The position numbers and the translations under genes were made by a program. DNA of 64,000 nt, from sequence record PZ452595.1; one strand, written 5' to 3'. This document shows, in pieces, positions 1-64,000 of this stretch. The notes beneath the pieces are model-generated. The model ran no database searches. It saw only the letters and a list, made by a program, of their open reading frames with translations, and had not been told where the DNA came from. The DNA is from a phage. How positions within the stretch are numbered: the first letter of the stretch is position 1; each line of letters starts with the position of its first letter.

Positions 1-277
1 CAATTAAGCGTTCGGCATGTTGGCGAGCTGTAACATAATACCATTCACCTAATTCATTTTGTTCAATTTTTCCAACGATTACTGTATTCAATTCATAAAT
101 CCAACCAGTAAAGAAATTATGAACTTGGATTGTAAAGGTGAAATCTGTTCCCATACCTTCTGTTGTTTCTACTTCAATAATATCACCTTCAACTGCCATT
201 AAGAACCACATAGTTTCATCATATTTACCATTGAAGCATTTAGTTTTAACTGTAGCGTTCAGATTAATCGTTTTCAT
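1..277 (-). CDS. hypothetical protein, 3' end cut by window edge
   Basis: Minus-strand frame starting ATG at 277..275 (MKTINLNATVKTKCFNGKYDE...) with GGAG 7-11 nt upstream, running off the window start; lies in the 30.x block downstream of rIII. Confidence 0.45.
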   Translation of the reverse strand, partial: MKTINLNATVKTKCFNGKYDETMWFLMAVEGDIIEVETTEGMGTDFTFTIQVHNFFTGWIYELNTVIVGKIEQNELGEWYYVTARQHAERLI

Positions 278-360
278 TTTATTCTCCTTTGTTTGTGTAA
301 GATAATACTATCACAAAGGAACCGTACTGTAAACAACTTTGTGCAATCTTTGGAAAATAA

Positions 361-383
361 AAAAGGACTCCCGAAGGAGTCCT
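361..383 (-). terminator. rho-independent terminator after the 30.9-like ORF
   Basis: Stem AGGACTCC / GGAGTCCT with UUCG loop (minus sense) followed by a U-run; same 23-nt element recurs at 53713..53739. Confidence 0.6.
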
Positions 384-387
384 CAAC

Positions 388-564
388 TTATGCTTTCTGC
401 TTACCAAAACGAGAAGCATCATCTCGAAGAACCGCACGTGCTCGGCGCATGATCTTCTCAACAGTTTGATTGATACGAGAGTTCGACCCACGCTTGTAAC
501 CAGCGCGTTTAGAATCACCAACTTTCTTTTCAACTGCTTTCTTTGCTTTAGCTTGTTTTGCCAT
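388..564 (-). CDS. small lysine-rich protein (T4 30.9-like)
   Basis: ATG at 564 gives MAKQAKAKKAVEKK... (58 aa, highly basic); the 72-aa track ORF extends to an upstream ATG at 606 without a clear SD; position immediately downstream of rIII. Confidence 0.5.
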   Translation of the reverse strand: MAKQAKAKKAVEKKVGDSKRAGYKRGSNSRINQTVEKIMRRARAVLRDDASRFGKQKA

Positions 565-852
565 TATAAATTCTCTTTTAAATGAAAATGCAGGACTTAT
601 TGGCATTGCCTGCGCAAGCCCTCAAGGGGAACATAGGTTTTGAATATTTACCGACAGGATAACCATAAACCTCGTCAACATACCACCAAGACTTACACAG
701 ATAACACTTTTCTGACGCATGATAGTAACATTCAAGAGGTACACCATAAAACTGCCGGGGTCTTAAAACTATAATGATTCGCAAATCATTAATCAGACAG
801 TTCGATGGCTCCTCGATTTTAGCTCACACTAAGGCAGTGAATCTCCAATAAA

Positions 853-1101
853 TTACTTCAGTGTTACCACAAAGTGACGAACTGCTTTTCGTGCAGCAGA
901 AGCCAAAGGCTTAGCATATTTAAGTTCATCTTTTTCCTGAAGCTCAGCAGCTAATGCAGTTTGAGCAGGATTCAGATGTTTGAAATAACGCAGGATTTCA
1001 AGAGCTTCGGCTTCAACATCAATAGATGCGCCATAGTTTTCGTGACCATTATTCCATGCGTTTCGTTGCAGTTCAAGAGCGTGTTGTAATTGTTTAATCA
1101 T
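853..1101 (-). CDS. rIII: rIII lysis inhibition accessory protein
   Basis: 82 aa, ATG start; length and position between gene 31 and the 30.x ORFs match T4 rIII. Confidence 0.85.
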   Translation of the reverse strand: MIKQLQHALELQRNAWNNGHENYGASIDVEAEALEILRYFKHLNPAQTALAAELQEKDELKYAKPLASAARKAVRHFVVTLK

Positions 1102-1248
1102 TTAAAAATTCTCGTTAGAGATTAAAACTCGGTAGTCACGTTCTTCTGAATTTCATCTTCTTTCGACAGATCTCTCAGTTGTAGACTACCACATAGAATT
1201 GTTCGGTTAACTTATTATTCCGACACCCAATTCATATTATTATTTATA

Positions 1249-1584
1249 TCACTTATAAAGACACGGAATAGCTTTATAGTGACAGGTAACGAATTTTTGT
1301 TTAATTTCTTTTGGCTGCTTAAGACCCAGAGCTACAAAAGGATGCGGAACATTTCGAATTTGACCAACTGGAAGAGAAGTCAAATCACCAACTTCGCAGA
1401 AACCTTCAGGAACATCAGGACCGACAGAGTGAACTACACACAGTTCAGGAACTTCACCTTGGACACGTTTACCGATAATAAGTCCTGATTCTGTAACTTC
1501 TTCATCACCCGCCTGTGCGGGTTCAGAAACTAAAATAACATATTCACCGACAGCACGAATTGGTAGCTGTTGTACTTCAGACAT
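1249..1584 (-). CDS. 31: gp31 head assembly co-chaperonin (GroES-like)
   Basis: 111 aa, [19 protein letters not shown]...; matches T4 gp31 length and N-terminus; synteny rIII-31-cd. Confidence 0.9.
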
Positions 1585-1640
1585 TGTTTTTCCTTTTTGT
1601 TAACAGATGAATTAATAATAACAAATAATTCTTAAAGCAT

Positions 1641-1949
1641 TTATTTACCAATAAATTGAAGCAAATGCTCAACTTTCATACCATTAACGGAAATCAATTT
1701 GTCAATAGAAAAACCTCGCCATGCACCAAGCTCAACATCAAATACTGGAATCATATCAGTAGATTCTTTCCGAGTAGATTCAGTTAATTTACCAGTTTGC
1801 ATGGTTGGCATAAAGTCTGCGTCACGAGTACCTTTCATAGTACGAATAGTACCATCAGACTTTTCAAAAACTACGTTTGAAACACCCATGGACAATTTAG
1901 TTTTCAAAATTTCACGAATTGCTACTTTCTGCTCAGTTGTCAGTTTCAT
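1641..1949 (-). CDS. hypothetical protein (31.1 position)
   Basis: 102 aa ORF, ATG start, tightly packed between gene 31 and the next ORF. Confidence 0.55.
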   Translation of the reverse strand: MKLTTEQKVAIREILKTKLSMGVSNVVFEKSDGTIRTMKGTRDADFMPTMQTGKLTESTRKESTDMIPVFDVELGAWRGFSIDKLISVNGMKVEHLLQFIGK

Positions 1950-2189
1950 TTATTTACCTATCACAGTTTTAATATGAGTTGTTCCACGTTCTTTAAGGGT
2001 GGAAAGTAATTTTTGGCATTTTTCTAAATCAGATTTCCAACTATATGGTCTATCAATACTAGTCCAATCAGTTTTATAATACTGTTTCCATTTAGAGAAA
2101 AAATATTTCTTATACTCTACAGCAAATGAGATGTTCTCATTAGAATAAGAACTAATTGCTGTGAGCTTTACCAAACGAAATTTCATCAT
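1950..2189 (-). CDS. hypothetical protein (31.2 position)
   Basis: 79 aa ORF; its ATG overlaps the cd stop codon (ATGA), indicating translational coupling. Confidence 0.55.
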   Translation of the reverse strand: MMKFRLVKLTAISSYSNENISFAVEYKKYFFSKWKQYYKTDWTSIDRPYSWKSDLEKCQKLLSTLKERGTTHIKTVIGK

Positions 2190-2767
2190 TCACCACAGAA
2201 TTCGTTGATATTTTCCCAGTTTAACTTATTCAAGTTTTTCTTAGGAACATTAAACACTTCAATACCTGCATTTCGCAAAATATCATCCCAACCAGGTTTA
2301 TTTTTGTCGTATGTTTCGCAATAAACTAGTTTTTTAATTCCAGATTGAGCTATCGCTTTTGCGCAATCCGGACATGGAGAAAGTGTTACATACATAGTAG
2401 CACCTTCAATAGAAGAACCATTTCGTGCAGCAAACAAAATTGCATTTAGTTCAGCATGAATTTCATTTTTAGATGACCATTCCGAGTGAGCGCTGCGGTG
2501 TTCTTTCGCCAAGACAAAACGATCAGTTGAACCAAATGATACACATTCAGGCTTATGACCTTGAATGATAGTATGTTTAGGCTTATTCAATAACCAACCT
2601 TGCTCAGCAGCATAATCACAACAGTTCACACCCCCTGCGGGTGAACCATTATACCCAGTAGAAATAATACGCCCATTCTTTTCAATTACTGCTCCTACCT
2701 TCCAGGAGCAACATTTTGATTCCTGCGATACTAAATATGCAATTTGAAGTACTGTACTCGCTTTCAT
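2186..2767 (-). CDS. cd: dCMP deaminase
   Basis: 193 aa; cytidine/dCMP deaminase zinc motifs (HAE...PCxxC: HAELNAI, SPCPDCAKAI); length and position match T4 cd. Confidence 0.9.
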   Translation of the reverse strand: MKASTVLQIAYLVSQESKCCSWKVGAVIEKNGRIISTGYNGSPAGGVNCCDYAAEQGWLLNKPKHTIIQGHKPECVSFGSTDRFVLAKEHRSAHSEWSSKNEIHAELNAILFAARNGSSIEGATMYVTLSPCPDCAKAIAQSGIKKLVYCETYDKNKPGWDDILRNAGIEVFNVPKKNLNKLNWENINEFCGE

Positions 2768-3102
2768 TTCATAATCACCAGATAAGCAGATTTAGCAGTT
2801 TCAACACGATAAATTTCGTGACGAAGTTTAGTTATACTTTTAATAACAGAACTAATTATATTCTGCCCATCTTTAAAGCGGTTTTTCTTATCAATAAAAA
2901 CTGCGCCAACCATCTTTTTGTGAAGCTCAACTGGATACTTCGTCACAATAATAGCATCATACACAGAAGGATGAATACTATTCACCAGAGTATCATTCAT
3001 TAAAGTTATTCTAATGAACTGTGCTGTTTCAGAATCAAGCGCTCTATGATCGCCAGTATCATTTTCAAGACAATTATCAATTATATCAGTTAAATTCATC
3101 AT
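2764..3102 (-). CDS. hypothetical protein (cd.x block)
   Basis: 112 aa ORF, ATG start, stop overlaps cd start (ATGA). Confidence 0.55.
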   Translation of the reverse strand: MMNLTDIIDNCLENDTGDHRALDSETAQFIRITLMNDTLVNSIHPSVYDAIIVTKYPVELHKKMVGAVFIDKKNRFKDGQNIISSVIKSITKLRHEIYRVETAKSAYLVIMK

Positions 3103-3338
3103 AGTACGCCATACACCCTTTGTGCTTCAACTAATCCATCAAAATCCAGTTTAAGATGCGATATTTGATCGCCATCACCTGGATTTACAATTACTAATAC
3201 TGAACGAGGAGTTTCGGTAATAACACGAACCGATGTTTCAGGAAATCGTTCAGAAACCTTATTTACCAATTCCTGTGCAAATAGCTTAACTTTTTCTTGG
3301 AATTCTTTAACAGTAATTGGTTTTTCACTTAGCAGCAT
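3099..3338 (-). CDS. hypothetical protein (cd.x block)
   Basis: 79 aa ORF, ATG start, overlaps neighbours by 4-10 nt. Confidence 0.5.
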   Translation of the reverse strand: MLLSEKPITVKEFQEKVKLFAQELVNKVSERFPETSVRVITETPRSVLVIVNPGDGDQISHLKLDFDGLVEAQRVYGVL

Positions 3339-3859
3339 GTTGATCCCAGCTCCTTACTTTCAACGTTTTTAACTAATTTGACAGAAACTAATTCAGCATC
3401 TTGAGTAATCATTACCGGACCTTCTTCATACTCTTCAAGATATTCTAGAGCTTTCTTTTTAGCTTCTTCCTTCGTATCAGTTTGAGCATAGATATAAAAC
3501 ATACAACCAGTAATACCTACTACTTTCCACTTAATTTCTTTATCAGCTTTAATTTCAAATTTACTGACAGAATCATCTTTTTGAACTTCTTCGAAAAAAG
3601 AATATTCTAACATATAAGCAATTGAAAATAACGGGCTAACTTTATAGGATTCGCCCATTACATCAACAGCTTTATACCAGCAGTCATCAATTTCGCGTTT
3701 AATGCTAATAACATTTTTCGCAGGATCTATTTTTACTTTAAATGAATTTTCCCCAATAAACTGGGCAATTCGTTTATTAGCCCCGCAAGTTTCATTAAAA
3801 ATATCTTTATATCCAGTTTTAAAGCGATAAACCTTATCTTCTTCAAACCATTCGCTCAT
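3329..3859 (-). CDS. hypothetical protein (cd.x block)
   Basis: 176 aa ORF, ATG start; early promoter 3890..3919 directly upstream. Confidence 0.6.
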   Translation of the reverse strand: MSEWFEEDKVYRFKTGYKDIFNETCGANKRIAQFIGENSFKVKIDPAKNVISIKREIDDCWYKAVDVMGESYKVSPLFSIAYMLEYSFFEEVQKDDSVSKFEIKADKEIKWKVVGITGCMFYIYAQTDTKEEAKKKALEYLEEYEEGPVMITQDAELVSVKLVKNVESKELGSTCC

Positions 3860-3889
3860 TTCAATTTCCTCATTTGTTTTGGTAGAGCT

Positions 3890-3919
3890 ATAATATCACA
3901 ACTCTACCGTAAAGTAAAC
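3890..3919 (-). promoter_or_regulatory. T4-type early (sigma70) promoter
   Basis: Minus sense GTTTACT -35, 17-nt spacer, TGa-TATTAT extended -10; AT-rich upstream. Confidence 0.55.
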
Positions 3920-3921
3920 CA

Positions 3922-4197
3922 TTAAATCGCTTTGAATTCCGCAGTTTGAGATTCAAAGCGAATGTCGCCTTTGATAACTAGCTCAGCATCAAGACCAAAT
4001 ACGACAATGATATGCGCGGAACCTGGATACAGTGTAATGGCAATAGAATCCACCTGGTCTGGAAGCAAAGTGTTCAATACATGAGTCACTTGAGCATGGA
4101 TTCGAAGCTCAGCTGCGTTATCAAGTTTTTCAAACATATTATTAGCGATAATTTGGCTAAACACTACTTCTACGATTTTAGAGTAAGTCGGAAACAT
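3922..4197 (-). CDS. hypothetical protein
   Basis: 91 aa ORF, ATG start, in the pseT-cd small ORF block. Confidence 0.5.
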   Translation of the reverse strand: MFPTYSKIVEVVFSQIIANNMFEKLDNAAELRIHAQVTHVLNTLLPDQVDSIAITLYPGSAHIIVVFGLDAELVIKGDIRFESQTAEFKAI

Positions 4198-4199
4198 AT

Positions 4200-4392
4200 T
4201 TACCTCACATAATTTTCTTCAAGCCAATCAATAACATCCAACGCATTATCAAAAGTTGAACCATCTACTCTGTCTTCTGTTTCATAATCAAGAACATCTA
4301 GGCCTACTCTTCCGTCAACAATAGGCCATAGACAAAATAGATATTTCTTTTCTTTTTCAATTTTATCACAAAGACGATAAATCTTTTCTAGG

Positions 4393-4400
<8 letters not shown>
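4200..4400 (-). CDS. hypothetical protein
   Basis: 66 aa ORF, ATG start. Confidence 0.45.
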
Positions 4401-5808
<1,408 letters not shown>

Positions 5809-5812
<4 letters not shown>

Positions 5813-6039
5813 TTATTTTTCTCAACCAATGATTGAATATAATCATGCAGGTCTTTAGATGCTTTACCCCACTTATTTTGATATTCATTTTTGAGATTAG
5901 CACGTGATTGAGCTAATAAAACATCATTAGTTGGAGGTAAAGATTCTAACCGCTGAATCTGGCGTCCATAAATCATTGCAGCCATCTCGGATTCATAAAT
6001 CAATCCTTTGAGATGTTCAAATTGATGCCATGAAATCAT
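5809..6039 (-). CDS. hypothetical protein (pseT.x block)
   Basis: 76 aa ORF, ATG start. Confidence 0.5.
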
Positions 6040-6335
6040 TTACATTTATCCTCTTTTAACTCTTGGCGATAATAACATATCATAGTTTTCTGGTCATGTA
6101 CATATCGTTTTACATCATTAAGCCAAATACGAAATTCCTGGGAATCTTCAAATTGCATACCGACCCAAGCTTTACCATCAATAACTTTAACTTGCCAAGA
6201 TAGTTTAGCTTCGTCATATGACTTTATTTGTACAGGCCAATTAGGATGAACTGTTTCTTTCTTTACTTCTAGAGGCTTTGTCGAACAACCAACTAGAAGA
6301 CCAATAGATAATATTACTGCTGATAGTTTAATCAT
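6036..6335 (-). CDS. putative lipoprotein
   Basis: 99 aa; N-terminal signal peptide ending in lipobox-like LLVGC (MIKLSAVILSIGLLVGCSTK). Confidence 0.5.
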   Translation of the reverse strand: MIKLSAVILSIGLLVGCSTKPLEVKKETVHPNWPVQIKSYDEAKLSWQVKVIDGKAWVGMQFEDSQEFRIWLNDVKRYVHDQKTMICYYRQELKEDKCK

Positions 6336-6685
6336 TTAGAAAGGTCCTGGATGTCTTCTGCGAACTTGTTGAAGGAGTTGTTAATTTGTTTTTCAACCAA
6401 TCCTGGCTTATGAGCCACCACATCCGCCTTCTTTGCGTCTTTGCGCAGTTTTTCATTTTCACGCTCAATAGCAGCAATTGCCTCACGATTTTTATTATTC
6501 ATCGCATCAATATAATTATACTGAATTCGCAAATTATTTAATGCTAAAGCGTTTTCATTGGCTGTTTTTGTAATTTCAGTAACTGATGTTTCTAATCTTT
6601 CTACCTTATTTTTTAAAATAATAGATGTTCCGCCAAATGCTATTACAAGTAATAGCAATCCAGCTGTAAAATTACTTACATGCAT
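6332..6685 (-). CDS. hypothetical membrane-anchored protein
   Basis: 117 aa; one N-terminal hydrophobic helix followed by a charged region. Confidence 0.5.
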   Translation of the reverse strand: MHVSNFTAGLLLLVIAFGGTSIILKNKVERLETSVTEITKTANENALALNNLRIQYNYIDAMNNKNREAIAAIERENEKLRKDAKKADVVAHKPGLVEKQINNSFNKFAEDIQDLSK

Positions 6686-7182
6686 AAAGTTTTAATAACC
6701 TCTATAATATCGTCTTGAGAAAGACCGTTAATTAAAATATGATGTTCAGCTGGAGATTTAGAAATTTTAAAGCATGCCTCAACATCTTCTGCCATATCCG
6801 ATGCACTACGATTTGGATTACTAATACCAAGGCGGTGTTTTCCCGTCAAAGGATTAACGATGATATAGCATTTGCAGCTATTGATATGAACATTGGGTTG
6901 AGTCTGATTAATGAACACTTCACAATCATACTTAGCGAGTTGATTTTCTAAAAAGACTTTCATCTCTTCAACCGCATCAGGAAGCATATCACGGGCTTGC
7001 TCAAGACGACGATTTCGATATTCTTTAATGGTCGTTTTCCGCTTGACTTGTTTAGCTAAATCTTTCTTAAGATCAGTGATATATCCAACTCGACGATTTC
7101 CTTTGAATACAGAAATCCCATCTGTAGTATCACCGTATGCTTCAACGACCATTTCAGTAGTAATAAGCTGCAAATCCATCAT
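6676..7182 (-). CDS. alc: Alc, inhibitor of transcription from cytosine-containing DNA
   Basis: 168 aa (MM start); length and position between rnlA and the pseT.x ORFs match T4 alc. Confidence 0.85.
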   Translation of the reverse strand: MMDLQLITTEMVVEAYGDTTDGISVFKGNRRVGYITDLKKDLAKQVKRKTTIKEYRNRRLEQARDMLPDAVEEMKVFLENQLAKYDCEVFINQTQPNVHINSCKCYIIVNPLTGKHRLGISNPNRSASDMAEDVEACFKISKSPAEHHILINGLSQDDIIEVIKTLCM

Positions 7183-7210
7183 AAAGTCCTCATGTTATGT
7201 TAGTAAGACT

Positions 7211-7240
7211 ACTATAACACAACACGAGGGACTTGTAAAC
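7211..7240 (-). promoter_or_regulatory. T4-type early promoter upstream of alc
   Basis: Minus sense GTTTACA, 17-nt spacer, TGt-TATAGT. Confidence 0.55.
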
Positions 7241-7243
7241 AGC

Positions 7244-8831
<1,588 letters not shown>

Positions 8832-8860
8832 AATAAAATGGGCCTTGCGGCCCACTCCTT
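8832..8860 (-). promoter_or_regulatory. structured ribosome binding site of denA
   Basis: Minus sense: AAGGAG, then 16-nt hairpin UGGGCC-GCAA-GGCCCA (GNRA loop), then 7 nt, then ATG; SD to ATG is 23 nt linear. Confidence 0.5.
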
Positions 8861-10037
8861 AAAAGTATTTTTTAAAACTCATCATAACTTTATCATCAAC
8901 ATCATTATCAATCTGTGCAACAAGGTAAGATGACAGTTCTACTTCTTGTGGCGCGGATTGAACATTATCAGAATTAAGATATTCACGAATCCAAGGATAC
9001 GGATGTTTAACCGGAGCATCGGTAATTGGGCATGGAAGACCACACTGTTTCATACGAGATACAGTTAAGTAATCAATAAAGCTCCACATGCTATTTGTAT
9101 TTAATCCAGGAACATCGCCGTCTTTAAATAAATGAACTGCCCAATCTTTTTCTTGGCGGTTAACTTCCATGAAAATATCAACTGCTTCTTGTTCACACTC
9201 TTGAGCAATTTTAACCCATTCATCGCCATCAGTGCCAAGTTGAAGTTGACGAATAATATATTGAGTGCCTTTAAGGTGAAGCTGCTCATCACGTGCAATG
9301 AACTTCATAATCTTGGCATTACCTTCCATGATTTCCATGTTTTTATGGAAGTTAAAGGTACATGCGAAAGATACATAAAAACGAATAGCTTCCAATGCGT
9401 TGATTACATGCAAACAGAGGTAAAGAGATTTCATTAGCTCACGCTTCCAATATGTCTCATGCTCAATAGCATCTTCAATAACGTCTTCGTCTGCATTAAT
9501 TTCTTTTTGGTATTCGATATCAGCTTTAGCGTTTTCCCAATAACGAGTTTTAATCAGAACATCATCATAATAACGTCCAATGGATTCAGCACGTTTCATA
9601 ATAGCTTCATCTAATACAATTTCATCAAATACCTTCGATGGATCAGTATAAAGATTTCGCATGATATGTGTATATGAACGGCTGTGAATAGTTTCACTAA
9701 AAGTCCACGTAGCAACCCATGTATCAAGGCTTGGGTCTGAAATTAATGACATAAGTACAGCAGACGGCGCACGACCCTGAATGCTATCCAAAAGTGATTG
9801 ATACTTCAGATTATTAGTAAAAATATTTTGCTGATACTGAGGAAGCTTATTAAACTGTGCAGCATCCATCATCAAGTTTACTTCTTCAGGACGCCAGAAA
9901 AATGATAATTGCTTTTCGGTTAAATCTTCAAAAACTTTATGACGTTGAATATCATAACGCGCAATACCAAGACCTGAACCAAAAAACATAGGTTCTTTTA
10001 AAACATCAACTGGATTTGTATTAAAAACTGTGCTCAT
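8859..10037 (-). CDS. nrdB: ribonucleotide reductase small subunit, uninterrupted
   Basis: 392 aa continuous ORF with ATG start; directly downstream of nrdA. Confidence 0.95.
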   Translation of the reverse strand: MSTVFNTNPVDVLKEPMFFGSGLGIARYDIQRHKVFEDLTEKQLSFFWRPEEVNLMMDAAQFNKLPQYQQNIFTNNLKYQSLLDSIQGRAPSAVLMSLISDPSLDTWVATWTFSETIHSRSYTHIMRNLYTDPSKVFDEIVLDEAIMKRAESIGRYYDDVLIKTRYWENAKADIEYQKEINADEDVIEDAIEHETYWKRELMKSLYLCLHVINALEAIRFYVSFACTFNFHKNMEIMEGNAKIMKFIARDEQLHLKGTQYIIRQLQLGTDGDEWVKIAQECEQEAVDIFMEVNRQEKDWAVHLFKDGDVPGLNTNSMWSFIDYLTVSRMKQCGLPCPITDAPVKHPYPWIREYLNSDNVQSAPQEVELSSYLVAQIDNDVDDKVMMSFKKYF

Positions 10038-10088
10038 AAATTTTCCGCTTAGTTAATAGATAGTGACTCGTCCATGAGTCAAATTATA

Positions 10089-12353
10089 TCATAATTTACA
10101 GGATGAACAATCTTCAGCTTTTGGAGTTTCTATTTCATAATCATCAGTACCAGAACCATCACGGGTATTATGATAATAGAAATTTTTTCCGCCAAAATAC
10201 CAAAAATACAAAAGGTCATCAATCATTATTGACATTGGAACCTTGCCTTTAGGGAAGATTTGGGGGTCATAATATGTATTCGCTGAAGCTGATTGACACA
10301 CCCATTTCAGCATAATAGCTACCTGCGTAAGATAAGGTTTATTACCTTTCTTAGCTAATTTCCATGTATAATCATAGAGGTCTATGTTATGCTCAATATT
10401 GGGCACGACTTGATTAAAGGAGCCCTCTTTTGATTCTTTAACAGAGACTGGTCCACGTGGAGGCTCGATACCGTTTGTACTGTTAGAAACTTGGGAAGAT
10501 GACTCACATGGCATAAGTGCTGATAATGTGCTATTACGGATGCCAAAGAGCTTAAGGTCTTCCCGCAGCGACGACCAGTCACAAACGTATTTTGGAGCTG
10601 CGATTTGGTCAATCTTTTTATTGTACCAGTCGATAGGTAATTCGCCTCGAGACCAACGAGTGTCTGAATAATATTCGCAAGGTCCTTTTTCTTTGGCGAG
10701 CTTAATGGATGCTTTAATGAGTCCATACTGTAATCTCTCAAATAGTTCATGTGTTAAATCGTTAGCATCTTCATAAGAAGCAAAGTTACTTGCCAGCCAA
10801 GCTGCATAGTTAGTAACACCTACACCGAGGTTACGACGCTTTTTAGCTTTTTCTGCTTCAGGAACTGGATATCCTTGGTAATCCAAAAGATTATCAAGAG
10901 CGCGAACTTGAACTTCTGCCAATTCATTAATTTTATCTTGGTCTTGCCAGTCAAAATTATCTAGTACGAATGCAGAGAGAGTACACAATCCAATTTCAGC
11001 ATCAGGACTATTCACATCATTTGTTGGAATAGCAATTTCACAGCACAAGTTACTCTGACGAATAGGTGCCTTTTCACGAATAAACGGAGTATAGTTATTC
11101 GTATTATCAATGAACTGTACATAAATCCTTGCTGTTCCTGAGCGTTCAGTCATGAGCAATTCAAATAGTTCACGGGCTTTAATACGCTTTTTACGAATAT
11201 TAGGGTCTTTTTCTGCTGCTTCGTATAATTCACGGAAACGGTCTTGGTCTTTAAAATAAGAATAATAAAGCTCGCCACCCATTTCATGCGGACTGAACAA
11301 AGTAATGTAATCGTTCTTTCCAAAACGTTCCATCATCAAATCATTCAGCTGAACACCATAATCCATATGACGAATGCGGTTTTCTTCTACACCTTTGTTA
11401 TTTTTCAAAACGAGAAGATTTTCAACTTCCAAATGCCAAATAGGATAATAAGCAGTAGCAGCGCCGCCACGAATTCCACCCTGTGAGCATGATTTAACAG
11501 CAGTCTGAAAATGTTTCCAAAAAGGAATAACCCCAGTATGGCGTACTTCACCCATGCCAATCTTAGAACCTTCGGCACGAATCATACCAACGTTAATACC
11601 GATTCCAGCTCGTTTGGAAATATATTCAACAATTGAAGCAGAAGCCTTATTGATAGACTTCAGCGAATCTCCTGCCTCAATAACAACGCATGAACTAAAC
11701 TGTCGAGTCGGAGTACGACAACCAGCCATAATAGGAGTTGGCAATGAAATCTGTCGAGTAGATACTGCTTCATAAAAACGAATAACATGTTTTAATCTAT
11801 CAACAGGTTCATCTTGATGCAGTGCCATTCCAATAGTCATAAATGCAAACTGCGGAGTTTCATAAATTTGACCAGTGGTTTTATCTTTAACTAGATATTT
11901 TTCTTTTAATTGCATCGCCCCGGAATAAGTAAATTCCATATCCCGCTCGTGCTTAATTTTTGATTCTAAAAATGTAATTTCTTCTGCTGAATATTTTGAC
12001 AATAATTCAGGGTCATATTTACCTTCATTTACACAGTAAGAAATATGGTCAATAAATGAACGTGGTTCATACTGCCCATAAACATGCTTACGAAGAGCAA
12101 ACATTAAACAGCGTGCAGCTACATATTGATAATCAGGTTCTTCAACCGAAATAGAATTCGCAGCAGCCTTAATGACAATAGTCTGAATGTCATCAGTTGT
12201 CATTCCATCACGGAGATATGATTTAATATTTTCATATAATTCATAAGGATCTACTGATGTTCCCTCAGCTGCCCAAGATAAAACTTTAATAATTTTTTGT
12301 GGGTCAAAGCTCTGAGAAACACCACTACTTTTGATAACATTAATTAATTGCAT
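10089..12353 (-). CDS. nrdA: ribonucleotide reductase large subunit
   Basis: 754 aa, [25 protein letters not shown]...; ATP-cone N-terminus and class Ia active-site cysteines; same length as T4 NrdA. Confidence 0.96.
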   Translation of the reverse strand: MQLINVIKSSGVSQSFDPQKIIKVLSWAAEGTSVDPYELYENIKSYLRDGMTTDDIQTIVIKAAANSISVEEPDYQYVAARCLMFALRKHVYGQYEPRSFIDHISYCVNEGKYDPELLSKYSAEEITFLESKIKHERDMEFTYSGAMQLKEKYLVKDKTTGQIYETPQFAFMTIGMALHQDEPVDRLKHVIRFYEAVSTRQISLPTPIMAGCRTPTRQFSSCVVIEAGDSLKSINKASASIVEYISKRAGIGINVGMIRAEGSKIGMGEVRHTGVIPFWKHFQTAVKSCSQGGIRGGAATAYYPIWHLEVENLLVLKNNKGVEENRIRHMDYGVQLNDLMMERFGKNDYITLFSPHEMGGELYYSYFKDQDRFRELYEAAEKDPNIRKKRIKARELFELLMTERSGTARIYVQFIDNTNNYTPFIREKAPIRQSNLCCEIAIPTNDVNSPDAEIGLCTLSAFVLDNFDWQDQDKINELAEVQVRALDNLLDYQGYPVPEAEKAKKRRNLGVGVTNYAAWLASNFASYEDANDLTHELFERLQYGLIKASIKLAKEKGPCEYYSDTRWSRGELPIDWYNKKIDQIAAPKYVCDWSSLREDLKLFGIRNSTLSALMPCESSSQVSNSTNGIEPPRGPVSVKESKEGSFNQVVPNIEHNIDLYDYTWKLAKKGNKPYLTQVAIMLKWVCQSASANTYYDPQIFPKGKVPMSIMIDDLLYFWYFGGKNFYYHNTRDGSGTDDYEIETPKAEDCSSCKL

Positions 12354-12670
12354 AAGTCCTCAACTTGAAAATCGTCTTTAAACAATCGGTTAACTATATG
12401 AGCTATTATATCACCATGACACGGCTTTGGTTTACATGTGCATCCTAGCCTCATTCCACGTAAAGGCTCTAAATGTGCTTTAGTTATTTCTCCGGATTTA
12501 ATTCGACGTATAAAATCTTTTTTGAATAATTCAATGGCAGCCTCCCGGCTGCCAGCATCTTTACCGACGTAATTTCCCCAAAATGTACCACGGTGAATAT
12601 TAACATCAAAGTCGGATTTATATTTATTCACTACCCGACATAGACGGCCCGCGCGGTGATAATTCGGCAT
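12344..12670 (-). CDS. hypothetical protein with C-x-C-x4-C-H-G-D motif (nrdA.1 position)
   Basis: 108 aa, ATG start; conserved-looking [12 protein letters not shown] segment; stop overlaps nrdA start. Confidence 0.6.
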
Positions 12671-12887
12671 ATTGTTTTTCCGTTAAAACAGTAATATCAT
12701 AATAACAGTCAGAAGAAATTTTAATGGTGGAAACTTTATTATCAAAATACTCACGGGTCATTTTATGAGTATAATATTTTTTGCCATAAATGATAATAGG
12801 CTGATTTGGTCCTGGAACTTCTAACTCGCTTGGGTTAGGAAGTGTAAAAAGAACAACGTCAGAAGTATCTTTAAATCGTAAAATCAT
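12624..12887 (-). CDS. hypothetical protein (nrdA.2 position)
   Basis: First ATG at 12887 (87 aa); the track start at 12899 is a TTG; overlaps the next ORF by 47 nt. Confidence 0.45.
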
Positions 12888-12907
12888 AAATCCTCGCAAT
12901 AATAAAA

Positions 12908-13767
12908 TTATACCGCCATCTTTCCTTTAATTGGCGGGTGAGATACATAGTCGTTAAGAACAAAATTATGCGGCTTTGCGAATTGACTCAACCAAAATAC
13001 CTGTGATTCTGTGTCCCATTCATCAAATTCATCTGGGAATTTTAATTGTAATTCGCATAAATCCATAGGTTCACGACGCAAAATTTCTTTACATTGTTCT
13101 ACGTGATTCATATAGATATGAGTATTACCGCCAGAAAATATCAAATCTCCCGGAATAAGATTACATATCTTAGCTACAATATGAACTAACGCAGCATATG
13201 ATGCAATATTAAATGGAAGACCGAGGAAAACATCTACTGATCGTTGATACCACTGAAGGTCAAGGTATCCATTACGAACATTAAATTGATAGAACATATG
13301 ACAAGGTGGTAATGCCATCTGCTTGAGTTCAGCTGGATTCCATGCTGAAACAATTTGACGCCTATCATTTGGCAGTTTTTTAATACGATCAATAACTTCT
13401 ATAATTTGGTCTACACCACCAAAATCACGCCACTGTTTTCCATAAATTGGACCAAGTTCACCGCTATGGTATCCTAAATCTTTTGCTTGATTTTCGTAAT
13501 TTTCATCCCAAACTGTTTTGCCTTGGATTAACGAATCATGTTGAATTAATCGCAAATCATTGACATTTGTGCTTCCCGATAAAAACCATATTAGCTCAGC
13601 AATGCAAGCTTTCCAGGCGAGCTTCTTAGTTGTTACTGCAGGAAAACCTTTAGTTAAATCCCAGCGTAATTTAGTACCGAACAAAGCAATTGTTCCTGTG
13701 CCTGTTCGGTCATCGGTTTCGTAGCCATTTTCCAGGATATCTTTAATTAAAAATTGGTATTGTTTCA

Positions 13768-13768
<1 letters not shown>
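12908..13768 (-). CDS. td: thymidylate synthase, intronless
   Basis: ATG at 13768 gives [26 protein letters not shown]... (286 aa), continuous; active-site region [11 protein letters not shown] present; track start 13780 is a TTG. Confidence 0.95.
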
Positions 13769-14793
<1,025 letters not shown>

Positions 14794-14797
<4 letters not shown>

Positions 14798-15153
14798 ATT
14801 ACCTCCCACTGAAAAGAGCTAGAAGCAAATCCGCTATCTTTAATCATTTTAACTAAAGTTACCATTCCTCTGTTAACTGCTTGTGCGATTTCATCAAAAA
14901 CTTCATCAATATCACCATAAAGATCGCTAAAAAGTTCTAATACGTTCTTCTGAACTTTTAATTTACAGCCAACAAATTCGCCTACAGTAAATTCGTTTCC
15001 GCCAATTCCAGTGTAAAACGTAATTACACCAGTTAATGGTCTTTCACTAGAACATAGGTCGTGTGATAAATTAATATAAGCCGTCCCGGGTGTAGTTTTA
15101 AGTTGGCAACGAATACTTACTCGAGCAATTCCAGCTACACGAATGTCAGACAT
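14794..15153 (-). CDS. hypothetical protein (frd.x block)
   Basis: 119 aa, ATG start, stop overlaps next ORF start (ATGA). Confidence 0.55.
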
Positions 15154-15163
15154 ATTATTTTCC

Positions 15164-15406
15164 TCAAACAGACTTTTTCACAATTTTCCAATCAGCTTTA
15201 AACTGCTCGACGTCAGAATGGTAAATCCAGAATCCTGCGCTTTCTCCGTCTTCATAAAGAGGACATCCATCGCATTCATCTTCCCATCCCATGTCACGTA
15301 AAAGATGTTCAGCTTTTTCAACAAGCTCAGAATCTTTACCGATGATATTAAAATACCATTTACCTCTAACTTCTGAATCTTTGATGCTCTGGCGTTGTAA
15401 TCTCAT
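15164..15406 (-). CDS. hypothetical protein (frd.x block)
   Basis: 80 aa, ATG start preceded by GAGGAG; early promoter 15435..15464 upstream. Confidence 0.55.
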   Translation of the reverse strand: MRLQRQSIKDSEVRGKWYFNIIGKDSELVEKAEHLLRDMGWEDECDGCPLYEDGESAGFWIYHSDVEQFKADWKIVKKSV

Positions 15407-15434
15407 TTTATTCTCCTCAGTAGTTGATAGGGTA

Positions 15435-15464
15435 ATAGTATCACACTACTACCCTGTTGTAAAC
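15435..15464 (-). promoter_or_regulatory. T4-type early promoter
   Basis: Minus sense GTTTACA, 17-nt spacer, TGa-TACTAT; shares the CAGTAGTTGATAG leader motif with other sites. Confidence 0.55.
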
Positions 15465-15466
15465 AA

Positions 15467-15727
15467 TTATTTTTGAATTTTATCGAGCCACTTACCAAGC
15501 TTAATCATTTCTTTAGTAGCCTTTTCCATACTTCTGAACTTAACCAATAGAGGATAGGTATCGACACCCATAACTAAACTGGTTACAAGACTGTGTTCAC
15601 CCACAAGCCATAATGAATACGTTTGAATATCGAGCCCGTAATTTCTGTCTTTATGGACCCGTACACCCATCACTTCAAATTTCTCACTAGCTTTTTCTAC
15701 CGCATCCAGGAAATCATCTTTAGTCAT
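15467..15727 (-). CDS. hypothetical protein
   Basis: ATG at 15727 (86 aa, MTKDDFLDAVEK...); track start is TTG. Confidence 0.45.
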   Translation of the reverse strand: MTKDDFLDAVEKASEKFEVMGVRVHKDRNYGLDIQTYSLWLVGEHSLVTSLVMGVDTYPLLVKFRSMEKATKEMIKLGKWLDKIQK

Positions 15728-15728
15728 A

Positions 15729-16115
15729 TTAGGCCTTAAAAGTTTTTCGCAAAAGTTCAATGATTTCGTCTACATTATTTTCGTCAACAATGCAGTGAAT
15801 TTTTGTTACGCCAGAAACCTTGTCTTCGATTTCATCTTCTTCAGAAGTCGGTTCTTTATATTCGCGGAAACAATAAAACTCTTCTTCACGAAGTTCAAAA
15901 TAATCATCACCCATACCATCATCATTATAGATTTCACCATTAGCACAAATGATTTCGGTTACATAATCAAAGCCATCTAAACTTAATATTGATTTAACTT
16001 CAAACCAACCACCATTTTCTTGAATGATGCCGACCATACTAGCATTTGATGAACTAATATCAATGAAAGATTTAATACGATGTGGATTTAACTCGTATTT
16101 TTTGCCGATTTCCAT
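15729..16115 (-). CDS. hypothetical acidic protein
   Basis: ATG at 16115 preceded by GAGGA (128 aa); an upstream ATG at 16130 lacks an SD. Confidence 0.45.
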   Translation of the reverse strand: MEIGKKYELNPHRIKSFIDISSSNASMVGIIQENGGWFEVKSILSLDGFDYVTEIICANGEIYNDDGMGDDYFELREEEFYCFREYKEPTSEEDEIEDKVSGVTKIHCIVDENNVDEIIELLRKTFKA

Positions 16116-16160
16116 TTTGATTTTCCTCATTTTAATAGGGGCTTGATAGCCCCTTGATAA

Positions 16161-16391
16161 TTATTGTTCAATCAGTCCCATGTAAAATTCTGCGTCTTCA
16201 GAATCCATGCCATCACAATATTCATTAGCCATAAAGCGGGTGAGGTCTTCAAGAGGACCTTCAATGACAATAGAAAAATTGCAATAATTGGGATCATCGT
16301 GAATACTTGTGATACTAAGTTCAGGATAACGATTACGAATAATTTCTTCGATATATTCAAAATCAACGATGTCAATATCAACTTTAGCCAT
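16161..16391 (-). CDS. hypothetical protein
   Basis: ATG at 16391 preceded by AGAGGA (76 aa); the longer track frame would start inside the promoter. Confidence 0.45.
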
Positions 16392-16434
16392 ATTATTTTC
16401 CTCTTTAATTATCAGCAGTATTGCCGATAGTTTT

Positions 16435-16463
16435 ATAGTACCATGGAAGGACAAGGATGTAAA
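16435..16463 (-). promoter_or_regulatory. T4-type early promoter
   Basis: Minus sense GTTTACA, 17-nt spacer, TGG-TACTAT; immediately downstream of the gene 32 terminator. Confidence 0.55.
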
Positions 16464-16491
16464 CAGTTTTGCGAAAAATTTTTAAAATAAA

Positions 16492-16514
16492 AAAGGGGAC
16501 CCTAGAGGTCCCCA
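16492..16514 (-). terminator. rho-independent terminator after gene 32
   Basis: Stem GGGGACC / GGTCCCC with 5-nt loop, followed in minus sense by UUUUUAUUUU. Confidence 0.65.
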
Positions 16515-16535
16515 ATTAATTAGTAATATAATCTA

Positions 16536-17444
16536 TTAAAGGTCATTCAAAAGGTCATCCAGGTCCGTGTCATCAGCACTAGATGAACTGCCAGAGCTTG
16601 AGCTCATAAAATCATCTTCAGTTTTTGTATTGAAGTCATCAACATTGAATGCATCCAAATCATCAGCAACTTTATCAGCTTTCTTAGCAGCAGTTGCAGC
16701 GGCACCGCCCATCACAGCAGTTCCCATAACTTGACCGAATTTAGTGCTCAGTTCTTCAAATGATTTGAATTTATCTTTAGAAGTCATTTCAGAAAGGTCA
16801 ACCATTTGTTCGAACAGTTCTTTCTGGAAAGATTCATCATCAATGTTTGGAATCGCAGATTGATTCAGGAATTTAGATTCATCGTAGTTACTAAATCCAG
16901 AAACCTGTTTAACTTTCAGTACAAAGTTAGCACCTTCCCACGGACAAGTTACATCAACCGGAGTTTCACCCATTTCAACATCAACTGCAATCATTGCATT
17001 GATTTTATCCCAGATTTTCTTACCGAAACGGTATTTAAATACTTTACCTTCATTTTCTGGAGCAGCTGGGTCTTTTACAACAAGAATGTTAGCCCAGTAA
17101 GAAGTTTTACGTTTAACAAGACTGTACTCTTTATTGTCAGTGTTGTACAGATCATTTTTACTGATGTATTGACATACTGGGCAAGAATCGTAATCACCGT
17201 GGGTAGATGAACAGTTTTCAATATACCATTTACCATTTTTCTTGAAACCGTGATTTACAAGAATTGCGAATGGTGCTTGTTCATCATTTTTAGACGGAAG
17301 AAAACGAATTACTGCTTGACCGTTACCCGCATTGTCGAGTTTCAGTTTCCACTCGCCTTTATCTTCAGAAGAAAAACCACCTTTATTTCCAGCCAGTTTA
17401 GCCATTTGCGCAGCGAGTTCAGCAGTAGATTTACGTTTAAACAT
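16536..17444 (-). CDS. 32: single-stranded DNA binding protein gp32
   Basis: 302 aa, [24 protein letters not shown]...; zinc-binding residues and acidic C-terminal tail; matches T4 gp32. Confidence 0.96.
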
Positions 17445-17518
17445 TTTTATTTCCTTTTTAATTTAATTAACAGTTGGTGCTATGACGATGTATGACCTCA
17501 TAGCTGGTCAGTAAGATA

Positions 17519-17543
17519 ATTATAATCTATTTATAATAAGCAA
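17519..17543 (-). promoter_or_regulatory. gene 32 regulatory region: middle promoter with overlapping late promoter
   Basis: Minus sense tTGCTTa (MotA-box-like), 12 nt, TATAAT; a late-type TATAAATA lies inside the spacer (17528..17535); AU-rich leader follows. Confidence 0.5.
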
Positions 17544-18197
17544 TTAATACTTGCAAGATTTCACAGTTTCAATGAAAACATTTTTAGCTTTCTGTGAATC
17601 AATATTTAAAATTTTTCTATAAGCCTTTAACTTTATAGAATAATTATTCCAGACTAAATTATCAGTCTGTTCATCATGTTTATCAATTATATTTAAAAAC
17701 GAATCAAGCAAGATAAACGTCTCAAACGAAATTATGTTCGATTGCAGAAGTTTAAAAATATAACTTGACTGAACCTTTGGATTATATTCAAAGATTTCTT
17801 TAAAAGCAGAAACTTCAACTTTTTTACTAAAATAGTAAATATTGCGAATATCTTCTTCAAACTTAAATTTAATTTGCTTTAAGCGTCCGATATATTCACG
17901 ATAAAACACAAGTGCATCAGCGTCAGAGATGTCACCAATCCAAGCATCTTGGTTAGCAACCAAATTACTTATAAAGATTAAAGCAAGTTCCTTTAATTTA
18001 TATTTTTCTGATAACTTCTGGAAAAAATACTTATCCCTTCGCTTTTGATAAGCGGCATCAGACACCCGCATGCACCAATTATACTTAATTACATCATACT
18101 TTCCATTCATATGCTGTTTTATCATTAAGTATAATTTATAAACTGATTTACCATCAATGTATCTTTCACCACCAGCAGGCATGCGGAGTTTAATCAT
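17544..18197 (-). CDS. 59: gp59 helicase loader
   Basis: 217 aa, ATG start; same length and position (33-59-32) as T4 gp59. Confidence 0.9.
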   Translation of the reverse strand: MIKLRMPAGGERYIDGKSVYKLYLMIKQHMNGKYDVIKYNWCMRVSDAAYQKRRDKYFFQKLSEKYKLKELALIFISNLVANQDAWIGDISDADALVFYREYIGRLKQIKFKFEEDIRNIYYFSKKVEVSAFKEIFEYNPKVQSSYIFKLLQSNIISFETFILLDSFLNIIDKHDEQTDNLVWNNYSIKLKAYRKILNIDSQKAKNVFIETVKSCKY

Positions 18198-18532
18198 AGC
18201 AGAAAATCTAATGTATTAGTTTTTTCACAACGAACAACAGAAGGACGTAAAAGATTTTCGTCAATAGCTTCTGACTGAATTTTTTCAATTATACCCGAAG
18301 GAATAAATTTAGCAAATTGAGTTTCAGGAATAGAGTTTTCTTCTAAGAATGCTGTTGTAGCTTCAAGATAACTCATTCCAAACTCTTCTACCATTTTTTC
18401 AATAATAAATCCGTTTTCTTGACGATCAAGAAGCTTTGCTATTTCATCCTTTTCTTTCTTAATTGAAAGTTCTTTTTCTGAAAGACCGGTCTCATCGACC
18501 GGACGAATATCATTTAGAGAAAACTGTGTCAT
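18194..18532 (-). CDS. 33: gp33 late transcription co-activator
   Basis: ATG at 18532 gives MTQFSLNDIRPVDE... (112 aa as in T4); track start is TTG; stop overlaps gene 59 start (ATGA). Confidence 0.88.
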   Translation of the reverse strand: MTQFSLNDIRPVDETGLSEKELSIKKEKDEIAKLLDRQENGFIIEKMVEEFGMSYLEATTAFLEENSIPETQFAKFIPSGIIEKIQSEAIDENLLRPSVVRCEKTNTLDFLL

Positions 18533-18779
18533 AAAGTTCAACTACCTCTTCAGTTTCAGCTTCAAACACATCACGGTTATCTTTATGATACAAAGCTAAT
18601 AGACGATTAAACATCTTACCATCAACGCCAAGTTCATCTTTGGCACGAATTCGAATATCTTTAATCAGTTCATTATAACCGGAAATTTTCAGTTTATGAT
18701 CAGATGCTTCTTTAATAAATTTAGCCAAGTCTTCGCCATGGATAGCTTCATCAAATTCAACCATTTCTTTTTTAGCCAT
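18510..18779 (-). CDS. dsbA: double-stranded DNA binding protein DsbA
   Basis: 89 aa, ATG start; length and position between rnh and 33 match T4 dsbA. Confidence 0.85.
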   Translation of the reverse strand: MAKKEMVEFDEAIHGEDLAKFIKEASDHKLKISGYNELIKDIRIRAKDELGVDGKMFNRLLALYHKDNRDVFEAETEEVVELYDTVFSK

Positions 18780-18787
18780 TATTCACC

Positions 18788-19705
18788 TCAAAATTCATTA
18801 ATGCTATTAGTTAATTTAGAAAGACCCGCTTTTACAAAATATGAATAAATTTTGCCACGCGGTGGTAATTTATATGAATTATAGTAATTCACAATGTTTG
18901 AAGCAATATTATCAGGAATATAATCAAAATCAATTAGAACTAAATTTTCTTTATAACGATTATATTCAGATTCTGTGAGAAGCACCTTAGCTTGCTCACG
19001 GTCATTAGCAATAGCTTCAACGATTGAAGTTTTCATTGAAGGAGTTCGTTCACCTTCAACTCTGGTAAACCAAAAGTCAGATCGTACTTTAACTGAAGCA
19101 ACGTTATCCTTTTTGTCGCCTTTAAGGATTTTAGTCATACAATCAATTTCAGCAGAACCGCTTTTAATTTTAACCCATTTCTTATGCATCGGAGACCATT
19201 GCTTAACATTTGGATATTTGTGAAGCTGAGTGAAGTCACCATCAGATGAAATGATTAAAATCTTATGTCCTTCTAAAGAGAACTTTTTAACAAGAACAGC
19301 AATGTGGTCATCTGCTTCATACTTATCAATATCCATAACAATGTATGGCATATAAGCTTTTAATTCATCTATAACTTTATGGCTGGATTCAAAATAACCT
19401 TCCCAGTCCCAAGTAGATTCTTCTCGTGCTTTTCCACGGTTTTTCTTATAATAATAGGCGAAATCACGACGCCAATATCCAGATTTCGCGTTATCAATAC
19501 ACAGTACAATTTTAGTGTATCCAAGCGTTTTTGCTTTTTTGACATTAAACTTAATTGAGTTCAATATCAAATGACGAACCATTGATAAATTAATTTTTTC
19601 TTTATCTGGGAAGTTTACAAGAGCAGTTGAAAGCGCAATTTGACTAAAGTCAATAAAGCAAATTCCTTCTTTGTAGTCTTCATCCAGCATCATTTCTAAA
19701 TCCAT
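18788..19705 (-). CDS. rnh: RNase H (5'-3' exonuclease / flap endonuclease)
   Basis: ATG at 19705 gives MDLEMMLDEDYKEGIC... (305 aa as in T4); FEN-family acidic residues; track start is TTG. Confidence 0.92.
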   Translation of the reverse strand: MDLEMMLDEDYKEGICFIDFSQIALSTALVNFPDKEKINLSMVRHLILNSIKFNVKKAKTLGYTKIVLCIDNAKSGYWRRDFAYYYKKNRGKAREESTWDWEGYFESSHKVIDELKAYMPYIVMDIDKYEADDHIAVLVKKFSLEGHKILIISSDGDFTQLHKYPNVKQWSPMHKKWVKIKSGSAEIDCMTKILKGDKKDNVASVKVRSDFWFTRVEGERTPSMKTSIVEAIANDREQAKVLLTESEYNRYKENLVLIDFDYIPDNIASNIVNYYNSYKLPPRGKIYSYFVKAGLSKLTNSINEF

Positions 19706-19766
19706 ATGAACCTCGTTCAATTAGTGAGATTTCTATTATATACCATCTAAATCTTAAAGTAAACAA

Positions 19767-19774
19767 GTATAAAT
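19767..19774 (+). promoter_or_regulatory. late promoter for the tail fiber operon
   Basis: Exact TATAAATA about 36 nt upstream of the gene 34 ATG. Confidence 0.65.
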
Positions 19775-19809
19775 ACTTATTATTGAAAACACAATAGGAG
19801 CCCGGGAGA

Positions 19810-22800
19810 ATGGCCGAGATTAAAAGAAAGTTCAGAGCAGAAGATGGTCTGGACGCAGGTGGTGATAAAATAATCAACGTAGCTTTAGCTGATCGTGCCG
19901 TAGGAACTGATGGCGTTAACGTTGATTACTTAATTCAAGAAAACACAGTTCAACAATATGATCCAACTCGTGGATATTTAAAAGATTTTGTAATCATTTA
20001 TGATAACCGCTTTTGGGCTGCTATAAATGATATTCCAAAACCAGCAGGAGCTTTTAATAGCGTACGATGGAGAGCGTTACGTACTGATGCAAACTGGACA
20101 ACTGTTTCATCAGGACCTTATCAATTAAAATCGGGCGAATCAATTTCAGTTGATACTGCAGCTGGTAATGACATTACATTTACTTTACCATCTTCTCCAA
20201 TTGATGGTGATACCATCGTTCTCCAAGATATTGGAGGAAAACCTGGAGTTAATCAAGTTTTAATTACAGCTCCGGTACAAAGCATTGTAAATTTTAGAGG
20301 TCAGCAAGTACGTTCAGTACTAATGACTCATCCAAAATCACAGATAGTTTTAATTTTTAGTAATCGTCTGTGGCAAATGTATGTCGCTGATTATAGTAGA
20401 GAAGCTGTAGTTGTAACGCCTGCGAGTCTCTATCAAGCGCAATCAAACGATTTTATCGTACGTAGATTTACTTCTGCTGCACCAATTAATGTTAAACTTC
20501 CAAGATTTGCTAATCATGGAGATATTATTAATTTCGTCGATTTAGATAAACTAAATCCACTTTATCATACAATTGTTACTACATACGATGAAACGACTTC
20601 AGTACAAGAAGTTGGAACTCATTCCATTGAAGGCCGTACAACGATTGACGGTTTCTTGATGTTTGATGATAATGAGAAATTGTGGAGATTGTTTGACGGG
20701 GATAGTAAAGCGCGTTTACGCATTATAACGACTAATTCTAATATTCGTCCAAATGAAGAAGTTATGGTATTTGGCGCGAATAATGGAACAACCCAAACAA
20801 TTGAACTTCAGCTTCCAACTAATATTTCTGTTGGTGATACTGTTAAAATTTCCATGAATTACATGAGAAAAGGACAATCAGTTAAAATCAAAGCTGCAGG
20901 TGAAGATAAAATTGCTTCTTCAGTTCAATTGCTGCAATTCCCAAAACGCTCAGAATATCCACCTGAAGCTGAATGGGTAACAGTTCAAGAATTAGTTTTT
21001 AACGGTGAAACTAATTATGTTCCAGTTTTGGAGCTTGCTTATATAGAAGATTCTGATGGAAAATACTGGGTTGTACAACAAAACGTTCCAACTGTAGAAA
21101 GAGTAGATTCTTTAAATGATTCTACTAGAGCAAGATTAGGCGTAATTGCTTTAGCTACACAAGCTCAAGCAAATGCTGATTTAGAAAATTCTCCACAAAA
21201 AGAATTGGCAATTACTCCAGAAACGTTAGCTAATCGTACTGCTACAGAAACTCGTAGAGGTATTGCAAGAATAGCAACTACTGCTCAAGTTAACCAGGAT
21301 ACTACATTCTCTTTTGCTGATGATATTATCATCACTCCTAAAAAGCTAAATGAAAGAACAGCTACTGAAACTCGCAGAGGTGTTGCTGAAATTGCTACGC
21401 AGCAAGAAACTAATGCAGGAACCGATGATACTACAATCATTACTCCTAAAAAGCTTCAAGCTCGTCAAGGTTCTGAGTCATTATCTGGTATTGTAACTTT
21501 TGTATCTACTGCAGGTGCTACTCCAGCTTCTAGCCGTGAATTAAATGGTACGAATGTTTATAATAAAAACACTAATAATTTAGTTGTTTCACCTAAAGCT
21601 TTGGATCAGTATAAAGCTACTCCAACGCAACAAGGCGCAGTAATTTTAGCAGTTGAAAGTGAAGTAATTGCTGGACAGAGTCAAGAAGGATGGGCAAATG
21701 CGGTTGTAACGCCAGAAACGTTACATAAAAAGACATCAACTGATGCAAGAATTGGTTTAATTGAAATTGCTACGCAAAGTGAAGTTAATACAGGAACTGA
21801 TTATACACGTGCAGTCACTCCTAAAACTTTAAATGACCGTAGAGCAACTGAAAGTTTAAGTGGTATAGCTGAAATTGCTACGCAAGTTGAATTCGACGCA
21901 GGCGTCGACGATACTCGTATCTCTACACCATTAAAAATTAAAACCAGATTTAATAGTACTGATCGTACTTCTGTTGTTGCTCTATCTGGATTAGTTGAAT
22001 CAGGAACTCTCTGGGACCATTATACCCTTAATATTCTTGAAGCAAATGAGACACAGCGTGGTACACTTCGTGTAGCTACACAAGTCGAAGCTGCTGCAGG
22101 AACATTAGATAATGTTTTAATAACTCCTAAAAAGCTTTTAGGTACTAAATCTACTGAAGCACAAGAAGGTGTTATTAAAGTTGCAACTCAGTCTGAAACT
22201 GTGACTGGAACATCAGCAAATACTGCTGTATCTCCAAAAAATTTAAAATGGATCGTGCAGAGCGAACCTACCTGGGCAGCTACTACTCTAATAAGAGGTT
22301 TTGTTAAAACTTCATCTGGTTCAATTACGTTTGTTGGTAATGATACAGCTGGTTCAACACAGCCATTAGAATCATATGAGAAAAATGGTTATGCAGTATC
22401 ACCATATGAATTAAACCGTGTATTAGCAAATTATTTGCCATTAAAAGCAAAAGCTGTAGATAGTAATTTATTGGATGGTCTAGATTCATCTCAGTTCATT
22501 CGTAGGGACATTGCGCAGACAGTTAATGGTTCACTAACCTTAACCCAACAAACGAATCTGAGTGCCCCTCTTGTATCATCTAGTACTGCTACGTTTGGTG
22601 GTTCAGTTTCGGCAAATAGTGTACTAACTATTTCTAATACTGGAACAGAAACTCATCTGATTTTTGAGAAAGGACCTCAAACTGGAACTAACCAAGCGCA
22701 GACGGTGACTATTAGAGTGTGGGGTAATCAATTTAGTGGGGAATCAGATACAACACGTTCTACTGTATTTGAAGTTGGTGATGAAACGTCTAATCACTTT

Positions 22801-23679
22801 TATTCTCAGCGTAATAAAGCTGGAAATATAACATTTAATATCAATGGTACAGTAACACCTATAAATGTTAATGCTTCAGGAACATTGAATGCAAATGGTG
22901 TAGCAACATTTGGTAATTCAGTCACTGCAACTGGTGAAATTATTTCTCGAAGCGCAAATGCTTTCCGTGCTATTAACGGAAATTATGGTTTCATTGTTCG
23001 CAATGATGGATCAGTAACGAATTTTATGCTTACTGCATCGGGTGATCAAACTGGCGGATTTAATGGATTGCGTCCTTTAGCTATTAATAATGCATCTGGC
23101 CAAGTAACGATTGGCGAAAGCTTAATTATTGCCAAAGGTGCTACTATAAATTCAGGCGGTTTGACTGTTAACTCGAGAATTCGTTCTCAGGGTACTAAAA
23201 CATCTGATTTATATACACGCGCACCAACATCTGATACTGTAGGATTCTGGTCAATTGATATTAACGATTCAGCCACTTATAATCAGTTCCCGGGTTATTT
23301 TAAAATGGTTGAAAAAACTAATGAAGTGACTGGACTTCCATACTTAGAACGTGGTGAAGAGGTTAAATCTCCTGGTACATTGACTCAGTTTGGTAACACA
23401 CTTGATTCGCTTTACCAAGATTGGATTACTTATCCAACAACTCCAGAAGCGCGTACCACTCGTTGGACGCGTACATGGCAGAAAACTAAAAATTCTTGGT
23501 CAAGTTTTGTTCAGGTATTTGACGGAGGTAACCCTCCTCAGCCATCTGACATCGGTGCTTTACCATCTGATAATGCTATAATGGGTAATCTTACTATTCG
23601 TGATTTCTTACGAATTGGTAATGTTCGCATTATTCCTGACCCAGTGAATAAAACTGTTAAATTTGAATGGGTTGAATAA
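19810..23679 (+). CDS. 34: long tail fiber proximal subunit gp34
   Basis: 1289 aa, MAEIKRKFRAEDGLDAGGDKIINVALADR...; same length as T4 gp34; repeated ATP/ATQ beta-repeat segments. Confidence 0.96.
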   Translation: MAEIKRKFRAEDGLDAGGDKIINVALADRAVGTDGVNVDYLIQENTVQQYDPTRGYLKDFVIIYDNRFWAAINDIPKPAGAFNSVRWRALRTDANWTTVSSGPYQLKSGESISVDTAAGNDITFTLPSSPIDGDTIVLQDIGGKPGVNQVLITAPVQSIVNFRGQQVRSVLMTHPKSQIVLIFSNRLWQMYVADYSREAVVVTPASLYQAQSNDFIVRRFTSAAPINVKLPRFANHGDIINFVDLDKLNPLYHTIVTTYDETTSVQEVGTHSIEGRTTIDGFLMFDDNEKLWRLFDGDSKARLRIITTNSNIRPNEEVMVFGANNGTTQTIELQLPTNISVGDTVKISMNYMRKGQSVKIKAAGEDKIASSVQLLQFPKRSEYPPEAEWVTVQELVFNGETNYVPVLELAYIEDSDGKYWVVQQNVPTVERVDSLNDSTRARLGVIALATQAQANADLENSPQKELAITPETLANRTATETRRGIARIATTAQVNQDTTFSFADDIIITPKKLNERTATETRRGVAEIATQQETNAGTDDTTIITPKKLQARQGSESLSGIVTFVSTAGATPASSRELNGTNVYNKNTNNLVVSPKALDQYKATPTQQGAVILAVESEVIAGQSQEGWANAVVTPETLHKKTSTDARIGLIEIATQSEVNTGTDYTRAVTPKTLNDRRATESLSGIAEIATQVEFDAGVDDTRISTPLKIKTRFNSTDRTSVVALSGLVESGTLWDHYTLNILEANETQRGTLRVATQVEAAAGTLDNVLITPKKLLGTKSTEAQEGVIKVATQSETVTGTSANTAVSPKNLKWIVQSEPTWAATTLIRGFVKTSSGSITFVGNDTAGSTQPLESYEKNGYAVSPYELNRVLANYLPLKAKAVDSNLLDGLDSSQFIRRDIAQTVNGSLTLTQQTNLSAPLVSSSTATFGGSVSANSVLTISNTGTETHLIFEKGPQTGTNQAQTVTIRVWGNQFSGESDTTRSTVFEVGDETSNHFYSQRNKAGNITFNINGTVTPINVNASGTLNANGVATFGNSVTATGEIISRSANAFRAINGNYGFIVRNDGSVTNFMLTASGDQTGGFNGLRPLAINNASGQVTIGESLIIAKGATINSGGLTVNSRIRSQGTKTSDLYTRAPTSDTVGFWSIDINDSATYNQFPGYFKMVEKTNEVTGLPYLERGEEVKSPGTLTQFGNTLDSLYQDWITYPTTPEARTTRWTRTWQKTKNSWSSFVQVFDGGNPPQPSDIGALPSDNAIMGNLTIRDFLRIGNVRIIPDPVNKTVKFEWVE

Positions 23680-23687
23680 GAGGTATT

Positions 23688-24803
23688 ATGGAAAAATTTA
23701 TGGCAGAGTTTGGACAAGGATACGTCCAAACGCCATTTTTATCGGAAAGCAATTCAGTAAGATACAAAATAAGTATAGCGGGTTCTTGCCCGCTTTCTAC
23801 CGCAGGACCATATGTTAAATTTCAGGATAATCCTGTAGGAAATCAAACATTTAGCGCAGGTCTTCATTTAAGAGTTTTTGATCCTTCTACAGGAGCATTA
23901 GTTGATAGTAAGTCATATGCTTTTTCTACTTCAAATGATACTACATCAGCTGCTTTTGTTAGTTTCATGAATTCTTTGACAAATAATAGAATTGTTGCTA
24001 TATTAACTAGCGGAAAGGTTAATTTTCCTCCTGAAGTAGTATCTTGGTTAAGAACCGCCGGAACGTCTGCTTTTCCATCTGACTCTATATTGTCAAGATT
24101 TGATGTATCATATGCTGCTTTTTATACTTCTTCTAAAAGAGCTATTGCATTAGAGCATGTTAAATTAAGTAATAGAAAAAGCACAGATGATTATCAAACT
24201 ATTTTAGATGTTGTATTTGACAGTTTAGAAGACGTTGGAGCTACCGGGTTTCCAAGAAGAACATATGAAAGCGTTGAGCAGTTTATGTCAGCGGTTGGTG
24301 GAACTAATAACGAAATTGCACGTCTACCAACTTCATCCGCGATAAGTAAACTTTCTGACTACAATTTAATTCCTGGCGATGTTCTTTATCTTAAAGCACA
24401 ACTATATGCTGATGCCGATTTACTTGCTCTTGGAACTACGAATATATCCATTAGATTTTATAATGAATCGGATGGATATATTTCTTCAACACATGCTGAG
24501 TTTACTGGTCAAGCTGGGTCATGGGAATTAAAGGAAGACTATGTAGTTGTTCCTGAAAATGCGGTAGGATTTACGATATATGCACAAAGAACTGCCCAAG
24601 CAGGTCAAGGAGGCATGAGAAATTTAAGCTTTTCTGAAGTATCAAGAAATGGCGGCATTTCAAAACCTGCTGAATTCGGCGTCAATGGTATTCGTGTTAA
24701 TTATATCTGTGAATCTGCTTCACCTCCGGATATAATGGTACTTCCTACACAAGCATCGTCTAAAACTGGTAAAGTGTTTGGGCAAGAATTTAGAGAAGTT
24801 TAA
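23688..24803 (+). CDS. 35: long tail fiber hinge protein gp35
   Basis: 371 aa, starts 9 nt after the gp34 stop with AAGAGG upstream; length matches T4 gp35. Confidence 0.92.
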   Translation: MEKFMAEFGQGYVQTPFLSESNSVRYKISIAGSCPLSTAGPYVKFQDNPVGNQTFSAGLHLRVFDPSTGALVDSKSYAFSTSNDTTSAAFVSFMNSLTNNRIVAILTSGKVNFPPEVVSWLRTAGTSAFPSDSILSRFDVSYAAFYTSSKRAIALEHVKLSNRKSTDDYQTILDVVFDSLEDVGATGFPRRTYESVEQFMSAVGGTNNEIARLPTSSAISKLSDYNLIPGDVLYLKAQLYADADLLALGTTNISIRFYNESDGYISSTHAEFTGQAGSWELKEDYVVVPENAVGFTIYAQRTAQAGQGGMRNLSFSEVSRNGGISKPAEFGVNGIRVNYICESASPPDIMVLPTQASSKTGKVFGQEFREV

Positions 24804-24808
24804 ATTGA

Positions 24809-24834
24809 GGGAGCCTTCGGGTTCCCTTTTTCTT
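24809..24834 (+). terminator. stem-loop with U-run after gene 35
   Basis: GGGAGCC-UUCG-GGUUCCC followed by UUUUUCUUU. Confidence 0.55.
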
Positions 24835-24842
24835 TATAAATA
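24835..24842 (+). promoter_or_regulatory. late promoter for genes 36-37-38
   Basis: Exact TATAAATA 24 nt upstream of the gene 36 ATG. Confidence 0.6.
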
Positions 24843-24865
24843 CTATTAAAATAAAGGGGCATACA

Positions 24866-25522
24866 ATGGCTGATTTAAAAGTAGGTTCAACAACCGGAGG
24901 CTCTGTCATTTGGCATCAAGGAAATTTTCCATTGAATCCAGCCGGTGACGATGTACTCTATAAATCATTTAAAATATATTCAGAATATAATAAACCACAA
25001 GCTGCTGATAACGATTTCGTTTCTAAAGCTAATGGCGGTACTTATTTAAATAAAGTAATTTTTAATAAAGGAATGACTGTTCCTGGCGCAGGGTCAGGTG
25101 ATAATGGTATTTTTGCTGGTCCTGGTGATAGTGCCACGTATGATACTACAAATATGGATATTGTTTCGTGGTATGGTATTGGTTTTAAATCATCACAAGG
25201 AACAGCAGGTAGAACTGTAGTAATTAACACACGAAATGGAGATATTAGCTCAAAGGGCGTAATTGAAGCATCACAAATCCGTGTAACTTCGTTATCACCA
25301 GTAAATAATTATGACCTTACGCGGAAAGATTATGTTGATGGAGCAATAAATATTGTTACAGCAAACGCAAACTCTAGGGTATTACGCTCTGGAGACACTA
25401 TGATAGGAAATTTAACTGCGCCAAACCTTTTTTCACAGAATCCTGCATCTCAACCCTCGCATGTTCCACGATTTGACCAAATTGTTATTAAGGATTCTGT
25501 TCAAGATTTCGGCTATTATTAA
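24866..25522 (+). CDS. 36: long tail fiber proximal connector gp36
   Basis: 218 aa, ATG start; length and position match T4 gp36. Confidence 0.92.
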   Translation: MADLKVGSTTGGSVIWHQGNFPLNPAGDDVLYKSFKIYSEYNKPQAADNDFVSKANGGTYLNKVIFNKGMTVPGAGSGDNGIFAGPGDSATYDTTNMDIVSWYGIGFKSSQGTAGRTVVINTRNGDISSKGVIEASQIRVTSLSPVNNYDLTRKDYVDGAINIVTANANSRVLRSGDTMIGNLTAPNLFSQNPASQPSHVPRFDQIVIKDSVQDFGYY

Positions 25523-25530
25523 GAGGACTT

Positions 25531-28500
25531 ATGGCTACTTTAAAACAAATACAATTTAAAAGAAGCAAAACTGCAGGAGCACGTCCTGCCGCTTCAGTAT
25601 TAGCCGAAGGTGAATTGGCTATAAACTTAAAAGACCGTGTACTTTTTACTAAAGATGACCAAGGAAATATTATTGATCTGGGTTTTGCTAAAGGCGGTAG
25701 TATTGACGGGAATGTTATTCATACAGGCAATTATAACCAAACTGGCGATTATACTTTAAATGGTGTCTTCACTCAGACTGGTAATTTTAATTTAACTGGT
25801 ATTGCTCGAGTAACTCGCGATATTATTGCCGCTGGGCAGATTATGACTGAAGGCGGAGAACTTATTACAAAAAGTTCAGGTACAGCGCATGTTCGTTTTT
25901 TCGATAACAATAGTCGCGAACGCGGAATCATTTATGCCCCGGCTAATGATGGTTTAACTACACAAGTACTTAATATCAGGGTTCAAGACTACGCCGCTGG
26001 TAGCGAAAGCACTTATGCATTTTCAGGCAGTGGACTATTTACTTCACCTGAAGTATCAGCATGGAAATCTATTTCGTCTCCACAAATTCTGACCGACAAA
26101 GTTATTACAAATGGGAAGAAGACGGGAGATTATGACATTTATTCTATGGCAGACAACGTTCCATTGTCTGAAAGCACTACTGCTATTAATCATCTCCGTG
26201 TTATGCGCAATGCTGTAGGCGCTGGTGTATTCCATGAAGTTAAAGATAATGATGGAATAACTTGGTATACTGGAGATGGCTTAGACACTTATCTTTGGTC
26301 GTTTACCTGGACCGGTGGATTGAAAGCAGGCCATTCTATTTCTGTTGGTACTCCTGGTGGCAATAAAGGATACTCTGAATTAGGGACTGCTTCAATTTCT
26401 CTTGGCGATAATGATACCGGGCTAAAATGGCATCAGGACGGATATTTCTATACAGTAAACAACGGAACAAGAACTTTCATCTATGGTCCAGGAGAAACGC
26501 AAAGCCTTAGAAAAATGGTTATGGCTTATTCTCCAGATGGGCTTCTTATGACAACGCCACCGACAGAAAACTATGCTTTGGCTACTGTTGTTACTTACCA
26601 TGATAATAACGCATACGGTGACGGTCAAACTCTTTTAGGATATTATCAAGGCGGTAACTATCATCATTATTTTCGCGGTAAGGGTACTACAAACATTAAT
26701 ACTCACGGCGGTTTGTTAGTTACTCCTGGTAATATTGACGTTATTGGTGGTTCTGTTAATATCGATGGTAGAAATAATGCTTCTACACTGATGTTTAGAG
26801 GTAACACAACTGGTAGTAGTTCAGTTGATAATATGACAATTTCCGTTTGGGGCAATACGTTTACTAATCCTAGTGTAGGTAATCGTAAAAACGTCATGGA
26901 AATTTCTGATGCAACTAGCTGGATGAGTTATATTCAAAGACTTACAACAGGTGAAGTAGAAATGAACGTTAACGGTTCATTTGAATCATCTGGTGTTACT
27001 GCTGGAAATAGAGGAGTTCACACAACGGGCGAAATTTCATCTGGGGCTGTGAATGCGCTTCGTATTTGGAACGCAGATTATGGAGCTATTTTTAGACGTT
27101 CAGAAGGTAGTCTTCATATTATTCCAACTGCTTATGGTGAAGGTAAACATGGTGATATCGGCCCACTTCGCCCGTTTAGTATGGCTTTAGATACCGGTAA
27201 AGTTACTATTCCAGATTTACAATCAAGTTACAATACGTTCGCAGCGAACGGCTATATTAAATTTGTTGGTCATGGAGCGGGTGCCGGCGGTTATGACATT
27301 CAATATGCTCAAGCGGCTCCTATTTTCCAGGAAATTGATGATGATGCTGTAAGCAAATATTATCCTATTGTTAAACAGAAGTTTTTAAATGGTAAAGCCG
27401 TTTGGTCTTTAGGTACTGAAATTAATTCGGGTACATTCGTTATTCATCATCTGAAAGAAGATGGATCACAGGGCCATACATCAAGATTTAATGCTGATGG
27501 TACAGTTAATTTCCCCGATAACGTTCAGGTCGGCGGCGGTGAAGCTACTATTGCTCGCAATGGTAATATTTTCTCAGATATTTGGAAATCGTTTACTTCT
27601 GCGGGAGACACTACAAATATTCGCGATGCGATAGCTACTCGTGTTGCCAAAGAAGGCGATACGATGACCGGTAGGTTGACTTTATCTGCTGGAAATGATG
27701 CCCTTGTTTTAACTGCGGGCGCTGGCGCTTCATCGCACATCCGTAGTGATGTAGGTGGTACAAATAATTGGTATATAGGCAAAGGCGGCGGCGACAATGG
27801 TCTAGGTTTTTACAGTTACATTACACAAGGCGGTGTATACATAACAAATAACGGCGAAATAGCGCTTTCTCCTCAAGGACAAGGAACATTTAATTTTAAT
27901 AGAGACCGCCTTCATATAAACGGTACACAATGGACTGCGCACCAGGGTGGTGGCTGGGGAAACCAATGGAATCAAGAAGCTCCGATATTTATAGATTTTG
28001 GTAATGTTGGTAATGATAGTTATTATCCTATTATTAAAGGAAAATCTGGTATTACTAATGAAGGATACATATCTGGCGTTGATTTTGGTATGCGACGCAT
28101 TACTAATAACTGGGCGCAAGGTATTATTCGTGTAGGTAACCAGGAAAATGGTTCTGATCCACAAGCTATCTATGAATTTCATCACAATGGAGTTCTGTAT
28201 GTTCCTAACATGGTTAAAACTGGAGCAAGATTATCAGCTGGCGGTGGTGACCCGGTGTGGCAAGGCGCATGCGTTGTTATTGGTGATAATGATACTGGAT
28301 TAGTTCATGGTGGTGATGGACGAATTAATATGGTTGCAAATGGAGTTCATATTGCTTCATGGTCTTCATCTTATCATTCTCATCCAGGCCTTTGGGATTC
28401 AAACGGAGCTTTGTGGACAGAAGTTGGCAAAGCAATTATTTCTCATGGTCATTTAGTTCAGGCGAATGACAGCTATTCAACGTTTGTCCGTGATGTTTAT

Positions 28501-28842
28501 GTCCGCTCTGATATTCGTGTTAAAAAAGACCTCGTTAAATTTGAAAATGCTTCTGAAAAGCTTTCTAAAATTAACGGTTACACTTATATGCAGAAACGTG
28601 GAACTGACGAAGAAGGTAATCAGAAATGGGAACCTAACGCCGGTTTAATTGCTCAAGAAGTTCAAGCTATTTTACCAGAATTAGTTGAAGGCGACCCGGA
28701 TGGTGAAGCTTTACTTCGTTTGAACTATAACGGTGTAATTGGTTTAAATACAGCTGCAATCAATGAGCATACTGCAGAAATTGCGGAACTTAAATCAGAA
28801 ATTGAAGAACTTAAAGCATTAGTTAAATCATTGTTAAAATAA
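25531..28842 (+). CDS. 37: long tail fiber distal subunit gp37 with C-terminal intramolecular chaperone module
   Basis: 1103 aa, AAGAGGA upstream; the C-terminal ~110 aa begin at an S|DIRVKKDL motif and end in a coiled-coil heptad segment. Confidence 0.95.
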
Positions 28843-28847
28843 TAAGA

Positions 28848-28861
28848 GGGGCTTCGGCCCC
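28848..28861 (+). promoter_or_regulatory. intercistronic hairpin between genes 37 and 38
   Basis: GGGGC-UUCG-GCCCC immediately followed by the gene 38 SD GGAGG; no U-run. Confidence 0.4.
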
Positions 28862-28873
28862 TTGGAGGTTTAT

Positions 28874-29650
28874 ATGGCAGTAACAGGACCGTGGGTAGGA
28901 TCGTCTGCAGTAGTTAATACAGGACAAAATTGGATGGGTGGTGCCGCGCAGAGATTGAGAATGGGAATTCCGTTTTGGATGAGTAATATGATAGGTCGAT
29001 CTGTTGAAATAATTCACACGCTTGGAGCAGACCATAACTTCAATGGTCAATGGTTCCGAGATAGATGTTTTGAGGCAGGTAGTGCACCTATAGTGTTTAA
29101 TATCACTGGAGATTTAGTATCATATTCTAAAGATGTTCCTTTATTCTTCATGTATGGAGATACACCCAATGAATATGTTCAGTTGAATATACACGGCGTA
29201 ACGATGTATGGTCGTGGCGGTAATGGCGGTAGCAATAGTCCTGGCTCAGCTGGAGGTCATTGTATTCAAAACGATATTGGTGGGAGACTAAGAATTAATA
29301 ATGGTGGAGCTATTGCAGGCGGCGGTGGCGGCGGTGGCGGCGGATATTATTCTCCTTTTTCACAAATGAGATTGACCTTTGGCGGCGGCGGTGGGCGTCC
29401 GTTTGGTGCACCTGGCGGATCTATTGATATGCAATCAGGAGCGACTGGCGGTACTATTTCTGCACCTGGCTCAGGATCCGTGAATGGTATCTATAATGGT
29501 GGAAACGGTGGTGAAGTAGGTTCCGCGGGAGGTAGATGCAATATTCGCGGTCAAGGATCTGAATATAATGGCGGCGATGCTGGTTATGCCGTCATAGGGT
29601 CCGCTCCAACGTGGATAAATGTTGGAGCAATATATGGTCCAAGAGTATAA
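28874..29650 (+). CDS. 38: gp38 receptor-binding adhesin, T2-type with polyglycine motifs
   Basis: ATG at 28874 with GGAGG 5 nt upstream (258 aa; the track frame adds 4 codons from a TTG); C-terminal half has Gly runs ([20 protein letters not shown]) separating short variable segments. Confidence 0.88.
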
Positions 29651-29680
29651 TTTGAATAAATATCCTTAAAAGGAGGGTCT

Positions 29681-30337
29681 ATGGCAGCACCTAGAATATC
29701 ATTTTCGCCCTCTGATATTCTGTTTGGTGTTCTAGATCGCTTGTTCAAAGATAACGCTACCGGGAAAGTTCTTGCTTCCCGGGTAGCTGTCGTAATTCTT
29801 TTATTTATGATGGCGATTGTTTGGTATAGGGGAGATAGTTTCTTTGAGTACTATAAGCAATCAAAGTATGAAACATACAGTGAAATTATTGAAAAGGAAA
29901 GAAATGCACGCTTTGAATCTGTCGCCCTGGAACAACTCCAGATAGTTCATATATCATCTGAGGCAGACTTTAGTGCGGTGTATTCTTTCCGCCCTAAAAA
30001 CTTAAACTATTTTGTTGATATTATAGCATATGAAGGAAAATTACCTTCAACAATAAGTGAAAAATCACTTGGAGGATATCCTGTTGATAAAACTATGGAT
30101 GAATATGCAGTTCATTTAAATGGACGTCATTATTATTCCAACTCAAAATTTGCTTTTTTACCAACTAAAAAGCCTACTCCCGAAATAAACTACATGTACA
30201 GTTGTCCATATTTTAATTTGGATAATATCTATGCTGGAACGATAACCATGTACTGGTATAGAAATGATCATATAAGTAATGACCGCCTTGAATCAATATG
30301 TGCTCAGGCGGCCAGAATATTAGGAAGGGCTAAATAA
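29681..30337 (+). CDS. t: holin T
   Basis: 218 aa, MAAPRISFSPSDILFGVLDRLFKD...; single N-terminal TM segment and large periplasmic domain; AAGGAGGG upstream; same length as T4 holin. Confidence 0.93.
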   Translation: MAAPRISFSPSDILFGVLDRLFKDNATGKVLASRVAVVILLFMMAIVWYRGDSFFEYYKQSKYETYSEIIEKERNARFESVALEQLQIVHISSEADFSAVYSFRPKNLNYFVDIIAYEGKLPSTISEKSLGGYPVDKTMDEYAVHLNGRHYYSNSKFAFLPTKKPTPEINYMYSCPYFNLDNIYAGTITMYWYRNDHISNDRLESICAQAARILGRAK

Positions 30338-30610
30338 TTATTTGTTCGTATACATCTCTAGATATCGATATACACCCTCAAAACCCTCGTTGAATTCGTC
30401 GATGAGGGTTTTCTTATCTTCCTGAGTTAATTCAGAAACAATTTTACGGAATGAATTCTGATTTAACTTTCTACCTTCATGCGTTACTCCAATCTCATTC
30501 AGAAATGCAATAAAATTAGCACGATTTTCAACAATATCTTCTCTGGAAAATTTAATCAAAATAGACGCAACAGTAATAATTTCACGAACTGTATCAATGT
30601 TTTTATTCAT
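30338..30610 (-). CDS. asiA: anti-sigma70 factor AsiA
   Basis: 90 aa, MNKNIDTVREIITVASILIKFSREDIVENRANFIAFLNEIG...; matches T4 AsiA; convergent with t. Confidence 0.95.
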   Translation of the reverse strand: MNKNIDTVREIITVASILIKFSREDIVENRANFIAFLNEIGVTHEGRKLNQNSFRKIVSELTQEDKKTLIDEFNEGFEGVYRYLEMYTNK

Positions 30611-30622
30611 TAACTATACCAC

Positions 30623-30775
30623 TCAATTAGTTGACTTTGTTATAATATCATCAGACGCTTGATTTGTAAACTGGTCTGTGTTATTTTCTTCAAAAATTTT
30701 TTCTACGAATTCCTTGAACGACTCACGTTCCTGAGCTACATTGTGCTCGATTACCTTTTCAAGATTATGACTCAT
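30623..30775 (-). CDS. small hypothetical protein (asiA.1 position), not in ORF track
   Basis: 50 aa hand-translated (MSHNLEKVIEHNVAQERESFKEF...); its ATG overlaps the arn stop codon (ATGA). Confidence 0.4.
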   Translation of the reverse strand: MSHNLEKVIEHNVAQERESFKEFVEKIFEENNTDQFTNQASDDIITKSTN

Positions 30776-31050
30776 TCGAAATAATCTTCAATTTCGTAAT
30801 CATGGACATAAATCATTATAGTTTTTAATACATCATCAATACTTTTTCCTGGAGCTGGAATTACGTAAAAATATCCTACTTTTGAGAGGTCTTTATAAGT
30901 TCCAATTAAGAAATCGTTATTCTCAAGATGTAGTTCTTCAACTAATTCATTGACAATTGAATGGTATAGATTTGGTAGAAACTTATATAGCTTTTCTAGA
31001 ATATCAATTTTGATTGTGTATTGAACCACGGATTGAGAATCAATAATCAT
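30772..31050 (-). CDS. arn: anti-restriction nuclease Arn (McrBC inhibitor)
   Basis: 92 aa, ATG start; length and position next to asiA match T4 arn. Confidence 0.85.
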   Translation of the reverse strand: MIIDSQSVVQYTIKIDILEKLYKFLPNLYHSIVNELVEELHLENNDFLIGTYKDLSKVGYFYVIPAPGKSIDDVLKTIMIYVHDYEIEDYFE

Positions 31051-31133
31051 AGACCTTCCCCTTATGTTTCTGTTTGCGATTAGATTCTTTAAACGCTTTC
31101 TTCTTATCCTTATGAACAGAAGCTTTATTAAAA

Positions 31134-31352
31134 TTATGTTTTGCGACTAAATTGTTCATAGTGCTGAATTACCTCTCTCAAACATTTGCATGTGAATGAA
31201 AACTTTTTAGCTACACCACATTCAAATATATGTTCTCTTAAATCACATGTATCGGTATATCCCATCTCAACAATAAAATGCCGTATTAGATTTTTATCTT
31301 TATCATTGAGAGAATTAAAATAATCAGATTTTGAATTAATTTCCCTGGCCAA
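31134..31352 (-). CDS. small Cys-rich hypothetical protein, start uncertain
   Basis: First ATG at 31265 gives 43 aa (…CDLREHIFECGVAKKFSFTCKCLRE…); the 72-aa track frame needs a TTG start. Confidence 0.3.
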   Translation of the reverse strand: MAREINSKSDYFNSLNDKDKNLIRHFIVEMGYTDTCDLREHIFECGVAKKFSFTCKCLREVIQHYEQFSRKT

Positions 31353-31632
31353 ATTGAATCACCTTCAGTTGACGTTTTAGTTCTTTTATCATCTCTTCGT
31401 TCATTGCAATATAAAGATCGCGTAGAGCAGGTTTTAGCATTCCATTTACCGGAGAACTAAATGGGCATACATAATCTTTTCCTACGAGCTTTTTAGTGAA
31501 TTCCATATCACAGAACTTAAATCCCGGCTCATTGGTATAAATTCCCCAATTGGTTGACATCATTTTATTAGCATATTCCAGTGCCTGGATTTGATTCATA
31601 ATTCCATCAATTTGAAACTTTTTAATATTCAT
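31336..31632 (-). CDS. hypothetical protein (arn.x block)
   Basis: 98 aa, ATG start. Confidence 0.5.
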   Translation of the reverse strand: MNIKKFQIDGIMNQIQALEYANKMMSTNWGIYTNEPGFKFCDMEFTKKLVGKDYVCPFSSPVNGMLKPALRDLYIAMNEEMIKELKRQLKVIQFGQGN

Positions 31633-32093
31633 TAGTAAAGGTCCTCAGAGTAAAGTTCTTTTTCACTACCACCACGTTCAATACGTACTTGTCCAGCGTA
31701 AGTTGCAATAATCATTGCTTCTTCACGTGTCCAATAATTACTATATTGGTCAATAAACCCTTGGTCATCATCACAAACTTGTTGAGTAACTAATTGAGGT
31801 TTAACTACATCTAAAACTTCTGCCATATCTTTAGAATAATGACGAGCACCTGGAATAATAAGAGTTCGTCCATCTTTTAATTTAAAACGGTTGGCTGCAC
31901 AAACAATTCGTCGTTGATACTTTTGGTTTTCATCCCAATACGCAGTCTGCCAACAGATTTCAGGAACTTCATCTAAAACATTTTGTTCTGTATATTCACC
32001 ACCGTAAGAAGCTAATTTAGCAGCCAGACTTTCCGGAGTCTCACGCGACAAAGCTTTATCTAACAGAGCTAAACGTTCTTTAAAAGTTTTCAT
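31632..32093 (-). CDS. hypothetical protein (arn.x block)
   Basis: 153 aa, ATG start, overlaps neighbours by 1-4 nt. Confidence 0.55.
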
Positions 32094-32419
32094 TTAAACC
32101 ATCCTTTAATACGTTGCCACAAAGTTTTCTGCTGAGCTTTGTTAACACCAATTGAGCGAATAACTGGTTGAGATTCCTGGAATTCTTTATAATCAGCAAG
32201 ATAAATTTCGTAAGCTGCATCCGTAAATGAACTTATCGCTGCCATAAAATTATTGCGAATACCTACTGGAGCATCTTTACTTTCACGAATAATCATGTAT
32301 TTACCAGTCTTAATCTTTACGATAGTTCCAAGATAAGCTCCATGATACCAGATGTCCCACCCCTCTTGAGTGGGTTCTGCGCAACGACGAAGTTCATTAA
32401 CAATTTCTAACTTGTTCAT
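32090..32419 (-). CDS. hypothetical protein (arn.x block)
   Basis: 109 aa, ATG start. Confidence 0.5.
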
Positions 32420-32429
32420 TATTTATTCC

Positions 32430-33065
32430 TCACAGTTCAGATGCTACAGTGATTACTGCTTCAATGTTTTCTGCCGAGCGTTTAATGTCAAGATACACAT
32501 TACCGTTTTTAGCGATTTTACATGACATTCCAATATCAGTAAATTTCTGAATATGATGTTCCATCATTTTGTATCCAAAAATTCGCATATTTCCATTGTT
32601 GTTAATTTCAAAATTACGAATTCCGTGAGTACGTTTTTCTAAAATAGCGAGATAGTTACTACGATAAGTTTCAACCTTTTTAAGAACAAATCCATTTTCA
32701 TCTAAAAGTTTTAACATGAAGTCTTTATCTTCTTCCATATCGGAAGTAATTTCGCGAGCTTTACGAGTTGCTCGTTTTTTCAGCAGTTCCGGAGCATTTT
32801 CTTGTGCGTATAAAGTTGCTGCATTTGAAATAATATCCTGAGCTTCGCCTGTAATGATTAATCCATCACCAGATTTCTCTACCAGGCCTTTTTTAATCAA
32901 TACCCCAATATTACTATTAACTACTGCGTTACCTAAATCTGGATGCACTTCACGAACTTCTGCAGCTGTAATGAAATCTTTCTTAGCAATAGTAATTAAA
33001 ATCGCAGCAGTTTTTTCATTCAGAACATCGTTAGAAGCTTTGATGATGTAAGTTACTTTAGACAT
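32430..33065 (-). CDS. motA: MotA middle-transcription activator
   Basis: 211 aa, MSKVTYIIKASNDVLNEKTAAILITIAKK...; length and position next to gene 52 match T4 MotA. Confidence 0.92.
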   Translation of the reverse strand: MSKVTYIIKASNDVLNEKTAAILITIAKKDFITAAEVREVHPDLGNAVVNSNIGVLIKKGLVEKSGDGLIITGEAQDIISNAATLYAQENAPELLKKRATRKAREITSDMEEDKDFMLKLLDENGFVLKKVETYRSNYLAILEKRTHGIRNFEINNNGNMRIFGYKMMEHHIQKFTDIGMSCKIAKNGNVYLDIKRSAENIEAVITVASEL

Positions 33066-33106
33066 TTTCTAATCTCCGTAATTCTGTATCAGTAGTTGAT
33101 AGTTGT

Positions 33107-33135
33107 ATAGTACCACAGTATGCTTTGGTTGTAAA
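33107..33135 (-). promoter_or_regulatory. T4-type early promoter upstream of motA
   Basis: Minus sense GTTTACA, 17-nt spacer, TGG-TACTAT, followed by the conserved CAACTACTGATAC leader. Confidence 0.6.
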
Positions 33136-33161
33136 CCGTTTTGTGAAAAATTTTTGAAATA

Positions 33162-33187
33162 AAAAAGGGAGAGCCGAGGCTCTCCCT
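33162..33187 (-). terminator. rho-independent terminator downstream of the 52 / motA.1 unit
   Basis: Stem GGGAGAGC / GCTCTCCC with 4-nt loop, then U-run in minus sense. Confidence 0.6.
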
Positions 33188-33191
33188 AAAA

Positions 33192-33341
33192 TTACTGCTC
33201 GAACGCGATAACTATCGTGATAACACGTTGAATTCCGAACGCAAGAAGACCTCCTGCTACGGCTGGAACAACGCCTAAACCCGCCAGTAAAATGCTACCG
33301 GATACTAATGCAGCGCTTGTAATACCAATGAATGGACTCAT
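33192..33341 (-). CDS. small membrane protein (motA.1 position), not in ORF track
   Basis: 49 aa hand-translated (MSPFIGITSAALVSGSILLAGLGVVPAVAGG...), hydrophobic; ATG overlaps the gene 52 stop (ATGA). Confidence 0.45.
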   Translation of the reverse strand: MSPFIGITSAALVSGSILLAGLGVVPAVAGGLLAFGIQRVITIVIAFEQ

Positions 33342-34666
33342 TTGATTTCCTCTAAATCTTTAGTGTATTCAGTAACTACATCAGTAGTTTTCCAATATTC
33401 ATTTTCTTCTTTTTTAGCTTTAGCTTCTTCAGCAAGTTTCTTTGCTTCATCGGAAGTCATATGAAAAATATTCATTCCAACTAGTTTATCAACATAAGAA
33501 GAATACATATCGATTTTCGAAAGTTCTTCGGTCAGTTCTTTACGAGTTTTACCCTGCACAACAATTTCACCTGAAATTACTTTCTTAATGAAATGTGCCT
33601 TGGCAAAGGCTAAACGAAAAGCTGACTCAGTTTCTTTAATTTTGTTATCAATTCGTTTTTGGACATAAGTTTTACGAACTTCAACGAAGTCTTTAATTAA
33701 ATCAACCACGTTATCGTAAACTTGTAGTTTTCCTTTCTCATTAATAACCGTAATATTCTGAGAACGACGCTCAATCAACCCGAAGTCTTTCATAATTTTT
33801 GCATGGCGTTCTTCTTCGTTATCGCTCAAAGAGTATTCTTTGCGGAATTTAACTTTGAAGCCAAAACCATGCTCACCACAAGCATCATCCCATGTAATGA
33901 AGCCTTTATCTTCAAGTGGGTCTAAGATTTTACTCACGTAAGTTTCACGATCATACTTATACGGAATCTCAGTGATATGCATTTGAGTTCGTGAAGTAAA
34001 CTTATATGTTCCACGAATTTCATATTGCCCATCAATTTCAACGACTTCACCACGAAATTCTGGGAATTCTACCTTCGGTTTAGTTACTTTCTTTCCTTGA
34101 AGAGCTTGTAGTACAGCTTTCTTGACAGAAGAAACACTATGAGGAAGAATGTAAGTTGCATAACCAGTTGCAATACCGGAAACGCCATTAAGAAGAACAG
34201 TAGGAATAATAGGCAAATAGAAAGCAGGCGGAATGTGTTCTTTATCTTGATGTACTGGAGCATATTCAGTATCTTTATATACGTTATAGAAATTTTTACT
34301 TACACGAGCAAAAATATAACGACTTGCCGCTGCCTTTTGGACAGTACGAGAACCGAAGTTTCCTTGACCATCTAACAGAGGAAAGTTATTATTCCAAGTG
34401 TTAGCCATCAAAGCTCCCGCATCTTGCGCAGAGTTTTCGCCATGGTGATATCCAAGGTCCGCTACACCACCTGCAATAGAAGCGAGTTTGTGAAACTTAT
34501 CTTTATTTCCTCGTGCCAAATCAAGAGCTCGAGCAATAACAAATCGTTGAACTGGCTTAAATCCATCAATCATATTTGGAATGGCACGATTTTCAACCGT
34601 GTACATAGCATAAGCCAATGCTTCATTATCAATGATACTTTTTAAATCGCGATTATTCAGTTGCAT
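33338..34666 (-). CDS. 52: topoisomerase II medium subunit gp52
   Basis: 442 aa, ATG start; GyrA-like N-terminal region; same length as T4 gp52. Confidence 0.95.
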   Translation of the reverse strand: MQLNNRDLKSIIDNEALAYAMYTVENRAIPNMIDGFKPVQRFVIARALDLARGNKDKFHKLASIAGGVADLGYHHGENSAQDAGALMANTWNNNFPLLDGQGNFGSRTVQKAAASRYIFARVSKNFYNVYKDTEYAPVHQDKEHIPPAFYLPIIPTVLLNGVSGIATGYATYILPHSVSSVKKAVLQALQGKKVTKPKVEFPEFRGEVVEIDGQYEIRGTYKFTSRTQMHITEIPYKYDRETYVSKILDPLEDKGFITWDDACGEHGFGFKVKFRKEYSLSDNEEERHAKIMKDFGLIERRSQNITVINEKGKLQVYDNVVDLIKDFVEVRKTYVQKRIDNKIKETESAFRLAFAKAHFIKKVISGEIVVQGKTRKELTEELSKIDMYSSYVDKLVGMNIFHMTSDEAKKLAEEAKAKKEENEYWKTTDVVTEYTKDLEEIK

Positions 34667-34670
34667 AAAT

Positions 34671-34811
34671 TTACCATACTAGTGAATGTAGTGCCATAAT
34701 AACATCAGAAATGAAAAGCACGACTTGAATTAATCCGAACATTACTCCATAATATAGTGCTACCAATAAAGTAGCAAGGGCTAATGAATAGCCCAAGATT
34801 TTCTTAATCAT
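34671..34811 (-). CDS. small membrane peptide upstream of gene 52, not in ORF track
   Basis: 46 aa hand-translated (MIKKILGYSLALATLLVALYYGVMFGLIQVVLF...), two hydrophobic segments. Confidence 0.4.
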   Translation of the reverse strand: MIKKILGYSLALATLLVALYYGVMFGLIQVVLFISDVIMALHSLVW

Positions 34812-34971
34812 TAGTAGATAACAACACAAATGTTAAATATGCACACATACCCTGGGCTAAAGCTTGTGAAAACACACTGCTAGCATCGATCAGATAGTTA
34901 AAACACATGCTACTATCCAACAAATAAATGAAATAACTCCTAATAATTTTGCGATATTCATAATATTCTCC

Positions 34972-35127
34972 TCAACTATTTTTAGAACCAATGTACGCGA
35001 ATAATGATAAAATCGCTAATACGCCCTGAGCTGATGCTTGTAAAAATACTGAAGTTTCTCCAGTTATTACTGTTCCGATGCATAAAAAGAACCAACAGAA
35101 AAAGGCTATACCGTGAACAAATTTCAT
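34972..35127 (-). CDS. small membrane peptide, not in ORF track
   Basis: 51 aa hand-translated (MKFVHGIAFFCWFFLCIGTVITGETSVFLQ...); GAGGA 6-8 nt upstream of ATG. Confidence 0.4.
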   Translation of the reverse strand: MKFVHGIAFFCWFFLCIGTVITGETSVFLQASAQGVLAILSLFAYIGSKNS

Positions 35128-35214
35128 ATTTTCCTCACTGGCGTCCGAAGACGCCTTTGGTTTTAAGATTGTTACGATAGAACTGCATCACATGTTCGTT
35201 ATGGAAATTACTCA

Positions 35215-35658
35215 TTAATATGCCTGCAAAACAAATTTAAAGTTATCAGCCAACATACGGTTCATTTCTTCAAGTGTTTGATACTCAGAATGATGATTAC
35301 GAGTAAACGCCAAAGCTAACTGACCTTTTCCAAATCCCGTCGTCAGAGGTTTCATCTTAGAAGCAGGCAGATAAAACACTGCGTATACCATATTGTTATT
35401 TGCAATAGTACGCGCAAGTTGAGACCGGCGTTGACGAATATGACTTAGAACTGCACTGAATCCTTGCTTAGAACGCTGATTACCTACATAAAATCGTGCA
35501 GATACGCATGAACCATCGAATTCACTTACTAAAAAGTAAAATCCAGGTTTAGACAAAATGTCTTTATGCGGAGTTCCCAAAAACCATTCACCACCCTTGA
35601 TTGTACCAATAACAGTAGCGCCTGCATCATTCAGATCAGTAACAGTCATATATTTCAT
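35215..35658 (-). CDS. ndd: nucleoid disruption protein Ndd
   Basis: ATG at 35658 preceded by GAGGA gives [28 protein letters not shown]... (147 aa); track start is upstream non-ATG. Confidence 0.75.
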
Positions 35659-35718
35659 ATTAATTTCCTCTAAATTATTTTCTACTCCAAGGCCGCATGA
35701 ATACACACGGCCATTAAA

Positions 35719-35934
35719 TTAATCGTCGCAGTCGACGCTCAATTCCCAAAACTCTTCTACAGTATAAGTTTCAGTATCATTTTCAATACAGAAACGTTCA
35801 TTACTATTATTTTCTAAAGTAGCGTTAACTGTCATTTTCTCGCTAGTGCTCTTAAGAGGTGAAATACGAATTAACTGATCACCGTTATCTAAACAAAAAA
35901 TTTCACCAACTTTTACATCTTTAAAGATTTTCAT
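35719..35934 (-). CDS. hypothetical protein
   Basis: 71 aa, ATG start. Confidence 0.5.
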   Translation of the reverse strand: MKIFKDVKVGEIFCLDNGDQLIRISPLKSTSEKMTVNATLENNSNERFCIENDTETYTVEEFWELSVDCDD

Positions 35935-36049
35935 AATTCACCTCAGGGAGTATAAAATCCAAACGCAGTTGTTGACCATCCCATCCAATACGGAAAATTT
36001 GCACCAATGTAAAACATAAGAATATAAAACCAACCGCTCAGCAAATTCA

Positions 36050-36247
36050 TCATTTTACACCGTTCCAAATTGTTTCAACCACAGATTTTAAACCATTTTG
36101 ATGAATATCAATTCCGACTACTGTCATCAAATAGATTCCAACTACAACTGAACCTAAGGCAAAAATCAGCATGAAAATGAATAAAGCCGGAAAAATATTA
36201 TCGAAAAACCATTCAATAAATGTAAAAGCACTGCGTTTACGCTTCAT
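36050..36247 (-). CDS. small membrane protein
   Basis: ATG at 36247 preceded by GAGGA (65 aa); one long hydrophobic segment. Confidence 0.45.
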   Translation of the reverse strand: MKRKRSAFTFIEWFFDNIFPALFIFMLIFALGSVVVGIYLMTVVGIDIHQNGLKSVVETIWNGVK

Positions 36248-36254
36248 ATTTTCC

Positions 36255-36368
36255 TCACATAAATCCAAAGTAAACGTTTAATACATCAATCATTAAAACG
36301 ATTGGGAATATACTCAAAACTATTAGTATTATAACTACATTCCATATAGCTTTAACAATCTTTTTCAT
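36255..36368 (-). CDS. small membrane peptide
   Basis: ATG at 36368 preceded by GGAGG (37 aa, MKKIVKAIWNVVIILIVLSIFPIVL...); track frame extends through the promoter. Confidence 0.4.
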   Translation of the reverse strand: MKKIVKAIWNVVIILIVLSIFPIVLMIDVLNVYFGFM

Positions 36369-36396
36369 TTTCTGTTCCTCCGTAGTTGATAGGGTA

Positions 36397-36425
36397 ATAG
36401 TACCACGGAAGAACAGTCTTGTAAA
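36397..36425 (-). promoter_or_regulatory. T4-type early promoter
   Basis: Minus sense GTTTACA, 17-nt spacer, TGG-TACTAT; leader CTATCAACTACGGAGGAACAGAAA-ATG nearly identical to the one at 63208..63231. Confidence 0.55.
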
Positions 36426-36684
36426 CAACTTTTTAAAAATATTCGTAATAAATGTGAATACCAACTACTACCGCTGAAACTTGCACAACCCACCACGCAC
36501 AAGCAATAAGTACAGAATTCAAAATTTTCATAATAACCTCATTACAAAAGTAAATGTTAAACAAATTACTGGAATACTAATTAACCAAACAAAACACCAC
36601 CACAGTGAACTCATAGTTCAATCTCAGCGATTTTCATTTTATTCTCCAAATCCGTATCAGTAGTTGTCAGTAGTTGATAGTTGT

Positions 36685-36713
36685 ATAGTACCACGGTCCT
36701 TGTGGTATGTAAA
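36685..36713 (-). promoter_or_regulatory. T4-type early promoter downstream of denB
   Basis: Minus sense GTTTACA, 17-nt spacer, TGG-TACTAT; tandem duplication of CAGTAGTTG in the leader. Confidence 0.5.
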
Positions 36714-36729
36714 CCATTTTGTGAAATTT

Positions 36730-37287
36730 TTAAATGGAAAGATACCATCCGTTGTAGTTGCTTTTTCTTACAACCTTACGAAGGTCTTCTCTATCACCGA
36801 TGAACTTCGGAGTGTACTGGATGACACCTGGATGAATTTCTTTAGTGTTGAATATAATTATACAGTCAGCGACTTGATGATTTAGAATGGGCCCTAGATT
36901 TATTCCAGAACCGTATGGATACTCTCCGCTGCATCCTGTTGTTACAGAAATCCAACGTGAGTCAGTTTGATGTGTCTTAACTTCTACACGAAGCCCGCAG
37001 TATTTTGGATGCGCCAATACATCCCATGCATATGTGTACGGATCATCGACATCTTCTTGGCCTTTATTGACATATCCGCTTAGCCAATCTGCCACAAAAA
37101 ACTCTGCGTACACAGCGATACGGCATCTTTCGATAACTTCTGCCTTATCCTGATTTGGGTTCTGTTTTAAAGAGTATCTTGCAGTATCAGCAATTTTGAC
37201 CTTCATTTCACTAGTCAAGTCACTGTTCGATAGGGTAAATGTCGGAATCTGAAACAGTCTCTGTAAACCCGGATTCGTTTTCTGCAT
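36730..37287 (-). CDS. denB: endonuclease IV
   Basis: 185 aa, ATG start; same length and position (between rIIB and ndd) as T4 denB. Confidence 0.8.
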   Translation of the reverse strand: MQKTNPGLQRLFQIPTFTLSNSDLTSEMKVKIADTARYSLKQNPNQDKAEVIERCRIAVYAEFFVADWLSGYVNKGQEDVDDPYTYAWDVLAHPKYCGLRVEVKTHQTDSRWISVTTGCSGEYPYGSGINLGPILNHQVADCIIIFNTKEIHPGVIQYTPKFIGDREDLRKVVRKSNYNGWYLSI

Positions 37288-37344
37288 TTAAACTTTCCTT
37301 TTATGTCGGAATCACCGATATTCATATAAATCATAATTTCTCTT

Positions 37345-37366
37345 AAAACAAAAGGGCCGAAGCCCC
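37345..37366 (-). terminator. rho-independent terminator
   Basis: GGGC-UUCG-GCCC stem-loop followed by UUUUGUUUU in minus sense, between the 64-aa ORF and denB. Confidence 0.5.
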
Positions 37367-37371
37367 TTATT

Positions 37372-37566
37372 TTACTTGAATTGTGCAATTCTTTTCTCTA
37401 GACATTCAGCATAAGATTTCATTGAGATAAACTGCGAAAGTAACAGTTCTTGCTCAACTGCATTAACTGTTAGAAACTTTGCGCTTTCTAAAAATTTGCT
37501 CAGTGCATTAATTTTGAGCATTAATTGATCGTATTCTTCTTTTACTCGTGCTTGATAACCTAACAT
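37372..37566 (-). CDS. hypothetical coiled-coil protein (denB.1 position)
   Basis: 64 aa, ATG start preceded by AAGGAAAA. Confidence 0.5.
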   Translation of the reverse strand: MLGYQARVKEEYDQLMLKINALSKFLESAKFLTVNAVEQELLLSQFISMKSYAECLEKRIAQFK

Positions 37567-37594
37567 AATTTTCCTTAGTTAAGGGCCGAAGCCC

Positions 37595-38533
37595 TTATTT
37601 AAATTGTTCAGTAACGTCTTCAACTACTTCGTATTGGCAGGTACGCATTTTAGCATCGTTGTAATCAATCGGAATTGATACTACATCGCGAGGATGAACT
37701 TTAACTTTTACAACTCGGCTGGTTGAACTGCCAAAGTGACGAATATAAGATTTAGAACACACATGCAGACCACGAGAACAAGTTTGTGTATCATCGTCAT
37801 TCACACGAGTACGTGGCATTTTAACTACTTTACCCGGACTGTTATCAAAGGTATTTGAGTGACAGTCAAAGTAATTGCTACGAACTACTTTCCAAGCATA
37901 GAAGTAACCATCTTCTGTAATTTCAATATCGTTTGCTACCAAGAAATCAAAGAGTCGAGATACCGCTTTTTGGCTTGGGTTTTCCAGCAGATTTTCCAAG
38001 AACGGAAAATAAAATTCAAAGTTTTCGCCTTTTTCCATCGAGTCAAGAATACGATCAACCAAACCAGACCGCAATTCAATATTTTGATAGAACAAGCTTC
38101 CACCTTCAATTCGAACATCGCCGGAAATATATTTTTCAACAGCGCGACGAACATTAATTTTTTGTGCCGCTTCTTCCAACTTATCCGCTACAAGCAGATT
38201 AAGAATTTCCTGGAAGTTTGAATGAGTATTAGGAGTTGCATTATAAGTTACACCGTCAACAGTAATTGAAATGAATTTTTTAGATGCATTCCAAATAATG
38301 TCAGATTTAGCAACTGGAGCAATAACTGCATCGCTATTAACTTTAACTGTAATATCACCGCTAATAGTAACTTTAGGGCGTTTAGCTTCTTCAGCATTTT
38401 TCAAAACACGACGGATTGTGTCAACCGATACACCTTGCCAATCAGCCAATTCCTGTTGGGTGTAATTACCACTTGAATACAGTTTAACAATTTCAGCTTG
38501 TTCGTTTTTGGTCAGGCATTTAATATTGTACAT
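37595..38533 (-). CDS. rIIB: rIIB membrane-associated protein
   Basis: 312 aa, ATG start; same length as T4 rIIB; directly downstream of rIIA. Confidence 0.92.
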   Translation of the reverse strand: MYNIKCLTKNEQAEIVKLYSSGNYTQQELADWQGVSVDTIRRVLKNAEEAKRPKVTISGDITVKVNSDAVIAPVAKSDIIWNASKKFISITVDGVTYNATPNTHSNFQEILNLLVADKLEEAAQKINVRRAVEKYISGDVRIEGGSLFYQNIELRSGLVDRILDSMEKGENFEFYFPFLENLLENPSQKAVSRLFDFLVANDIEITEDGYFYAWKVVRSNYFDCHSNTFDNSPGKVVKMPRTRVNDDDTQTCSRGLHVCSKSYIRHFGSSTSRVVKVKVHPRDVVSIPIDYNDAKMRTCQYEVVEDVTEQFK

Positions 38534-38544
38534 AATTTTCCTTA

Positions 38545-40722
38545 TTAGGCCGCAAGGGCCTTCATAGTTTTAGCGATTTGGGAAACTTCATCATCACTTA
38601 AAGAGTTGCGATAACTGATGAAGTCGGAAACAATACGGAATTTCTTGGTAAACTCAGCAACCATTTTATCACTGTTTTTTGAAGCATTATTTGATAATAC
38701 ATCAAAAAGATTAGTTACTGTCCAGATGTCATGACCGATGGTATCTTTTCCACCATTAAAATATACACCCTGTAATGAACTAACCATATTAGCGAGTCGT
38801 GTATATTCTTCAGAAACTTCATCTACACTGAAGTACTTCATCATAAAATCTAACTCAGGATACTTGATAATTTTATCAATATATCGTTTAGCTGAACTTG
38901 AATAACCTACATACTTATCATAATCTACATCATCAAAAGCATCTACATATAAATCACGCAAAGCTTCAAAAATACATTGGCACTGACCGAGTTCTTTTAC
39001 CTTTTTCTGTAAAAGCGGACGAATAACATAAAATTCATTAATGCCAATAAGATTAGCCATACGAATCAAAATATTCATAGATGGATGACAAAGAGATGTA
39101 GTACCATCCATAGAGAAAATATCAGAACGATGCATATACGCTACATAACCAGTAATTTCATCTGCTTCTGACGTAAGTGTAAATAGTTCCTCTTTTTCCC
39201 AGCGCCCGTCTTTAATTTCAAACTTAAATGCTGTAGCAGCTTTAGGACGAGGAGCTTTACTTTTAACTACCTTTGGAATATAGCTTTTAACTAAAGCTTC
39301 AATTTCTGACAAATAATGAATGTTAACTTCATCACTTTCAAACATCGCCATAATATCAGGAAGTAAATCAATCTGCGATTCTACTTCTGGGTTAATAAAC
39401 AGAAGGCGTTCGTTATGATGAATATTTAAAGTGTTATTAAATTCACTATCATCTAACGCATGTGCTAATCCACGGACAATATTAACACGATTTTTAATAT
39501 CATCAATAACGATATTAATTTTTGTTGTATTAATACCAAACAGACGATAGCTTGATGCAACGGCTGAAGTTTCATGGCTTTGCTTAATACGTTTCAGCCG
39601 AGGGTCAAGATTTACTTCATACACAACTCCTGCATTGCATAACTTACTATCAGGTTCAAACATGCTCTGCATCTTTTTATATGACAGATTTTTAGTCGTG
39701 AATTTGACTGAATTACTAATCATATAATCTCGAGCAGAATACCCCATCTTCATCAATTCACGATATGTATGACGAGGAGATGTAGATTCTTTAAATCGTT
39801 TTACATCTTCATTAAATGCTTTCTCACTGAGTTCTTTAACTCGTTCAATAATATTTTTACGAGTACGATCATCCAGTGAAAGAGCCTCGCGAGATGGAGC
39901 AATATCAAGTGAACCCATTGGAAACTTAATGTAATTCACTTCATTGCGAATGCTTAGCCAGTTACGGTCTCTAATAACACCATCGATAGGATAAACAATA
40001 CCGCCGTAGATAGCATACAATCCACCACGATCAGGCCAGTATCTTTCTGGATTTACGCCGTAATAATCATCGAAATCCGGAAAATAATCAATTTCGCGGT
40101 CAAGACCATTAATGATAGCCAAATCTTTGAACGGTCGCATGATATAAGAAACTTCATAAGCAAAGTTTCTAAAGTCTTTTTCTTCAACTGGAACTACGAT
40201 TTCAATACCAGTTTTATCATCTGGACCCATTTCTTTTACGAATGTAGGTTTAATCTGTGGACCATCACCATCCATGTAAGCTACATAACCACGAATTTCA
40301 CCTTTATGATAAGAAGTAATACTAAACGTATCAGTATAACTAAACGGAGATTTAGAACCTAAACCAAATCCGCCAATAAAGTCATTAGATTCAGCTTTAG
40401 ATGAACTGAAGTATGAATTATACAACCCAGGAGAATTATCATCACCTTGAATATCAAAATCACTCATACCCGGACCAAAATCTCGACAAACAAATCGTGG
40501 GTCTAAACGTCCAGGAACTTGTATGATAAATTTCTCTGGATTTCCATTAAGTGCATGAGCATCAATCATGTTAGTAATCAATTCACGGACTACTGCGCGA
40601 ATCTTGTTTGTATATAAATCAGATGACAGAATTTTAAATACTTTAGGAGATGCTGTGATGCTAAATGCTTTTGATTTAGAACCATTGCCAAGAATTGTTT
40701 CTTTTTCAGTGGTGATAATCAT
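38545..40722 (-). CDS. rIIA: rIIA protein
   Basis: 725 aa, ATG start; same length as T4 rIIA; GHKL-ATPase-like N-terminal region. Confidence 0.94.
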
Positions 40723-40732
40723 AATTTCCTCA

Positions 40733-40936
40733 TTAATTCATATTACGCTTAATAACTTCAGCAACTTCTAGTAGTTCATCTTTAGTTGCGGTGTCGGATT
40801 GAATTTTATCTCTAATATCTTTAAAGCGGTTTTTAAATTCTTCGGCTTCTCCCATATCGAAAAAGCGTTGAATGATTCTATATTCTCGATGAACTGCTTT
40901 ATCAAAAAGTTCTAAATTTACTTTATATGATTTCAT
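40733..40936 (-). CDS. hypothetical protein (rIIA.1 position)
   Basis: 67 aa, ATG start; early promoter 40962..40990 upstream. Confidence 0.55.
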
Positions 40937-40961
40937 TTCAATATCCTCATTTGCCCAATTA

Positions 40962-40990
40962 ATTATACCACATCCTTGTGGTAAAGTAAA
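40962..40990 (-). promoter_or_regulatory. T4-type early promoter for the rIIA.1-rIIA-rIIB unit
   Basis: Minus sense GTTTACT, 17-nt spacer, TGG-TATAAT. Confidence 0.6.
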
Positions 40991-42808
40991 CTATTGGCTC
41001 ATCCATTCTTTACGAAGGTCAGCATTATCTCCCATGAGCATTTCAAAAAGCTCTTTCCAGTTCTCAGGAAGTTTAACAACATCATATACTGGGTTTTGAA
41101 TCATCTCACGATATTCAGATTTTTCCAAAGAGCCAAGTCCTTTAATATAACGGATGCTATGTTTAGGTAAAGCATCTTTAGCACTCTCATATTCAGCGAC
41201 TGTATAAAACCATTCTTGTTTTTTACCGACCTGAGCGATGATTACAGGAGTTTTGACGAAGCGAATTCGTCCTTGCTCAAACAATTCTGGCCAATTACTA
41301 AAAAATCCAAGCAGAGAAGGATAAATGCTTCCTAGACCATCATGGTCAGCATCAGTCATAATAGCAATATTATGATAATTCAAGTTTTCAGCTTTTTCAC
41401 CGAGAACTAATCCAGTGATTGCGCAAATATCAAATAGTTCTTTGTTTTTAAGCATATCTGCATAAGACATACCCCAGCTATTAAGAACTTTACCACGCAA
41501 TGGATAACCACCGTGAAGTTCTTTATCACGAACATCAATAAGATATCCGATAGCAGAATCACCCTCAGTCAAGAAAAGAGTAGTGTCAGCATCTTTACCA
41601 CAAAGATTCGCTTTGATATGTTTATGAACCTTAGCTTTAGAAGCCTTTTTAGCTGCTTTAGTTTCTGCTGCTTTTTCTGCCGCCAATTTACGAGCCAAAG
41701 CAGCTTCAATAATCGGCATTAGAATTGCTTCATTATTTAGAATAGCACGTGAAATCTTTTTAGCATCAAGCTGAATATGACTACGGATTTCACCAAATGG
41801 AGAAGTCAAACGCTCTTTAGTTTGAGAATCAAATCGCATGTTTTTCATATCACGAACAAACATAACGATTGTCAAACATTCTTTTACACGCGCTTTAGTT
41901 ACATCAATTTTGAACTTACGTTTGATTTGTGGAATAAGGTCTTCACAAATATCATCCATAACACAGTCAATGTGATGGCCACCATTCTTAGTGTGAATGT
42001 TATTGACGTATGTTAATTGACGAAAACCATCCGGTGAACGACCAACCGCAATAGAACAATTTTCTTGTTCTTGAACGATAGCATGCTCATCATATTGGCG
42101 TGCATATTTCTTAAAATTGCCCTGAACCTTTTTACCATTAAAGGTAAATTGAATATCAGGATAAACTACTGCAAGTGTCTGGAGACGATCTAGTGTAATG
42201 TCAAGATAAACTTGGGACAGCTCATTAGTTTCAAATGACATAAAATCAGGAATGAAAGTAACACGAGTTCCTTTCCATTTTCCAGGAATATCTTCCCATG
42301 ATTTATTTTCCATGCCATTTGAACAACGAACTACAATATTATTTTGACCATCACCAGTTTCACCGACAAACATCACAGAAAAAATGTTTGTCAAACTAGA
42401 ACCAACACCATTCATACCACCGGTGACGCGTTCTTTATCATCACCGAAGTTACCACCTGCTTTTGGAATAGTCCATGCAGCAACAGGACCAGGAATTTCT
42501 TCACCGGTAGGTGTTTTAACCATCGCTTGTGGAATACCACGACCGTTATCTTCAACTGTTACTTGATTGTTTTTAATAGTAACATTAATTTTATTTGCGA
42601 ATTTAAACTTAGTACGAATACCTTCATCTACTGAGTTATCGATAATTTCATCAATAAGCTTAACAAGACCAGGTACATACTGAACACTTTCCCATTTACC
42701 AAACAGAAAGCGCTCATGCATTTCATTAGCAGAAGAGCCGATGTACATGCCACTGCGCTTTTTGATATGTTCAATATCGCTCAGAATTTTAATTTCATTC
42801 TTAATCAT
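40991..42808 (-). CDS. 39: topoisomerase II large subunit, unsplit (39 + 60 in one frame)
   Basis: ATG at 42808 (605 aa); GHKL ATPase motifs (EIIDNSVDE, GRGIP) and Toprim region (…IAIMTDADHDG…) in one continuous frame; no gene 60 gap. Confidence 0.93.
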   Translation of the reverse strand: MIKNEIKILSDIEHIKKRSGMYIGSSANEMHERFLFGKWESVQYVPGLVKLIDEIIDNSVDEGIRTKFKFANKINVTIKNNQVTVEDNGRGIPQAMVKTPTGEEIPGPVAAWTIPKAGGNFGDDKERVTGGMNGVGSSLTNIFSVMFVGETGDGQNNIVVRCSNGMENKSWEDIPGKWKGTRVTFIPDFMSFETNELSQVYLDITLDRLQTLAVVYPDIQFTFNGKKVQGNFKKYARQYDEHAIVQEQENCSIAVGRSPDGFRQLTYVNNIHTKNGGHHIDCVMDDICEDLIPQIKRKFKIDVTKARVKECLTIVMFVRDMKNMRFDSQTKERLTSPFGEIRSHIQLDAKKISRAILNNEAILMPIIEAALARKLAAEKAAETKAAKKASKAKVHKHIKANLCGKDADTTLFLTEGDSAIGYLIDVRDKELHGGYPLRGKVLNSWGMSYADMLKNKELFDICAITGLVLGEKAENLNYHNIAIMTDADHDGLGSIYPSLLGFFSNWPELFEQGRIRFVKTPVIIAQVGKKQEWFYTVAEYESAKDALPKHSIRYIKGLGSLEKSEYREMIQNPVYDVVKLPENWKELFEMLMGDNADLRKEWMSQ

Positions 42809-42861
42809 CACTTATCCTCGTTTGGTTTCGGGAATATTATACTCCAATAATCATAAAGCTA

Positions 42862-42877
42862 AAGGCCCGAAGGCCTT
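42862..42877 (-). terminator. hairpin, possible weak terminator
   Basis: AAGGCC-UUCG-GGCCUU stem-loop between the lipoprotein ORF and gene 39; only a weak U-run follows. Confidence 0.35.
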
Positions 42878-43138
42878 TTATTTAAAACGGATAGTCGAAT
42901 CCTTAAAGAACAGCCCAGAACATACTGTTCCTTCTACTTTCTGCCCAGTAGGTCCAATAGCACGAAATCCAGTATGCTGGAAATCATTTTCAGAGCAACC
43001 GAACCAATTATATCCAGTGATTTCAATATTAGTAAAACCACTTGAAGATAAAACTTTGGTTGCATTATCAGCATCAGTACATCCTGCTAACGACACTGCT
43101 AATACTAATGCTGCGATAGAACGATTAATATATTTCAT
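42878..43138 (-). CDS. putative lipoprotein (39.1 position)
   Basis: ATG at 43138 (86 aa); signal peptide with lipobox LAGC (MKYINRSIAALVLAVSLAGCTD). Confidence 0.5.
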   Translation of the reverse strand: MKYINRSIAALVLAVSLAGCTDADNATKVLSSSGFTNIEITGYNWFGCSENDFQHTGFRAIGPTGQKVEGTVCSGLFFKDSTIRFK

Positions 43139-43143
43139 AATTT

Positions 43144-43515
43144 TCACTTAAATTTAATGGCTTGAAGAAGACTAATAACTCTCAAGCGACTTCTTTCATC
43201 TTTAACTGTAAAAGAAAGAGGGTCACCAGATTTCATAGTAATAGTACATTCAAAATCAAAATCTTCGGAAACTTCTTTGAAGAAGTCAAATTCTTCATCA
43301 TAAATTAGAACATTACTCTGACAACTATGAAGAATTTTTCCATCATTTCCAGATGCTGTACTAATCATTGTAACATTATGACCTTTCATATCTTCAACGA
43401 TAAATTCACTAGTCAATATTACAGCATTAATAGAACTATTCCTATTACTAGCAGAAAGTAGATATTTCTGTTCTTCACCTTCACGAATGCGATATTTCTT
43501 ACCGATTTTAAACAT
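43144..43515 (-). CDS. hypothetical protein
   Basis: 123 aa, ATG start. Confidence 0.55.
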   Translation of the reverse strand: MFKIGKKYRIREGEEQKYLLSASNRNSSINAVILTSEFIVEDMKGHNVTMISTASGNDGKILHSCQSNVLIYDEEFDFFKEVSEDFDFECTITMKSGDPLSFTVKDERSRLRVISLLQAIKFK

Positions 43516-43517
43516 AA

Positions 43518-43694
43518 TTACCCTTTAAGTAAGTCGTAAAAACCACCATTCACATGCTTAGGAGCAGAAGGCCGACGAGTAGACAAACGATGACATTTAG
43601 GGCAAACATCATTTTCTCGTTCAGAAATCTTTTTAATTTTTTCATATTCATGCCCACAATCTTCGGATTGGCATTTATAATCATACATTGGCAT
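43518..43694 (-). CDS. zinc-ribbon small protein, not in ORF track
   Basis: 58 aa hand-translated (MPMYDYKCQSEDCGHEYEKIKKISERENDVCPKCHRL...); two CxxC pairs; AAGGA 6 nt upstream of ATG. Confidence 0.45.
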   Translation of the reverse strand: MPMYDYKCQSEDCGHEYEKIKKISERENDVCPKCHRLSTRRPSAPKHVNGGFYDLLKG

Positions 43695-43696
43695 AA

Positions 43697-44122
43697 TTAT
43701 TCCTTAAAGTGTGCTTTCAGCATTTGATACAAGGACCATGCCTGTTCATTATTTTCAATAGTAACTTTCATGACTGGGAATTCTGTGAAATCTTCTATTT
43801 GATCTTGCTCTTTCTCTTCCTGCTCTTGCTCTTCAACTGCCTGATATGGATTTTCCACTTCATCAAAGAACCCAGCTTCGTTAGTAGAAAGCCAGATAAA
43901 GTTTTCGTCAAGGATATCACCATGTGTTGCATATCCAACTGTGCCAGTAGATGTCACAATTTTAGTAGGACGACCAAGATGGTCAACATCTAAAATTTTA
44001 AAAGGATGCATACCTAAACGGCGCGCATAGATTCCGTTATCAGTATGATCTTTAATAAAATTTTCTTGAGCTTGTTTATTTTTAAATTGATACCATTTAT
44101 TAACTTCAAATCTAATAGCCAT
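43697..44122 (-). CDS. hypothetical acidic protein
   Basis: 141 aa, ATG start; Glu-rich stretch [12 protein letters not shown]. Confidence 0.55.
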
Positions 44123-44340
44123 TAATAAATTTCCTTCCAGTAAGTTGTACCGTCTTCAGTGATTTCACGGAATACACCATAAATCGGTTGTTTATCACCA
44201 ACCTTTTCATACACATAAACCGAAGTCAAGTGAGTAAACTTGATGGTGTGTTCCTTTTGAACTACTACCAAATTTGGATCAAATAATACATCTTCAAATT
44301 CATCATTAGTGCAATTCTGAACAATTTTACGTTTCATCAT
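44122..44340 (-). CDS. hypothetical protein
   Basis: 72 aa, ATG start (MM). Confidence 0.5.
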
Positions 44341-44350
44341 AATTTCCTCA

Positions 44351-44620
44351 TTAATTGAACATTGGAGCGATGCGTTTCAGAAGAGTAGCAGCACCTTTGG
44401 CGAATTTTACATCATGAAAAACAGTTTCTTCTTCCGTTACAACACGAGCTTTAATGTTTTCGCAATCCCAATTTTTGCGAACAATCTTCAAAAGCTGCAA
44501 TAAATCTTTACATTCAGCAATATCGATAACATATCCACGAGAATCTTCCATTATCGCACGATAACCATAAGCCATACCATAATCATTGAAAGATTGCTCG
44601 ATGATAATTAAGTTTTCCAT
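44351..44620 (-). CDS. hypothetical protein
   Basis: ATG at 44620 preceded by GGAG (89 aa); track start is TTG. Confidence 0.5.
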   Translation of the reverse strand: MENLIIIEQSFNDYGMAYGYRAIMEDSRGYVIDIAECKDLLQLLKIVRKNWDCENIKARVVTEEETVFHDVKFAKGAATLLKRIAPMFN

Positions 44621-44663
44621 TTTATTCTCCAAGTTATTTTCTGTATCAGTAGTTGATATTGAT

Positions 44664-44692
44664 ATAGTACCATAATCAACTACTGATGTATA
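44664..44692 (-). promoter_or_regulatory. variant early promoter
   Basis: TGG-TACTAT extended -10 with a weak -35 (TATACA); -10 sits inside a 13-nt perfect inverted repeat ATCAGTAGTTGAT / ATCAACTACTGAT. Confidence 0.4.
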
Positions 44693-44717
44693 TAGTTTTA
44701 TGAAAAAATTTTAAACT

Positions 44718-45209
44718 TTATGCATAGCGAGCTTTGCTGTAGTGTTTAATCCAACTTTCAGGAATGACTTTGTATGTTCCTAAAAATACCGCGTTGTATA
44801 ACTTAACGCCATCTTCTACCCATTGATCAGTAATGTATGCACACATGGCGCGAGTACGGTTAACAACCCCTTCCTCACCTTCAGTAAATTCAAACTCATA
44901 AGGAGCAACGAACTTAATAGCTTGACCGAGTTTCCACTTAAAGTCTACGCCTACATGCGAAGTATCAATCGTTTCAATTCCTTTAGCAGGAACAGCTTTT
45001 AAAAACGCAGACTCAAGAAATTTCGCACGAACATAGCCAAACTGAGGTTTAGACTTTCCATCTTTAGGAATGATACGCACTTTTACTTCAGAATCTTCAT
45101 CTTTAACACCGTGTTTAAGCTGAATGCTTACAACTTCAACCAATTTTCCTGCTGCTTTAGAACGGGATTTATCAGATACACGAGCAATTTCACCGATATT
45201 AATAATCAT
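44718..45209 (-). CDS. motB: MotB-like DNA-binding protein
   Basis: 163 aa, MIINIGEIARVSDKSRSKAAGK...; length and position between the cef-region ORFs and dexA match T4 MotB. Confidence 0.8.
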   Translation of the reverse strand: MIINIGEIARVSDKSRSKAAGKLVEVVSIQLKHGVKDEDSEVKVRIIPKDGKSKPQFGYVRAKFLESAFLKAVPAKGIETIDTSHVGVDFKWKLGQAIKFVAPYEFEFTEGEEGVVNRTRAMCAYITDQWVEDGVKLYNAVFLGTYKVIPESWIKHYSKARYA

Positions 45210-45253
45210 AGTTATCTCTCACTTGTTAAAAAGATTTTATACTCCACGGGACC

Positions 45254-45282
45254 ATTATACTCTGGTCCCAAGAGTTTGTAAA
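45254..45282 (-). promoter_or_regulatory. T4-type early promoter upstream of motB
   Basis: Minus sense GTTTACA, 17-nt spacer, TATAAT. Confidence 0.55.
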
Positions 45283-45285
45283 CTA

Positions 45286-45828
45286 TTAATTCAAAATAGC
45301 TACCACTGCACTACGAGGTACTACGCTAAAATCACCTGCATGAACAACGTTCAGAAGTTCAACACCATCTTCAATCCACTGGTCTGTTACCCAACCACAG
45401 ACCGAAATAAATGGGGTCTTGATAGCTACTGCACGAGTCAAAAGGTCAGTAGGATCAACTTCTTGGAAGAGGATAATCTCTGCTTCAAAGACTATAGTTT
45501 TAATTACTTCATCATTATCTAAGCGATGTGCTCGAATCACGTAAGCTTTATTCTTATCATACCAATTACTTTTTGAAAAACTTTTAACCACAAACTCACC
45601 TTCACCAAAAACACTGGTCAATGCTTTATAACCCAAATTTAGTTCAGTAGTTTTAATTTCAGTTTCAACCAGTTTGTAGGTTTTGCCAGTTTCGATGGTC
45701 CGAGCAGTCATAAATGTTTCCTTAATTTCTAATGGTTTAACAAGAGTGCCGTACATGCTTGCTATATCCATATCAAACGGTTTATCTACAGGATTCGGTG
45801 TGTATTCAGGATTATAATTAAATTTCAT
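45286..45828 (-). CDS. hypothetical protein with MotB-like C-terminal domain (motB.1 position)
   Basis: 180 aa; C-terminus GWVTDQWIEDGVELLNVVHAGDFSVVP aligns with MotB AYITDQWVEDGVKLYNAVFLGTYKVIP. Confidence 0.6.
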   Translation of the reverse strand: MKFNYNPEYTPNPVDKPFDMDIASMYGTLVKPLEIKETFMTARTIETGKTYKLVETEIKTTELNLGYKALTSVFGEGEFVVKSFSKSNWYDKNKAYVIRAHRLDNDEVIKTIVFEAEIILFQEVDPTDLLTRAVAIKTPFISVCGWVTDQWIEDGVELLNVVHAGDFSVVPRSAVVAILN

Positions 45829-45830
45829 AA

Positions 45831-46343
45831 TTATCTCATTTCAATAAAATCTACAAGTTCAGCATGGGATTTACGGAACATTACTTGATGCCCACCAATG
45901 ATAACTTGGTCATCTGGCACTTCATAAATCGCAATGTACATTCCACGATCTTTTAAGTCTTCACGCTCTTCTCGGGTGAACCATCTCATCATATCATATT
46001 CAGTAGCGAAAGCAAAATGATATAATGCAATAAACCACAATGGAATATAATTTTCAATTCGTGAATAATCTTTATTCCATTTAGTTTTAATAGCATCATT
46101 AGCATTTTCAACTAATAACTTATCATCGTGCGGAATAGGAATACTTTCATGACTTTCATAATTATCGCTATGATGATGAAATGACGATGAATTAATACCG
46201 CAAAATTTTAGCCAAGTTCGAGTTTTCATAGAATCAAATCCACGATAAGGAGTTGATTGAACGCATAACTCTTGCCTAATTTTCATTATACCACTATCAT
46301 CATTTAATGCGCTAAACGATGATTCAACACGATAAATTTTCAT
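45831..46343 (-). CDS. hypothetical protein
   Basis: ATG at 46343 preceded by GAGGA (170 aa); track start is TTG inside the promoter. Confidence 0.5.
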   Translation of the reverse strand: MKIYRVESSFSALNDDSGIMKIRQELCVQSTPYRGFDSMKTRTWLKFCGINSSSFHHHSDNYESHESIPIPHDDKLLVENANDAIKTKWNKDYSRIENYIPLWFIALYHFAFATEYDMMRWFTREEREDLKDRGMYIAIYEVPDDQVIIGGHQVMFRKSHAELVDFIEMR

Positions 46344-46370
46344 TTTATTATCCTCAGTAGCTATGGTGTT

Positions 46371-46399
46371 ATAATACCACAACTGACCGAGGAAGTAAA
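46371..46399 (-). promoter_or_regulatory. T4-type early promoter
   Basis: Minus sense GTTTACT, 17-nt spacer, TGG-TATTAT. Confidence 0.55.
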
Positions 46400-46406
46400 C
46401 AACTTT

Positions 46407-47090
46407 TTATCGTTTTGTTGGAAGAGACAGAGGATCGCATTCTTCCTCTGACGGAGCATCTTCAAGACCCATAGCGTATCGCAAAGCATACTTCATCATC
46501 AGGATGTCTTTCGCACAGTCATGAATAGAATCATGTGCAACGAATCCATCTAAGGTTCCCTTTGGAAGAGGACATGTGGTCATATCACGAACAAGCAGAA
46601 GTGCTTCAATTCTGGTACGAATATCACGCTGATTCCAGAATTTACACGGTTCTAACTTAAATGTGTCAAGCTCATTCTCAGAAACACCATTAAGACGTTG
46701 AATATCACGAATGAGATCGACTAAAATTGGAAAATCAAACGACATTCCGCGACACCAGCCTTGAGATTTCCAAGGATCGATATTATGTGCATTGATGTAA
46801 TCATTAAATTTTGTAATACCATCGATAGTGCTTACATCTTCATCTGATGGTGCAATATTTTTTCTAGCTTCAGGAGATTGATTTTTCCACCATTCGATAG
46901 TGCTTTTAGTAAAAAGACGATGTCCTTTTTGGCTTTTTAAATCAAATTTGATTTTAATGCCACGTGAAACTAATTCATCAAACGTTTCAACTACTTCTGG
47001 ATTAGGGTCAAAAGCAATTACAGCCAAATCAATAACAGCTGCTTTTTCACCGCTTCCCATTGTTTCAAAATCTATAATAAAATCAAACAT
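46407..47090 (-). CDS. dexA: exonuclease A (DEDDh 3'-5' exonuclease)
   Basis: 227 aa, MFDFIIDFETMG... with DEDD acidic motifs; same length as T4 DexA. Confidence 0.88.
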   Translation of the reverse strand: MFDFIIDFETMGSGEKAAVIDLAVIAFDPNPEVVETFDELVSRGIKIKFDLKSQKGHRLFTKSTIEWWKNQSPEARKNIAPSDEDVSTIDGITKFNDYINAHNIDPWKSQGWCRGMSFDFPILVDLIRDIQRLNGVSENELDTFKLEPCKFWNQRDIRTRIEALLLVRDMTTCPLPKGTLDGFVAHDSIHDCAKDILMMKYALRYAMGLEDAPSEEECDPLSLPTKR

Positions 47091-47347
47091 TAAATTTTCC
47101 TCGCTAAATCACGAATTTGATCTACAGTATAGTCTTGAATATAAACTTTATTGATAGGCTCATCAATAAATTTTGCCATAGATTCAATGTCTTTTTGTAT
47201 TTCTTCAAGACTGTATACTATCTTTAAAGCTTTTTCGCGAATAGTAATATTTTCAGGACCCTGATTTTCTTCAATGACAGCTTTAACATTTGTCATAAGA
47301 GATTTAAATTGGTACCAACTTAATTCAATCATTAATAATCGCCTCAT
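47090..47347 (-). CDS. hypothetical protein (dexA.1 position)
   Basis: 85 aa, ATG start overlapping the dexA stop region. Confidence 0.5.
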   Translation of the reverse strand: MRRLLMIELSWYQFKSLMTNVKAVIEENQGPENITIREKALKIVYSLEEIQKDIESMAKFIDEPINKVYIQDYTVDQIRDLARKI

Positions 47348-47585
47348 AAAGATAGCTAATTTCGCCTAAAACATAATCATTAATTGTAACAGTTTTCACT
47401 TCACCACAAAAGAATTCTAACGCAATTAAATCTCGTTCAATTTCTTCTAATTGAAGCATCAACTTACTAGATTCAATTTTTACAGTTTCACGATTTTTAC
47501 CATGAGCAATTTCATAAATTTCGCTAACTTTATCCTGAAGAAGATAAAACTGATCTTTAGTTATTTCCACGAATAGCTTCCTCAA
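47325..47585 (-). CDS. hypothetical protein, paralog of the preceding ORF; start uncertain
   Basis: Track start is TTG; a GTG at 47570 preceded by GAGGAAG is the more likely start; shares MR-L…QF…LEEI…DY pattern with 47090..47347. Confidence 0.4.
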   Translation of the reverse strand: MRKLFVEITKDQFYLLQDKVSEIYEIAHGKNRETVKIESSKLMLQLEEIERDLIALEFFCGEVKTVTINDYVLGEISYLYEAIIND

Positions 47586-47817
47586 ATTTAATTAGTAATT
47601 TACAGACACTTTCATCTAGTGTAATTACCGTATCTGTATTACTGTGATATGATTGTTTTTCAATTCGTTTAATTGCTAATATAGTATCACTTATAAGATA
47701 AAGCTTATGAAGGAGCTCAGCTCCTGTTACCATAACATTAAGATTATCTTGCTTATTAGTATGCTTCCTTATACCATCTATTAGACGATTTAAATATTTT
47801 GAATTGATGTTAATCAT
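47557..47817 (-). CDS. hypothetical protein
   Basis: 86 aa, ATG start; same size class as the two preceding ORFs. Confidence 0.5.
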   Translation of the reverse strand: MININSKYLNRLIDGIRKHTNKQDNLNVMVTGAELLHKLYLISDTILAIKRIEKQSYHSNTDTVITLDESVCKLLIKFEEAIRGNN

Positions 47818-47823
47818 ATATCC

Positions 47824-49143
47824 TCACACATAAAACACATCATAACGACCACGAGTGACACCTACATAAAGAAGTTGCTGAGCTAATTCAGCATCTGCAT
47901 AATGAATACAAGGCGTATAGATGAAAGCACGGTCTACAGACATACCCTGTGCTTTATGGAATGTTGATGCAGGAAGTGCTTTCACTTTACTAAACTGTGA
48001 TTTAGCATCCCAAAAATCACTCCATGGAGCTTTTCCGCCTTTGTTCCAATTTTTATAAGTTTCTGCTGTTTTACCTAAAAATAGGTTAAACTTATACAAT
48101 TCTTCATCAGATGAAATTATTTTAATCTTTTCACGATAATATTCATCATCGCCGTAAGTTTCTACTGTTAAATCCCAATGACGAATTAAGTATTCTCCTG
48201 GAACACCACGAGCTTTAACAAACGTTGATGTATACTCTGCTTCTATAATACGAACTAACTGTCCGTTATTAAAAATAATTTCTGACACAGGCTTTCCATC
48301 AATTTTATATGTTTTAATTAATGGTTCCTGCATTACAATAATTTCACCGACAATAAAATCTTTATCGGTTTCAAAAATCTTTTTACGAATAATGCTATTT
48401 AACTTGTCAACAGATTTATTCGTAAATGCCATTACGCGATTTTCAAACAAATCATCTAGTGATTTTACGATTGAAAAATAATTTACCATAAAATCACGTA
48501 AAGCAGTATCACCAGTAAATCCACGTACTCCATGCCCGTCAACAACTTTGTCATAAATCCACTTACCGTTGCGAACGTCAGTAGCTACATCAATAATAGG
48601 AGCATTACTGCGTTTAACTTCAGTAAGTTCACACTGATAAAAATCTTTATGTGTAAAGAATGGACTGATATAAGCACTGTTTTCTCCTGGGTCAACAGGT
48701 CTAATTTGCTTATTATCGCCTATTCCAATTATAGTACACCAAGGTGGAATAGTTGAAAGCAGAATTTTAAACAGCTTTCTATCATACATTGACACTTCGT
48801 CACAGATTAATACTCTGCATTTAGCTAAATCTGGTACTTCCTTCTGCTCAAAGAGGACATTTTCTTCATATGTTACCGGGTTAATTTTAAGAATACTATG
48901 AATAGTACTTGCTTCTTTCCCTGATAGTTTTGAAAGAATCTTTTTAGCTGCATGAGTAGGAGCTGCTAAAATAATACCAGTTTCACCCGTAGATATTAAA
49001 GCTTCAATGATGAATTTGGTAAGAGTAGTCTTACCGGTGCCAGCAGGTCCATTAATAGTTACATGATGTTTCTTTTCTTTAATAGCCTTCATAACAATGT
49101 TAAAGGCATTTTTCTGGCCTTCGGTCAAATCATCAAATGTCAT
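47824..49143 (-). CDS. dda: Dda DNA helicase (SF1B)
   Basis: 439 aa; Walker A GPAGTGKTT, DE box LICDEVSM; same length as T4 Dda. Confidence 0.95.
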   Translation of the reverse strand: MTFDDLTEGQKNAFNIVMKAIKEKKHHVTINGPAGTGKTTLTKFIIEALISTGETGIILAAPTHAAKKILSKLSGKEASTIHSILKINPVTYEENVLFEQKEVPDLAKCRVLICDEVSMYDRKLFKILLSTIPPWCTIIGIGDNKQIRPVDPGENSAYISPFFTHKDFYQCELTEVKRSNAPIIDVATDVRNGKWIYDKVVDGHGVRGFTGDTALRDFMVNYFSIVKSLDDLFENRVMAFTNKSVDKLNSIIRKKIFETDKDFIVGEIIVMQEPLIKTYKIDGKPVSEIIFNNGQLVRIIEAEYTSTFVKARGVPGEYLIRHWDLTVETYGDDEYYREKIKIISSDEELYKFNLFLGKTAETYKNWNKGGKAPWSDFWDAKSQFSKVKALPASTFHKAQGMSVDRAFIYTPCIHYADAELAQQLLYVGVTRGRYDVFYV

Positions 49144-49451
49144 CGTAAATTCCCTGCAATTGGTATACTAACAATACGCCCAGTATCTAAAATTCGCTGA
49201 TATAATCTTTGTGTGTCTACGTCAGGCTTAACATGTTTAACTTCTATTTTATTAAACCAAAACTTACGTGGAGTCTCAACTAATCTTGGAATTCCCTTAC
49301 CTAAAGCTAGTCGATACTGTTCTTTAAGAGTAGTAAATACTTTATCAGCAATCTTCCATTCAAAAAATACAGCAGGACGATGTTCATCAAGCGGAACTGG
49401 CGCCGTAAATCCGTCTTTGTCTCGGTAAACTATCGCATATACATAAACCAT
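49140..49451 (-). CDS. hypothetical protein (dda.1 position)
   Basis: 103 aa, ATG start, stop overlaps dda start. Confidence 0.55.
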   Translation of the reverse strand: MVYVYAIVYRDKDGFTAPVPLDEHRPAVFFEWKIADKVFTTLKEQYRLALGKGIPRLVETPRKFWFNKIEVKHVKPDVDTQRLYQRILDTGRIVSIPIAGNLR

Positions 49452-49452
49452 A

Positions 49453-50199
49453 TTATCCTCGGATAAGTTTAAAAATTGAACAATTTAGCGGATATCCTCT
49501 TTTCAGTTTAAGTTTATCAATAAAAGACAAATTTTGATACCGCTCTACACCTTGAATAATTTTATCACACATATCATATTGCATTTCTGCTTCTGACAAC
49601 TTTTTCACAATTTTCCAATCCGAGCCTTTAAGAAGAACGTTCAATTTAACAACTTCAGCGCCTTCTGCTATGCGAGAACCATCAATACGAGCTTTAAGTG
49701 CTATAATTCTTAGCTTAATGTCAGAGGTCTGTTTTGATTTAGAAAGCTGAGAAATGTGTTCAATTCGGTTTTCACGTTTTTTCTGTATAGCTTTAATTTG
49801 ATTATAAGTCTTTTTGATTTTAGCCCATTTCTTTTCATCTAAATTTAGTTTATGAACTTTTTTCGCAGATGAACGACCAATTCGCAAAGCAAATAAATCA
49901 CGCTTTTCAATTAACTCTTCTAAAGTATAATCAGAACGAAATGTATTATACTTTTTCTTTACTGCAATAACATTCCCTTTAATGTATCCAACGTTATTAT
50001 CAAAACGTTCTAATGATAATTTCTCTCCTTCAATACGATTATCAAAAGGTTCTCCCGAGTAAGCGCAAACTTTTTGATCTAAAATGTTCTTAATGTAATT
50101 GAAGTCTAAGTTAAAATCTTTAGAACGTCTTTTTGCAGATGCCTGAGTATGCTCTAAACGACGTTTAATTTTACGAATTTGGTTATTAGACAGCTTCAT
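49453..50199 (-). CDS. srd: Srd, sigma-factor-like regulator
   Basis: 248 aa, ATG start; basic protein; position between dda.1 and modA. Confidence 0.65.
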   Translation of the reverse strand: MKLSNNQIRKIKRRLEHTQASAKRRSKDFNLDFNYIKNILDQKVCAYSGEPFDNRIEGEKLSLERFDNNVGYIKGNVIAVKKKYNTFRSDYTLEELIEKRDLFALRIGRSSAKKVHKLNLDEKKWAKIKKTYNQIKAIQKKRENRIEHISQLSKSKQTSDIKLRIIALKARIDGSRIAEGAEVVKLNVLLKGSDWKIVKKLSEAEMQYDMCDKIIQGVERYQNLSFIDKLKLKRGYPLNCSIFKLIRG

Positions 50200-50235
50200 A
50201 TTTTTCTCACATCTTACGGACGGTTAACTACTTAT

Positions 50236-50264
50236 ACTATAACATTTTTACTTTAACTTGTAAA
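50236..50264 (-). promoter_or_regulatory. T4-type early promoter upstream of srd
   Basis: Minus sense GTTTACA, 17-nt spacer, TGt-TATAGT. Confidence 0.55.
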
Positions 50265-50322
50265 CAACTTTATGTAAAAATGCTTTAAAACTTTCATGGT
50301 ATAATGAATCTAAGTCCTTCCA

Positions 50323-50925
50323 TTATAGATTAAATCCTTCAAATTCAAGAGTATAGATAGTGTATGTTGAATACTTTTTGTACTCATATCTATCTGCAAT
50401 TCTAAATACACTTCCAGCTGGTATCATTACTTCTTGTTCATCTGAAACTAATTCCATATTACGATAACGATGGCTATCCGGAAACTTAAAGTTTGGATTG
50501 TATTCTTTACAGCGTAGAGCTTTTATAGCATACTCCTGGAAATTGAATACCATAGGAGCTTTGAATTCAAAAATAACTTGTGTGTTATACTCTAAACCAG
50601 AAGCAAAATGTAGAGCTATATTTTTATCATATGAAGCTGATACTACTTTATCAAATGTAATAATATCAATTCCTTGATTTAACACCTGCTTAGTCTCAGC
50701 TGGAACACCTCTCCAAAGAGGTTTATCGTTTGGAACCAAACGAGATTTGATTATTTCATTTAACCAAGAATGATCGTCTGGTTTATTAGTAATACAATGA
50801 ATTAAAAGTTCAATTTCAGATAAATTAAACCCTTCAGAAAGTAATTCTTCACGAATAGAAGCACGCACCGATGCATCCATTGATTTTATTTTAAAATCTT
50901 TTAGTTGCATTACTGAGTATTTCAT
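50323..50925 (-). CDS. modA: ADP-ribosyltransferase ModA
   Basis: 200 aa, ATG start; paralogous to the adjacent 207-aa ORF; same lengths and order as T4 modA/modB. Confidence 0.8.
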   Translation of the reverse strand: MKYSVMQLKDFKIKSMDASVRASIREELLSEGFNLSEIELLIHCITNKPDDHSWLNEIIKSRLVPNDKPLWRGVPAETKQVLNQGIDIITFDKVVSASYDKNIALHFASGLEYNTQVIFEFKAPMVFNFQEYAIKALRCKEYNPNFKFPDSHRYRNMELVSDEQEVMIPAGSVFRIADRYEYKKYSTYTIYTLEFEGFNL

Positions 50926-51545
50926 TCAACTACCTCAATATCATAAACTTTAAATGTTCCAAATGAATCGTGTAATTTTTCTTTTGAAATAGAAGTTATT
51001 CTATACTTTCCAATTGGAATCATCCATTCTTGTTCACGCACAATCATCATTAAGTTATCAGTACGCTCTGAATCTAGCCCATCAGTATCTTCATACGTGT
51101 ACTTAAACTCAGTATTAGGAGAAGAAAGTATAATATCGCTGATATGGTCAGAATAATTAAAAGCTTTATTAGTTTTTAAGCGAAGTATTATTTTAGTAAA
51201 ATATTCAGCGTAAGAAAAAGAACATGCTGTGAGCAAACTAGTAGTAAATGAATCTACTCTATTCGTTGAAAACACTTCTCCAACTTGTAAATCTTTAATA
51301 AGTTCTTCTGTTGATTTTGATATACCACGATATAACTGATAAGGTGATTTAGTTAAATGCTTTTTAATGATTTTATTCAACTGCCGATGAAGAGCTTCAT
51401 TCTTTTTGGCTTCCATACGTTGCCAAAGAACTGACTGCTCAAAGTCAGTAAATTTTTCACAGACCTTTTTATACATATCATATTGAAAATCGACGCTTTC
51501 AGCTTTTATAGATAACTGTTCAACATCTGCAAGATTAATAATCAT
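50922..51545 (-). CDS. modB: ADP-ribosyltransferase ModB
   Basis: 207 aa, ATG start; stop overlaps modA start. Confidence 0.8.
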   Translation of the reverse strand: MIINLADVEQLSIKAESVDFQYDMYKKVCEKFTDFEQSVLWQRMEAKKNEALHRQLNKIIKKHLTKSPYQLYRGISKSTEELIKDLQVGEVFSTNRVDSFTTSLLTACSFSYAEYFTKIILRLKTNKAFNYSDHISDIILSSPNTEFKYTYEDTDGLDSERTDNLMMIVREQEWMIPIGKYRITSISKEKLHDSFGTFKVYDIEVVE

Positions 51546-51571
51546 GATAGCCTCCGTATACTTCAGAAGCT

Positions 51572-51600
51572 ATCATATCATCGTTAGAAAGGAAAGTAAA
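51572..51600 (-). promoter_or_regulatory. T4-type early promoter upstream of modB
   Basis: Minus sense GTTTACT, 17-nt spacer, TGa-TATGAT. Confidence 0.55.
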
Positions 51601-51612
51601 CAACTTTTTGAA

Positions 51613-51795
51613 TTATTTTGCCCAGGGAGCCCAGGGCGGAGGGTCAAGATGGTATGAAGCTAGTTCTTCTAGAAGAGCATCTGGGGCTTCAATTCCATAA
51701 TTCTGTAATACTATACGGTACTCTTTCTTATAATCACTGGAATCATTCTGGTTATTCGTAGAATGATTATCTTCTAACATCTCAAATAAATCCAT
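51613..51795 (-). CDS. hypothetical acidic protein
   Basis: 60 aa, ATG start. Confidence 0.45.
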   Translation of the reverse strand: MDLFEMLEDNHSTNNQNDSSDYKKEYRIVLQNYGIEAPDALLEELASYHLDPPPWAPWAK

Positions 51796-51803
51796 ATTAA
51801 TTC

Positions 51804-52274
51804 CTAGCGATAAAAACCAAATTGACGATTAGCTTCAATAATCTTTCTTTCTTCTTCGGACATTCTCCAGCGTAGTCCAACGTCAAAATGAGCCCAGACC
51901 ATCTTAACAAATGCATTTATATCTTTAATATCTTCAATAATGAATGTTTTACTTTTAAAAGGCTGACTCGCTAATTTAACTTTATCATCTTCAAACAGGT
52001 CAAAAAGACCATATTCATGAGCTCTTTTATAGCCTTTAATAGTTAAAGCTTCAGAAGAAGAAAACGGTGAATCAGTATTCTGCAAAATATCTTCAGTATG
52101 CTTTATAATTAGAATAATATTTTCTGGATATTTTCTTTCTTTTATATCTTTAATTAAAAAATCCGGATTTTCTGCTAAAGGAATAATTAATGAGCATTTT
52201 TTATCAAGTGTATTTACTGATTTACCTTCTTTAGACATAAATTCTATTGAATAATGTTTTGCTACTTCAATCAT
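51804..52274 (-). CDS. hypothetical protein
   Basis: 156 aa, ATG start. Confidence 0.55.
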
Positions 52275-52427
52275 GGGATTTCCTTTTGCCTACTAATGGA
52301 CCATCGGGAATTTTGTTTTCCTGGATATATTTCTCATTTTCTTCCATCATTTTACTACCAATTTTAAGAAGCAAATCCAGTGCTTCATTTGCTTTAGCTT
52401 TAGCCTCTTCCAGCGTCATATCTTTGT

Positions 52428-52631
52428 TCACGATTTATCCCCATAGATGTCTCTCATCAATTTAAGCGCTGAGCGTTCTAATTTCTTTTCTTTCTCAGCA
52501 CTAATCATTGATTTCATCCATTCTTCTGATTCGTTCTGCATTTCTTTATTTGCTTGTTCAACCCAACCATCATCAATGTACATTGAGTTTGGTCTATTGA
52601 ACCATTCAAGAATCTTCTTGAGAGCTTTCAT
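52428..52631 (-). CDS. hypothetical protein
   Basis: 67 aa, ATG start. Confidence 0.45.
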
Positions 52632-53091
52632 TTATTTTACCTAAAACAATAGTAGGAGCATCGTCAAATTTATGAATTTTGAGTAAATTTGGATTTAAAT
52701 TATTCCATAAAGAGGTAATAAAATATGATAGCGCATTTTCTTCTGTAATTATAAATTTATTTCCCTTATCTATTTTCCAGTCATATATTGAATCATATGA
52801 ATAGAAGGACAATGGTTTATTATTATAATATGCTTCACTAACATCAATATAGTTAGATTTAGTAAATGCTTGAATTGCCATAAATGGAGAATTTTGTACA
52901 GTTTCAATAATTCCGATCTTTTTAAGTTTTATTTCAACATCTTCTGGAATTGGCATTGAAATAAAATCTTCTACTAGATACATATTATTGTCATATCTTT
53001 TATCAATCATTACTGCTACGGTAATTGGAACATCCTTGACAAACGCCATACTAATACTATTGATAGACATTTCAAACAAAATTGCTTCCAT
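52606..53091 (-). CDS. hypothetical protein (mrh/srh region)
   Basis: ATG at 53091 preceded by GAGGA (161 aa); track start is TTG. Confidence 0.5.
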
Positions 53092-53099
53092 AATTTTCC

Positions 53100-53441
53100 T
53101 CAATCGCAAGATGTAGATGAACAACTAGAATCACAAGAACTTCCACATGAATCGCCCGTCCATACATGAACAGGAACATTAGTATCATATGAATCAGAAC
53201 TAGACTGTGTTTTCTGTGTGTTAGATGATGTAGTAGGTACTGACCAGCGCCAAGGATTTTTATAATATTCTTGGGCTTCTTCATAAGTCATAGTAACTGC
53301 TTCTACTGTTCCATCTCCCATATAAACATATTCAACTACAGTTAAAGGAAGGTAGTCATTTGAAATAGGAACTACACCTTCCCCAGGAGTCGTAGAGAAA
53401 AAATCCGTAAAGAAACTTTTAAACCAGTTAAAGATAAACAT
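53100..53441 (-). CDS. hypothetical protein with Cys/Ser-rich C-terminal tail
   Basis: 113 aa; C-terminus [18 protein letters not shown] (C-x3-C-x3-C-x4-C). Confidence 0.5.
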
Positions 53442-53647
53442 TACAAAAAGCCTCTCTTGAATTCGACTTGCTTTTCGCCATAATCATATCGAATCTCTGC
53501 ATTAAATTCGACAGAACCATCTGCGTACATCATAAATGAATGCACAACAACTTCTGTAGACCATGGTTGTAGTTCATATTTCTTCATTACATGCCGTGAA
53601 ATGATAATATCTAAATCTTCATTTGGTTTAATCCAGCGATTTAACAT
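53441..53647 (-). CDS. hypothetical protein
   Basis: 68 aa, ATG start. Confidence 0.45.
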   Translation of the reverse strand: MLNRWIKPNEDLDIIISRHVMKKYELQPWSTEVVVHSFMMYADGSVEFNAEIRYDYGEKQVEFKRGFL

Positions 53648-53712
53648 AGTACTCTCCTCTATAAGATAATTCTATTATACCATACTCATTTTGGAAAGTA
53701 AACCGTTTAAAT

Positions 53713-53739
53713 GAAAAAAAGGACTCCCGAAGGAGTCCT
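53713..53739 (-). terminator. rho-independent terminator after soc
   Basis: AGGACUCC-UUCG-GGAGUCCU followed by UUUUUUU in minus sense; identical to the element at 361..383. Confidence 0.65.
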
Positions 53740-53744
53740 TGAAT

Positions 53745-53990
53745 TTATTCACCAGTTACTTTCCACAAATCTTCATTTGCAGCAATCCATTCAGTACGTT
53801 GATTTTCTTCATATACTGTAGAATATGCTGCTTTTTCTGAAGGGAATGTCTGGTAATGAGCACCAGAAATTTTGTGAACGTCAGAGTAAAGAGGGAAAGC
53901 TACGGAAATTTCCTTTCCTTCAATTTTCTTATTTCCATCTAATTTCTGCTCAAATGTTTTAATATTAACATAACCGCGAGTACTAGCCAT
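53745..53990 (-). CDS. soc: small outer capsid protein Soc
   Basis: 81 aa, MASTRGYVNIKTFEQKLDGNKKIEG...; late promoter TATAAATA upstream. Confidence 0.9.
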   Translation of the reverse strand: MASTRGYVNIKTFEQKLDGNKKIEGKEISVAFPLYSDVHKISGAHYQTFPSEKAAYSTVYEENQRTEWIAANEDLWKVTGE

Positions 53991-54020
53991 GTAATTCTCC
54001 TTTTATTTAAATTACATGAT

Positions 54021-54028
54021 TATTTATA
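54021..54028 (-). promoter_or_regulatory. late promoter for soc
   Basis: Minus sense TATAAATA about 30 nt upstream of the soc ATG. Confidence 0.55.
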
Positions 54029-54073
54029 ATAAATTCTCGCGGCTTTTAAGTCGTCGTTTAAATAAACGAGCTA

Positions 54074-54592
54074 TTAATAGCCTCGATCTTGACGTGCGAA
54101 ATTTTCGGCATTTTTCAGATAATAAAGTTTAAAGATTTCCTCAGCTGACATTCCAAGAGCAATAAATTTATTCATAAAAAAGTGAAATTGGTCAATCAGT
54201 TCAAATTTAATTTCAAGCTGATCTTCAGGAGATAAGTCTTGAATTTTCTTGGATTGCATTTCAGAATAACGTTTCTTCCAAGGTTTCCATACGGCAGAAG
54301 CTTCTTTTTCACCATTACTCATACCACCAAGAGAAGTATATAGCTCGCGAGTTTCATCTGCGATATAATCGTCTTGGTTTCGCAGCCAAGCAAGAACTTC
54401 TCCTGCGGTTTCAAGTGAATCAGGATGACGATTTGTTTCTGGCTTATCATTAGCCAAACGAATCTGTAAAGACCGCTGCATATCAAGCATAACCTGCAAT
54501 GGGTCTTTTTCATCACCGAGAATATCCCAGTATTCATTTTGAGCTTTATCAACACCTTCGATCAAATGAGCGCATTCATTAAAGTGAGCCAT
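54074..54592 (-). CDS. 56: dCTP pyrophosphatase gp56
   Basis: ATG at 54592 gives MAHFNECAHLIEGVDKAQNEYWDILGDE... (172 aa, MazG-like); the track frame has a hydrophobic N-terminal extension. Confidence 0.88.
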   Translation of the reverse strand: MAHFNECAHLIEGVDKAQNEYWDILGDEKDPLQVMLDMQRSLQIRLANDKPETNRHPDSLETAGEVLAWLRNQDDYIADETRELYTSLGGMSNGEKEASAVWKPWKKRYSEMQSKKIQDLSPEDQLEIKFELIDQFHFFMNKFIALGMSAEEIFKLYYLKNAENFARQDRGY

Positions 54593-54626
54593 TATTTTTC
54601 CTTTCAATTCATGGGTTAGTAGATTA

Positions 54627-54650
54627 ATTATACAATAAATATATAAAGCA
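54627..54650 (-). promoter_or_regulatory. MotA-dependent middle promoter for gene 56
   Basis: Minus sense tTGCTTtA (MotA box), 11-nt spacer, TATAAT. Confidence 0.55.
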
Positions 54651-54663
54651 ATAAGGAGGACAT

Positions 54664-54864
54664 ATGGTACAAAAATTAATGGCACTTGTTGATGCCATAA
54701 AAGGTAATAAGAAACGTATAGCTTTTACTATTTCTGCTATGGTAGGAATTTTACTCTGGAACTTTATTCTATCACCTGTTGCGATTGCACATGGTATTAA
54801 TATTCCAGTAGTTACTCTTGATACATTCGTAGATTTAGCATTTGCTTTAGTTGGGTTAATTTAA
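54664..54864 (+). CDS. small two-helix membrane protein, divergent from gene 56
   Basis: 66 aa plus-strand ORF (MVQKLMALVDAIKGNKKRIAFTISAMVGILLWNFIL...); AAGGAGGA 5 nt upstream of ATG; stop overlaps the gene 61 stop convergently. Confidence 0.4.
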   Translation: MVQKLMALVDAIKGNKKRIAFTISAMVGILLWNFILSPVAIAHGINIPVVTLDTFVDLAFALVGLI

Positions 54865-55889
54865 ATCTTGGCATATTTAGATAGCCGCATTTTAGCCATC
54901 AACCCCTGGGCAATATTATTTTTCATATATTCCATAATTTGTTCAGTGGTTGCACCTTCCTTTCTAATCATATCATTAACATCTTTTGATTTCCAGGGAG
55001 ATTTATCCCAAAACATAACCCTTTCTCCTGCATCAACTAATTTAGTCATTCGCTTAATAGTGTCAGGATGACGAGGTTCATTATCTAAAACCCACACACG
55101 TCTATCTTTAAATGGAACAACTTCTAGGTCTAATTGACCACCCGTAATAGCTATACCATTTTCAATAAAAAGTGAATCTATAGGTCCTTCTAGAACATAT
55201 ACATCACCATCTTTAACTCGTTCTACTCCATAGATTTTTGTTGCCTCAGGATAAGCTTTGATGGTGATATATTTTTGAGGAGCATCTTTCTTTAATGCAC
55301 GTCCTTGAAAAGACTCAGCTTTTCCATTAGCATTATAAATTGGAATAACAAGACGAGGCTCAGAAATTTCCTTTTTATATGTTCCCGGTGCTATACTATT
55401 AACTAATTTAGGCCATTCGGTTGTAAACCAAAGATATTTCCATTTATCCTTTGGAATACAACGAGCTTTTACGTATTTTATAATTGGATGGTCTTCCGCC
55501 AGTTTATCTAATCTAACACATGACGGAAGAGATTTAATTATTTTCTTTTCAGGTTGTTTAGGAAGTTCTTTAAGTTTTTCTACTGGACGGCTTTTACCTT
55601 TTTCTTTTCTTATTTCAAAGATATACTCACGATATAAATCAGGTTCAAACTCCTTTAAATATATTCCGATTGGTGCATGATAGTTACAGTTATAACAATG
55701 AATATTTCCTTCATTATTATCACCATAATACCATCCACGAGCTTTATTTTGGTCGGTTTTTGAATCTCCACAAACAGGGCATCTAAACCGTAATTTAAAA
55801 GTTGAACTATTATTTACTTGTGTGAATTTAGGTAAATGGGCTAATGCACGGTATGCAAACTCATTATCAATCCAAGGTATTGATGACAT
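54861..55889 (-). CDS. 61: DNA primase gp61
   Basis: 342 aa; N-terminal zinc ribbon CPVCGDSK…CYNC and Toprim region; same length as T4 gp61. Confidence 0.95.
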   Translation of the reverse strand: MSSIPWIDNEFAYRALAHLPKFTQVNNSSTFKLRFRCPVCGDSKTDQNKARGWYYGDNNEGNIHCYNCNYHAPIGIYLKEFEPDLYREYIFEIRKEKGKSRPVEKLKELPKQPEKKIIKSLPSCVRLDKLAEDHPIIKYVKARCIPKDKWKYLWFTTEWPKLVNSIAPGTYKKEISEPRLVIPIYNANGKAESFQGRALKKDAPQKYITIKAYPEATKIYGVERVKDGDVYVLEGPIDSLFIENGIAITGGQLDLEVVPFKDRRVWVLDNEPRHPDTIKRMTKLVDAGERVMFWDKSPWKSKDVNDMIRKEGATTEQIMEYMKNNIAQGLMAKMRLSKYAKI

Positions 55890-55891
55890 TT

Positions 55892-56056
55892 TTACTCTTC
55901 TTTTTCTTTAGATTCCTCTTTTTTCTTTTTAGGAATCTGTTCAGGACCTTTATTTACTACAGCGCCTGATGTTGTTCCAGTAGAGATATTTTCAGGATTA
56001 CCACCTGAATCTCCAGCGACCATATCTTCTTTGATAAATTCTTTATATGTTTTCAT
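55892..56056 (-). CDS. small hypothetical protein (61.1 position), not in ORF track
   Basis: 54 aa hand-translated (MKTYKEFIKEDMVAGDSGGNPENISTG...); stop 3 nt before the gene 61 ATG. Confidence 0.4.
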   Translation of the reverse strand: MKTYKEFIKEDMVAGDSGGNPENISTGTTSGAVVNKGPEQIPKKKKEESKEKEE

Positions 56057-56057
56057 A

Positions 56058-56684
56058 TTAACCTCTATTCATAAAAGCATTAAAAATTTGGTCATCAATA
56101 GAAACATTTACTTTAGACTGTTTTTCAGATGGCAATTCATATCCACATATTACAATTTTATGATCAATATCAAAATACACAGAAGCAATATGATTAATGA
56201 TATTTTCAGTGAAGTCTAAATCAACATCAATGTCTTTTTGACCAAAGCCCAAAGGATAAATAATGCGAGTAATTCGATTATCTTTAACAAAGATTCCACC
56301 GACATACTCTGTGCTGCGTTTAAAGTCTACACGCCGACGAAATGAAAAATATTCAGGCTCTTTATGAGCTCGGCTCATAGGGCACAACGAATAACTAGAA
56401 TAAGAGATGTCAAATCCTACGCCTTCAATATGAACTAAATTGTCATGATTAAACCAATTATAATCGTATGCCAAGTCCATTAGATTGTCATATGTGAAAG
56501 GCACCGGATTAACATCATTGGTCACAAGCATATAATTAGCAACTGCTATAATTTCATTATTTTTAACGAATACAAACCGTGATTGATGCGAATGGCCTGG
56601 ACCTGCGTTTTCACGATTAATGATATAACACTGGGCACCTTTATATGTGTACGTGTCTTTACACTTGTGCATTTGATAAAGCAT
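56058..56684 (-). CDS. hypothetical protein (61.2 position)
   Basis: 208 aa, ATG start, overlaps the sp stop. Confidence 0.6.
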   Translation of the reverse strand: MLYQMHKCKDTYTYKGAQCYIINRENAGPGHSHQSRFVFVKNNEIIAVANYMLVTNDVNPVPFTYDNLMDLAYDYNWFNHDNLVHIEGVGFDISYSSYSLCPMSRAHKEPEYFSFRRRVDFKRSTEYVGGIFVKDNRITRIIYPLGFGQKDIDVDLDFTENIINHIASVYFDIDHKIVICGYELPSEKQSKVNVSIDDQIFNAFMNRG

Positions 56685-56977
56685 TATTCACCTACCACTT
56701 CAGCGATGATATTTTTATTATTAAAGTTTTTATCACAATACAGAACATAATTATACTGCATTACACCACCAGACTTAAGCTGTTTTTGCACTTCAGCTTT
56801 CATTTCAGGGCGATCGCGCTCAACGATATTCATAATATCTGCTTCAATTTGAGTTTCAACCTCAGTCTGATCTGCCGTCATAGACCATTCGCACAAATCT
56901 TTATCATAACCTGCCATAGCAGGCTGAGCAGCACAAGAAGCTAAAGCAAAAATTGTAGCAAAGATAAATTTTTTCAT
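56684..56977 (-). CDS. sp: Spackle periplasmic superinfection-exclusion protein
   Basis: 97 aa with cleavable signal peptide MKKFIFATIFALASCAAQPAMA; GAGGAG upstream; position (61.3) between 41 and 61. Confidence 0.7.
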   Translation of the reverse strand: MKKFIFATIFALASCAAQPAMAGYDKDLCEWSMTADQTEVETQIEADIMNIVERDRPEMKAEVQKQLKSGGVMQYNYVLYCDKNFNNKNIIAEVVGE

Positions 56978-57037
56978 GATAATCTCCTCAGTAGTTTATG
57001 TTTATATAGTATCTCAATTTCCAACAAAAGTAAACAG

Positions 57038-57295
57038 TTATTTTAAAATTTCTGCGTAATCACATGTTACAAACTGTTTCTCTAGCTTAACGATCTTACG
57101 AAAATACCTTTTACACTGACGAATCTGTCGCTTCGTAGGACGTACAGCAAACTTAATAAATTCCACTCGACCAAATGGAGGACTTTCTTCTGCTGGAATA
57201 TCTAACACCAATTCCCACGTATCTGCAATAAGTGCTTTAAATTGTGTATTTTTCCTGACGTTATACGGAGTAGGTTTAAATAAAACAATATGCAT
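57038..57295 (-). CDS. hypothetical basic protein (61.4 position)
   Basis: ATG at 57295 preceded by GAGGA, 2 nt after the dmd stop (85 aa); longer track frame would overlap dmd by 38 nt. Confidence 0.5.
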   Translation of the reverse strand: MHIVLFKPTPYNVRKNTQFKALIADTWELVLDIPAEESPPFGRVEFIKFAVRPTKRQIRQCKRYFRKIVKLEKQFVTCDYAEILK

Positions 57296-57296
57296 A

Positions 57297-57479
57297 TTAT
57301 CCTCGGCAATCCACTTCACATACTTTCTTGTCATCAATGAAAGCTTTAACTAATGCTTTATTAACTTCAGCATACTGAGTAGTAGCCCATTGAACGTCAT
57401 CTTTCATCATTGTGGTTTCTTTAGTAAACATGCTTTCATTCTTAAACCACCCCATAAAAACTACCTTTACCAATTCCAT
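57297..57479 (-). CDS. dmd: Dmd, inhibitor of host RnlA/LsoA toxins
   Basis: 60 aa, MELVKVVFMGWFKNESMFTKE...; length and position just downstream of gene 41 match T4 dmd (61.5). Confidence 0.82.
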   Translation of the reverse strand: MELVKVVFMGWFKNESMFTKETTMMKDDVQWATTQYAEVNKALVKAFIDDKKVCEVDCRG

Positions 57480-57508
57480 AACAATCTCCTCATTTAACCA
57501 ACAAGACT

Positions 57509-57537
57509 ACTATACCATAGTCTCGTCAGCTTGTAAA
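57509..57537 (-). promoter_or_regulatory. T4-type early promoter upstream of dmd
   Basis: Minus sense GTTTACA, 17-nt spacer, TGG-TATAGT. Confidence 0.55.
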
Positions 57538-58965
57538 CTAAAATTTTAATTCATTCGCCAAAGCATCTAACTGAGCTCGAGTGGATTCATTTCTTTGATA
57601 GCGATTCTGCTCAGCCTGAATCTGTTGTGAACCTGCTACTTCGTTCACTTCAGTTGGAGTAGAATCTTGTTCAATTTCTACCCATTTCTGATTTCCCTTT
57701 TGAACACCCATCAAAAACTTATTCCACTTATTCTTATCACCATATCGTGATTTGATTTGCTTAATGAGTTGTTGTTCAGCAGCTGCTAGCTCCTCGGTTT
57801 CAATGACCGCAAGCATAAAATCAGCTGTCGCTGGAAGACCAGCAGATTCTGCGATATCACTCATGTTAACATCAGAAGAATCCCAAGCTTGTTTGCCGAC
57901 CTGCGCTGCAGTCCAAAGAACAGTTTCGGTTTCAACAGCCAAAGCACGCAATTCCTCTGCAATAGCTTTAACAGTTGTGTAACTATTTTCTGAATAAACT
58001 CTAATACGGCAAGATTTACAAATACCAAGATAGTCGACAATAATGATTGTTGGAACAAAATTCTTCTTGAGCTTCAATTCGTTTAAAAGTGATCGAAATG
58101 TATTAGCATCTGCTCCACCAGTAGGATACTGTTTAACGATTAAACGCCCGAGAGTAGATTTCTCGCGCCATTTTTCCATTTTTCCTTTATACTCAGCGTA
58201 AGAAATATGCCCATCATCAATATCATCAAGAGAAACATCAAGCATATTAGCATCAATACGCTTAGCACAGACTTCTTCTGCCATTTCCATGGAAATGTAA
58301 AGAACGTTATGACCAAGCTGCAAATAATCTGCTGCCAATGAACACAATCCTAATGACTTACCAACGTTAACGCCAGCCATTAAAACGTTCAGTGTTCCAG
58401 TCTCAGCTCCGCCTTTAGTAATTTTGTTTAGAATTCTGAGTTTAAATGGAACCTTACGAGCTTTATTCATATAAGATAGCCAACGTGCTTCGTAGTCATC
58501 CATCCAGTCATGACCAACGTAGCTATCAAATGAAATTGATAATGCTTGCCGCATAATGTCAGGAATAGCACCAACATCCGGCATTTTCTTATTTCGTTTT
58601 TCCGGAGGAAGCTCAGCATTAGTTTGAATTTCGATTATTTTAGATGTAGCATTAAACATCGCCCTTTGCTGAACATATTTTTCTGTTTCTTTTACTAACC
58701 AGCTGTGGTCTTCCGGAGAATCAGCCAGTTTTGAAATAAGTGTTTTTACACCAGAATATTCTGTTTCAGTAAATGAACTATTTTCTAATGCAACATTTAA
58801 CGCATTAATAGATGGAACGCTATGATACTCATTGACATGAGATTTAATTAATTTGAATGTATTTTTAGCTGGACCACTTTCAAAATATTCTGAATCCATA
58901 TATGGCCAAACTTTTGAAAAATAAGCTTGATCAAATATGAGATGAGAAAGAATAATTTCTACCAC
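57538..58965 (-). CDS. 41: replicative DNA helicase gp41 (DnaB family)
   Basis: 475 aa; Walker A GVNVGKS; start codon is GTG preceded by AAGGAG with no nearby in-frame ATG; same length as T4 gp41. Confidence 0.94.
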   Translation of the reverse strand: MVEIILSHLIFDQAYFSKVWPYMDSEYFESGPAKNTFKLIKSHVNEYHSVPSINALNVALENSSFTETEYSGVKTLISKLADSPEDHSWLVKETEKYVQQRAMFNATSKIIEIQTNAELPPEKRNKKMPDVGAIPDIMRQALSISFDSYVGHDWMDDYEARWLSYMNKARKVPFKLRILNKITKGGAETGTLNVLMAGVNVGKSLGLCSLAADYLQLGHNVLYISMEMAEEVCAKRIDANMLDVSLDDIDDGHISYAEYKGKMEKWREKSTLGRLIVKQYPTGGADANTFRSLLNELKLKKNFVPTIIIVDYLGICKSCRIRVYSENSYTTVKAIAEELRALAVETETVLWTAAQVGKQAWDSSDVNMSDIAESAGLPATADFMLAVIETEELAAAEQQLIKQIKSRYGDKNKWNKFLMGVQKGNQKWVEIEQDSTPTEVNEVAGSQQIQAEQNRYQRNESTRAQLDALANELKF

Positions 58966-58974
58966 ACTTACTCC

Positions 58975-59319
58975 TTAAAAGAATTTAAATTTTTTCTTTG
59001 ACCTTTTATTAAATGCATCTTGTAGTTGCATTGTAATACATTTTTCTACATGAGGAGCTAACTCAGCTTTTCTTTCTTGGTCAAGAACAGCAAAGTCCAT
59101 TACAACCTTTCCATCAACCCAATCCAGTTTAGTTACATACACTATATGTGTAGAACCATCTTCTAGTTTAATGACAATCTCCTGGATAACATTTTCCATA
59201 GCAGATTTAATTATCTTAAGAGACTCATTAAAAAGACGTTCTTTTCTTTCTTCTTCCCCCTCCGAAGAGGGGGATTCATCGATAATTTCTAGATCTAAAT
59301 CTAAATCATCTTTATTCAT
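58975..59319 (-). CDS. 40: gp40 head vertex assembly chaperone
   Basis: ATG at 59319 (114 aa, MNKDDLDLDLEIID...); track frame adds 6 codons from a GTG. Confidence 0.7.
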   Translation of the reverse strand: MNKDDLDLDLEIIDESPSSEGEEERKERLFNESLKIIKSAMENVIQEIVIKLEDGSTHIVYVTKLDWVDGKVVMDFAVLDQERKAELAPHVEKCITMQLQDAFNKRSKKKFKFF

Positions 59320-60493
59320 TAAATTCTTCCATATCACTTAACTGATCTAGATCAGTTTCTAAATCAGCTGCTGATTTACTTTTACTTTCTGGAGATTTAA
59401 ATTTTTCAACCTTTGAGTTAATCAATTCATCAACTTCAGCTTCAACAATTTCATTACTATCAATAGCACCTAACTGATAAGCACGTTTAATAGCATCTCG
59501 GAATGGTTGATGCTTAAATAAAGGACCCCAGAATGTAGTGCAGTTGGTATCTTTTGCACGCCAAGATTTTTCTTCGCGAATCATCTCGCCGGTTTCTTCG
59601 TCAAGAAATTCACGAGCATACCAACCGTTCTTAGGTTTTACCACGAATCCTAATTCTAGAGCCATATCTAACAATCCAGAATAAGGATCGATACCACCGT
59701 CAAATTTAACATCAATAAAGAATTTACTTTTTTCTTTAACGGTACGAGATTTTTCTACATTTAGAACAAATTGATACCCCTGAAGATCAGAACCATCTTT
59801 AATCTGGCGTTTACCGATAATGAATACAGTATCAGCCGAATACATTACGCCTGTACCACCTGTCATCACGGTTTTACTAAACATTTCAATTGTTTCAATT
59901 GTATGGTTAACCGCAACACATGGAATATTTTTAATGCTAAAATAAGGAGTAACAATACGGAATAATGACTTCAGTGATTTAGCACGAGTCATATCTGCCA
60001 CAGATTTTTCATTCAAGGCATCTTCCGTTTCTTTCTTAGAAGCCATATTACCGATTGAGTCGATGAATACAATAACCTTTTCACCACGCTCAATAGCTTC
60101 AAGCTGATTCACCATATCAATTTTCAGCTGTTCAACTGACTGAATTGGCGTATGAATTACTCGTTCCGGGTCAACTCCCATGGAACGTAAATAAGCTGGA
60201 GTAATACCAAATTCGCTATCATAGAATAGACAAACCGCGTCAGGATATTTGTTCAAATATGCCGCAACCATAGTCAAAGACATATTTGATTTAAAGTGTT
60301 TAGAAGGCCCTGCGAAAATAGTTAAACCAGACTGCATACCACCATCAATCGCACCAGAAATAGCGATATTAAGCATTGGGATTTTTGTACGGATTACATC
60401 CTTTTCATTAAAGAATTTAGATGTAGTCAGTTCAGCAGTCATTTTAGAAGTGGAAGCTTTAATCAAACGGGATTTTAAATCTGCAATAGACAT
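59312..60493 (-). CDS. uvsX: UvsX recombinase (RecA-like)
   Basis: 393 aa; Walker A GPSKHFKS; acidic C-terminal tail; length and position match T4 UvsX. Confidence 0.94.
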   Translation of the reverse strand: MSIADLKSRLIKASTSKMTAELTTSKFFNEKDVIRTKIPMLNIAISGAIDGGMQSGLTIFAGPSKHFKSNMSLTMVAAYLNKYPDAVCLFYDSEFGITPAYLRSMGVDPERVIHTPIQSVEQLKIDMVNQLEAIERGEKVIVFIDSIGNMASKKETEDALNEKSVADMTRAKSLKSLFRIVTPYFSIKNIPCVAVNHTIETIEMFSKTVMTGGTGVMYSADTVFIIGKRQIKDGSDLQGYQFVLNVEKSRTVKEKSKFFIDVKFDGGIDPYSGLLDMALELGFVVKPKNGWYAREFLDEETGEMIREEKSWRAKDTNCTTFWGPLFKHQPFRDAIKRAYQLGAIDSNEIVEAEVDELINSKVEKFKSPESKSKSAADLETDLDQLSDMEEFNE

Positions 60494-60570
60494 TCATTTT
60501 TTCCATAGGCATCATTATATTTTCCTCACTGGTTAAAGATAGAGTAATTATAACACAATAAATTTAGGCA

Positions 60571-61413
60571 TTAATCAACTGCTATTGGATGAATAGCATT
60601 AAACTTATGAAATGCTTCTGATTTTTCTTTACGCGAAACACACATGCGAAGAACCTTTAATGGCTCATCTTCTTCACCCAACGATTTTCGTTTTTCAATA
60701 TTAGAAGTTTTCCAACGAGCTTGTTCTGGAAACTCTCTATTGATTTGCTCAAGCGCTCTATTATGTTTAGAATTACTACGAATTGAACTGCACCCGCCAG
60801 GAGCTTGTGCTTTTCCAGATACAACCAGATATTTGAACAAGGCCAAATGCGGATAACCTTGATTAATTAAATTGAGAAATGCATACATATCTTCGCATAA
60901 ATCAATTTTTCCATACCCAATTTGTTCTGTCGTAAGTTTTCCGAGGTCATACCATGTATTCGTGAATCCATATGAATTTTCACGATAATTACCCCAAGAT
61001 GAAGTAATTTTAAAAATAGGTAGACGAGCATGGCCATGATAATACCCGCAATCCATGGCATCTTCAACGTATTGAATCAATTCATAGAACTGTTCACGAG
61101 TTAATTGATTAACTTTATCTACGCAGCGACGATCATCTCTCTTTCGCATTGAACTCATACGAATAGTAGTATCATCGTCAATCATCCAGATTCGTTGACC
61201 TGCATACATATCAGTAATAGCTTTACGAGTACCGGCAATTCCATTTACATCATCAGGAATAGTTATAATTTTAGCTCTAGACCCATAGGCATCACAATAA
61301 GCTTTTTCTTCGTGTTCACGCACTACAATATGCGGTTCATAATCAGTCGGAAACATATCAAGGGCAGAAACTGCCCCAACACGCTGATAACTTGGAATTA
61401 CGAATTGAATCAT
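60571..61413 (-). CDS. HMC-DNA glycosyltransferase, GT-A type (candidate beta-alpha-glucosyltransferase)
   Basis: ATG at 61413 overlapping the gene 42 stop (ATGA), 280 aa; DxD motif in WMIDDDTT; sits at the uvsX-42 locus but is shorter than T4 beta-gt. Confidence 0.65.
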   Translation of the reverse strand: MIQFVIPSYQRVGAVSALDMFPTDYEPHIVVREHEEKAYCDAYGSRAKIITIPDDVNGIAGTRKAITDMYAGQRIWMIDDDTTIRMSSMRKRDDRRCVDKVNQLTREQFYELIQYVEDAMDCGYYHGHARLPIFKITSSWGNYRENSYGFTNTWYDLGKLTTEQIGYGKIDLCEDMYAFLNLINQGYPHLALFKYLVVSGKAQAPGGCSSIRSNSKHNRALEQINREFPEQARWKTSNIEKRKSLGEEDEPLKVLRMCVSRKEKSEAFHKFNAIHPIAVD

Positions 61414-62150
61414 TTCCACTCACCTTTATAGTCTTTTTTCACAATATGAGTTTCGCCAGTATTCCACCAATGATCAACCAAGTAAAAATGACGAGAATAT
61501 ACATGAAGACTTCCAACATTCCATATAATAGAACCTGCTTTATACTGACGAGTTGAATCGCCTGCATTCAAATCAGATACTAATTTATCTAATACGTATT
61601 TTTGCCATGCATAATCATTACGGAATCCGAAGACTACGTCATTTGAGCGCATGTTAACAACTGCATTGATTTTCTTGTCACGAATCAGGTATTGTACTGT
61701 ATTCGTACACATGAAATCTGACATACCATCTTTATTGTAGTCAAATTGCATAGATGGACGAGTATAAATCATGATACCACGTCGAGAATCAGGATTTTGA
61801 CCAAGTTCAGCTAAACACATATCATACTGAGCATAATTATCTTCTGACCAAATAGCCCAACCATAATTCGAGTTAATTTCACCTTTAGAAGATGCTACTT
61901 GTTGCCAAATCTTCGGTGTTTCACCCGGAATATCTTTAACGAACAAGCTCTTAGATTTATACCATTCAAGTTCACGCTGGATGTATTCATCATTAAGAGC
62001 GCCAAAAATAAACGGTTCATCTGCTACAAATGATGCGCCAATAATTTCAATAGTTTTAACGCCAGTTTTATCAACTACGAAATCTTTTTCTTTTAATGCA
62101 AGCCCCAAATGAAGACGGATTTCTTCAACTGTCATAGAGTCACTAATCAT
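61410..62150 (-). CDS. 42: dCMP hydroxymethylase gp42
   Basis: 246 aa, ATG start; thymidylate-synthase-like fold signature; same length as T4 gp42. Confidence 0.94.
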   Translation of the reverse strand: MISDSMTVEEIRLHLGLALKEKDFVVDKTGVKTIEIIGASFVADEPFIFGALNDEYIQRELEWYKSKSLFVKDIPGETPKIWQQVASSKGEINSNYGWAIWSEDNYAQYDMCLAELGQNPDSRRGIMIYTRPSMQFDYNKDGMSDFMCTNTVQYLIRDKKINAVVNMRSNDVVFGFRNDYAWQKYVLDKLVSDLNAGDSTRQYKAGSIIWNVGSLHVYSRHFYLVDHWWNTGETHIVKKDYKGEWK

Positions 62151-62303
62151 TTAAACCTCAATTGATACATTCATATTTAACTTGTAACAGTAATAAACTC
62201 CAACCTAAAATAATAGTTGGAATCATAAGAGGAACCGTTACACTATAGTATATACTTATTATAACCATCAAGATTAAAAGCAACACTGCTATAATTTTGC
62301 TTT

Positions 62304-62555
62304 TCATTCCTTCTCTCTGATGATAATTACTTGATTTGGCTGTGCAGACTTTTTAGTTTCACCCGCAATTGACCAAATAAATGTAATAAACCAACCAATA
62401 ATTGACCAGTTAAACAGCAAAGATGTGAAAAAGATTCCTACTGTCGATTTTGACCCACGCATCAAGGCGATGAACCATGGAAGCATGTATATAATAATAG
62501 CCAACACGCCTGAAACTAAAACCATAAAAATTGAACCTGTTACTAAAGTTTCCAT
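62304..62555 (-). CDS. imm: Imm superinfection immunity membrane protein
   Basis: 83 aa, METLVTGSIFMVLVSGVLAIIIYMLPWFIALMRG...; two TM helices; same length as T4 Imm. Confidence 0.88.
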   Translation of the reverse strand: METLVTGSIFMVLVSGVLAIIIYMLPWFIALMRGSKSTVGIFFTSLLFNWSIIGWFITFIWSIAGETKKSAQPNQVIIIREKE

Positions 62556-62562
62556 CTTTTCC

Positions 62563-62943
62563 TCACTTAGTCAAATTTTTTACGCATGAATTATAAGAAT
62601 TCACTACATACTCCATCGGAGCATTTTTACCAGTACGCCATTGGTAATTATTAGCCCAATTAGCCCAAATTTCGGCGCAGTAGTTTTCAATTTTTTCTTC
62701 GCGTGTAATTACATCCGAATTACGATATGCTTGAGCAGATTCATCTGGGCGAATAGCTTCGTCAAAATTCGCCTGCATTTGTTCTACTGTCTGTTTTGGA
62801 GCTTCTTTATAACACTTGACATTAGGATTATAAAATTTGCTTGAACAGTTTACAATTTTTCCTACATCAGACTGATTTACTACCGGTCCTTGAGCTACAC
62901 AACCAGTAAGACCTAATGCAATAACCAAAATAGCGATTTTCAT
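62563..62943 (-). CDS. putative lipoprotein
   Basis: 126 aa; signal peptide with lipobox LTGC (MKIAILVIALGLTGCVAQ). Confidence 0.55.
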   Translation of the reverse strand: MKIAILVIALGLTGCVAQGPVVNQSDVGKIVNCSSKFYNPNVKCYKEAPKQTVEQMQANFDEAIRPDESAQAYRNSDVITREEKIENYCAEIWANWANNYQWRTGKNAPMEYVVNSYNSCVKNLTK

Positions 62944-62955
62944 AATAATTTCCTC

Positions 62956-63207
62956 TTAAAACTTAACAAATAACTTTAAAGCATCTTCAGTTTTAATTCC
63001 TTTTCTTACACCCATAACAGAAATTGGCTGTGACTGAAATTTTCCTTTACCATTATAAATTTCTAATCCAGTCACCATTCCATTTTGTTCTATAATACCG
63101 TAAGTGTTACCTTCATTTTCAAATTCTTTAACTTTAAAGAGTTTATTAGCTTTTTCTGCATTAACAACTTTTAAATTTTGAATAAAATTAGTTTGAATAT
63201 TTTTCAT
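62956..63207 (-). CDS. hypothetical protein
   Basis: 83 aa, ATG preceded by GGAGG; early promoter 63236..63264 upstream. Confidence 0.5.
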   Translation of the reverse strand: MKNIQTNFIQNLKVVNAEKANKLFKVKEFENEGNTYGIIEQNGMVTGLEIYNGKGKFQSQPISVMGVRKGIKTEDALKLFVKF

Positions 63208-63235
63208 TTTGTGTTCCTCCGTAGTTGATAGTTGT

Positions 63236-63264
63236 ATAGTACCACAGAGGAACAGTCTTGTAAA
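63236..63264 (-). promoter_or_regulatory. T4-type early promoter
   Basis: Minus sense GTTTACA, 17-nt spacer, TGG-TACTAT; leader matches the one at 36397..36425. Confidence 0.55.
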
Positions 63265-63348
63265 CAGTTTTGTGAAAAAATTTTTAGGGAATTCTAAAGG
63301 TCCAGAATCATCTGTTTTTCATAAGTATAGATTTATATTACTTGTATG

Positions 63349-63370
63349 AAAAAGGGACCCGGAGGTCCCT
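63349..63370 (-). terminator. rho-independent terminator after gene 43
   Basis: GGGACC-UCCG-GGUCCC followed by UUUUUC in minus sense, directly after the gp43 stop. Confidence 0.6.
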
Positions 63371-63382
63371 AGATTTATTCTA

Positions 63383-64000
63383 TCAGCCAAACAGGAAGTC
63401 TAACGAAGCTTTTTCTTCATAGTCCATACCAGCCGATTCACACATACCCGCAAGCGGTTTAACAAACGATTTTTGGAACAAAGTTGAGTAGTCAATCCAA
63501 GACAGTACATCAGAACGAATTTCTTTTGGAAGTTCTGTGCCCGACGGCCAAGCAATGCACTTGTCACCAAATGGATTTCCTTCACGCAATGGAAGAACCA
63601 TTACCTTATTTCCATCCAAAATTGGAGCTACACCCAGACCACTAACAGCTCGACGATAAGTTAGCACACCACGAATATGGAACGGGCATTTAAATCCTGG
63701 CCAACCTTTATCATCATATTTCGCTATATCGTTCGCAGTTTTTACTTCAGCAATAACTTTATAGTCAAGTTGACGATATTCTTTCTCGAAGTTCTTGTAA
63801 TATTCTTGGACAGACTCTTCGCCTTCCTGAAGAATACGACGAATACTTTCTTCGAGAGCTTCTTGCACTGCTTTTGGTGTTGAGCTCTGCTGAGTTTCCA
63901 TACCCATGATTTTTAGATGTGGTTCAGCAAATCGCTTATCTTCCATATCATAAACGTTCAGAGCATAACGCTTTTTCGCTTTCCAAAATCCACCGACGCC
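63383..64000 (-). CDS. 43: DNA polymerase gp43, C-terminal part (5' end beyond window)
   Basis: Minus-strand frame open to the window end, ending ...ASLDFLFG (clamp-interaction tail); downstream of imm and 42 as in T4. Confidence 0.92.
   Translation of the reverse strand, partial: GVGGFWKAKKRYALNVYDMEDKRFAEPHLKIMGMETQQSSTPKAVQEALEESIRRILQEGEESVQEYYKNFEKEYRQLDYKVIAEVKTANDIAKYDDKGWPGFKCPFHIRGVLTYRRAVSGLGVAPILDGNKVMVLPLREGNPFGDKCIAWPSGTELPKEIRSDVLSWIDYSTLFQKSFVKPLAGMCESAGMDYEEKASLDFLFG

Follow-up and report, generated by a model that had tools for sequence, protein, structure and literature searches.

Tandem small genes between dda and dexA of a Tequatrovirus: the paralogs dexA.1 and dexA.2 and a probable third family member

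Organization of the dda–dexA locus

The window analyzed here, a stretch of 64,000 nucleotides, derives from a phage of the genus Tequatrovirus with 98% identity to phage Ge15; 554 T4-like records match. Three tandem open reading frames (ORFs) had been noticed upstream of dexA in a preliminary description of the sequence, and these do exist, each of them on the minus strand; in their maximal forms they comprise positions 47090..47347 (ORF1, 85 aa), 47325..47585 (ORF2, 86 aa) and 47557..47817 (ORF3, 86 aa). Both dda and dexA are encoded on this strand too, and the slot between them contains all three ORFs. ORF1 is dexA.1 and ORF2 is dexA.2 of phage T4. The genes of the locus are as follows, with the start codons adopted in the next section:

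49140..49451, minus strand: homolog of T4 dda.1, 103 aa; its position matches the T4 annotation
47824..49143, minus strand: dda, Dda SF1 helicase, 439 aa, directly upstream of the array (Pfam SH3_14, 2.7e-70, and AAA_19/AAA_30; phrog_325)
47557..47817, minus strand: ORF3, 86 aa, pI 8.8, 'hypothetical protein' (phrog_4967, 9e-59), a probable third and very diverged family member that T4 lacks
47325..47570, minus strand: dexA.2 (ORF2; y00H of T4), 81 aa, pI 4.4, T4/KMB22 annotation (phrog_1700, 6.4e-49; homologs 84-99% identical carry PF26837)
47090..47332, minus strand: dexA.1 (ORF1), 80 aa, pI 4.9, T4/KMB22 annotation (phrog_1700, 2.4e-42; homologs 86-95% identical carry PF26837)
46407..47090, minus strand: dexA, exonuclease A, 227 aa, next after the array (Pfam Rv2179c-like, 1.3e-22; phrog_255, 2e-91)

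An assignment of ORF3 to dda.1 was rejected, since in T4 dda.1 lies upstream of dda and encodes 103 aa; in the T4 annotation, dexA.2 directly follows dda. A single middle-phase transcript extends in T4 from dda.1, as its first gene, to dexA.1 (bioRxiv 10.1101/2024.04.04.588121). Scans of the locus for sigma-70 promoters and terminators returned chance-level matches only, and a search for MotA-box-like patterns gave no site where the T4 dda.1 promoter would be expected. The T4 neighbourhood of the slot includes the host-modifying genes srd, modA, modB and motB. Spurious antisense ORFs of 30-84 aa are also found in this AT-rich genome.

Start codons, Shine-Dalgarno sites and overlaps

Each of the three ORFs is preceded by a GAGG Shine-Dalgarno site:

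47822..47825, minus strand: GAGG of ORF3, with a 4-nt spacer to ATG 47817; it overlaps the dda stop codon TGA (47826..47824) and is annotated as ribosome-binding site in Ge15
47580..47583, minus strand: GAGG of dexA.2, within TTGAGGAAG, spaced 9 nt from GTG 47570; the site falls within the final codons of ORF3 and is annotated as ribosome-binding site in Ge15
47342..47345, minus strand: GAGG of dexA.1, within ATGAGGCG, spaced 9 nt from ATG 47332; the site falls within the final codons of dexA.2

The real start codons are ATG 47332 for dexA.1 and GTG 47570 for dexA.2, giving products of 80, 81 and 86 aa for dexA.1, dexA.2 and ORF3, respectively. The 80-aa and 81-aa forms are those annotated in T4 and in most records; GTG 47570 fits, furthermore, the N-terminal ends of every family member and the modified residue K5 reported by mass spectrometry, and the phrog_1700 match begins at residue 6 of the long dexA.2 ORF. 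The long forms of 85 and 86 aa (starts at 47347 and 47585) were rejected; the upstream ATG 47347 is not conserved (ATA in G28 and ESh18), the codon at 47585 is TTG, and annotation favours the short forms.

The preliminary description needs revision on these points. A GTG start with a strong Shine-Dalgarno site does exist for the second ORF, at 47570 behind the GAGG at 47583..47580, but not at 47585; the equal size of 85-86 aa applies to the maximal ORFs only; and the overlaps of 14-23 nt given for consecutive members mix two sets of values, as the real starts yield 14 nt (ORF3/dexA.2), 8 nt (dexA.2/dexA.1) and 1 nt (dexA.1/dexA) and the maximal ORFs 29 and 23 nt. The motif described as shared by ORF1 and ORF2 reflects a real similarity (0/5000 shuffles), but its 'MR(R/K)L' part is artefactual, arising when the Shine-Dalgarno sequence (A/T)TGAGG, which precedes the real starts, is translated in frame; this part of the motif is therefore not protein sequence.

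Throughout the array a start overlaps the upstream stop, with GAGG 4-9 nt before every start, and the stop codon TAA of dexA.1 shares 1 nt with the dexA ATG (TAATG). This arrangement is the layout of a putative translational coupling down to dexA.

Paralogy of dexA.1 and dexA.2

Judged from their sequences, dexA.1 and dexA.2 are true paralogs that trace back to the single gene occupying the slot in most related genera. A Smith-Waterman alignment of the two proteins scored 86, compared with a shuffle mean of 28.8 (sd 5.5), i.e. z=10.4, with 0/5000 shuffles reaching this score and a Gumbel p of ~1e-6. Profile alignment of the two families with hhalign gave E=1.4e-6 at 28% identity over 75 columns, and the two have PF26837 and a match to the same Dhakavirus protein in common; the initial proposal that at least two of the ORFs are paralogous is thus borne out by both the pairwise and the profile comparison. 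BLASTP with default statistics reported no alignment in any pairing of the three ORFs, and, taken alone, would have spoken falsely against kinship; this null result was rejected as a verdict on paralogy, since Smith-Waterman alignment with shuffles and hhalign clearly detect the kinship of ORF1 and ORF2. The membership in PF26837.1 is a precomputed annotation on homologs 84-99% identical; the local copy of Pfam-A does not include that model, and its scan gave no match for the small ORFs.

A word-indexed protein search with these ORFs returned close relatives only, and an exhaustive HMMER search of 1.84 billion proteins with a DexA.1+DexA.2 profile matched nine clusters, ORF3 not among them. 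Conservation within Tequatrovirus is 84-99%, with an invariant C-terminal half of DexA.1, and identity between genera is 28-44%.

That the ORFs are short and the genome AT-rich, with antisense ORFs of 30-84 aa that are spurious, could be taken to indicate chance ORFs in AT-rich intergenic DNA rather than genes. We give this reading practically no credence: DexA.2 was detected by mass spectrometry in T4-infected cells with 70% coverage, the ORFs are intact across hundreds of genomes, their variation falls mostly on third codon positions (7/7/18 and 12/6/22), and confident AF2 models as well as the GAGG sites before each ORF point in the same direction.

Presence and affiliation of ORF3

About 310 of some 500 Tequatrovirus records carry ORF3 intact, and alignment of the DNA delimits the segment in which it lies:

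47595..47826, minus strand: 232-nt presence/absence segment with ORF3, missing in T4, G28 and ESh18, with TGA microhomology at its bounds

Both forms of the indel retain a dda stop codon and the dexA.2 Shine-Dalgarno site, and the indel length of 232 nt is near that of one repeat unit (238-247 nt). On this alignment, ORF3 is a cassette-like presence/absence polymorphism inside Tequatrovirus.

ORF3, for which the preliminary description noted the equal size only, is probably also a third, very diverged copy of the dexA.1/dexA.2 family, as suggested by low-scoring profile matches and by predicted structure. The model phrog_5263 (77 positions), which probably represents the single-copy homologs of other Tevenvirinae, was matched in hmmscan by ORF2 with 2e-7, by ORF3 with 1.4e-5 and, weakly, by ORF1 with 0.012; residues 1-81 of ORF3 align colinearly to positions 1-74 of the 77. 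A family HMM built from six genera without ORF3 scored ORF3 at 17.0 bits, colinear from residue 1, with 0/5000 shuffles scoring as high. On a narrower family profile, 1/3000 shuffles scored higher than ORF3, which was the best of 122 ORFs of the window after DexA.1.

Alternatively, insertion between dda and dexA.2 may have brought in ORF3 as a small helical gene of unrelated origin, which would resemble DexA.1 and DexA.2 through convergence of small amphipathic helical bundles. Consistent with this, pairwise comparison of ORF3 with DexA.1 and DexA.2 gave no significant similarity, and hhalign against shallow family profiles, whose members are all >84% identical, gave no link (E 0.19-0.25); hhalign against the family assigned a probability of only 18%, and the single shuffle that outscored ORF3 on the narrower profile belongs on the same side. 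ORF3 has no phrog_1700 match, its homologs are without PF26837 annotation, it is absent from the matches of the exhaustive search, and its charge is opposite (pI 8.8 versus 4.4 and 4.9). We regard an unrelated origin as unlikely, in view of the full-length colinear match to phrog_5263, the score on the broader profile, the hhalign P of 0.0013, the rank among real ORFs of the window, the common slot, strand and size, the near-unit length of the indel, and the predicted structures described below.

Predicted fold and residue conservation

The AF2 model of DexA.2 (pLDDT 94, pTM 0.80) comprises E2-4, H5-24, H28-55, E60-62 and H65-79, and that of ORF3 (pLDDT 82) comprises E2-5, H6-22, H26-54, E64-67 and H69-84; the latter model derives from a shallow alignment of 5 sequences, and 3/5 models had pLDDT <65. 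The strands and helices thus occupy almost identical residue ranges in the two predictions, and the fold they share is predicted to be a compact β-α-α-β-α three-helix bundle. In Foldseek, the ORF3 model matched DexA.2 of BECP11 (prob 0.99, TM 0.69/0.73) and a Cronus protein (TM 0.78/0.87) that is also matched by the DexA.2 model, and the BFVD match lists of the two models overlap heavily; these likenesses argue for kinship of ORF3 with the family.

A search of the PDB by fold gave no match with E <1, and a search by sequence nothing significant; NCBIfam models gave chance-level matches only (ESAT-6, 0.013; MinE, 0.031), far below their cut-offs. Six columns are invariant across genera (M1, F8, L11, L41, D65, I71), and conservation is confined almost entirely to positions of the hydrophobic core.

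Possible functions

Product names such as 'exonuclease', 'dextranase' and 'tail sheath stabilizer' in GenBank, RefSeq and UniRef would make the ORFs enzymes. These names are the only indication of this kind; they track the gene symbols (dexA.2 to 'dextranase', dexA.x to 'exonuclease') and vary arbitrarily among records. No nuclease or glycosidase domain was matched in Pfam/NCBIfam at E<=1, the proteins are of 80-86 aa only with no conserved polar catalytic set, and they have no structural relative among solved enzymes, so that an enzymatic role is hardly conceivable. Since the fold is without solved relative and without catalytic-looking residues, we infer that the small proteins would be non-enzymatic and would act by binding another macromolecule.

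We lean, by a modest measure, towards the interpretation that the array represents three diverged copies of one small (~9.5-kDa) family whose members serve the neighbouring DexA exonuclease and/or the Dda helicase as stoichiometric partners, accessory or regulatory, because one to three small ORFs always lie between adjacent dda and dexA in the genera examined. Duplication and divergence, into acidic DexA.1 and DexA.2 and basic ORF3, could then have produced variants with altered partners. Against an accessory role, ORF3 is dispensable in nature, as T4 lacks it, synteny is weak evidence for a functional link, because Tevenvirinae genomes are colinear throughout, and in Aeromonas phage Aeh1 dexA and dda are separated. 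A literature search on dexA.1, dexA.2, dda.1 and PF26837 found no functional study, DexA.2 being only stated to be uncharacterized.

A role as host-takeover or anti-defence effectors is a possibility to be taken seriously, if with somewhat less than even confidence: the proteins would bind host proteins and merely reside in the slot, with no link to Dda or DexA, and an arms race would drive their changes in copy number and their fast divergence. The gene 39-56 region of T4 is non-essential, and the host-modifying genes nearby fit this possibility, as do the copy number of 1-3 between and within genera with ORF3 polymorphic inside Tequatrovirus, the fast divergence between genera, and the confinement of the family to few clusters among the proteins searched. 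In published work, the CBASS enzyme Cap2 conjugates cGAS to K5 of DexA.2 in T4 infection; the same work describes numerous further targets, and the conjugation may be promiscuous. The position and the dexA overlap are kept across distant genera, including that of Acinetobacter phage Acj9, and this, together with the high conservation within Tequatrovirus and the invariant half of DexA.1, argues against effectors that only happen to occupy the slot.

In a more elaborate and quite improbable variant, the slot would be a diversifying cassette site for one binding-protein fold, with 1-3 copies that come and go through unit-length indels and members acting in counter-defence; DexA.2, for example, would be a decoy that soaks up cGAS conjugation by Cap2, and basic ORF3 would extend the target range in about 60% of Tequatroviruses.

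Significance

The finding is largely ordinary and of little weight by itself: T4 annotations have listed dexA.1 and dexA.2 for decades, and the common Pfam family already implies that the two are kin. What is added is the unnamed third ORF, which occurs in most Tequatroviruses but not in T4 and probably belongs to the same family, so that the slot would hold an array of 1-3 copies; furthermore, the starts are corrected to ATG 47332 and GTG 47570 and the MRxL motif is explained. Nothing supports the widespread product names 'exonuclease' and 'dextranase', which ought not to be carried forward. A confident predicted fold without solved relative, in a conserved helicase–exonuclease slot, makes these proteins a reasonable small target for interaction and deletion studies.

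Comparison with known systems

AsiA, Arn, Dmd and similar T4 proteins are small, non-enzymatic and non-essential, are made early or in the middle phase, and act by partner binding. In contrast to this general likeness, no sequence relationship to such proteins was found for the present family, and no PDB fold match with E <1.

The closest counterparts are dexA.1 and dexA.2 of T4, which are the orthologs of ORF1 and ORF2 (~94-96% aa identity) with the same position, order, strand, starts (ATG, GTG) and 8-nt overlap; the locus differs from that of T4 in the presence of ORF3 between dda and dexA.2, and otherwise in nothing of substance.

In every genus examined in which dda and dexA are adjacent, 1-3 small ORFs (71-92 aa) lie between them. 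Sequence or predicted fold assigns most of these to the family, and the ORF nearest to dexA usually overlaps its start. The slot holds one small ORF in Dhakavirus, CC31, Gelderlandvirus and Moonvirus, two in CkP1, T4 and Acj9, and three in the present phage. Tandem pairs in the same slot are p022/p021 of Acj9 (92 and 71 aa) and CkP1_0015/0014 of Karamvirus. The Acj9 pair shows at best marginal sequence similarity to the family (E=0.023 and 1.4); the BFVD models E5EPF6 and E5EPF5, which we tentatively equate with p022 and p021 from their lengths and adjacent accessions, match the DexA.2 model (prob 0.87-0.94, TM 0.60-0.67). CkP1_0014, the second small ORF of CkP1, gave no sequence match to the family HMM (0.9 bits). 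In Aeromonas phage Aeh1, dexA is not beside dda, and a search of the first 22 kb gave no family member; fold relatives (Q76YD5/Q76YD6) occur elsewhere in that genome, and others come from Cronus, Henu6 and phiAS5.

The single-copy homologs of Tevenvirinae are of 79 aa in Dhakavirus (VR5, WG01, Bp7), 77 aa in Gelderlandvirus (S16, NP4, CGG4-1), 76 aa in Moonvirus (Merlin, Moon) and 80 aa in Karamvirus CC31. They share with the array the slot, strand, size, overlap with the dexA start and conserved core positions, with z=10-22 to DexA.1 or DexA.2, and differ from it in copy number, one versus three, and in an identity of only 28-44%. The single 79-aa gene of Dhakavirus matches both dexA.1 and dexA.2 (z=20-22 and 13), and its product is DexA.2-like at the N-terminus and DexA.1-like at the C-terminus, as would be expected of an unduplicated relative.

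Locus organization

The interval 46400-49150 of the window shares 98.2% identity with Escherichia phage Ge15 and has matches in 554 T4-like phage records. Three small ORFs are located between the dda and dexA genes (the dda-dexA slot).

Genes of the dda-dexA region (long/short starts for ORF2 and ORF1)
49143..47824, minus strand, dda (Dda helicase)
47817..47557, minus strand, ORF3 (unnamed)
47585/47570..47325, minus strand, ORF2
47347/47332..47090, minus strand, ORF1
47090..46407, minus strand, dexA (DexA exonuclease)

The annotations of the T4 reference and of phage KMB22 list ORF1 as dexA.1 (80 aa) and ORF2 as dexA.2 (81 aa); T4 is without a counterpart of ORF3, and its dexA.2 directly follows dda. 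The T4 gene dda.1 was ruled out as the identity of ORF3, as it is a separate gene upstream of dda (window 49451..49140). The three tandem ORFs and the shared motif of the preliminary description are real; their strand, start codons, overlaps and N-terminal motif are corrected here. Variable sites of the small ORFs cluster at third codon positions, in support of coding. Plus-strand ORFs of 31-84 aa antisense to dexA, dexA.1 and dexA.2 (46900..47154, 47117..47227, 47151..47264, 47274..47369 and 47451..47576) are unannotated in all related records inspected, and probably arose by chance in AT-rich DNA.

The T4 genes dda.1-dda-dexA.2-dexA.1 are carried on one mainly middle-phase transcript with a single detected start site (bioRxiv 10.1101/2024.04.04.588121). 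In the window, a MotA-box-like TGCTTTA, with TAAATT behind it at the spacing of middle promoters, is found within dda (48480..48505, minus strand), ~660 nt upstream of ORF3; the pattern is enriched across the whole window (34 matches; 19 ± 4 in shuffles), as is expected in a T4-type phage.

Start codons and gene overlaps

The codon at 47585 is TTG, and the GTG start proposed for ORF2 is present at 47570. In both genes the upstream start-like codon overlaps a GAGG, i.e. TTGAGG (47585..47580) and ATGAGG (47347..47342), followed 9 nt later by GTG 47570 and ATG 47332, respectively; hence, the 'M-R' of MR(R/K)L is a Shine-Dalgarno (SD) sequence read in frame, and not part of an N-terminal protein motif. 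Several observations support the downstream starts over 47585 and 47347: phages G28 and ESh18 have ATA in place of ATG 47347; the TTG of T4 is positioned 6 nt past the dda stop codon without an SD of its own; the phrog_1700 match on long ORF2 begins at residue 6; family members of other genera all start at the aligned position, with M-(I/Y/F)-x-(L/I/V)-(T/N/S); most database records give lengths of 80 and 81 aa (dexA.1, dexA.2); and the opening β-strand of the AlphaFold2 model of DexA.2 (residues 2-4) pairs with β2. Furthermore, a proteomics study detected T4 DexA.2 (gene y00H) at 70% coverage and placed a remnant of cGAS on K5, as numbered in the 81-aa sequence, which would fit an N-terminus at the GTG, the modified peptide itself being unlisted. 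With these starts the overlaps, proposed to be 14-23 nt, are 14, 8 and 1 nt. An SD (GAGG, 47102..47099) precedes dexA, and every junction, including that of dexA, has the layout expected for translational coupling.

Paralogy of dexA.1 and dexA.2

Pairwise BLASTP among the three ORFs returned no alignment for any pair. For ORF1 and ORF2 this result is a false negative, since their Smith-Waterman score (BLOSUM62) was 86 (shuffle mean 28.8 ± 5.5; z=10.4) and was reached by 0 of 5000 shuffles (Gumbel p ~1e-6), and hhalign of their family alignments gave E=1.4e-6 over 75 colinear columns with 28% identity. Homologs of both also have PF26837 in common, as assigned in precomputed Pfam annotation, the model being absent from the Pfam copy searched. 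The Dhakavirus phages VR5, WG01 and Bp7 have one 79-aa gene in the slot, whose product matches both DexA.1 (z=20-22) and DexA.2 (z=13), with a DexA.2-like N-terminus and a DexA.1-like C-terminus. Together, these comparisons identify ORF1 and ORF2 as paralogs from one ancestral gene, and the proposal that at least two of the three ORFs are paralogous is borne out for this pair.

Occurrence and affiliation of ORF3

ORF3 is found in ~310 phage records, all Tequatrovirus-like, and dexA.2 of the Tequatrovirus type in ~500. T4, G28 and ESh18 differ from the window by a clean indel of 232 nt (47826..47595), which accounts for the presence or absence of ORF3; it has TGA microhomology on its flanks, and its length is near that of one gene unit (238-247 nt). 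With or without the segment, a stop codon for dda and the SD of dexA.2 are retained; the last 11 codons of ORF3 correspond to the dda-dexA.2 spacer and dexA.2 5' end of T4.

Direct comparison of ORF3 with DexA.1 and DexA.2 gave nothing significant, and an exhaustive profile search of 1.84 billion representatives yielded only 9 clusters, ORF3 not among them. Homology is suggested by several independent profile and structure comparisons. The profile phrog_5263 matched ORF3 over its full length (E=1.4e-5), DexA.2 (2e-7) and DexA.1 (0.012). Against a broad profile of 13 slot occupants from six genera, with ORF3 left out, ORF3 scored 17.0 bits, colinear from residue 1, and 0 of 5000 shuffles scored as high (maximum 15.4); with a narrower profile it scored 11.9 bits (reached by 1 of 3000 shuffles) and ranked, after DexA.1, top of 122 real window ORFs. 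hhalign gave P=0.0013-0.0017. The AlphaFold2 models share the order of elements, i.e. β2-4, α5-24, α28-55, β60-62 and α65-79 in DexA.2 (pLDDT 94, pTM 0.80) and β2-5, α6-22, α26-54, β64-67 and α69-84 in ORF3 (pLDDT 82, pTM 0.71; shallow alignment). Foldseek against BFVD matched the ORF3 model to 76-92-aa proteins of T4-like phages (Cronus, TM 0.78/0.87; CC31; Henu6; Aeh1) and to DexA.2 of BECP11 (prob 0.99, TM 0.69/0.73), largely the same set as for the DexA.2 model. ORF3 is thus quite likely a member of the DexA.1/DexA.2 family, with the caveat of its shallow-alignment model.

Aberrant database entries

In phage ime09 (NC_019503.1, 664-1143; window 47570..47090), dexA.2 and dexA.1 are fused into a 159-aa ORF by a single-base deletion (GTTATTAATG to GTT-TTAATG), a fusion that is either genuine or the result of a sequencing error. 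This record explains the two-part layout of the 160-position profile phrog_1700 (ORF2 matches 1-80, ORF1 77-159) and the 159-aa BFVD entry G1FHL1. The DexA.2 variant P0104 (81 aa, from the representative library) has essentially only G-to-A differences, read on the coding strand (E>K, D>N, V>I, A>T, C>Y, R>Q/K); it would seem to be assembled from reads converted by bisulfite or a deaminase, and not to be a natural homolog. P0063 (141 aa) and P0065 (112 aa) combine the C-terminal half of DexA.1 with unrelated N-terminal sequence (in P0063, methyltransferase domain PF02384); they are probably chimeric assemblies on very short ENA contigs (639 and 618 nt).

Putative function and product names

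No functional study of the family was found in the literature; DexA.2 is described as an 'uncharacterized 9.5 kDa protein' and as a target of cGAS conjugation by the CBASS enzyme Cap2. The small proteins had no enzyme-family match in Pfam or NCBIfam, and searches of the PDB by fold and by sequence gave no solved relative. The positions invariant across genera (M1, F8, L11, L41, D65, I71) are core residues; DexA.1 and DexA.2 are acidic (pI 4.9 and 4.4), whereas ORF3 is basic (8.8). We infer that all three are small binding proteins. The preferred, though tentative, reading is that they would assist or regulate DexA and/or Dda as partners, since the position persists and dexA is overlapped. A role directed at the host, in takeover or anti-defence, is the main rival and about as probable.

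The RefSeq name of DexA.2 is 'dextranase', many records name both DexA.1 and DexA.2 'exonuclease', and the T6 homologs are named 'tail sheath stabilizer and completion protein' and 'tail assembly protein'. The names 'exonuclease', 'dextranase' and 'tail sheath stabilizer' are unsupported, and product names of homologs of window 47090..47570 have been propagated without basis.

Comparison with other T4-like phages

In Aeromonas phage Aeh1, dexA does not adjoin dda, and no family member was found in the first 22 kb. In the other phages compared, the slot is occupied by one to three small ORFs.

Small ORFs between dda and dexA
One: Dhakavirus, Karamvirus CC31, Gelderlandvirus, Moonvirus
Two: T4, Karamvirus CkP1, Acinetobacter phage Acj9 (92 and 71 aa)
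Three: this window

The Acj9 lengths are those of the BFVD matches E5EPF6 and E5EPF5, and among the small ORFs the 92-aa protein scored best with the family HMM (E=0.023). In Citrobacter phage CkP1, a second ORF (2634-2864, 76 aa) lies between CkP1_0015, itself a family member, and dexA, whose start it overlaps. This ORF has no sequence similarity to the family (0.9 bits); it is a copy of extreme divergence or else an unrelated gene in the slot. Genes dexA.1 and dexA.2 are already known and annotated, and the only thing newly added is ORF3, absent from T4, as a probable further member of their family.

Follow-up and report, generated by a model that had tools for sequence, protein, structure and literature searches.

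The closest described relatives of the site discussed here are the middle promoters of bacteriophage T4. The 58 promoters of the published catalogue (Hinton 2010) have a common architecture, consisting of a MotA box at -30, a spacer of 12 +/- 1 nt, a -10 element and, optionally, an extended -10 TGn, and all of them are located on the minus strand. Two MotA promoters deserve particular attention. PuvsY lies upstream of uvsY, which it expresses, and has a proven R-loop/origin role as the primer promoter of oriF. P34i (oriG), also a documented origin promoter, is located on the minus strand within the late gene 34, where it is antisense to its host gene and has a non-coding output. A further precedent for antisense RNA in T4 is gene 32, antisense transcription of which was reportedly described by Belin and colleagues in 1987.

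Here, we describe a candidate middle promoter that has the same architecture as the catalogued ones, but lies on the plus strand and is absent from the list of 58. It is located in a 64,000-nt stretch of phage DNA (record PZ452595.1), which is referred to as the window. The phage is a Tequatrovirus, ~98.7% identical to T4 at the mod locus; window coordinates equal T4 coordinates plus 38,415, and the identical promoter sequence is found in T4 at 11866-11890. The candidate, composed of TGCTTTA, a 12-nt spacer and TGGTATAAT, is housed in the gap of 123 bp that separates modA from srd (Table 1). The original prediction had described a MotA box, a 12-nt spacer and an extended -10 on the plus strand, aimed into the 3' end of modA amid minus-strand genes. 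The elements can indeed be read directly at 50281-50305, and the gene names and the geometry proved correct, since the surrounding ORFs (dda, dda.1, srd, modA and modB) all are on the minus strand.

The plus strand reads aaaTGCTTTAaaactttcaTGGTATAATgaatctA at 50278-50312, and the layout of the gap on this strand is aaaTGCTTTA-aaactttcaTGG-TATAAT-gaatctA. Together with its 5' AAA (50278-50280), the MotA box forms AAATGCTTTA at 50278-50287, which conforms to (a/t)(a/t)(a/t)TGCTT(t/c)A. The spacer of 12 bp falls within the 12 +/- 1 bp of middle promoters, and TGGTATAAT at 50297-50305 combines an excellent sigma-70 -10 element with an extended -10 TGn. The predicted +1, A50312, is 11 nt from the modA stop codon (50323-50325, minus strand). 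Furthermore, the genes for both MotA and AsiA are present within the window.

Table 1. Window coordinates of the candidate promoter, the surrounding genes and the middle-promoter activators
Feature	Position	Strand	Remarks
MotA box TGCTTTA, 7/7 to consensus	50281..50287	+	centred near -30
12-nt spacer	50288..50299	+	last three bases 50297-50299 = extended -10 TGn (TGG)
sigma-70 -10 hexamer TATAAT, 6/6	50300..50305	+	
discriminator and initial transcribed sequence GAATCTAAGTCC	50306..50317	+	predicted +1 = A 50312
predicted non-coding transcript antisense to modA	50312..50925	+	inferred from geometry; possibly on into modB
srd	49453..50199	-	divergent from candidate promoter
T4 early-type srd promoter: TTTACA, 17 nt, TG-TATAGT	50236..50264	-	sense strand
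modA, RNA polymerase alpha ADP-ribosyltransferase	50323..50925	-	gene candidate promoter points into
modB	50922-51545	-	possible extension of antisense transcript
motA, trans-activator required by middle promoters	32433..33065	-	97.6% identical to T4 MotA
asiA, co-activator required by middle promoters	30341..30610	-	100% identical to T4 AsiA

The locus harbors two further elements on the sense strand. One is a 10-nt motif, CGTCCGTAAG, in the srd 5' UTR (50213-50222), 14-23 nt upstream of the ATG. It is kept in T4, Dhaka-, Mosig-, Gapriver- and Jiaodavirus, where the remaining gap is unalignable, it constitutes the spacer of the antisense promoter in Mineola, and it is touched by a 7-nt deletion in three Tequatroviruses. 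This motif may be a translational operator or a processing site. The other is a 14-bp hairpin at 51543-51577 (minus strand; TATGATAGCTTCTGAAGTATACGGAGGCTATCATG) in which the Shine-Dalgarno sequence (GGAGG) and the ATG of modB are enclosed, and which could either occlude translation initiation or present a GGAG site to RegB.

Of the known promoters, PuvsY is the one that most invites comparison. It has in common with the candidate an exact 21-mer, TGGTATAATGAATCTAAGTCC, that spans positions -15 to +6 (21/21 identities; 27/29 when extended), and its mapped TSS (115371) is the A that corresponds to the predicted +1 of the candidate. This means that the polymerase-contacting segments downstream of the spacer are identical to those of a proven strong promoter. 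The MotA box is of the consensus class in both sites, which also share an extended -10 and a +1 A, though the box and spacer of PuvsY are TGCTTCA and 13 nt, as compared to TGCTTTA and 12 nt in the candidate. They differ more clearly in their surroundings, in that the candidate is aimed at the 3' end of a convergent gene, lacks a gene that it could express and does not coincide with a mapped origin. P34i resembles the candidate in its antisense orientation and non-coding output, whereas the candidate is an intergenic plus-strand promoter aimed at early genes, and the transcribed sequences of the two are unrelated.

The original prediction had considered that the site might be a chance match in AT-rich DNA, with roughly one expected per genome. 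This estimate turned out to be about 100-fold too high, since, under a 3rd-order Markov null model, a 169-kb strand is expected to carry 0.007 sites that reach 22 bits and 0.013 that reach 20 bits. The scores come from a weight matrix built from the 51 of the 58 published T4 middle promoters that align cleanly, all of them on the minus strand, with start sites taken from Table 1 of Hinton 2010 and sequences extracted from the T4 genome. With this matrix, the candidate ranks first (23.1 bits) among ~338,000 T4 positions on both strands. The second rank is held by another unlisted plus-strand site, in the gap between gene 3 and gene 2 (22.6 bits), PuvsY comes third, and ranks 3-20 are all validated promoters, such that the next plus-strand match appears only at rank 42 (15.5 bits). 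In terms of the consensus, the candidate is a better match than 57 of the 58 catalogued promoters; a single validated promoter, P45.2, has both elements perfect (1/58). The window contains a single copy of the exact motif including TGn, as compared to no copy in any of 100 dinucleotide-preserving shuffles, and the looser pattern TGCTTYA-N11-13-TATAAT has three matches as compared to 0.08 expected.

The site in the gene 3/gene 2 gap (T4 NC_000866 75964-76000, plus strand; L003:25964-26000) is outside the window and can be regarded as a sister of the candidate. It reads TGCTTTA, 13 nt, TGGTATAAT and then gggtctAAGTCCCTTCCATT, with a TSS near 76000, and thus is likewise a perfect MotA-type match on the "wrong" strand that is absent from the published list. 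It is kept in WG01 (Dhakavirus) and JK42 (Mosigvirus), where its distance from the start codon of gene 3 is exactly 46 nt, and a search of VR7, in which gene 2 is adjoined by a mob endonuclease gene, did not reveal it. The promoter sub-family of the candidate and PuvsY also includes the sister site (TGGTATAATGGGTCTAAGTCCCTTCCATT) and the validated PnrdC.7 (TGGTATAATGGTTCTAAGCCC). In this context, it is worth mentioning that P31 (window 1608, minus strand) and PtRNAE (T4 72593) are nearly identical over ~40 nt (aaatgctttaagaaYtatttgttattattaaYtcA). Judged by their sequences, T4 middle promoters thus occur as paralogous families, P31/PtRNAE being one and PuvsY/candidate/gene 3-2/PnrdC.7 another.

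Two sites on the minus strand were also found in the course of these searches. The first, at window ~2848 (T4 ~132780), consists of AACCGCTTTA, 13 nt and GAATATAAT (18.2 bits) and is 59 nt from the listed start of Pcd (132839), where the box matches at just 3/7 and the -10 at 3/6 positions; the coordinate published for Pcd may be off, or two promoters may be present. The second is a perfect TGCTTTA, 11 nt, TATAAT at 54627-54650 with a TSS at 54620 (18.6 bits). It is missing from the top T4 matches, the region corresponds to T4 segF/56, and it may be a middle promoter specific to the PZ452595.1 phage.

The most informative evidence on the candidate comes from its conservation. Nine Tequatrovirus sequences, among them the most divergent matches (91.7%), were aligned. 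Only three columns vary within 50278-50322, the promoter half of the gap, namely position 6 of the box (T/C) and two positions of the spacer, and the sole box variant, TGCTTCA, is one that the consensus Y allows. The segment 50297-50322 is invariant in all nine. The srd-proximal 78 nt of the same gap, by comparison, contain ~20 variable or indel columns.

Beyond Tequatrovirus, the gene order modB-modA-srd-dda.1-dda is kept in Dhakavirus, Mosigvirus, Gaprivervirus, Karamvirus and Jiaodavirus, even though ModA is only 25-36% identical, and MotA homologs were found in these other genera. In all five, the antisense position that best matches the weight matrix anywhere in the ~3.5-kb locus is found in the mod-srd gap, facing mod; as a positive control, the validated Pdda.1 was the top sense-strand match in three of the five (WG01, JK42 and VR7). 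A wider scan of IMG/VR that was anchored on ModA yielded only six near-identical loci, and the alignment of Srd was used instead. This gave 36 loci with 31-100% Srd identity, which represent 11 lineages and at least six genera. The top antisense match is in the mod-srd gap in 34 of these 36 loci, or in 35 if one counts L049, where the automated start-finder failed; in the remaining locus, L060, srd is matched only in part. The top matches score 14.8-23.1 bits, as compared to 4-14 bits for the second-best ones. In each of the 35 promoter-bearing loci, the gene upstream is a homolog of the Mod-type ADP-ribosyltransferases and the -10 is an invariant TATAAT. The predicted start is always 6-39 nt past the mod stop codon, and is separated from the srd ATG by a more variable interval of about 47 to 297 nt.

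A comparison of one representative from each of the 11 lineages reveals which positions are kept. GCTTT, TATAAT, G-6 and T-3 are present in 11/11, G+3 in ten and A+1 in nine, and because G-6, T-3, G+3 and A+1 lie outside the weight matrix, their retention is not an artifact of the search. The spacer is 12-13 nt long in all 11 lineages, but free in sequence, and from +9 onwards the information content drops below ~0.7 bits. Such a bipartite pattern with a free spacer reads as the signature of recognition by polymerase plus activator, and it points to selection acting on the promoter and its placement directly behind mod, not on the sequence of the RNA. In Mineola- and Karamvirus-type gaps, the MotA box is only a few nt from the srd RBS (about 6-15 nt in the Karamvirus and Jiaodavirus types). 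Hence, in the Mineola and Karamvirus types, sense transcription into srd must cross the promoter head-on.

We consider it probable that the candidate is a genuine MotA/AsiA-dependent middle promoter, i.e., one operating by sigma appropriation, and that its likeliest role is to shut down the mod-locus unit. The identity as a MotA/AsiA-dependent promoter can be assigned with high confidence on sequence grounds, while its firing in vivo, the extent of the RNA and its function are what we infer. In our model, sigma-70 polymerase remodelled by AsiA would, together with MotA, bind the -30 box and the extended -10 at ~3-4 min after infection. Transcription would start at A50312 and proceed rightwards, first crossing the 3' end of modA in antisense direction and probably continuing through more of modA and into modB, to give a non-coding product. 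Head-on transcription, complementary RNA or both would then shut down the early mod-locus unit at the early-to-middle switch, and read-through from the mod unit into srd would be shut down likewise. We favor interference as the function because selection appears to act on the promoter and its placement behind mod, and because srd-bound transcription crosses it in some lineages.

Published stranded RNA-seq data allow a first look at this model. In a comparison of a motA-amber mutant with wild type at 5 min, which is the single time point and concerns a leaky allele, neither modA (0.88x) nor modB (1.11x) changed significantly, and other early genes rose ~2x. In a dksA host, the corresponding values were 1.8x for modA and 1.6x for modB, which is about as for srd. 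The lack of a rise of modA mRNA in the motA-amber comparison weakens a simple model of mRNA destabilization, without refuting it. Also, the sister site faces late genes, where an early shut-off would make no sense for this very reason, such that a function common to both sites may differ from early-gene silencing.

As to the predicted antisense RNA itself, it does not fold more stably than shuffled sequence (z = +0.97), a scan of 49400-51700 against Rfam gave no match at E<=1, and neither a conserved ORF nor a terminator at fixed distance was found on the antisense transcript in the 11 lineages. Late-promoter cores (TATAAATA) as another source of antisense transcription were absent within 2 kb on either strand. 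At 50707-50743 of the plus strand, ~400 nt into the predicted transcript, there are two adjacent short palindromes, ACCTCTCCAAAGAGGT and TCGTTTGGAACCAAACGA, with weak plus-strand terminator scores; they lie in the coding sequence of modA and may be coincidental.

A different role for the same promoter would be that of an origin, in which the transcript would persist as an R-loop, from which leading-strand synthesis is primed in the rightward direction or recombination-dependent replication is seeded. The identity with the oriF promoter PuvsY over -15 to +6 is what makes this idea attractive, and T4's two proven R-loop origins each consist of a MotA promoter and a downstream unwinding element, with the promoter of oriG being antisense as well. 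Like oriF and oriG, the locus thus contains a middle-mode promoter, and the first 60 transcribed bp (+1 to +60) are 72% A+T, which ranks 8th of 60 promoters. However, this test for the unwinding element, based on nearest-neighbor duplex stability, places PuvsY 16th and P34i 46th of 60; as it does not set known origin promoters apart, it was dropped as uninformative. Against an origin speaks its location. The mapped origins of T4 have been described near soc, rI.-1, repEA, uvsY and gene 34; the nearest ones are those near soc (oriA, at about 15-17 kb) and rI.-1 (oriC), and none has been placed at 11.9 kb. Moreover, priming is in the minus direction at all four origins annotated in the T4 record. 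Altogether, an origin at this site strikes us as unlikely.

We regard it as very unlikely that the conserved block acts on the sense strand instead, be it as a 3' hairpin or terminator of modA or as an UP element of the srd early promoter. The T4 MotA box does lie at about -52 to -58 relative to the srd promoter, and hence in UP-element territory. However, the -10, discriminator and start are located at about -71 to -83, beyond the reach of any UP element, and it is precisely this segment that is most conserved. Furthermore, the Karamvirus and Jiaodavirus types leave no room for a sense promoter downstream of the box, no stable or conserved hairpin was detected over the block in six genera (z -0.7 to +1.3), and a spacer of fixed length (12-13 nt) but free sequence fits recognition by polymerase and not a hairpin or an A-tract. 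A sense-strand function thus is largely refuted.

A chance match, or a decaying and functionless relic that arose when recombination copied a promoter cassette from PuvsY, is highly improbable. Families of near-identical middle promoters such as P31 and PtRNAE indicate that promoter copies do spread in T4, and the transcript from the candidate is a prediction. But with 0.007 sites expected per strand, chance is excluded by the rank in T4, the null model, the identity with PuvsY and the conserved position and orientation, which settles in favor of a real promoter what the original prediction had left undecided. A relic is unlikely because a perfect -10 would not persist across genera whose flanks are unalignable; the position and orientation are kept in 35/36 loci, down to 31% Srd identity and with an invariant TATAAT, and this conservation refutes both versions. 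Finally, we give almost no credence to a small unannotated protein gene on the plus strand as the target of the promoter, because the two mechanical ORFs of 35 aa (GTG) and 59 aa (TTG), which start 49 and 187 nt downstream, have neither an ATG start nor a Shine-Dalgarno sequence, vary in start, frame and length across the 11 lineages and are missing from two of them, and because conservation is at noise level by +9.

Returning to the candidate as a MotA/AsiA-dependent promoter that would silence the mod unit, it is a new, or at least uncatalogued, middle promoter. In the versions searched, the T4 records NC_000866 and AF158101 list CDS and miscellaneous features only and carry no promoter annotation, and literature searches for MotA-dependent antisense promoters or for the candidate site returned no relevant description. 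Neither an antisense RNA nor an RNA from the mod locus is mentioned in the main text of the paper on RNAylation by ModB. A T4 dRNA-seq study (GSE255091) reports 150 TSSs, 22 of them antisense, and the 5' end of the candidate may already be among these public data. The deep conservation of the antisense arrangement appears to be unreported.

What does this mean for the biology of these phages? The T4 middle-promoter catalogue misses the two best consensus sites of the genome, which we ascribe to their location on the unexpected strand. The early-to-middle switch has been flagged in a review as mechanistically unexplained, and a conserved MotA promoter that fires head-on into the early unit for toxic ADP-ribosyltransferases would be a concrete candidate, one that is easily mutable because it lies in non-coding DNA. 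It is speculative that promoters on the "wrong" strand supply +1A, NAD-cappable RNAs to the adjacent RNAylation enzyme ModB. On a more general level, we tentatively raise the possibility that T4-type phages possess a small class of MotA promoters on the "wrong" strand that is deeply conserved, gives rise to non-coding RNAs and constitutes an unrecognized layer of the early-to-middle switch. Its members would be the site that follows the mod genes for ADP-ribosyltransferases and the one between gene 3 and gene 2, which are the strongest consensus matches in the genome and have a transcript start in common with the oriF promoter. If this is true, the role of the class would be, for example, the head-on silencing of early units, or the priming of R-loops.

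Follow-up and report, generated by a model that had tools for sequence, protein, structure and literature searches.

A conserved Ser-Cys-Asp ending in the Mrh.1 family of T4-like phages and its recurrence on unrelated small phage proteins

The 113-residue protein studied here, encoded in a 64,000-nucleotide stretch of phage DNA (sequence record PZ452595.1; this whole stretch is called the window), ends in a tail rich in cysteine, serine and aspartate, whose conservation in sequence comparisons supports the view that it is a selected, functional element. Alignments with relatives indicate that the conserved unit consists of two Ser-Cys-Asp (S-C-D) triplets, the last of them at the C-terminus, and that the four-cysteine periodicity is an elaboration of the T4 lineage. 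The same ending was also found on other families of phage proteins, which identifies the motif as a portable C-terminal module carried by unrelated small phage proteins and, on this evidence, confined to phages. A putative metal- or thiol-based role of the tail is plausible, if tentative.

The gene itself is already catalogued, having stood in the databases since 1990 as a 'hypothetical protein' of T4. Neither the precise motif that is conserved nor its spread among phages as a portable module appears to have been described in the searchable literature. T4 carries roughly a hundred host-takeover early genes without known function, and a sharply conserved motif provides an experimental handle on one of these orphans.

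Identity of the gene, locus and expression

Over the 1.4 kb surrounding the ORF, the window is 97-98% identical to phage T4, phage NR1 and about 500 other Tequatrovirus records, and the ORF is collinear with T4 mrh.1 according to the annotation of T4 and NR1. The T4 counterpart (mrh.1, T4p027, NP_049642, UniProt P20706, annotated as 'Mrh.1 hypothetical protein') is identical to the window protein at 110 of 113 residues, with the three substitutions located outside the motif and an identical tail. The ORF also matches the Pfam family PF23836 (DUF7206) with 102.7 bits against a cut-off of 25.6, residues 3-113 aligning with profile positions 1-107 of 107, and its full length matches phrog_2031 (E 5.6e-33). 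These comparisons identify the ORF as the ortholog of T4 mrh.1 and establish its membership in DUF7206, a family without assigned function, membership in which says nothing about mechanism.

The gene order soc - mrh.2 - mrh.1 - mrh is shared by the window, T4 and NR1 (Table 1). The gene sits in the host-takeover block soc-mrh.2-mrh.1-mrh-srh-modB, and T4-like phages of enterobacteria carry it as a non-structural accessory gene. The stop codon of mrh.2 and the start codon of mrh.1 overlap in the sequence TAATG, which implies translational coupling of the two genes, and both this overlap and the gene order are also found in two distant loci (L009 and L015). At the other end, the Shine-Dalgarno sequence of mrh (GAGG) overlaps the stop codon of mrh.1 (TGAGGAAAATTATG). 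An alternative start of mrh, the TTG at 53124, would make this gene overlap the tail; it was dropped because the GAGG belongs to the annotated ATG. The promoter listed upstream of mrh.2 is a candidate by consensus match only; eight promoter-like sites were counted against a mean of 8.8 in shuffled sequence, which represents no excess.

Table 1. Features of the mrh.1 locus and of its product, with positions in the window
Feature	Coordinates	Strand	Basis
soc	53745..53990		upstream of hairpin terminator
Hairpin terminator 3' of soc, upstream of the mrh.2-mrh.1 unit	53719..53740	-	terminator annotation in phage NR1
Sigma-70-like early promoter candidate, upstream of mrh.2	53674..53702	-	TTTACT-17-TATAAT, extended -10 (TG)
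mrh.2, 68 aa, phrog_1873	53441..53647	-	TAA stop overlaps mrh.1 ATG
mrh.1 ortholog, 113-aa CDS with TGA stop	53100..53441	-	ORF list, DUF7206, phrog_2031, T4 collinearity
Predicted N-terminal amphipathic helix, 16 residues, consensus M-I-x-W-L-K-x-L-F	53394..53441	-	AlphaFold2, hydrophobic moment, conservation
Predicted small folded core, beta-hairpin 34-40/46-52 and helix 53-66	53244..53342	-	AlphaFold2 pLDDT 78-87
Predicted disordered Ser/Thr/Asp-rich C-terminal half, residues 67-113, net charge -4	53103..53243	-	AlphaFold2, composition
Cys/Ser/Asp tail, residues 96-113	53103..53156	-	codon table, family alignments and statistics, pN/pS ~0.06
mrh, 161 aa from the ATG at 53091	52606..53091	-	T4 annotation, T4_MRH Pfam match

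Regarding expression, the mRNA of T4 mrh.1 belongs to the early class and the Mrh.1 protein was undetected by mass spectrometry (MS), while for mrh.2 and mrh of T4 the RNA is early and the protein falls into the middle class (PMC9697503, supplementary file 4). The description of the product as an early protein in the first-pass annotation holds for the T4 ortholog, in which it is the mRNA that is classed as early (PMC9697503). The non-detection of Mrh.1 is weak evidence, because trypsin is predicted to release its C-terminus as a 36-residue peptide with four Cys; it may be technical, or it may reflect modification or low abundance.

In the full-text literature no paper on mrh.1 or DUF7206 was found in searches that included PF23836, T4p027 and NP_049642, mrh is absent from the text of the T4 takeover review, and the papers recovered for mrh and srh were on other T4 topics only. 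The published work on Emp of Mosigvirus deals with a different gene (gp94, adjoining motA).

The tail in this phage

A Cys/Ser-rich C-terminal tail on a 113-residue ORF had been noted in the first-pass annotation, and both its coordinates and its sequence were confirmed exactly. The Cys residues are located at positions 99, 103, 107 and 112 (C-x3-C-x3-C-x4-C), all of them within the last 15 residues, and the protein has none elsewhere. At the 1.6% Cys content of the window ORFs of at least 50 aa, the probability of at least four Cys in a given 14-mer is 5.8e-5, and about 0.013 C-termini of that kind are expected among the 225 window ORFs of this size. The mrh.1 ortholog is the sole ORF of the window with a CD ending, and at least three Cys at the C-terminus occur elsewhere in the window in one unannotated ORF only. 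An origin of the tail by repeat or slippage at the DNA level was considered and rejected, because Tandem Repeats Finder detected no repeat in it and its eight Ser residues are encoded variously by TCA, TCT and AGT.

The family signature appears in this tail as S-C-D around C103 and S-C-D-COOH around C112, while C99 and C107 are lineage-specific, other genera having Ser, Tyr or Gly at their positions. The T4 residue equivalent to the first family Cys varies with the alignment, being C107 in one and C103 in another; C103 and C112 are taken here as the conserved pair because C103 is found in an exact S-C-D-S context and the resulting spacing of 9 is modal.

Predicted architecture

The structure of Mrh.1 was predicted with AlphaFold2 from a 59-sequence alignment, and the resulting model comprises the three parts listed in Table 1. 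The N-terminal helix is placed at residues 4-15 with low confidence. Its hydrophobic moment in the window protein is 0.5-0.6, within the 0.5-0.9 obtained for the N-terminal helices that serve as evidence of membrane proximity. A signal peptide or transmembrane (TM) helix at this N-terminus was considered and discarded, as the hydrophobic stretch is short and broken by Lys and Asp, and it is read as an amphipathic helix. The membrane association of Mrh.1 is inferred from this amphipathicity only.

Most of residues 76-102 have a pLDDT below 50, and averaged by block it is 43-49 for residues 71-113. A second AlphaFold2 run, on a Mosigvirus-type homolog, gave the same architecture, again with a tail pLDDT below 50. 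When the AlphaFold2 model was compared with the PDB by Foldseek, nothing was recovered at E <= 0.001, and the best E of 1.6 carries no meaning because the confident part of the model is about 33 residues only. Profile and sequence searches of PDB sequences gave no relevant match, and no metal-binding or redox family or structure was matched in Pfam, NCBIfam or the PDB sequences and folds.

Conservation among relatives

The outcome named in the first-pass annotation as evidence against the tail was its loss or frameshift in close relatives that conserve the rest of the protein. This comparison was carried out, and the tail is kept in-frame in ~536 of ~550 close-relative sequences; at 90% identity, the clusters that retain it have 515, 3, 17 and 1 members. 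The close relatives without a tail are isolated records only, either frameshifted (P0006) or fragments at contig ends. In the cluster of 17 sequences (P0003), an insertion of 51 residues has been accepted directly before the tail, and the tail ending is kept. The periodic spacing of the Cys residues, which the same annotation had emphasised, stands for the T4 lineage but does not extend to most relatives, in which two Cys are found at variable spacing.

Besides close relatives, a single-sequence search of 1.84 billion cluster representatives returned no more than three distant relatives and a spurious match to a repeat protein (P0012), which was discarded. A profile search collected 119 proteins, nearly all of them annotated as PF23836 and from T4-like phages, with Escherichia, Salmonella, Enterobacter, Serratia, Edwardsiella, Cronobacter and others as hosts. 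The tail is present in all of the distant family members.

Conservation statistics were obtained from 114 full-length cluster representatives from T4-like phages. The protein ends in Cys-Asp in 112 of them and in Cys-Asn in the other 2. Exactly two Cys are present in 101 representatives, four Cys being a feature of the T4 lineage only, and in 105 of the 114 every Cys lies within the last 30 residues. Of 236 tail Cys, 223 are preceded by Ser and 218 are followed by Asp, and His makes up 0.3% of the tail in the T4-like family. The last two Cys are 5-13 residues apart, with modes at 7 and 9, and the consensus ending can be written as (S)SYDSG(S)SCDS[S/G]n SCD-COOH.

The 59-sequence alignment gives a similar picture, in which the last 12 residues hold 7 of the 17 most conserved columns, and the remaining ones correspond to K8, F11 and P19 at the N-terminus and to the beta-hairpin segment. 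Y40, G42, G44, E47 and C112 are invariant in it, and C103, D104, S105, S111 and D113 are conserved in at least 90% of the sequences. The region that precedes the motif varies widely among relatives in both length and sequence.

Selection on the peptide

The codons used for the motif vary across loci (TGT/TGC for Cys, TCN/AGY for Ser and GAT/GAC for Asp) and the residues remain unchanged. In the last 20 codons of the Tequatrovirus tails, the Nei-Gojobori method gave a pS of 0.231 versus a pN of 0.013; the values for the last 13 codons in other genera were 0.363 and 0.036, in a set that was picked by the motif and is somewhat biased. The resulting tail pN/pS is ~0.06-0.1. In addition, the motif is kept with different genes downstream, which are mrh in T4, srh in L009 and an ART-like gene in L014, so that an overlapping ribosome-binding site cannot explain it. 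These substitution patterns indicate that strong purifying selection maintains the motif as protein sequence and not as DNA.

The same ending on unrelated phage proteins

A search with a tail-only profile in a database of 5.8 billion proteins, which had no statistical power, missed the family and surfaced two other proteins (P0124 and P0125). P0124 consists of 71 aa, starting with MDNRCSNCGS... and ending with SYDSPSCDSGSSFSGSCD, and its contig encodes a DNA ligase and a weak match to a 5'-3' exonuclease domain. The ORF upstream of P0124 was considered as a relative of Mrh.2 and rejected, as the two have no similarity.

The ending was also searched for at the DNA level with a degenerate pattern (YDSG..CDS..CD-stop). 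The viral contigs yielded 15 matches, and all 15 are real tails; in 596 Gb of cellular genomes, none of the 3 matches is a real tail; and 17 of the 46 matches in metagenomes are real. One of the carriers outside DUF7206, in a 40-kb phage contig, adjoins a lysis cassette and a terminase gene, starts with MGYFTDLIKRWFKR and ends with ...SHCHHSGGYDSGGYDSGTCDTSSYGCD. Another, from an 82-kb contig, has a CxxC start and an SSB-like gene beside it, and a further one lies in a contig of 346 kb. The contigs of these other carriers are phage-like. The N-termini of the carriers differ, since those of P0124 and L052 are of the CxxC type and those of L069, L072, L085 and others hold TM helices. In several families from low-GC phage-like contigs, an N-terminal TM helix is followed by a Lys-rich segment, a run rich in His, Ser, Tyr and Asp, and the ending ...SYDSGGCDSGSCDCDCGCD; the phage-like context was checked and seen for L069 and L072. 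According to the positive-inside rule, a Lys-rich segment after a TM helix marks the cytoplasmic side, so that in these carriers the tail would be cytoplasmic.

When the family profile was aligned by hhalign with the L044 protein, the last 23 columns aligned and nothing else did, and a tblastn search of the phage collection with this carrier returned no match. Extra Cys or His residues are found beside the motif in L042 (CLCSCS...CDSGSCGCD), in L044 (SHCHHSGG...TCD..GCD) and in the low-GC carriers (HDSHSSYDSGGCDSGSCDCDCGCD), which, together with the Cys4 version of the T4 lineage, indicates that additional Cys or His residues were gained independently in several lineages. Phages that attach this module may include T4-like phages, the owner of the jumbo-sized contig of 346 kb, those of contigs of 40-97 kb and low-GC large phages.

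Proposed mechanism and alternative explanations

The two invariant Cys with their Asp flanks, in a disordered context of Ser, Gly, Tyr and Asp, fit a thiol-based role, either in metal binding or in redox chemistry. The reading tentatively preferred here, which is possible but stops short of being probable, is that the tail acts as a flexible, membrane-proximal chelating 'claw' that binds a metal or the metal site of a partner. It is favoured by the repeated independent gains of Cys and His beside the motif and by the membrane anchors. In such a mechanism, two to four thiolates, the adjacent Asp carboxylates and the free carboxylate of the C-terminus would form the claw, carried on a floppy tether, and its ligand would be a divalent or transition metal (Zn2+ or Fe2+, for example) or a metal site on a partner protein. 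The N-terminal amphipathic helix, or the TM helix of the analogous proteins, would hold the claw near the inner face of the membrane, and the specificity for the target would reside in the hairpin core, possibly jointly with Mrh.2. The Cys4 version of T4 could provide full tetrathiolate coordination within one chain, while the Cys2Asp2 versions would need carboxylates or dimerisation.

Several observations speak against this chelator. The conserved Cys pair has a variable spacing (5-13) and forms none of the CxxC or CxC pairs that zinc sites and metallothioneins typically show. Disorder is predicted for the tail, His is almost absent (0.3%) from it in the T4-like family, no metal-binding family, PDB sequence or fold was matched, and Mrh.1 went undetected in T4 proteomics. 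Moreover, the strict Ser and Asp flanks and the strict terminal residue would suit a recognition motif no less than a chelator. A broader proposal is somewhat more doubtful. In it, many unrelated phages would equip small early or accessory proteins with a portable claw, used either to take up, hand over or remove a metal ion or to bond covalently with a host factor that depends on thiols.

The same two invariant Cys, close to the end of a disordered tail, could instead serve in redox chemistry or thiol exchange. The tail would then close into a reversible disulfide, or pair through a mixed disulfide or persulfide with a thiol enzyme of the host or the phage, such as thioredoxin, glutaredoxin or a cysteine desulfurase, and it might act as a pseudo-substrate, decoy or shuttle by analogy with the C-terminal Cys pair of ribonucleotide reductase R1 or mercuric reductase MerA. 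The variable Ser/Gly spacer (5-13 residues) could accommodate a disulfide loop of loose geometry, and the inferred cytoplasmic location would keep the thiols reduced at the outset. This explanation is nevertheless unlikely, as the protein neither carries a redox domain nor has one encoded beside it, the His gains beside the motif in other carriers suit metal binding better, and the Asp beside each Cys should raise rather than lower the pKa of the thiol. Not far from it, and slightly less credible, is a linear motif or modification site similar to those of the ribosomally synthesised and post-translationally modified peptides (RiPPs), in which the N-terminal part would act as recognition or leader region and the core rich in Ser, Tyr, Asp, Gly and Cys would be bound, modified (by a thioether, an azoline, or phospho- or glyco-Ser/Tyr, for example) or cleaved by an enzyme of the host or the phage. 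The layout does resemble that of a leader peptide, with a conserved N-terminus, a hypervariable middle and a conserved extreme C-terminus rich in Cys and Ser, the residues flanking the Cys and the terminal residue are strictly conserved, and Mrh.1 went undetected in standard proteomics (PMC9697503). Two compositional matches point in the same direction, with TIGR04363 (FxLD lanthipeptide) at residues 95-109 (14.1 bits) and with PF25184 (YxzE-like putative bacteriocin) in the TM-anchored carriers outside T4 only (18.4 bits), but both remain far under the curated cut-offs of 30 and 40 bits, respectively. In addition, the surroundings of mrh.1, whether in the window, T4 or the distant loci, include no maturase-like gene for a YcaO, LanB/C/M or radical SAM/SPASM protein, a protease or an exporter; the neighbours in the window and T4 are soc, mrh.2, mrh, srh, modA.2-4 and modB, and those of the distant loci are similar or ART-like. 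The presence of the module on very different N-termini makes a shared leader unlikely, and family members of 96-201 aa are long for RiPP precursors.

The composition of the C-terminal half would also suit a generic acidic low-complexity tail, that is, an entropic spacer, a solubility tag or a nucleic-acid mimic like those of gp32 and SSB, in which the Cys would be incidental. Ser and Thr account for 47% of the last 47 residues, which have a net charge of -4 and are predicted to be disordered, and the stretch ahead of the motif is highly variable in length and sequence. However, within the tail, conservation peaks at the Cys (C112 without exception, C103 in at least 90% of the sequences), Cys is otherwise absent from these proteins, the low pN/pS reported above applies to this very segment, and the S-C-D...C-D-COOH ending recurs on unrelated proteins, which together make this explanation very improbable. 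An origin outside the protein level, in which the ORF is spurious or the conservation reflects an overlapping nucleotide signal such as the mrh ribosome-binding site, is scarcely credible. The overlap of the mrh Shine-Dalgarno sequence with the mrh.1 stop codon and the non-detection of Mrh.1 by MS would agree with it, but this overlap covers the stop codon, perhaps the last codon, and no more; synonymous variation is abundant while the residues are conserved, the motif persists where the downstream gene differs, and Pfam and PHROG families exist for the protein. The remaining probability corresponds to an explanation outside those listed here.

For the tail itself, what is conserved can now be given a sharp and testable definition, namely two S-C-D triplets on a disordered tether, with the last one at the very C-terminus. 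The striking four-Cys periodicity has turned out to be lineage-specific, and the ending recurs on unrelated membrane-anchored small phage proteins. If the tail is in fact a metal- or thiol-targeting device, it would represent a new type of small phage effector, and if the portable claw exists, T4 Mrh.1 would be its experimentally tractable prototype.

Comparison with known systems

In the comparisons made here, Mrh.1 does not show the diagnostic features of siderophore microcins, RiPP precursors, zinc fingers or metallothioneins. Class IIb (siderophore) microcins combine a double-glycine export leader with a Ser/Gly-rich stretch in their last ~10 residues that ends in Ser. In the Mrh.1 family, 112 of the 114 representatives end in Cys-Asp, and the N-terminal amphipathic helix lacks a GG/GA leader. 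RiPP precursors with C-terminal cores rich in Cys, Ser and Thr include the lanthipeptides, the SCIFF peptides or ranthipeptides, and azole-containing microcins such as McbA. Mrh.1 resembles them in having a conserved N-terminal region followed by an extreme C-terminus rich in Cys, Ser, Gly and Asp. It differs in its greater length, in matching such families below the cut-off only, and in the lack of a maturase, protease or exporter gene in its neighbourhood.

With respect to metal-binding proteins, a zinc ribbon or finger would present two CxxC or C/H knuckles in a folded mini-domain, whereas the Mrh.1 tail contains no CxxC and has a pLDDT below 50. Metal-binding tails rich in Cys, His or Asp, such as the C-terminal tails of SlyD and HypB, and metallothionein-like peptides share with Mrh.1 a disordered terminus rich in residues able to act as metal ligands, and the analogous phage carriers show His-rich runs before the motif. 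In contrast to metallothionein-like peptides, the Mrh.1 family has two conserved Cys and almost no His, and neither dense CxC or CxxC pairs nor a match to a Pfam or NCBIfam model was found in it.

A further likeness is found among enzymes. Class Ia ribonucleotide reductase R1 and mercuric reductase MerA carry a Cys pair near the C-terminus of a mobile tail, and in Mrh.1 a Cys pair is likewise located a few residues from the C-terminus of a mobile tail. Unlike those of R1 and MerA, the tail of Mrh.1 is borne by a tiny non-enzymatic module of ~35 residues, and its Cys spacing is longer and variable. Finally, T4 Mrh.1 has the same locus position, the same length of 113 aa and the same tail as the window protein, from which it shows no material difference.

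Length variants and frameshifted versions of Mrh.1

Within Tequatrovirus, a longer variant of Mrh.1 (protein P0003, 164 aa) is present in Escherichia phage 235Ecol030PP and in 16 other sequences. An insertion of 51 aa (…EEIIRQPEKAGNVGAGALPLNSKKLKEHLDSRRSESYIDTAPIITATAVSS) accounts for the difference and matches Mosigvirus- and Dhakavirus-type homologs in their middle region; the C-terminus is nevertheless the four-Cys tail of the T4 type. Two origins can explain this: deletion gave rise to the 113-aa form of T4, or P0003 is a mosaic.

Among the database versions of Mrh.1 a single one is frameshifted, P0006 (141 aa), which runs into the frame of the 70-aa ORF overlapping the tail-coding region (see table). 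P0006 illustrates both the appearance of a frameshifted relative and the rarity of such relatives. A frameshift in mrh.1 was also observed in one metagenomic T4-like contig (IMGVR_UViG_3300006879_000208; loci L008 and L021, in the latter at about 2095..2200). The site is a T-run in codons 13-15 of the gene (GATTTTTTT), and the product is cut to 28 residues counted from the start codon, the printed reading frame being 35 codons long. An error in sequencing the homopolymer could account for this frameshift, or the gene could be a genuine pseudogene.

Coordinates of the features discussed (nt; window unless another locus is named)
Feature	Location	Strand	Remark
mrh, mechanical ORF call	52606..53124	-	TTG start at 53124
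70-aa ORF, alternative frame	53072..53284	-	overlaps tail-coding region of mrh.1
66-aa ORF	54664..54864	+	occupies place of dam
54-aa ORF	55892..56056	-	position of T4 gene 61.1
Lysis-cassette/tail-ORF region	L044 952..2901 (IMGVR_UViG_3300042922_000422)		40-kb phage contig

Start codon of mrh

With the TTG of the mechanical call, mrh and the mrh.1 tail would share 25 nt, and this start was rejected for the annotated ATG at 53091. This ATG, whose GAGG Shine-Dalgarno sequence overlaps the mrh.1 stop codon, is the credible start of the gene.

Genetic context of tail-bearing ORFs

The tail-bearing ORF of contig L044 (104 aa) lies directly 3' of a lysis cassette and ahead of the genes for the small and large terminase subunits; accessory 'moron' genes typically occupy this position. 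Besides two holin-like transmembrane proteins and an endolysin, the cassette has an Rz-like gene in which an Rz1-like lipoprotein is embedded.

A hint that tail-bearing ORFs are tied to ADP-ribosylation comes from co-location only. On the low-GC phage contig L072, an ADP-ribosylglycohydrolase-like gene (6736..7551) is found ~800 bp upstream of such an ORF; in Serratia phage PS2, the gene at L014 1874..2449, immediately 3' of the mrh.1 homolog, resembles, judged by eye only, a ModA/ModB-type ADP-ribosyltransferase; and in T4, modA and modB are located 1.5-2.5 kb downstream.

Comparison with T4 from soc to gene 61

When window 53990..54861 was compared with T4 (L001 3889..6251), two T4 genes were found to be absent from the window phage: segF, a homing endonuclease gene that T4 has between soc and gene 56, and dam, which in T4 separates genes 56 and 61. 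The 66-aa ORF has a counterpart in the annotation of phage NR1, an RB51-like hypothetical protein of hydrophobic sequence.

The 54-aa ORF begins with MKTYKEFIKE, followed by a Gly/Ser/Thr-rich stretch and then a Lys/Glu-rich tail. This N-terminus appears similar to the N-terminal capsid-targeting sequence of the T4 internal proteins.

Follow-up and report, generated by a model that had tools for sequence, protein, structure and literature searches.

A close counterpart of the locus studied here is that of phage T4, in which the genes follow the order soc-segF-56-dam-61 (NC_000866; 56-dam-61 at 16270-18963). An earlier note on this DNA had given this arrangement for T4, with dam between genes 56 and 61 and segF between soc and 56, and the T4 record agrees with it. 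Polymorphism of the SegF target site in gene 56 is known (PMC2988022, PMC5931544). The late promoters of T4 have also been catalogued; A(-13) is the commonest accepted variant of TATAAATA, occurring in 9 of 50 listed T4 late promoters, and G or C at -13 is rarer among them than A or T (PMC2988020). A dRNA-seq study of T4 describes 150 start sites on the phage genome, of which 22 are antisense (bioRxiv 10.1101/2024.04.04.588121).

The DNA analysed here, a stretch of 64,000 nucleotides that we refer to as the window, is a segment of a Tequatrovirus (T4-like) genome. Its closest record at the 56-61 locus is that of Shigella phage JK38, with 99.5% identity, and since identity elsewhere is 92-98%, the window phage is an isolate distinct from JK38. 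Three parts of the window (25677-29304, 45405-46311 and 56103-56664) have no JK38 megablast match of at least 500 bp. The first of these is the distal tail-fibre (gp37/gp38) region, where a difference from JK38 is expected for host-range variation.

On the minus strand, the window carries soc, encoding the small outer capsid protein (53745..53990, 81 aa), which was taken from the ORF list, has 100% amino acid identity to T4 Soc over the tblastn alignment and is annotated in JK38. It is followed by a divergent allele of gene 56, encoding dCTPase (54074..54592, 172 aa, 76% amino acid identity to T4), and by gene 61, encoding DNA primase (54861..55889, 342 aa, 99% amino acid identity to T4 gp61). 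The true start of gene 56 is the ATG at 54592 (MAHFNE...), the upstream GTG being the choice of the ORF lister. The gap between genes 56 and 61 is thus 268 bp long (54593..54860), and the three genes are nearly contiguous, as the earlier note had described them with its estimate of about 270 bp. From this gap an ORF of 66 aa runs on the plus strand (54664..54864). It belongs to PHROG 2024 (RB69ORF029w / RB32ORF030w / JK38_00030) and is predicted to encode a single-pass inner-membrane protein; its TAA stop codon overlaps that of gene 61 by 4 nt (TTAA). Just downstream of soc lies a GC-rich hairpin (53719-53740) whose 9 bp pair perfectly and which has T-runs on either strand; it matches the putative terminator t15.02 in T4 record X01416.

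When aligned to T4, window positions 53000-54028 match T4 14585-15610 at 97.5% and positions 54653-56426 match T4 17725-19500 at 98.1%, whereas positions 54074-54612 match T4 16270-16805 at only 78.8% nucleotide identity. A T4 segment of 919 bp (16806-17724), comprising the gene 56 middle promoter, dam and the dam upstream region, corresponds here to 40 bp (54613-54652). The right-hand homology begins exactly at the Shine-Dalgarno sequence (SD) of the small ORF, which means that the ORF and its SD behave as a unit. The absence of segF from the window likewise follows from the aligned blocks. The two loci therefore share their flanking genes, the small ORF and the position of the gene 56 middle promoter, and differ in that segF and a dam cassette of ∼880 bp with its own upstream region occur in T4 only. 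Gene 56 itself, at 78.8% nucleotide (76% amino acid) identity to T4, lies between soc and 61 flanks that are 97-100% identical, a pattern that fits the known SegF target-site polymorphism. With segF absent, the spacing between soc and gene 56 is just 83 bp, without the soc.1/soc.2 reported for T2.

That dam and segF are missing here, as the earlier note had indicated, is confirmed by the T4 alignment and by tblastn. No homologue of T4 Dam was detected in the 64-kb window (best tblastn E = 2.3), and no ORF with a DPPY motif was found in it. A dam gene elsewhere in the genome, for which the earlier note had suggested a search, was looked for in the window and in the whole JK38 genome, and no Dam was found; in the complete JK38 genome there was no tblastn match at E up to 1. 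Because the whole genome of this relative is without Dam, the window phage, judged by its sequence, is probably Dam-less.

The earlier note could be read as implying that loss of dam is unusual and that it is linked to the small ORF, and neither implication holds. A T4-type Dam (at least 90% identity) is present in ∼182 phage records, whereas a small ORF of the Tequatrovirus type (at least 80% identity) is present in ∼503. In T6, JK38, the RB3-RB10 group, RB18, RB69, moskry, VR26 and JD18, gene 56, the small ORF and gene 61 occur with no dam between them, while in T4, T2, L010 and L011 the small ORF coexists with an adjacent dam. The idea that the small ORF is a replacement of dam was rejected on the strength of these four genomes, and the ORF has no link to dam. 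Where dam is present in Tequatrovirus records with standard coordinates, it sits at the 56-61 locus. What lies between gene 56 and the small ORF differs from phage to phage, and may be only dam, dam with a further ∼660 bp (L010), a single ORF of 101 aa, or three small ORFs. The small ORFs found there, one in CkP1 and three in L022, are unrelated. Such contents, mapped at L010 1841-2501, L006 2139-2444 and L022 3192-3966, are the behaviour of a cassette-exchange hot spot. Since the cargo differs among phages, the region bounded by the promoters of gene 56 and of the small ORF is a variable cassette slot in which dam is optional. The dam-less 56-61 interval is a common form of this T-even cassette site, and probably the ancestral one. 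The absence of dam is thus routine T-even cassette variation and the majority state, for which no special explanation is needed.

The small ORF is a different matter. By tblastn it matches 698 phage records, 687 of them over at least 80% of its length. With the more distant CkP1_0028 as query and a limit of E = 1, 935 records were recovered, of which the weakest are not significant on their own; they span Tequatrovirus, Mosigvirus, Gaprivervirus, Karamvirus and Jiaodavirus and include T4-like phages of Klebsiella, Citrobacter and Salmonella. The match to the PHROG 2024 profile has E = 4.1e-31 and aligns residues 2-66 with positions 1-65 of 65. In every T4-like genome examined, from at least five Tevenvirinae genera, the ORF converges with gene 61. 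The 4-nt overlap of stop codons is found in the window, T4, JK38, moskry, RB69, CkP1, VR26 (second copy) and L022, while JD18 has a 17-nt gap in its place. A profile search of 1.8 billion representative proteins gave only 20 clusters, all of 33-82 aa, and single-protein scans of IMG/VR gave only seven loci. In Gaprivervirus VR26 (L005 2495-2901) there are two tandem paralogues, VR26_031 and VR26_032; the second is of a divergent type (MGTLFYQIWKL...) that some Klebsiella phages, Potts1 and Marfa among them, carry too.

Annotation of this gene is uneven. The window ORF is 100% identical to JK38_00030, 95-97% identical to the T4 copy and 54% identical to RB69ORF029w. The T4 copy lies at NC_000866 17738-17938, inside a stretch of 309 bp between dam and gene 61 that bears no annotation in NC_000866.4, AF158101.6 or X01416. 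The ORF is annotated in RB32/RB51 (RB32ORF030w), in RB69 (RB69ORF029w) and in automated annotations of T4 derivatives, and hundreds of genomes already list its product as a hypothetical protein. RB69ORF029w, RB32ORF030w and JK38_00030 are the same gene, in the same position and orientation by gene 61, with no substantive difference. No function has been assigned to PHROG 2024, and the protein matched neither a Pfam nor an NCBIfam model. Our literature searches on RB32ORF030w and RB69ORF029w, and on T4 ribosome profiling, start sites and small ORFs, yielded nothing specific, and papers on phage transposon mutagenesis contained nothing on the T4 56-61 locus.

The missing T4 annotation in these three records would fit another reading, in which the frame is open by chance only, within an AT-rich non-coding spacer that is kept for the terminator of gene 61 and the promoters of 56 and dam. 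The gene 56 promoter does abut the SD of the small ORF, and a terminator-like hairpin followed by TAATTTTTGT lies on the minus strand downstream of gene 61, within codons 6-12 of the small ORF (54679..54698; -8.2 kcal/mol). However, this hairpin, present in T4 and other Tequatrovirus, is limited to that genus and is not conserved in Mosigvirus, Karamvirus or Jiaodavirus, and it was rejected for this reason as the cause of the conservation of the region. The substitutions are, moreover, of the coding type. Differences at first, second and third codon positions number 26, 8 and 41 between the window and moskry, and 5, 0 and 10 between moskry and L013, and the Nei-Gojobori dN/dS is 0.10-0.31 wherever dS is measurable. 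Protein similarity extends down to 30-50% identity across genera. Among 100 sequences W32, N33 and G44 are invariant and L31, P38, A40, P48 and G64 are at least 90% conserved; the window ORF carries the PHROG 2024 core, a TM helix with W-N, then P, A, G and an LP...(D/E) tail. The orthologues examined are 63-69 aa long, and ATG and a strong SD are kept in each lineage examined. The break in T4 homology exactly at the SD also speaks against a chance frame, which we consider very improbable. The small ORF is a real, conserved gene under purifying selection, and its position by the primase gene is conserved.

The AlphaFold model of the product, built from the 100-sequence alignment, has a pLDDT of 82.7 and contains helices at residues 2-12, 16-42 and 52-63. 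The first is a short N-terminal helix and the second a single TM helix of 27 residues, which carries the invariant W32-N33 and the near-invariant P38. The C-terminal helix, of 12 residues, is too short to span the membrane. The earlier note had described a membrane protein with two helices; a membrane protein with a TM helix at 16-42 is retained by the model, while the second helix, at 52-63, falls short of a membrane span. The N-terminal 18 residues have a net charge of +4, and the 24-residue tail after the TM helix is acidic and hydrophobic, with two Asp and no basic residue. On the basis of these charges, of the hydropathy and of the helix prediction, a single-span topology with the N-terminus in and the C-terminus out is suggested. 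Of its tryptic peptides only LMALVNAIK in T4, or LMALVDAIK in the window phage, should be easy to detect. The product would then be a single-pass inner-membrane protein with its N-terminus inside, and the short C-terminal helix would probably lie at the periplasmic face of the membrane. No structural neighbours outside its own family were found by Foldseek in the PDB or in BFVD, and no functional match was found in Pfam, NCBIfam or the PDB.

The translation signals of the gene are strong. The SD, TAAGGAGG, lies at 54652-54659 on the plus strand, 4 nt before the ATG, and the near-consensus SD claimed by the earlier note is thus present. Across the 64-kb window, an SD match of at least 6 nt precedes just four of the plus-strand ATG ORFs that are 40 aa or longer. 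Three of the four are in the late tail-fibre/holin block (an internal ATG of the 1103-aa tail-fibre ORF, the start of 28862-29650, and the holin start); the fourth is the small ORF, whose SD match is the best of them all. In JK38, the closest annotated relative, none of the other 88 features in the first 50 kb is a CDS on the plus strand. Both the SD scan of the window and the JK38 annotation therefore support the view that this is the only plus-strand ORF with good signals in the minus-strand early region. RNA structure in the predicted 5' leader is not significant (z = -0.84), a value that led us to drop the idea of a structured translational switch.

Two oppositely oriented promoter signals appear to occupy the short spacer upstream of the gene. 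On the minus strand, a putative gene 56 middle promoter (54627..54651) consists of a MotA box, TTGCTTTA (54651->54644), an 11-nt spacer and a -10 element, TATAAT (54632->54627). This agrees with the pattern of middle promoters, in which a MotA box of the form (a/t)(a/t)TGCTT(t/c)A is followed at ∼12 bp by a -10 element of the form TAnnnT. The -10 element starts 40 nt before the ATG, which is the geometry of T4 P(M)16.53 as annotated in X01416, so that box, -10 element and geometry all favour the middle promoter that had been proposed in the gap. On the plus strand, nested in the spacer of this promoter, is a late-promoter-like motif, AATAAATA, an A(-13) variant of TATAAATA, at 54634..54641, 23 nt before the ATG of the small ORF. 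A plus-strand promoter inside the 5' end of gene 56, which the earlier note had proposed to look for, is not needed, as the late-like motif is in the intergenic spacer.

Several properties of this motif resemble those of late units. The sequence WATAAATA occurs at 12 sites in the 64-kb window, as compared with 23.2 ± 5.3 expected, a depletion consistent with selection against stray late promoters. Four of the other 11 sites are each followed, after 19-35 nt, by the ATG of a known late gene (34, 36, t or soc). That of soc, TATAAATA (54021..54028, minus strand), is 31 nt before the ATG and is the putative P(L)15.32 of T4 record X01416, and the holin gene t of the window has the same AATAAATA variant with a similar SD geometry. 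The small ORF thus has an accepted variant of TATAAATA, and its spacing of 23 nt compares with 19-35 nt for t, 36, soc and 34.

The motif is also retained across lineages. In six of seven independent, mutually unalignable upstream contexts (the window type, the T4 type, Mosigvirus, VR26, JD18 and L022), NATAAATA is found ∼16-23 nt before the ATG, while CkP1 has only ATTAAATA; given the base composition, ATAAATA would occur by chance in a 20-nt span with a probability of ∼0.007 per context. Its full form varies, being AATAAATA here, GATAAATA in T4 and CATAAATA in VR26, JD18 and L022. The forms of these other phages, and the CkP1 sequence, count against a late promoter, G or C at -13 being the rarer choice in the T4 list. 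As far as can be judged from sequence, the small ORF is similar to the T4 late genes t, soc, 34 and 36, in which (T/A)ATAAATA precedes the ATG by 19-35 nt and a short leader bears a strong SD; unlike them, it stands alone in an early/middle region and is convergent with an early gene. Because the A(-13) variant is an accepted one, the motif is depleted in the window, the spacing is that of late genes and NATAAATA is retained, we infer that the small ORF is expressed late, from a gp55-type promoter.

With this in mind, we regard as likely an overall explanation in which the window combines a dam-less cassette slot with a real conserved gene for a late-expressed membrane protein. According to this explanation, late in infection gp55-RNA polymerase would initiate at AATAAATA (54634-54641), within the spacer of the MotA-dependent gene 56 promoter, giving a leader of ∼17 nt with a strong SD; the RNA would begin at about 54,647, the counterpart of about 17,722 in NC_000866. 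The 66-aa product would insert in the inner membrane, its basic N-terminus (+4) remaining in the cytoplasm, one TM helix crossing the membrane and the 24-residue tail reaching the periplasm. It would then act late at the envelope, where one may speculate on an accessory role in lysis timing or membrane integrity. This last step is a weakly held best guess, and a late envelope or lysis-related role of the small protein is a tentative proposal that may well be wrong. Its pointers are weak: the membrane location, the late timing, the AATAAATA variant and SD geometry in common with holin gene t, and the tail-tip and lysozyme neighbours of distant family members. Against such a role, the small gene is in no lysis cassette of T4-like genomes, being far from e, t and pseT.2/pseT.3, its product is without the usual holin features, and its most constant neighbours are DNA-metabolism genes. 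We know of no lysis or r-type locus that classical T4 genetics mapped between 56 and 61.

The genes of distant family members (P0118, P0120, P0121, P0122 and P0124) come shortly after a large tail gene in phage contigs of non-T4 type; P0118 matches PHROG 2024 at 6e-11, and a tblastn search with it found no cultured phage of its group. In these contigs the protein is kept without a primase neighbour. A recurring block, found in L021, L023, L024, L025, L028, L029 and L030, consists of the large tail gene, a protein of ∼94 aa (coiled-coil-like in L028), endonuclease VII and the small membrane protein, and in L021, L023 and L024 the large tail gene has a Phage_Tail_Tip Pfam domain. The endonuclease VII gene is the most consistent neighbour, being directly adjacent, and often overlapping, in five non-T4 contigs. 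Conserved proteins of ∼180 aa and then 105-109 aa follow in the P0118, P0121 and P0122 contigs; they follow in L021, L023, L024 and L025. In L024 and L025 the third gene downstream of the small gene, on the same strand, is T4-lysozyme-like, and such a gene is near the distant homologues in L027 and L028 as well. In L024 a 91-aa protein with an N-terminal TM helix and a coiled coil is encoded just beyond the lysozyme-like gene, on the opposite strand.

These neighbours bear on other functions that could be proposed for the gene. The lysozyme-like genes of L024, L025, L027 and L028, the small size and membrane nature of the protein, the resemblance of its late-type signals to those of gene t and the name 'Holin' given to one orthologue in UniProt/BFVD could together indicate a lysis protein proper, of the holin or antiholin type. 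That name is, however, an unreviewed automatic one attached to a single orthologue; no holin family in Pfam, NCBIfam or PHROGs was matched, and in the T4-like genomes examined the gene is never adjacent to e, t, rI, rIII or spanin genes. As far as is known, T4 lysis is already accounted for by t, e, rI, rIII and pseT.2/pseT.3. As compared with the small single-pass membrane proteins that phages use in lysis and exclusion (T4 holin T topology, Imm and lambda-type holins), the protein is similar in size, is predicted to share late timing, and has a single N-in TM helix as does T4 T, but it lacks the large periplasmic domain of T and the second full TM helix of Imm and class II holins. It has no sequence or fold similarity to holins, no lysis-cassette location in T4-like genomes and no basic residues at its C-terminus, where holins usually have a charged tail. 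We therefore consider a strict holin or antiholin unlikely. The endonuclease VII genes of the five non-T4 contigs, together with the fixed position by primase gene 61 in all T4-like genera, could instead suggest a membrane partner of the DNA-metabolism machinery, for example an anchor or regulator of primase or of recombination/packaging nucleases. Adjacency in compact phage genomes is nevertheless weak evidence; the protein would offer only ∼16 cytoplasmic residues for interaction, and in T4-like phages the gene is on the opposite strand from gene 61 and in a different temporal class, so that the two would not be co-expressed. A role of this kind is improbable in our view.

It may also be asked whether the important product is the RNA rather than the protein. 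A late plus-strand RNA, antisense to primase gene 61, could shut down primase mRNA late in infection, while the 3' untranslated region of early 61 mRNA could mask the message of the small ORF. The genes are convergent with a 4-nt stop overlap in most lineages, so their transcripts must overlap, and there is no plus-strand terminator-like site at 54864-56200; with no plus-strand terminator in the next 1.3 kb, a late transcript of the small ORF must be antisense to primase mRNA. There are precedents in T4 for sites transcribed on both strands at different times (PMC2988020). However, an antisense role has no need of a conserved frame, an SD or purifying selection, JD18 has its 17-nt gap in place of the overlap, and the distant homologues keep the protein although primase is not their neighbour. 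That the RNA is the main product is, in our estimation, also improbable. RNA and protein roles are not mutually exclusive, and a secondary antisense regulatory role is possible; the protein-level selection would be unexplained by such a role.

The interest of the locus is modest, and lies in a conserved, probably late membrane-protein gene that is absent from the T4 reference annotation, the rest being ordinary natural variation. The T4 reference (NC_000866 / AF158101) omits a gene that is conserved in at least five genera and has late-type signals, and whose product is among the few small membrane proteins that the sampled T-even phages have in common. CRISPRi-ART guides were designed against annotated CDSs only (PMC11879866), and being absent from the T4 reference annotation, the small gene was missed by that approach; annotation-based screens in general would miss it likewise. 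One may speculate, with considerable reserve, that in T4 and nearly every other enterobacterial T-even phage an inner-membrane protein made late has been overlooked, that it would be a player in late envelope events such as lysis timing, lysis inhibition or membrane integrity, and that its transcript would also be antisense to the primase mRNA.

Follow-up and report, generated by a model that had tools for sequence, protein, structure and literature searches.

A probable T2/T6-type beta-alpha-glucosyltransferase gene between gene 42 and uvsX of a T4-like phage

In phage T4, the slot downstream of gene 42 is occupied by beta-gt, which encodes a glucosyltransferase of 351 aa (NP_049658; PF09198 at 325 bits). 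The family of this enzyme is listed as GT63 or GT72 and has a GT-B fold (PMC13216743). The beta-alpha-glucosyltransferase (ba-gt) of T2 is 280 aa in length (PMC6024577), and the T6 enzyme, a TET-associated glycosyltransferase (TAGT), has been described as a GT-A protein from a group that is sister to GT2, in contrast to the GT-B folds of T4 alpha-GT and beta-GT (PMC13216743). According to the authors of another study, the position of TAGT is syntenic with that of T4 beta-GT (PMC13390438). The T4 and T2/T6-type enzymes share the slot downstream of gene 42, UDP-glucose as donor, a beta linkage in the product and phage DNA that contains 5-hydroxymethylcytosine (hmC), but they differ in their acceptor, which is bare hmC for T4 beta-gt and the glucose of alpha-glucosyl-hmC for the T2/T6 type. 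The combination of alpha-GT and beta-GT was found in only six of 753 GT-encoding phage genomes, and the vast majority of genomes with either enzyme pair it with a TAGT (PMC13216743). Likewise, a-gt is accompanied by ba-gt in 12 sequenced RB phages, the T4-like state being confined to RB55 and RB59 (PMC6024577). The presence of ba-gt at this locus is the majority state of Tequatrovirus, with T4 as the exception.

The gene under study lies in a 64,000-nucleotide stretch of phage DNA, here termed the window, to which all coordinates refer unless stated otherwise. An intact minus-strand ORF of 843 nt (280 codons plus stop) extends over 60571..61413, with ATG at 61413..61411 and TAA at 60573..60571. 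A longer version from a GTG at 61419 (282 aa), given in the program-made ORF list, was rejected as all homologues begin MIQF. The 280-aa start is taken to be right because the homologues and the annotated genes of T2, Solly and Bas42 all start MIQFVIPSY. A Shine-Dalgarno-like AAGGTGAG precedes the ATG, which overlaps the TGA of gene 42 as ATGA (61413..61410), an overlap shared with T2, Solly and Bas42. The upstream neighbour, gene 42 (61410..62150, minus strand), encodes dCMP hydroxymethylase, the source of the hmC precursor; this protein belongs to the thymidylate-synthase family and is 98% identical to the Bas42 protein. The downstream neighbour is the uvsX recombinase gene (59312..60493, minus strand; PF21134 and RecA). 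Between ORF and uvsX lies a 77-nt spacer (60494..60570, minus strand) that includes TGTTATAAT and is identical in every column in the window, T2 and T6. No segA homing endonuclease gene was found between ORF and uvsX in the window; in T4, by contrast, segA is inserted before uvsX, and a 23-nt gap follows gene 42. The order gene 42, ba-gt, uvsX is the same in T2, T6, Solly, BGP and Bas42. The earlier note had placed a 280-aa ORF with an IDDDTT motif between uvsX and gene 42, and ORF, motif (residues 78–83) and both neighbours were confirmed.

Comparison of the ORF with its counterparts in T2, T6, Solly, BGP and Bas42 revealed 11–26 synonymous and only 1–8 non-synonymous codon differences. Judged by its sequence, the ORF is a genuine gene under selection rather than a fortuitous frame. 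Two plus-strand ORFs that overlap it (60644..60856 and 61195..61431) are taken to be shadows of this conserved minus-strand gene. A scan for sigma-70 promoters around ba-gt gave 11 sites compared to 9.8 ± 3.5 in shuffled sequence, i.e. no excess.

Over 280/280 aa, the encoded protein shares 98.9% identity with T2 ba-gt, which differs from it by three substitutions (R11H, C40Y and P251S). The enzymes of Solly, EH2 and Bas42 carry C40Y as their only difference, and across T2, Solly, EH2 and Bas42 the identity amounts to 98.9–99.6% with all motifs kept. The T6 sequence (MH550421) is likewise three substitutions away (C40N, D55G and R106H), its own stop codon (Q10*) aside. Length, start and locus are those of T2 ba-gt (UniProt Q06717, 280 aa) and T6 ba-gt/ggt (Q06718). 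The window copy differs from these in having C40 for Y (N in T6) and R11 for the H11 of T2, and it is free of the lesions of the deposited T6 genes (see below). Residues 1–275 match PHROG 842, “beta-glucosyl-HMC-alpha-glucosyltransferase”, at E 3e-88, and Pfam PF20691 (TAGT) is matched at 41.6 bits (gathering cutoff 27.5) over profile positions 2–205 of 205; NCBIfam holds no model for the protein. On the combined strength of the ORF, PF20691, PHROG 842 and the identity to T2, Solly, EH2 and Bas42, the CDS at 60571..61413 (minus strand) is annotated here as ba-gt/TAGT. It very probably encodes a T2/T6-type beta-alpha-glucosyltransferase (ggt, TAGT, PF20691) that adds a second glucose to give gentiobiosyl-hmC. 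The same type of enzyme had been suggested for this locus in the earlier note, and the T2 identity, the single-residue distance to Solly, EH2 and Bas42 and the PHROG match all support the suggestion.

At least 475 phage records contain the gene at full length and at least 90% nucleotide identity (megablast). Nearly all are Tequatrovirus of Escherichia, Shigella and Yersinia, and the named copies are annotated beta-glucosyl-HMC-alpha-glucosyltransferase; the same gene is thus present in Solly, EH2, Bas42 and some 470 other Tequatrovirus records. With tblastn, about 200 further records at 60–80% identity were retrieved from T4-like phages of Klebsiella, Enterobacter, Salmonella and Citrobacter, in which the gene also adjoins gene 42. 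On a wider scale, 322 clusters (50% identity) match the protein at E ≤ 0.001, and the matches in BFVD are named TAGT. The protein shares R11, DDD, D175, G186 and G206–G207 with the PF20691 TAGT family. Most members of that family, however, are only 20–35% identical to it, stand in other genomic contexts and have acceptors that are only putative, whereas the window protein belongs to the single TAGT subgroup with a known product. C40 (codon TGT, 61294..61296, minus strand) is the one residue at which it departs from its counterparts in Solly, EH2 and Bas42. This position is hypervariable, being Y in close relatives and N in T6, with K, R, E, A, V and N across the family. A look-up among 15 billion proteins found none identical to the window protein, Cys40 included, and the phage genomes closest to the window in public records (MLF4, AV122 and T6) reach only about 96.5% identity over 25 kb (window 39001..64000), with none closer. 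Therefore, the window represents a Tequatrovirus that matches no deposited isolate exactly.

The earlier note had stressed that the enzyme is shorter than T4 beta-gt. The difference in length is real (280 versus 351 aa), but the gene is no short beta-gt; it specifies an unrelated fold at the same locus. Of the two alignments the note had proposed, the one to T2 ba-gt returned the 98.9% given above, and BLASTP against T4 beta-gt returned a best E of 2.2 over 8 residues, i.e. no homology. A profile search with PF09198 gave no match to the protein, which also lacks the two-domain GT-B fold. Anywhere in the 64-kb window, neither PF09198 nor PF11440, the family of T4 alpha-gt, was detected, nor were homologues of T4 beta-gt or T4 alpha-gt. 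Reading the ORF as a truncated or diverged beta-gt was dismissed on account of the missing BLASTP homology, the different Pfam family and a GT-A instead of a GT-B fold.

T4 itself still carries a remnant of the 3′ end of ba-gt including the stop, with 24 of 25 nt identical (window 60593..60569, equivalent to T4 NC_000866 24262..24238). This 25-nt relic is located between beta-gt and the start of segA and was recovered at E 6e-7 in a comparison of 1.3 × 2.2 kb. On the other side, the homology between T4 and the window ends some 20 nt short of the gene 42 stop. Relic and breakpoint together suggest that a beta-gt cassette replaced an ancestral ba-gt in T4.

Like the identity of the gene, the fold and the conserved residues of its product were addressed directly in this analysis. 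A structure model based on 60 diverse homologues (pLDDT 95) replaced one based on 10 close homologues (pLDDT 70). The predicted fold is GT-A, with a single Rossmann-like alpha/beta/alpha domain resembling known GT-A enzymes; the fold prediction proposed in the earlier note has thus come out as a glycosyltransferase. The model reproduces the published conclusion on the TAGT fold (PMC13216743). Searching the PDB with the protein sequence gave no significant chain match (best E 1.5), and searching it with the 60-member family profile gave chance matches only, with no solved structure of the family among them. Compared to cellular GT2-like GT-A enzymes (for example AvpGT 9jma, BcsA 4p00, TarS 5tze and SpsA 1h7l), the sequence identity is only 8–15%. 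The window protein differs from these in having no membrane or accessory domain and in using a sugar on duplex DNA as acceptor.

Conservation was assessed over 60 family members with 19–77% identity to the window protein. Invariant in this set are R11, D80, D175, G186 and G207, and near-invariant are I6, P7, R63, D79, D81, G206, R212 and P229. The window protein has every one of these residues. The putative DxD-type motif for metal and nucleotide-sugar binding, I78-D79-D80-D81-T82-T83 (codons 61165..61182, minus strand), stands out by its conservation in the family: D79 and D81 are each present in 59 of the 60 members, and in the model D79–D81 directly follow the central strand 74–78, which is the canonical DxD position. 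The pair E174-D175 (codons 60889..60894, minus strand; “CEDxY” motif) starts helix 174–184 in the model and is a candidate for the catalytic base of an inverting, GT2-like enzyme. The third site is R11 in the N-terminal IPSYQR loop (codon CGT, 61381..61383, minus strand), which is R in 60/60 family members and His in T2.

By analogy with GT2 enzymes and with the model as a guide, tentative roles can be assigned to these residues. DDD (79–81) may hold the divalent metal and the diphosphate of the UDP-sugar, the IPSYQR loop may touch the nucleotide via R11, and D175 or E174 could act as base in an inverting, single-displacement transfer. An inverting mechanism would suit the passage from an alpha-linked donor to a beta-linked product. 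Within the pathway, the enzyme would act last. Gene 42 and gene 56 (54074..54592, minus strand; 93% identity over 172/172 aa by tblastn with Bas42 dCTPase), whose dCTPase/dCDPase excludes dCTP from phage DNA, would ensure replication with hmC. An alpha-glucosyltransferase would then place alpha-linked glucose on hmC, and the ba-gt product would move a second glucose from UDP-glucose onto this alpha-glucose in beta-1,6 linkage, giving gentiobiosyl-hmC. No a-gt homologue was found in the 64-kb window by tblastn with T4 and Bas42 a-gt. In T4 and Bas42, a-gt lies between genes 47 and 55, about 9–12 kb past gene 43, and gene 43 is cut by the window end. From synteny with these phages, the a-gt gene is expected about 9–12 kb beyond the 3′ end of the window.

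The gentiobiosyl product is attributed to the window enzyme from the literature on near-identical proteins, as is the effect on host defence discussed below. Two other activities have to be weighed against this attribution. In the first, the enzyme would act as primary glycosyltransferase on bare hmC, a functional stand-in for T4 beta-gt. The gene does fill the exact beta-gt slot, and distant TAGTs occur without alpha-GT or beta-GT in 288 of the 753 genomes, so that unmodified bases may be the acceptor for part of the family (PMC13216743). However, LC-MS of Solly, EH2 and five other Durham phages showed about one third hmC and two thirds alpha-gentiobiosyl-hmC; Solly and EH2 hold only hmC, alpha-glucosyl-hmC and alpha-gentiobiosyl-hmC, and no beta-glucosyl-hmC was detected in phages of the Durham collection (PMC13390438). 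Moreover, despite their ba-gt, T2, T6 and Solly-type phages leave roughly one quarter to one third of their hmC without modification (PMC13390438; bioRxiv 10.64898/2026.02.25.707755), and T6 Δba-gt is reported to have only alpha-glucosyl-hmC, presumed by the authors to cover about 75% of cytosines (PMC11078745). Transfer to bare hmC is accordingly held to be highly improbable. A slightly fainter prospect still is the transfer of some different sugar, such as the arabinose of RB69/Bas46-type phages, brought about by the C40 allele or by unseen context. The sugars on hmC do vary among T4-like phages (PMC6024577), and the exact sequence of the window protein is unique. Yet the difference is one residue at a hypervariable position, relative to enzymes of phages with measured gentiobiose (PMC13390438), and BlastP with T4 a-gt, T4 b-gt and T2 ba-gt identified no homologue in RB69, an arabinosylating phage (PMC6024577). 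Addition of a second glucose thus remains by far the preferred activity for the window enzyme.

Gentiobiosyl-hmC is reportedly much scarcer in T2 than in T6 (5% versus 72%, an observation from the 1960s). T2 ba-gt has His11 where 60/60 diverse family members have Arg, and R11 is found in the window, T6, Solly, EH2, Bas42, teqskov and Bas44. The H11 codon occupies positions 3031–3033 of the locus slice of T2 PV648363, the counterpart of window 61381..61383. All eight T2/SV76 records are identical over the ba-gt locus and encode H11; the nearest relatives of T2, teqskov and Bas44, have 99.5% nucleotide identity and R11. R11H is a simple candidate for the cause of the low value in T2. It is conceivable, albeit rather doubtful, that the extent of gentiobiosylation in T-even phages is set largely by the ba-gt allele, with R11H of T2 as a hypomorph explaining about 5% against about 72% in T6. 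If so, R11 and the one-residue distance from the Solly and EH2 enzymes would point to a T6-like, heavily di-glucosylated genome for the present phage, and we infer a high, T6/Solly-like level of gentiobiosylation. The gene would still be a known one, but its sequence would predict the modification level and the sensitivity to Brig1- and BapA-type defences. A second hint of enzyme alleles tuning the extent of di-glucosylation comes from BGP, whose DNA has an intermediate ratio of hmC : alpha-glucosyl-hmC : gentiobiosyl-hmC of 1 : 2 : 2 (PMC13390438). Compared with the enzyme of Solly and EH2, BGP ba-gt (OZ035849; 10788..11630 of the locus slice) carries seven substitutions, among them R95K and C97R at two sites that are conserved in close homologues.

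Modification of this kind matters because the range of host defences able to attack the phage depends on the second glucose. T6 DNA, with gentiobiosyl-hmC, resists Brig1 in vitro and T6 is less susceptible to Brig1 immunity, a protection due to the fact that this glycosylase excises alpha-glucosyl-hmC; T6 without ba-gt is more sensitive (PMC11078745). Similarly, gentiobiosyl-hmC blocks the removal of glucose by BapA, and deletion of ba-gt in T6 turns the DNA into a BapA substrate (bioRxiv 10.64898/2026.02.25.707755). GmrSD-type enzymes still recognise gentiobiosyl-hmC (PMC13216743). The proposal, also made from the sequence beforehand, that the gene alters sensitivity to modification-dependent defences is supported by these T6 Δba-gt experiments (PMC11078745; bioRxiv 10.64898/2026.02.25.707755). 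An intact, consensus-like ba-gt would therefore predict the host range of the phage against systems of this kind. Still, the window ba-gt is an already known gene in its usual place in T4-like coliphages, a correct but ordinary assignment. As the biology is established and hundreds of sequenced relatives have the gene, an annotation is added here rather than new knowledge.

Two deposited T6 genomes carry lesions in ba-gt. In T6 MH550421, a TAG is found at codon 10 (about 4951–4953 of the locus slice), and because of this amber codon the annotation restarts at M20 (261 aa). In T6 AP018814/NC_054907 (336–1175 of the locus slice), the in-frame loss of one Asp of DDD leaves DD and a protein of 279 aa; this shortened protein, YP_010067197.1, is the TAGT reference of PMC13216743. 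Both lesions could be stock mutations or sequencing errors.

A terminator-like, GC-rich hairpin with a T-rich tail falls within codons 13–17 of ba-gt (61361..61377, minus strand; 7-pair stem, 5 GC). It reads GGGCAG TTT CTGCCC followed by the T-rich tail, lies just after the gene 42 stop and is identical in T2 and T6. In its 91-nt context the folding energy is −27.5 kcal/mol (z −3.0). A “terminator” is also among the features listed under the ba-gt match in Yersinia phage fPS-65. The hairpin could attenuate read-through from gene 42. That the window gene is non-functional, decaying or silenced in the manner of the lesioned T6 copies, is scarcely credible: lesions do occur in laboratory stocks (T6 MH550421 and T6 NC_054907) and the hairpin lies within the coding region, but the frame is intact with all invariant residues kept, the Shine-Dalgarno-like element and the ATGA coupling to gene 42 are in place, synonymous changes dominate the divergence from relatives, and functional T2/T6-type copies keep the hairpin as well. 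Further upstream, between imm and gene 42, the window has a very hydrophobic 49-aa ORF (62158..62307, minus strand), which is annotated as hypothetical in T2, Solly, BGP and Bas42 and coincides with an unannotated gap in the T4 and T6 (MH550421) records.
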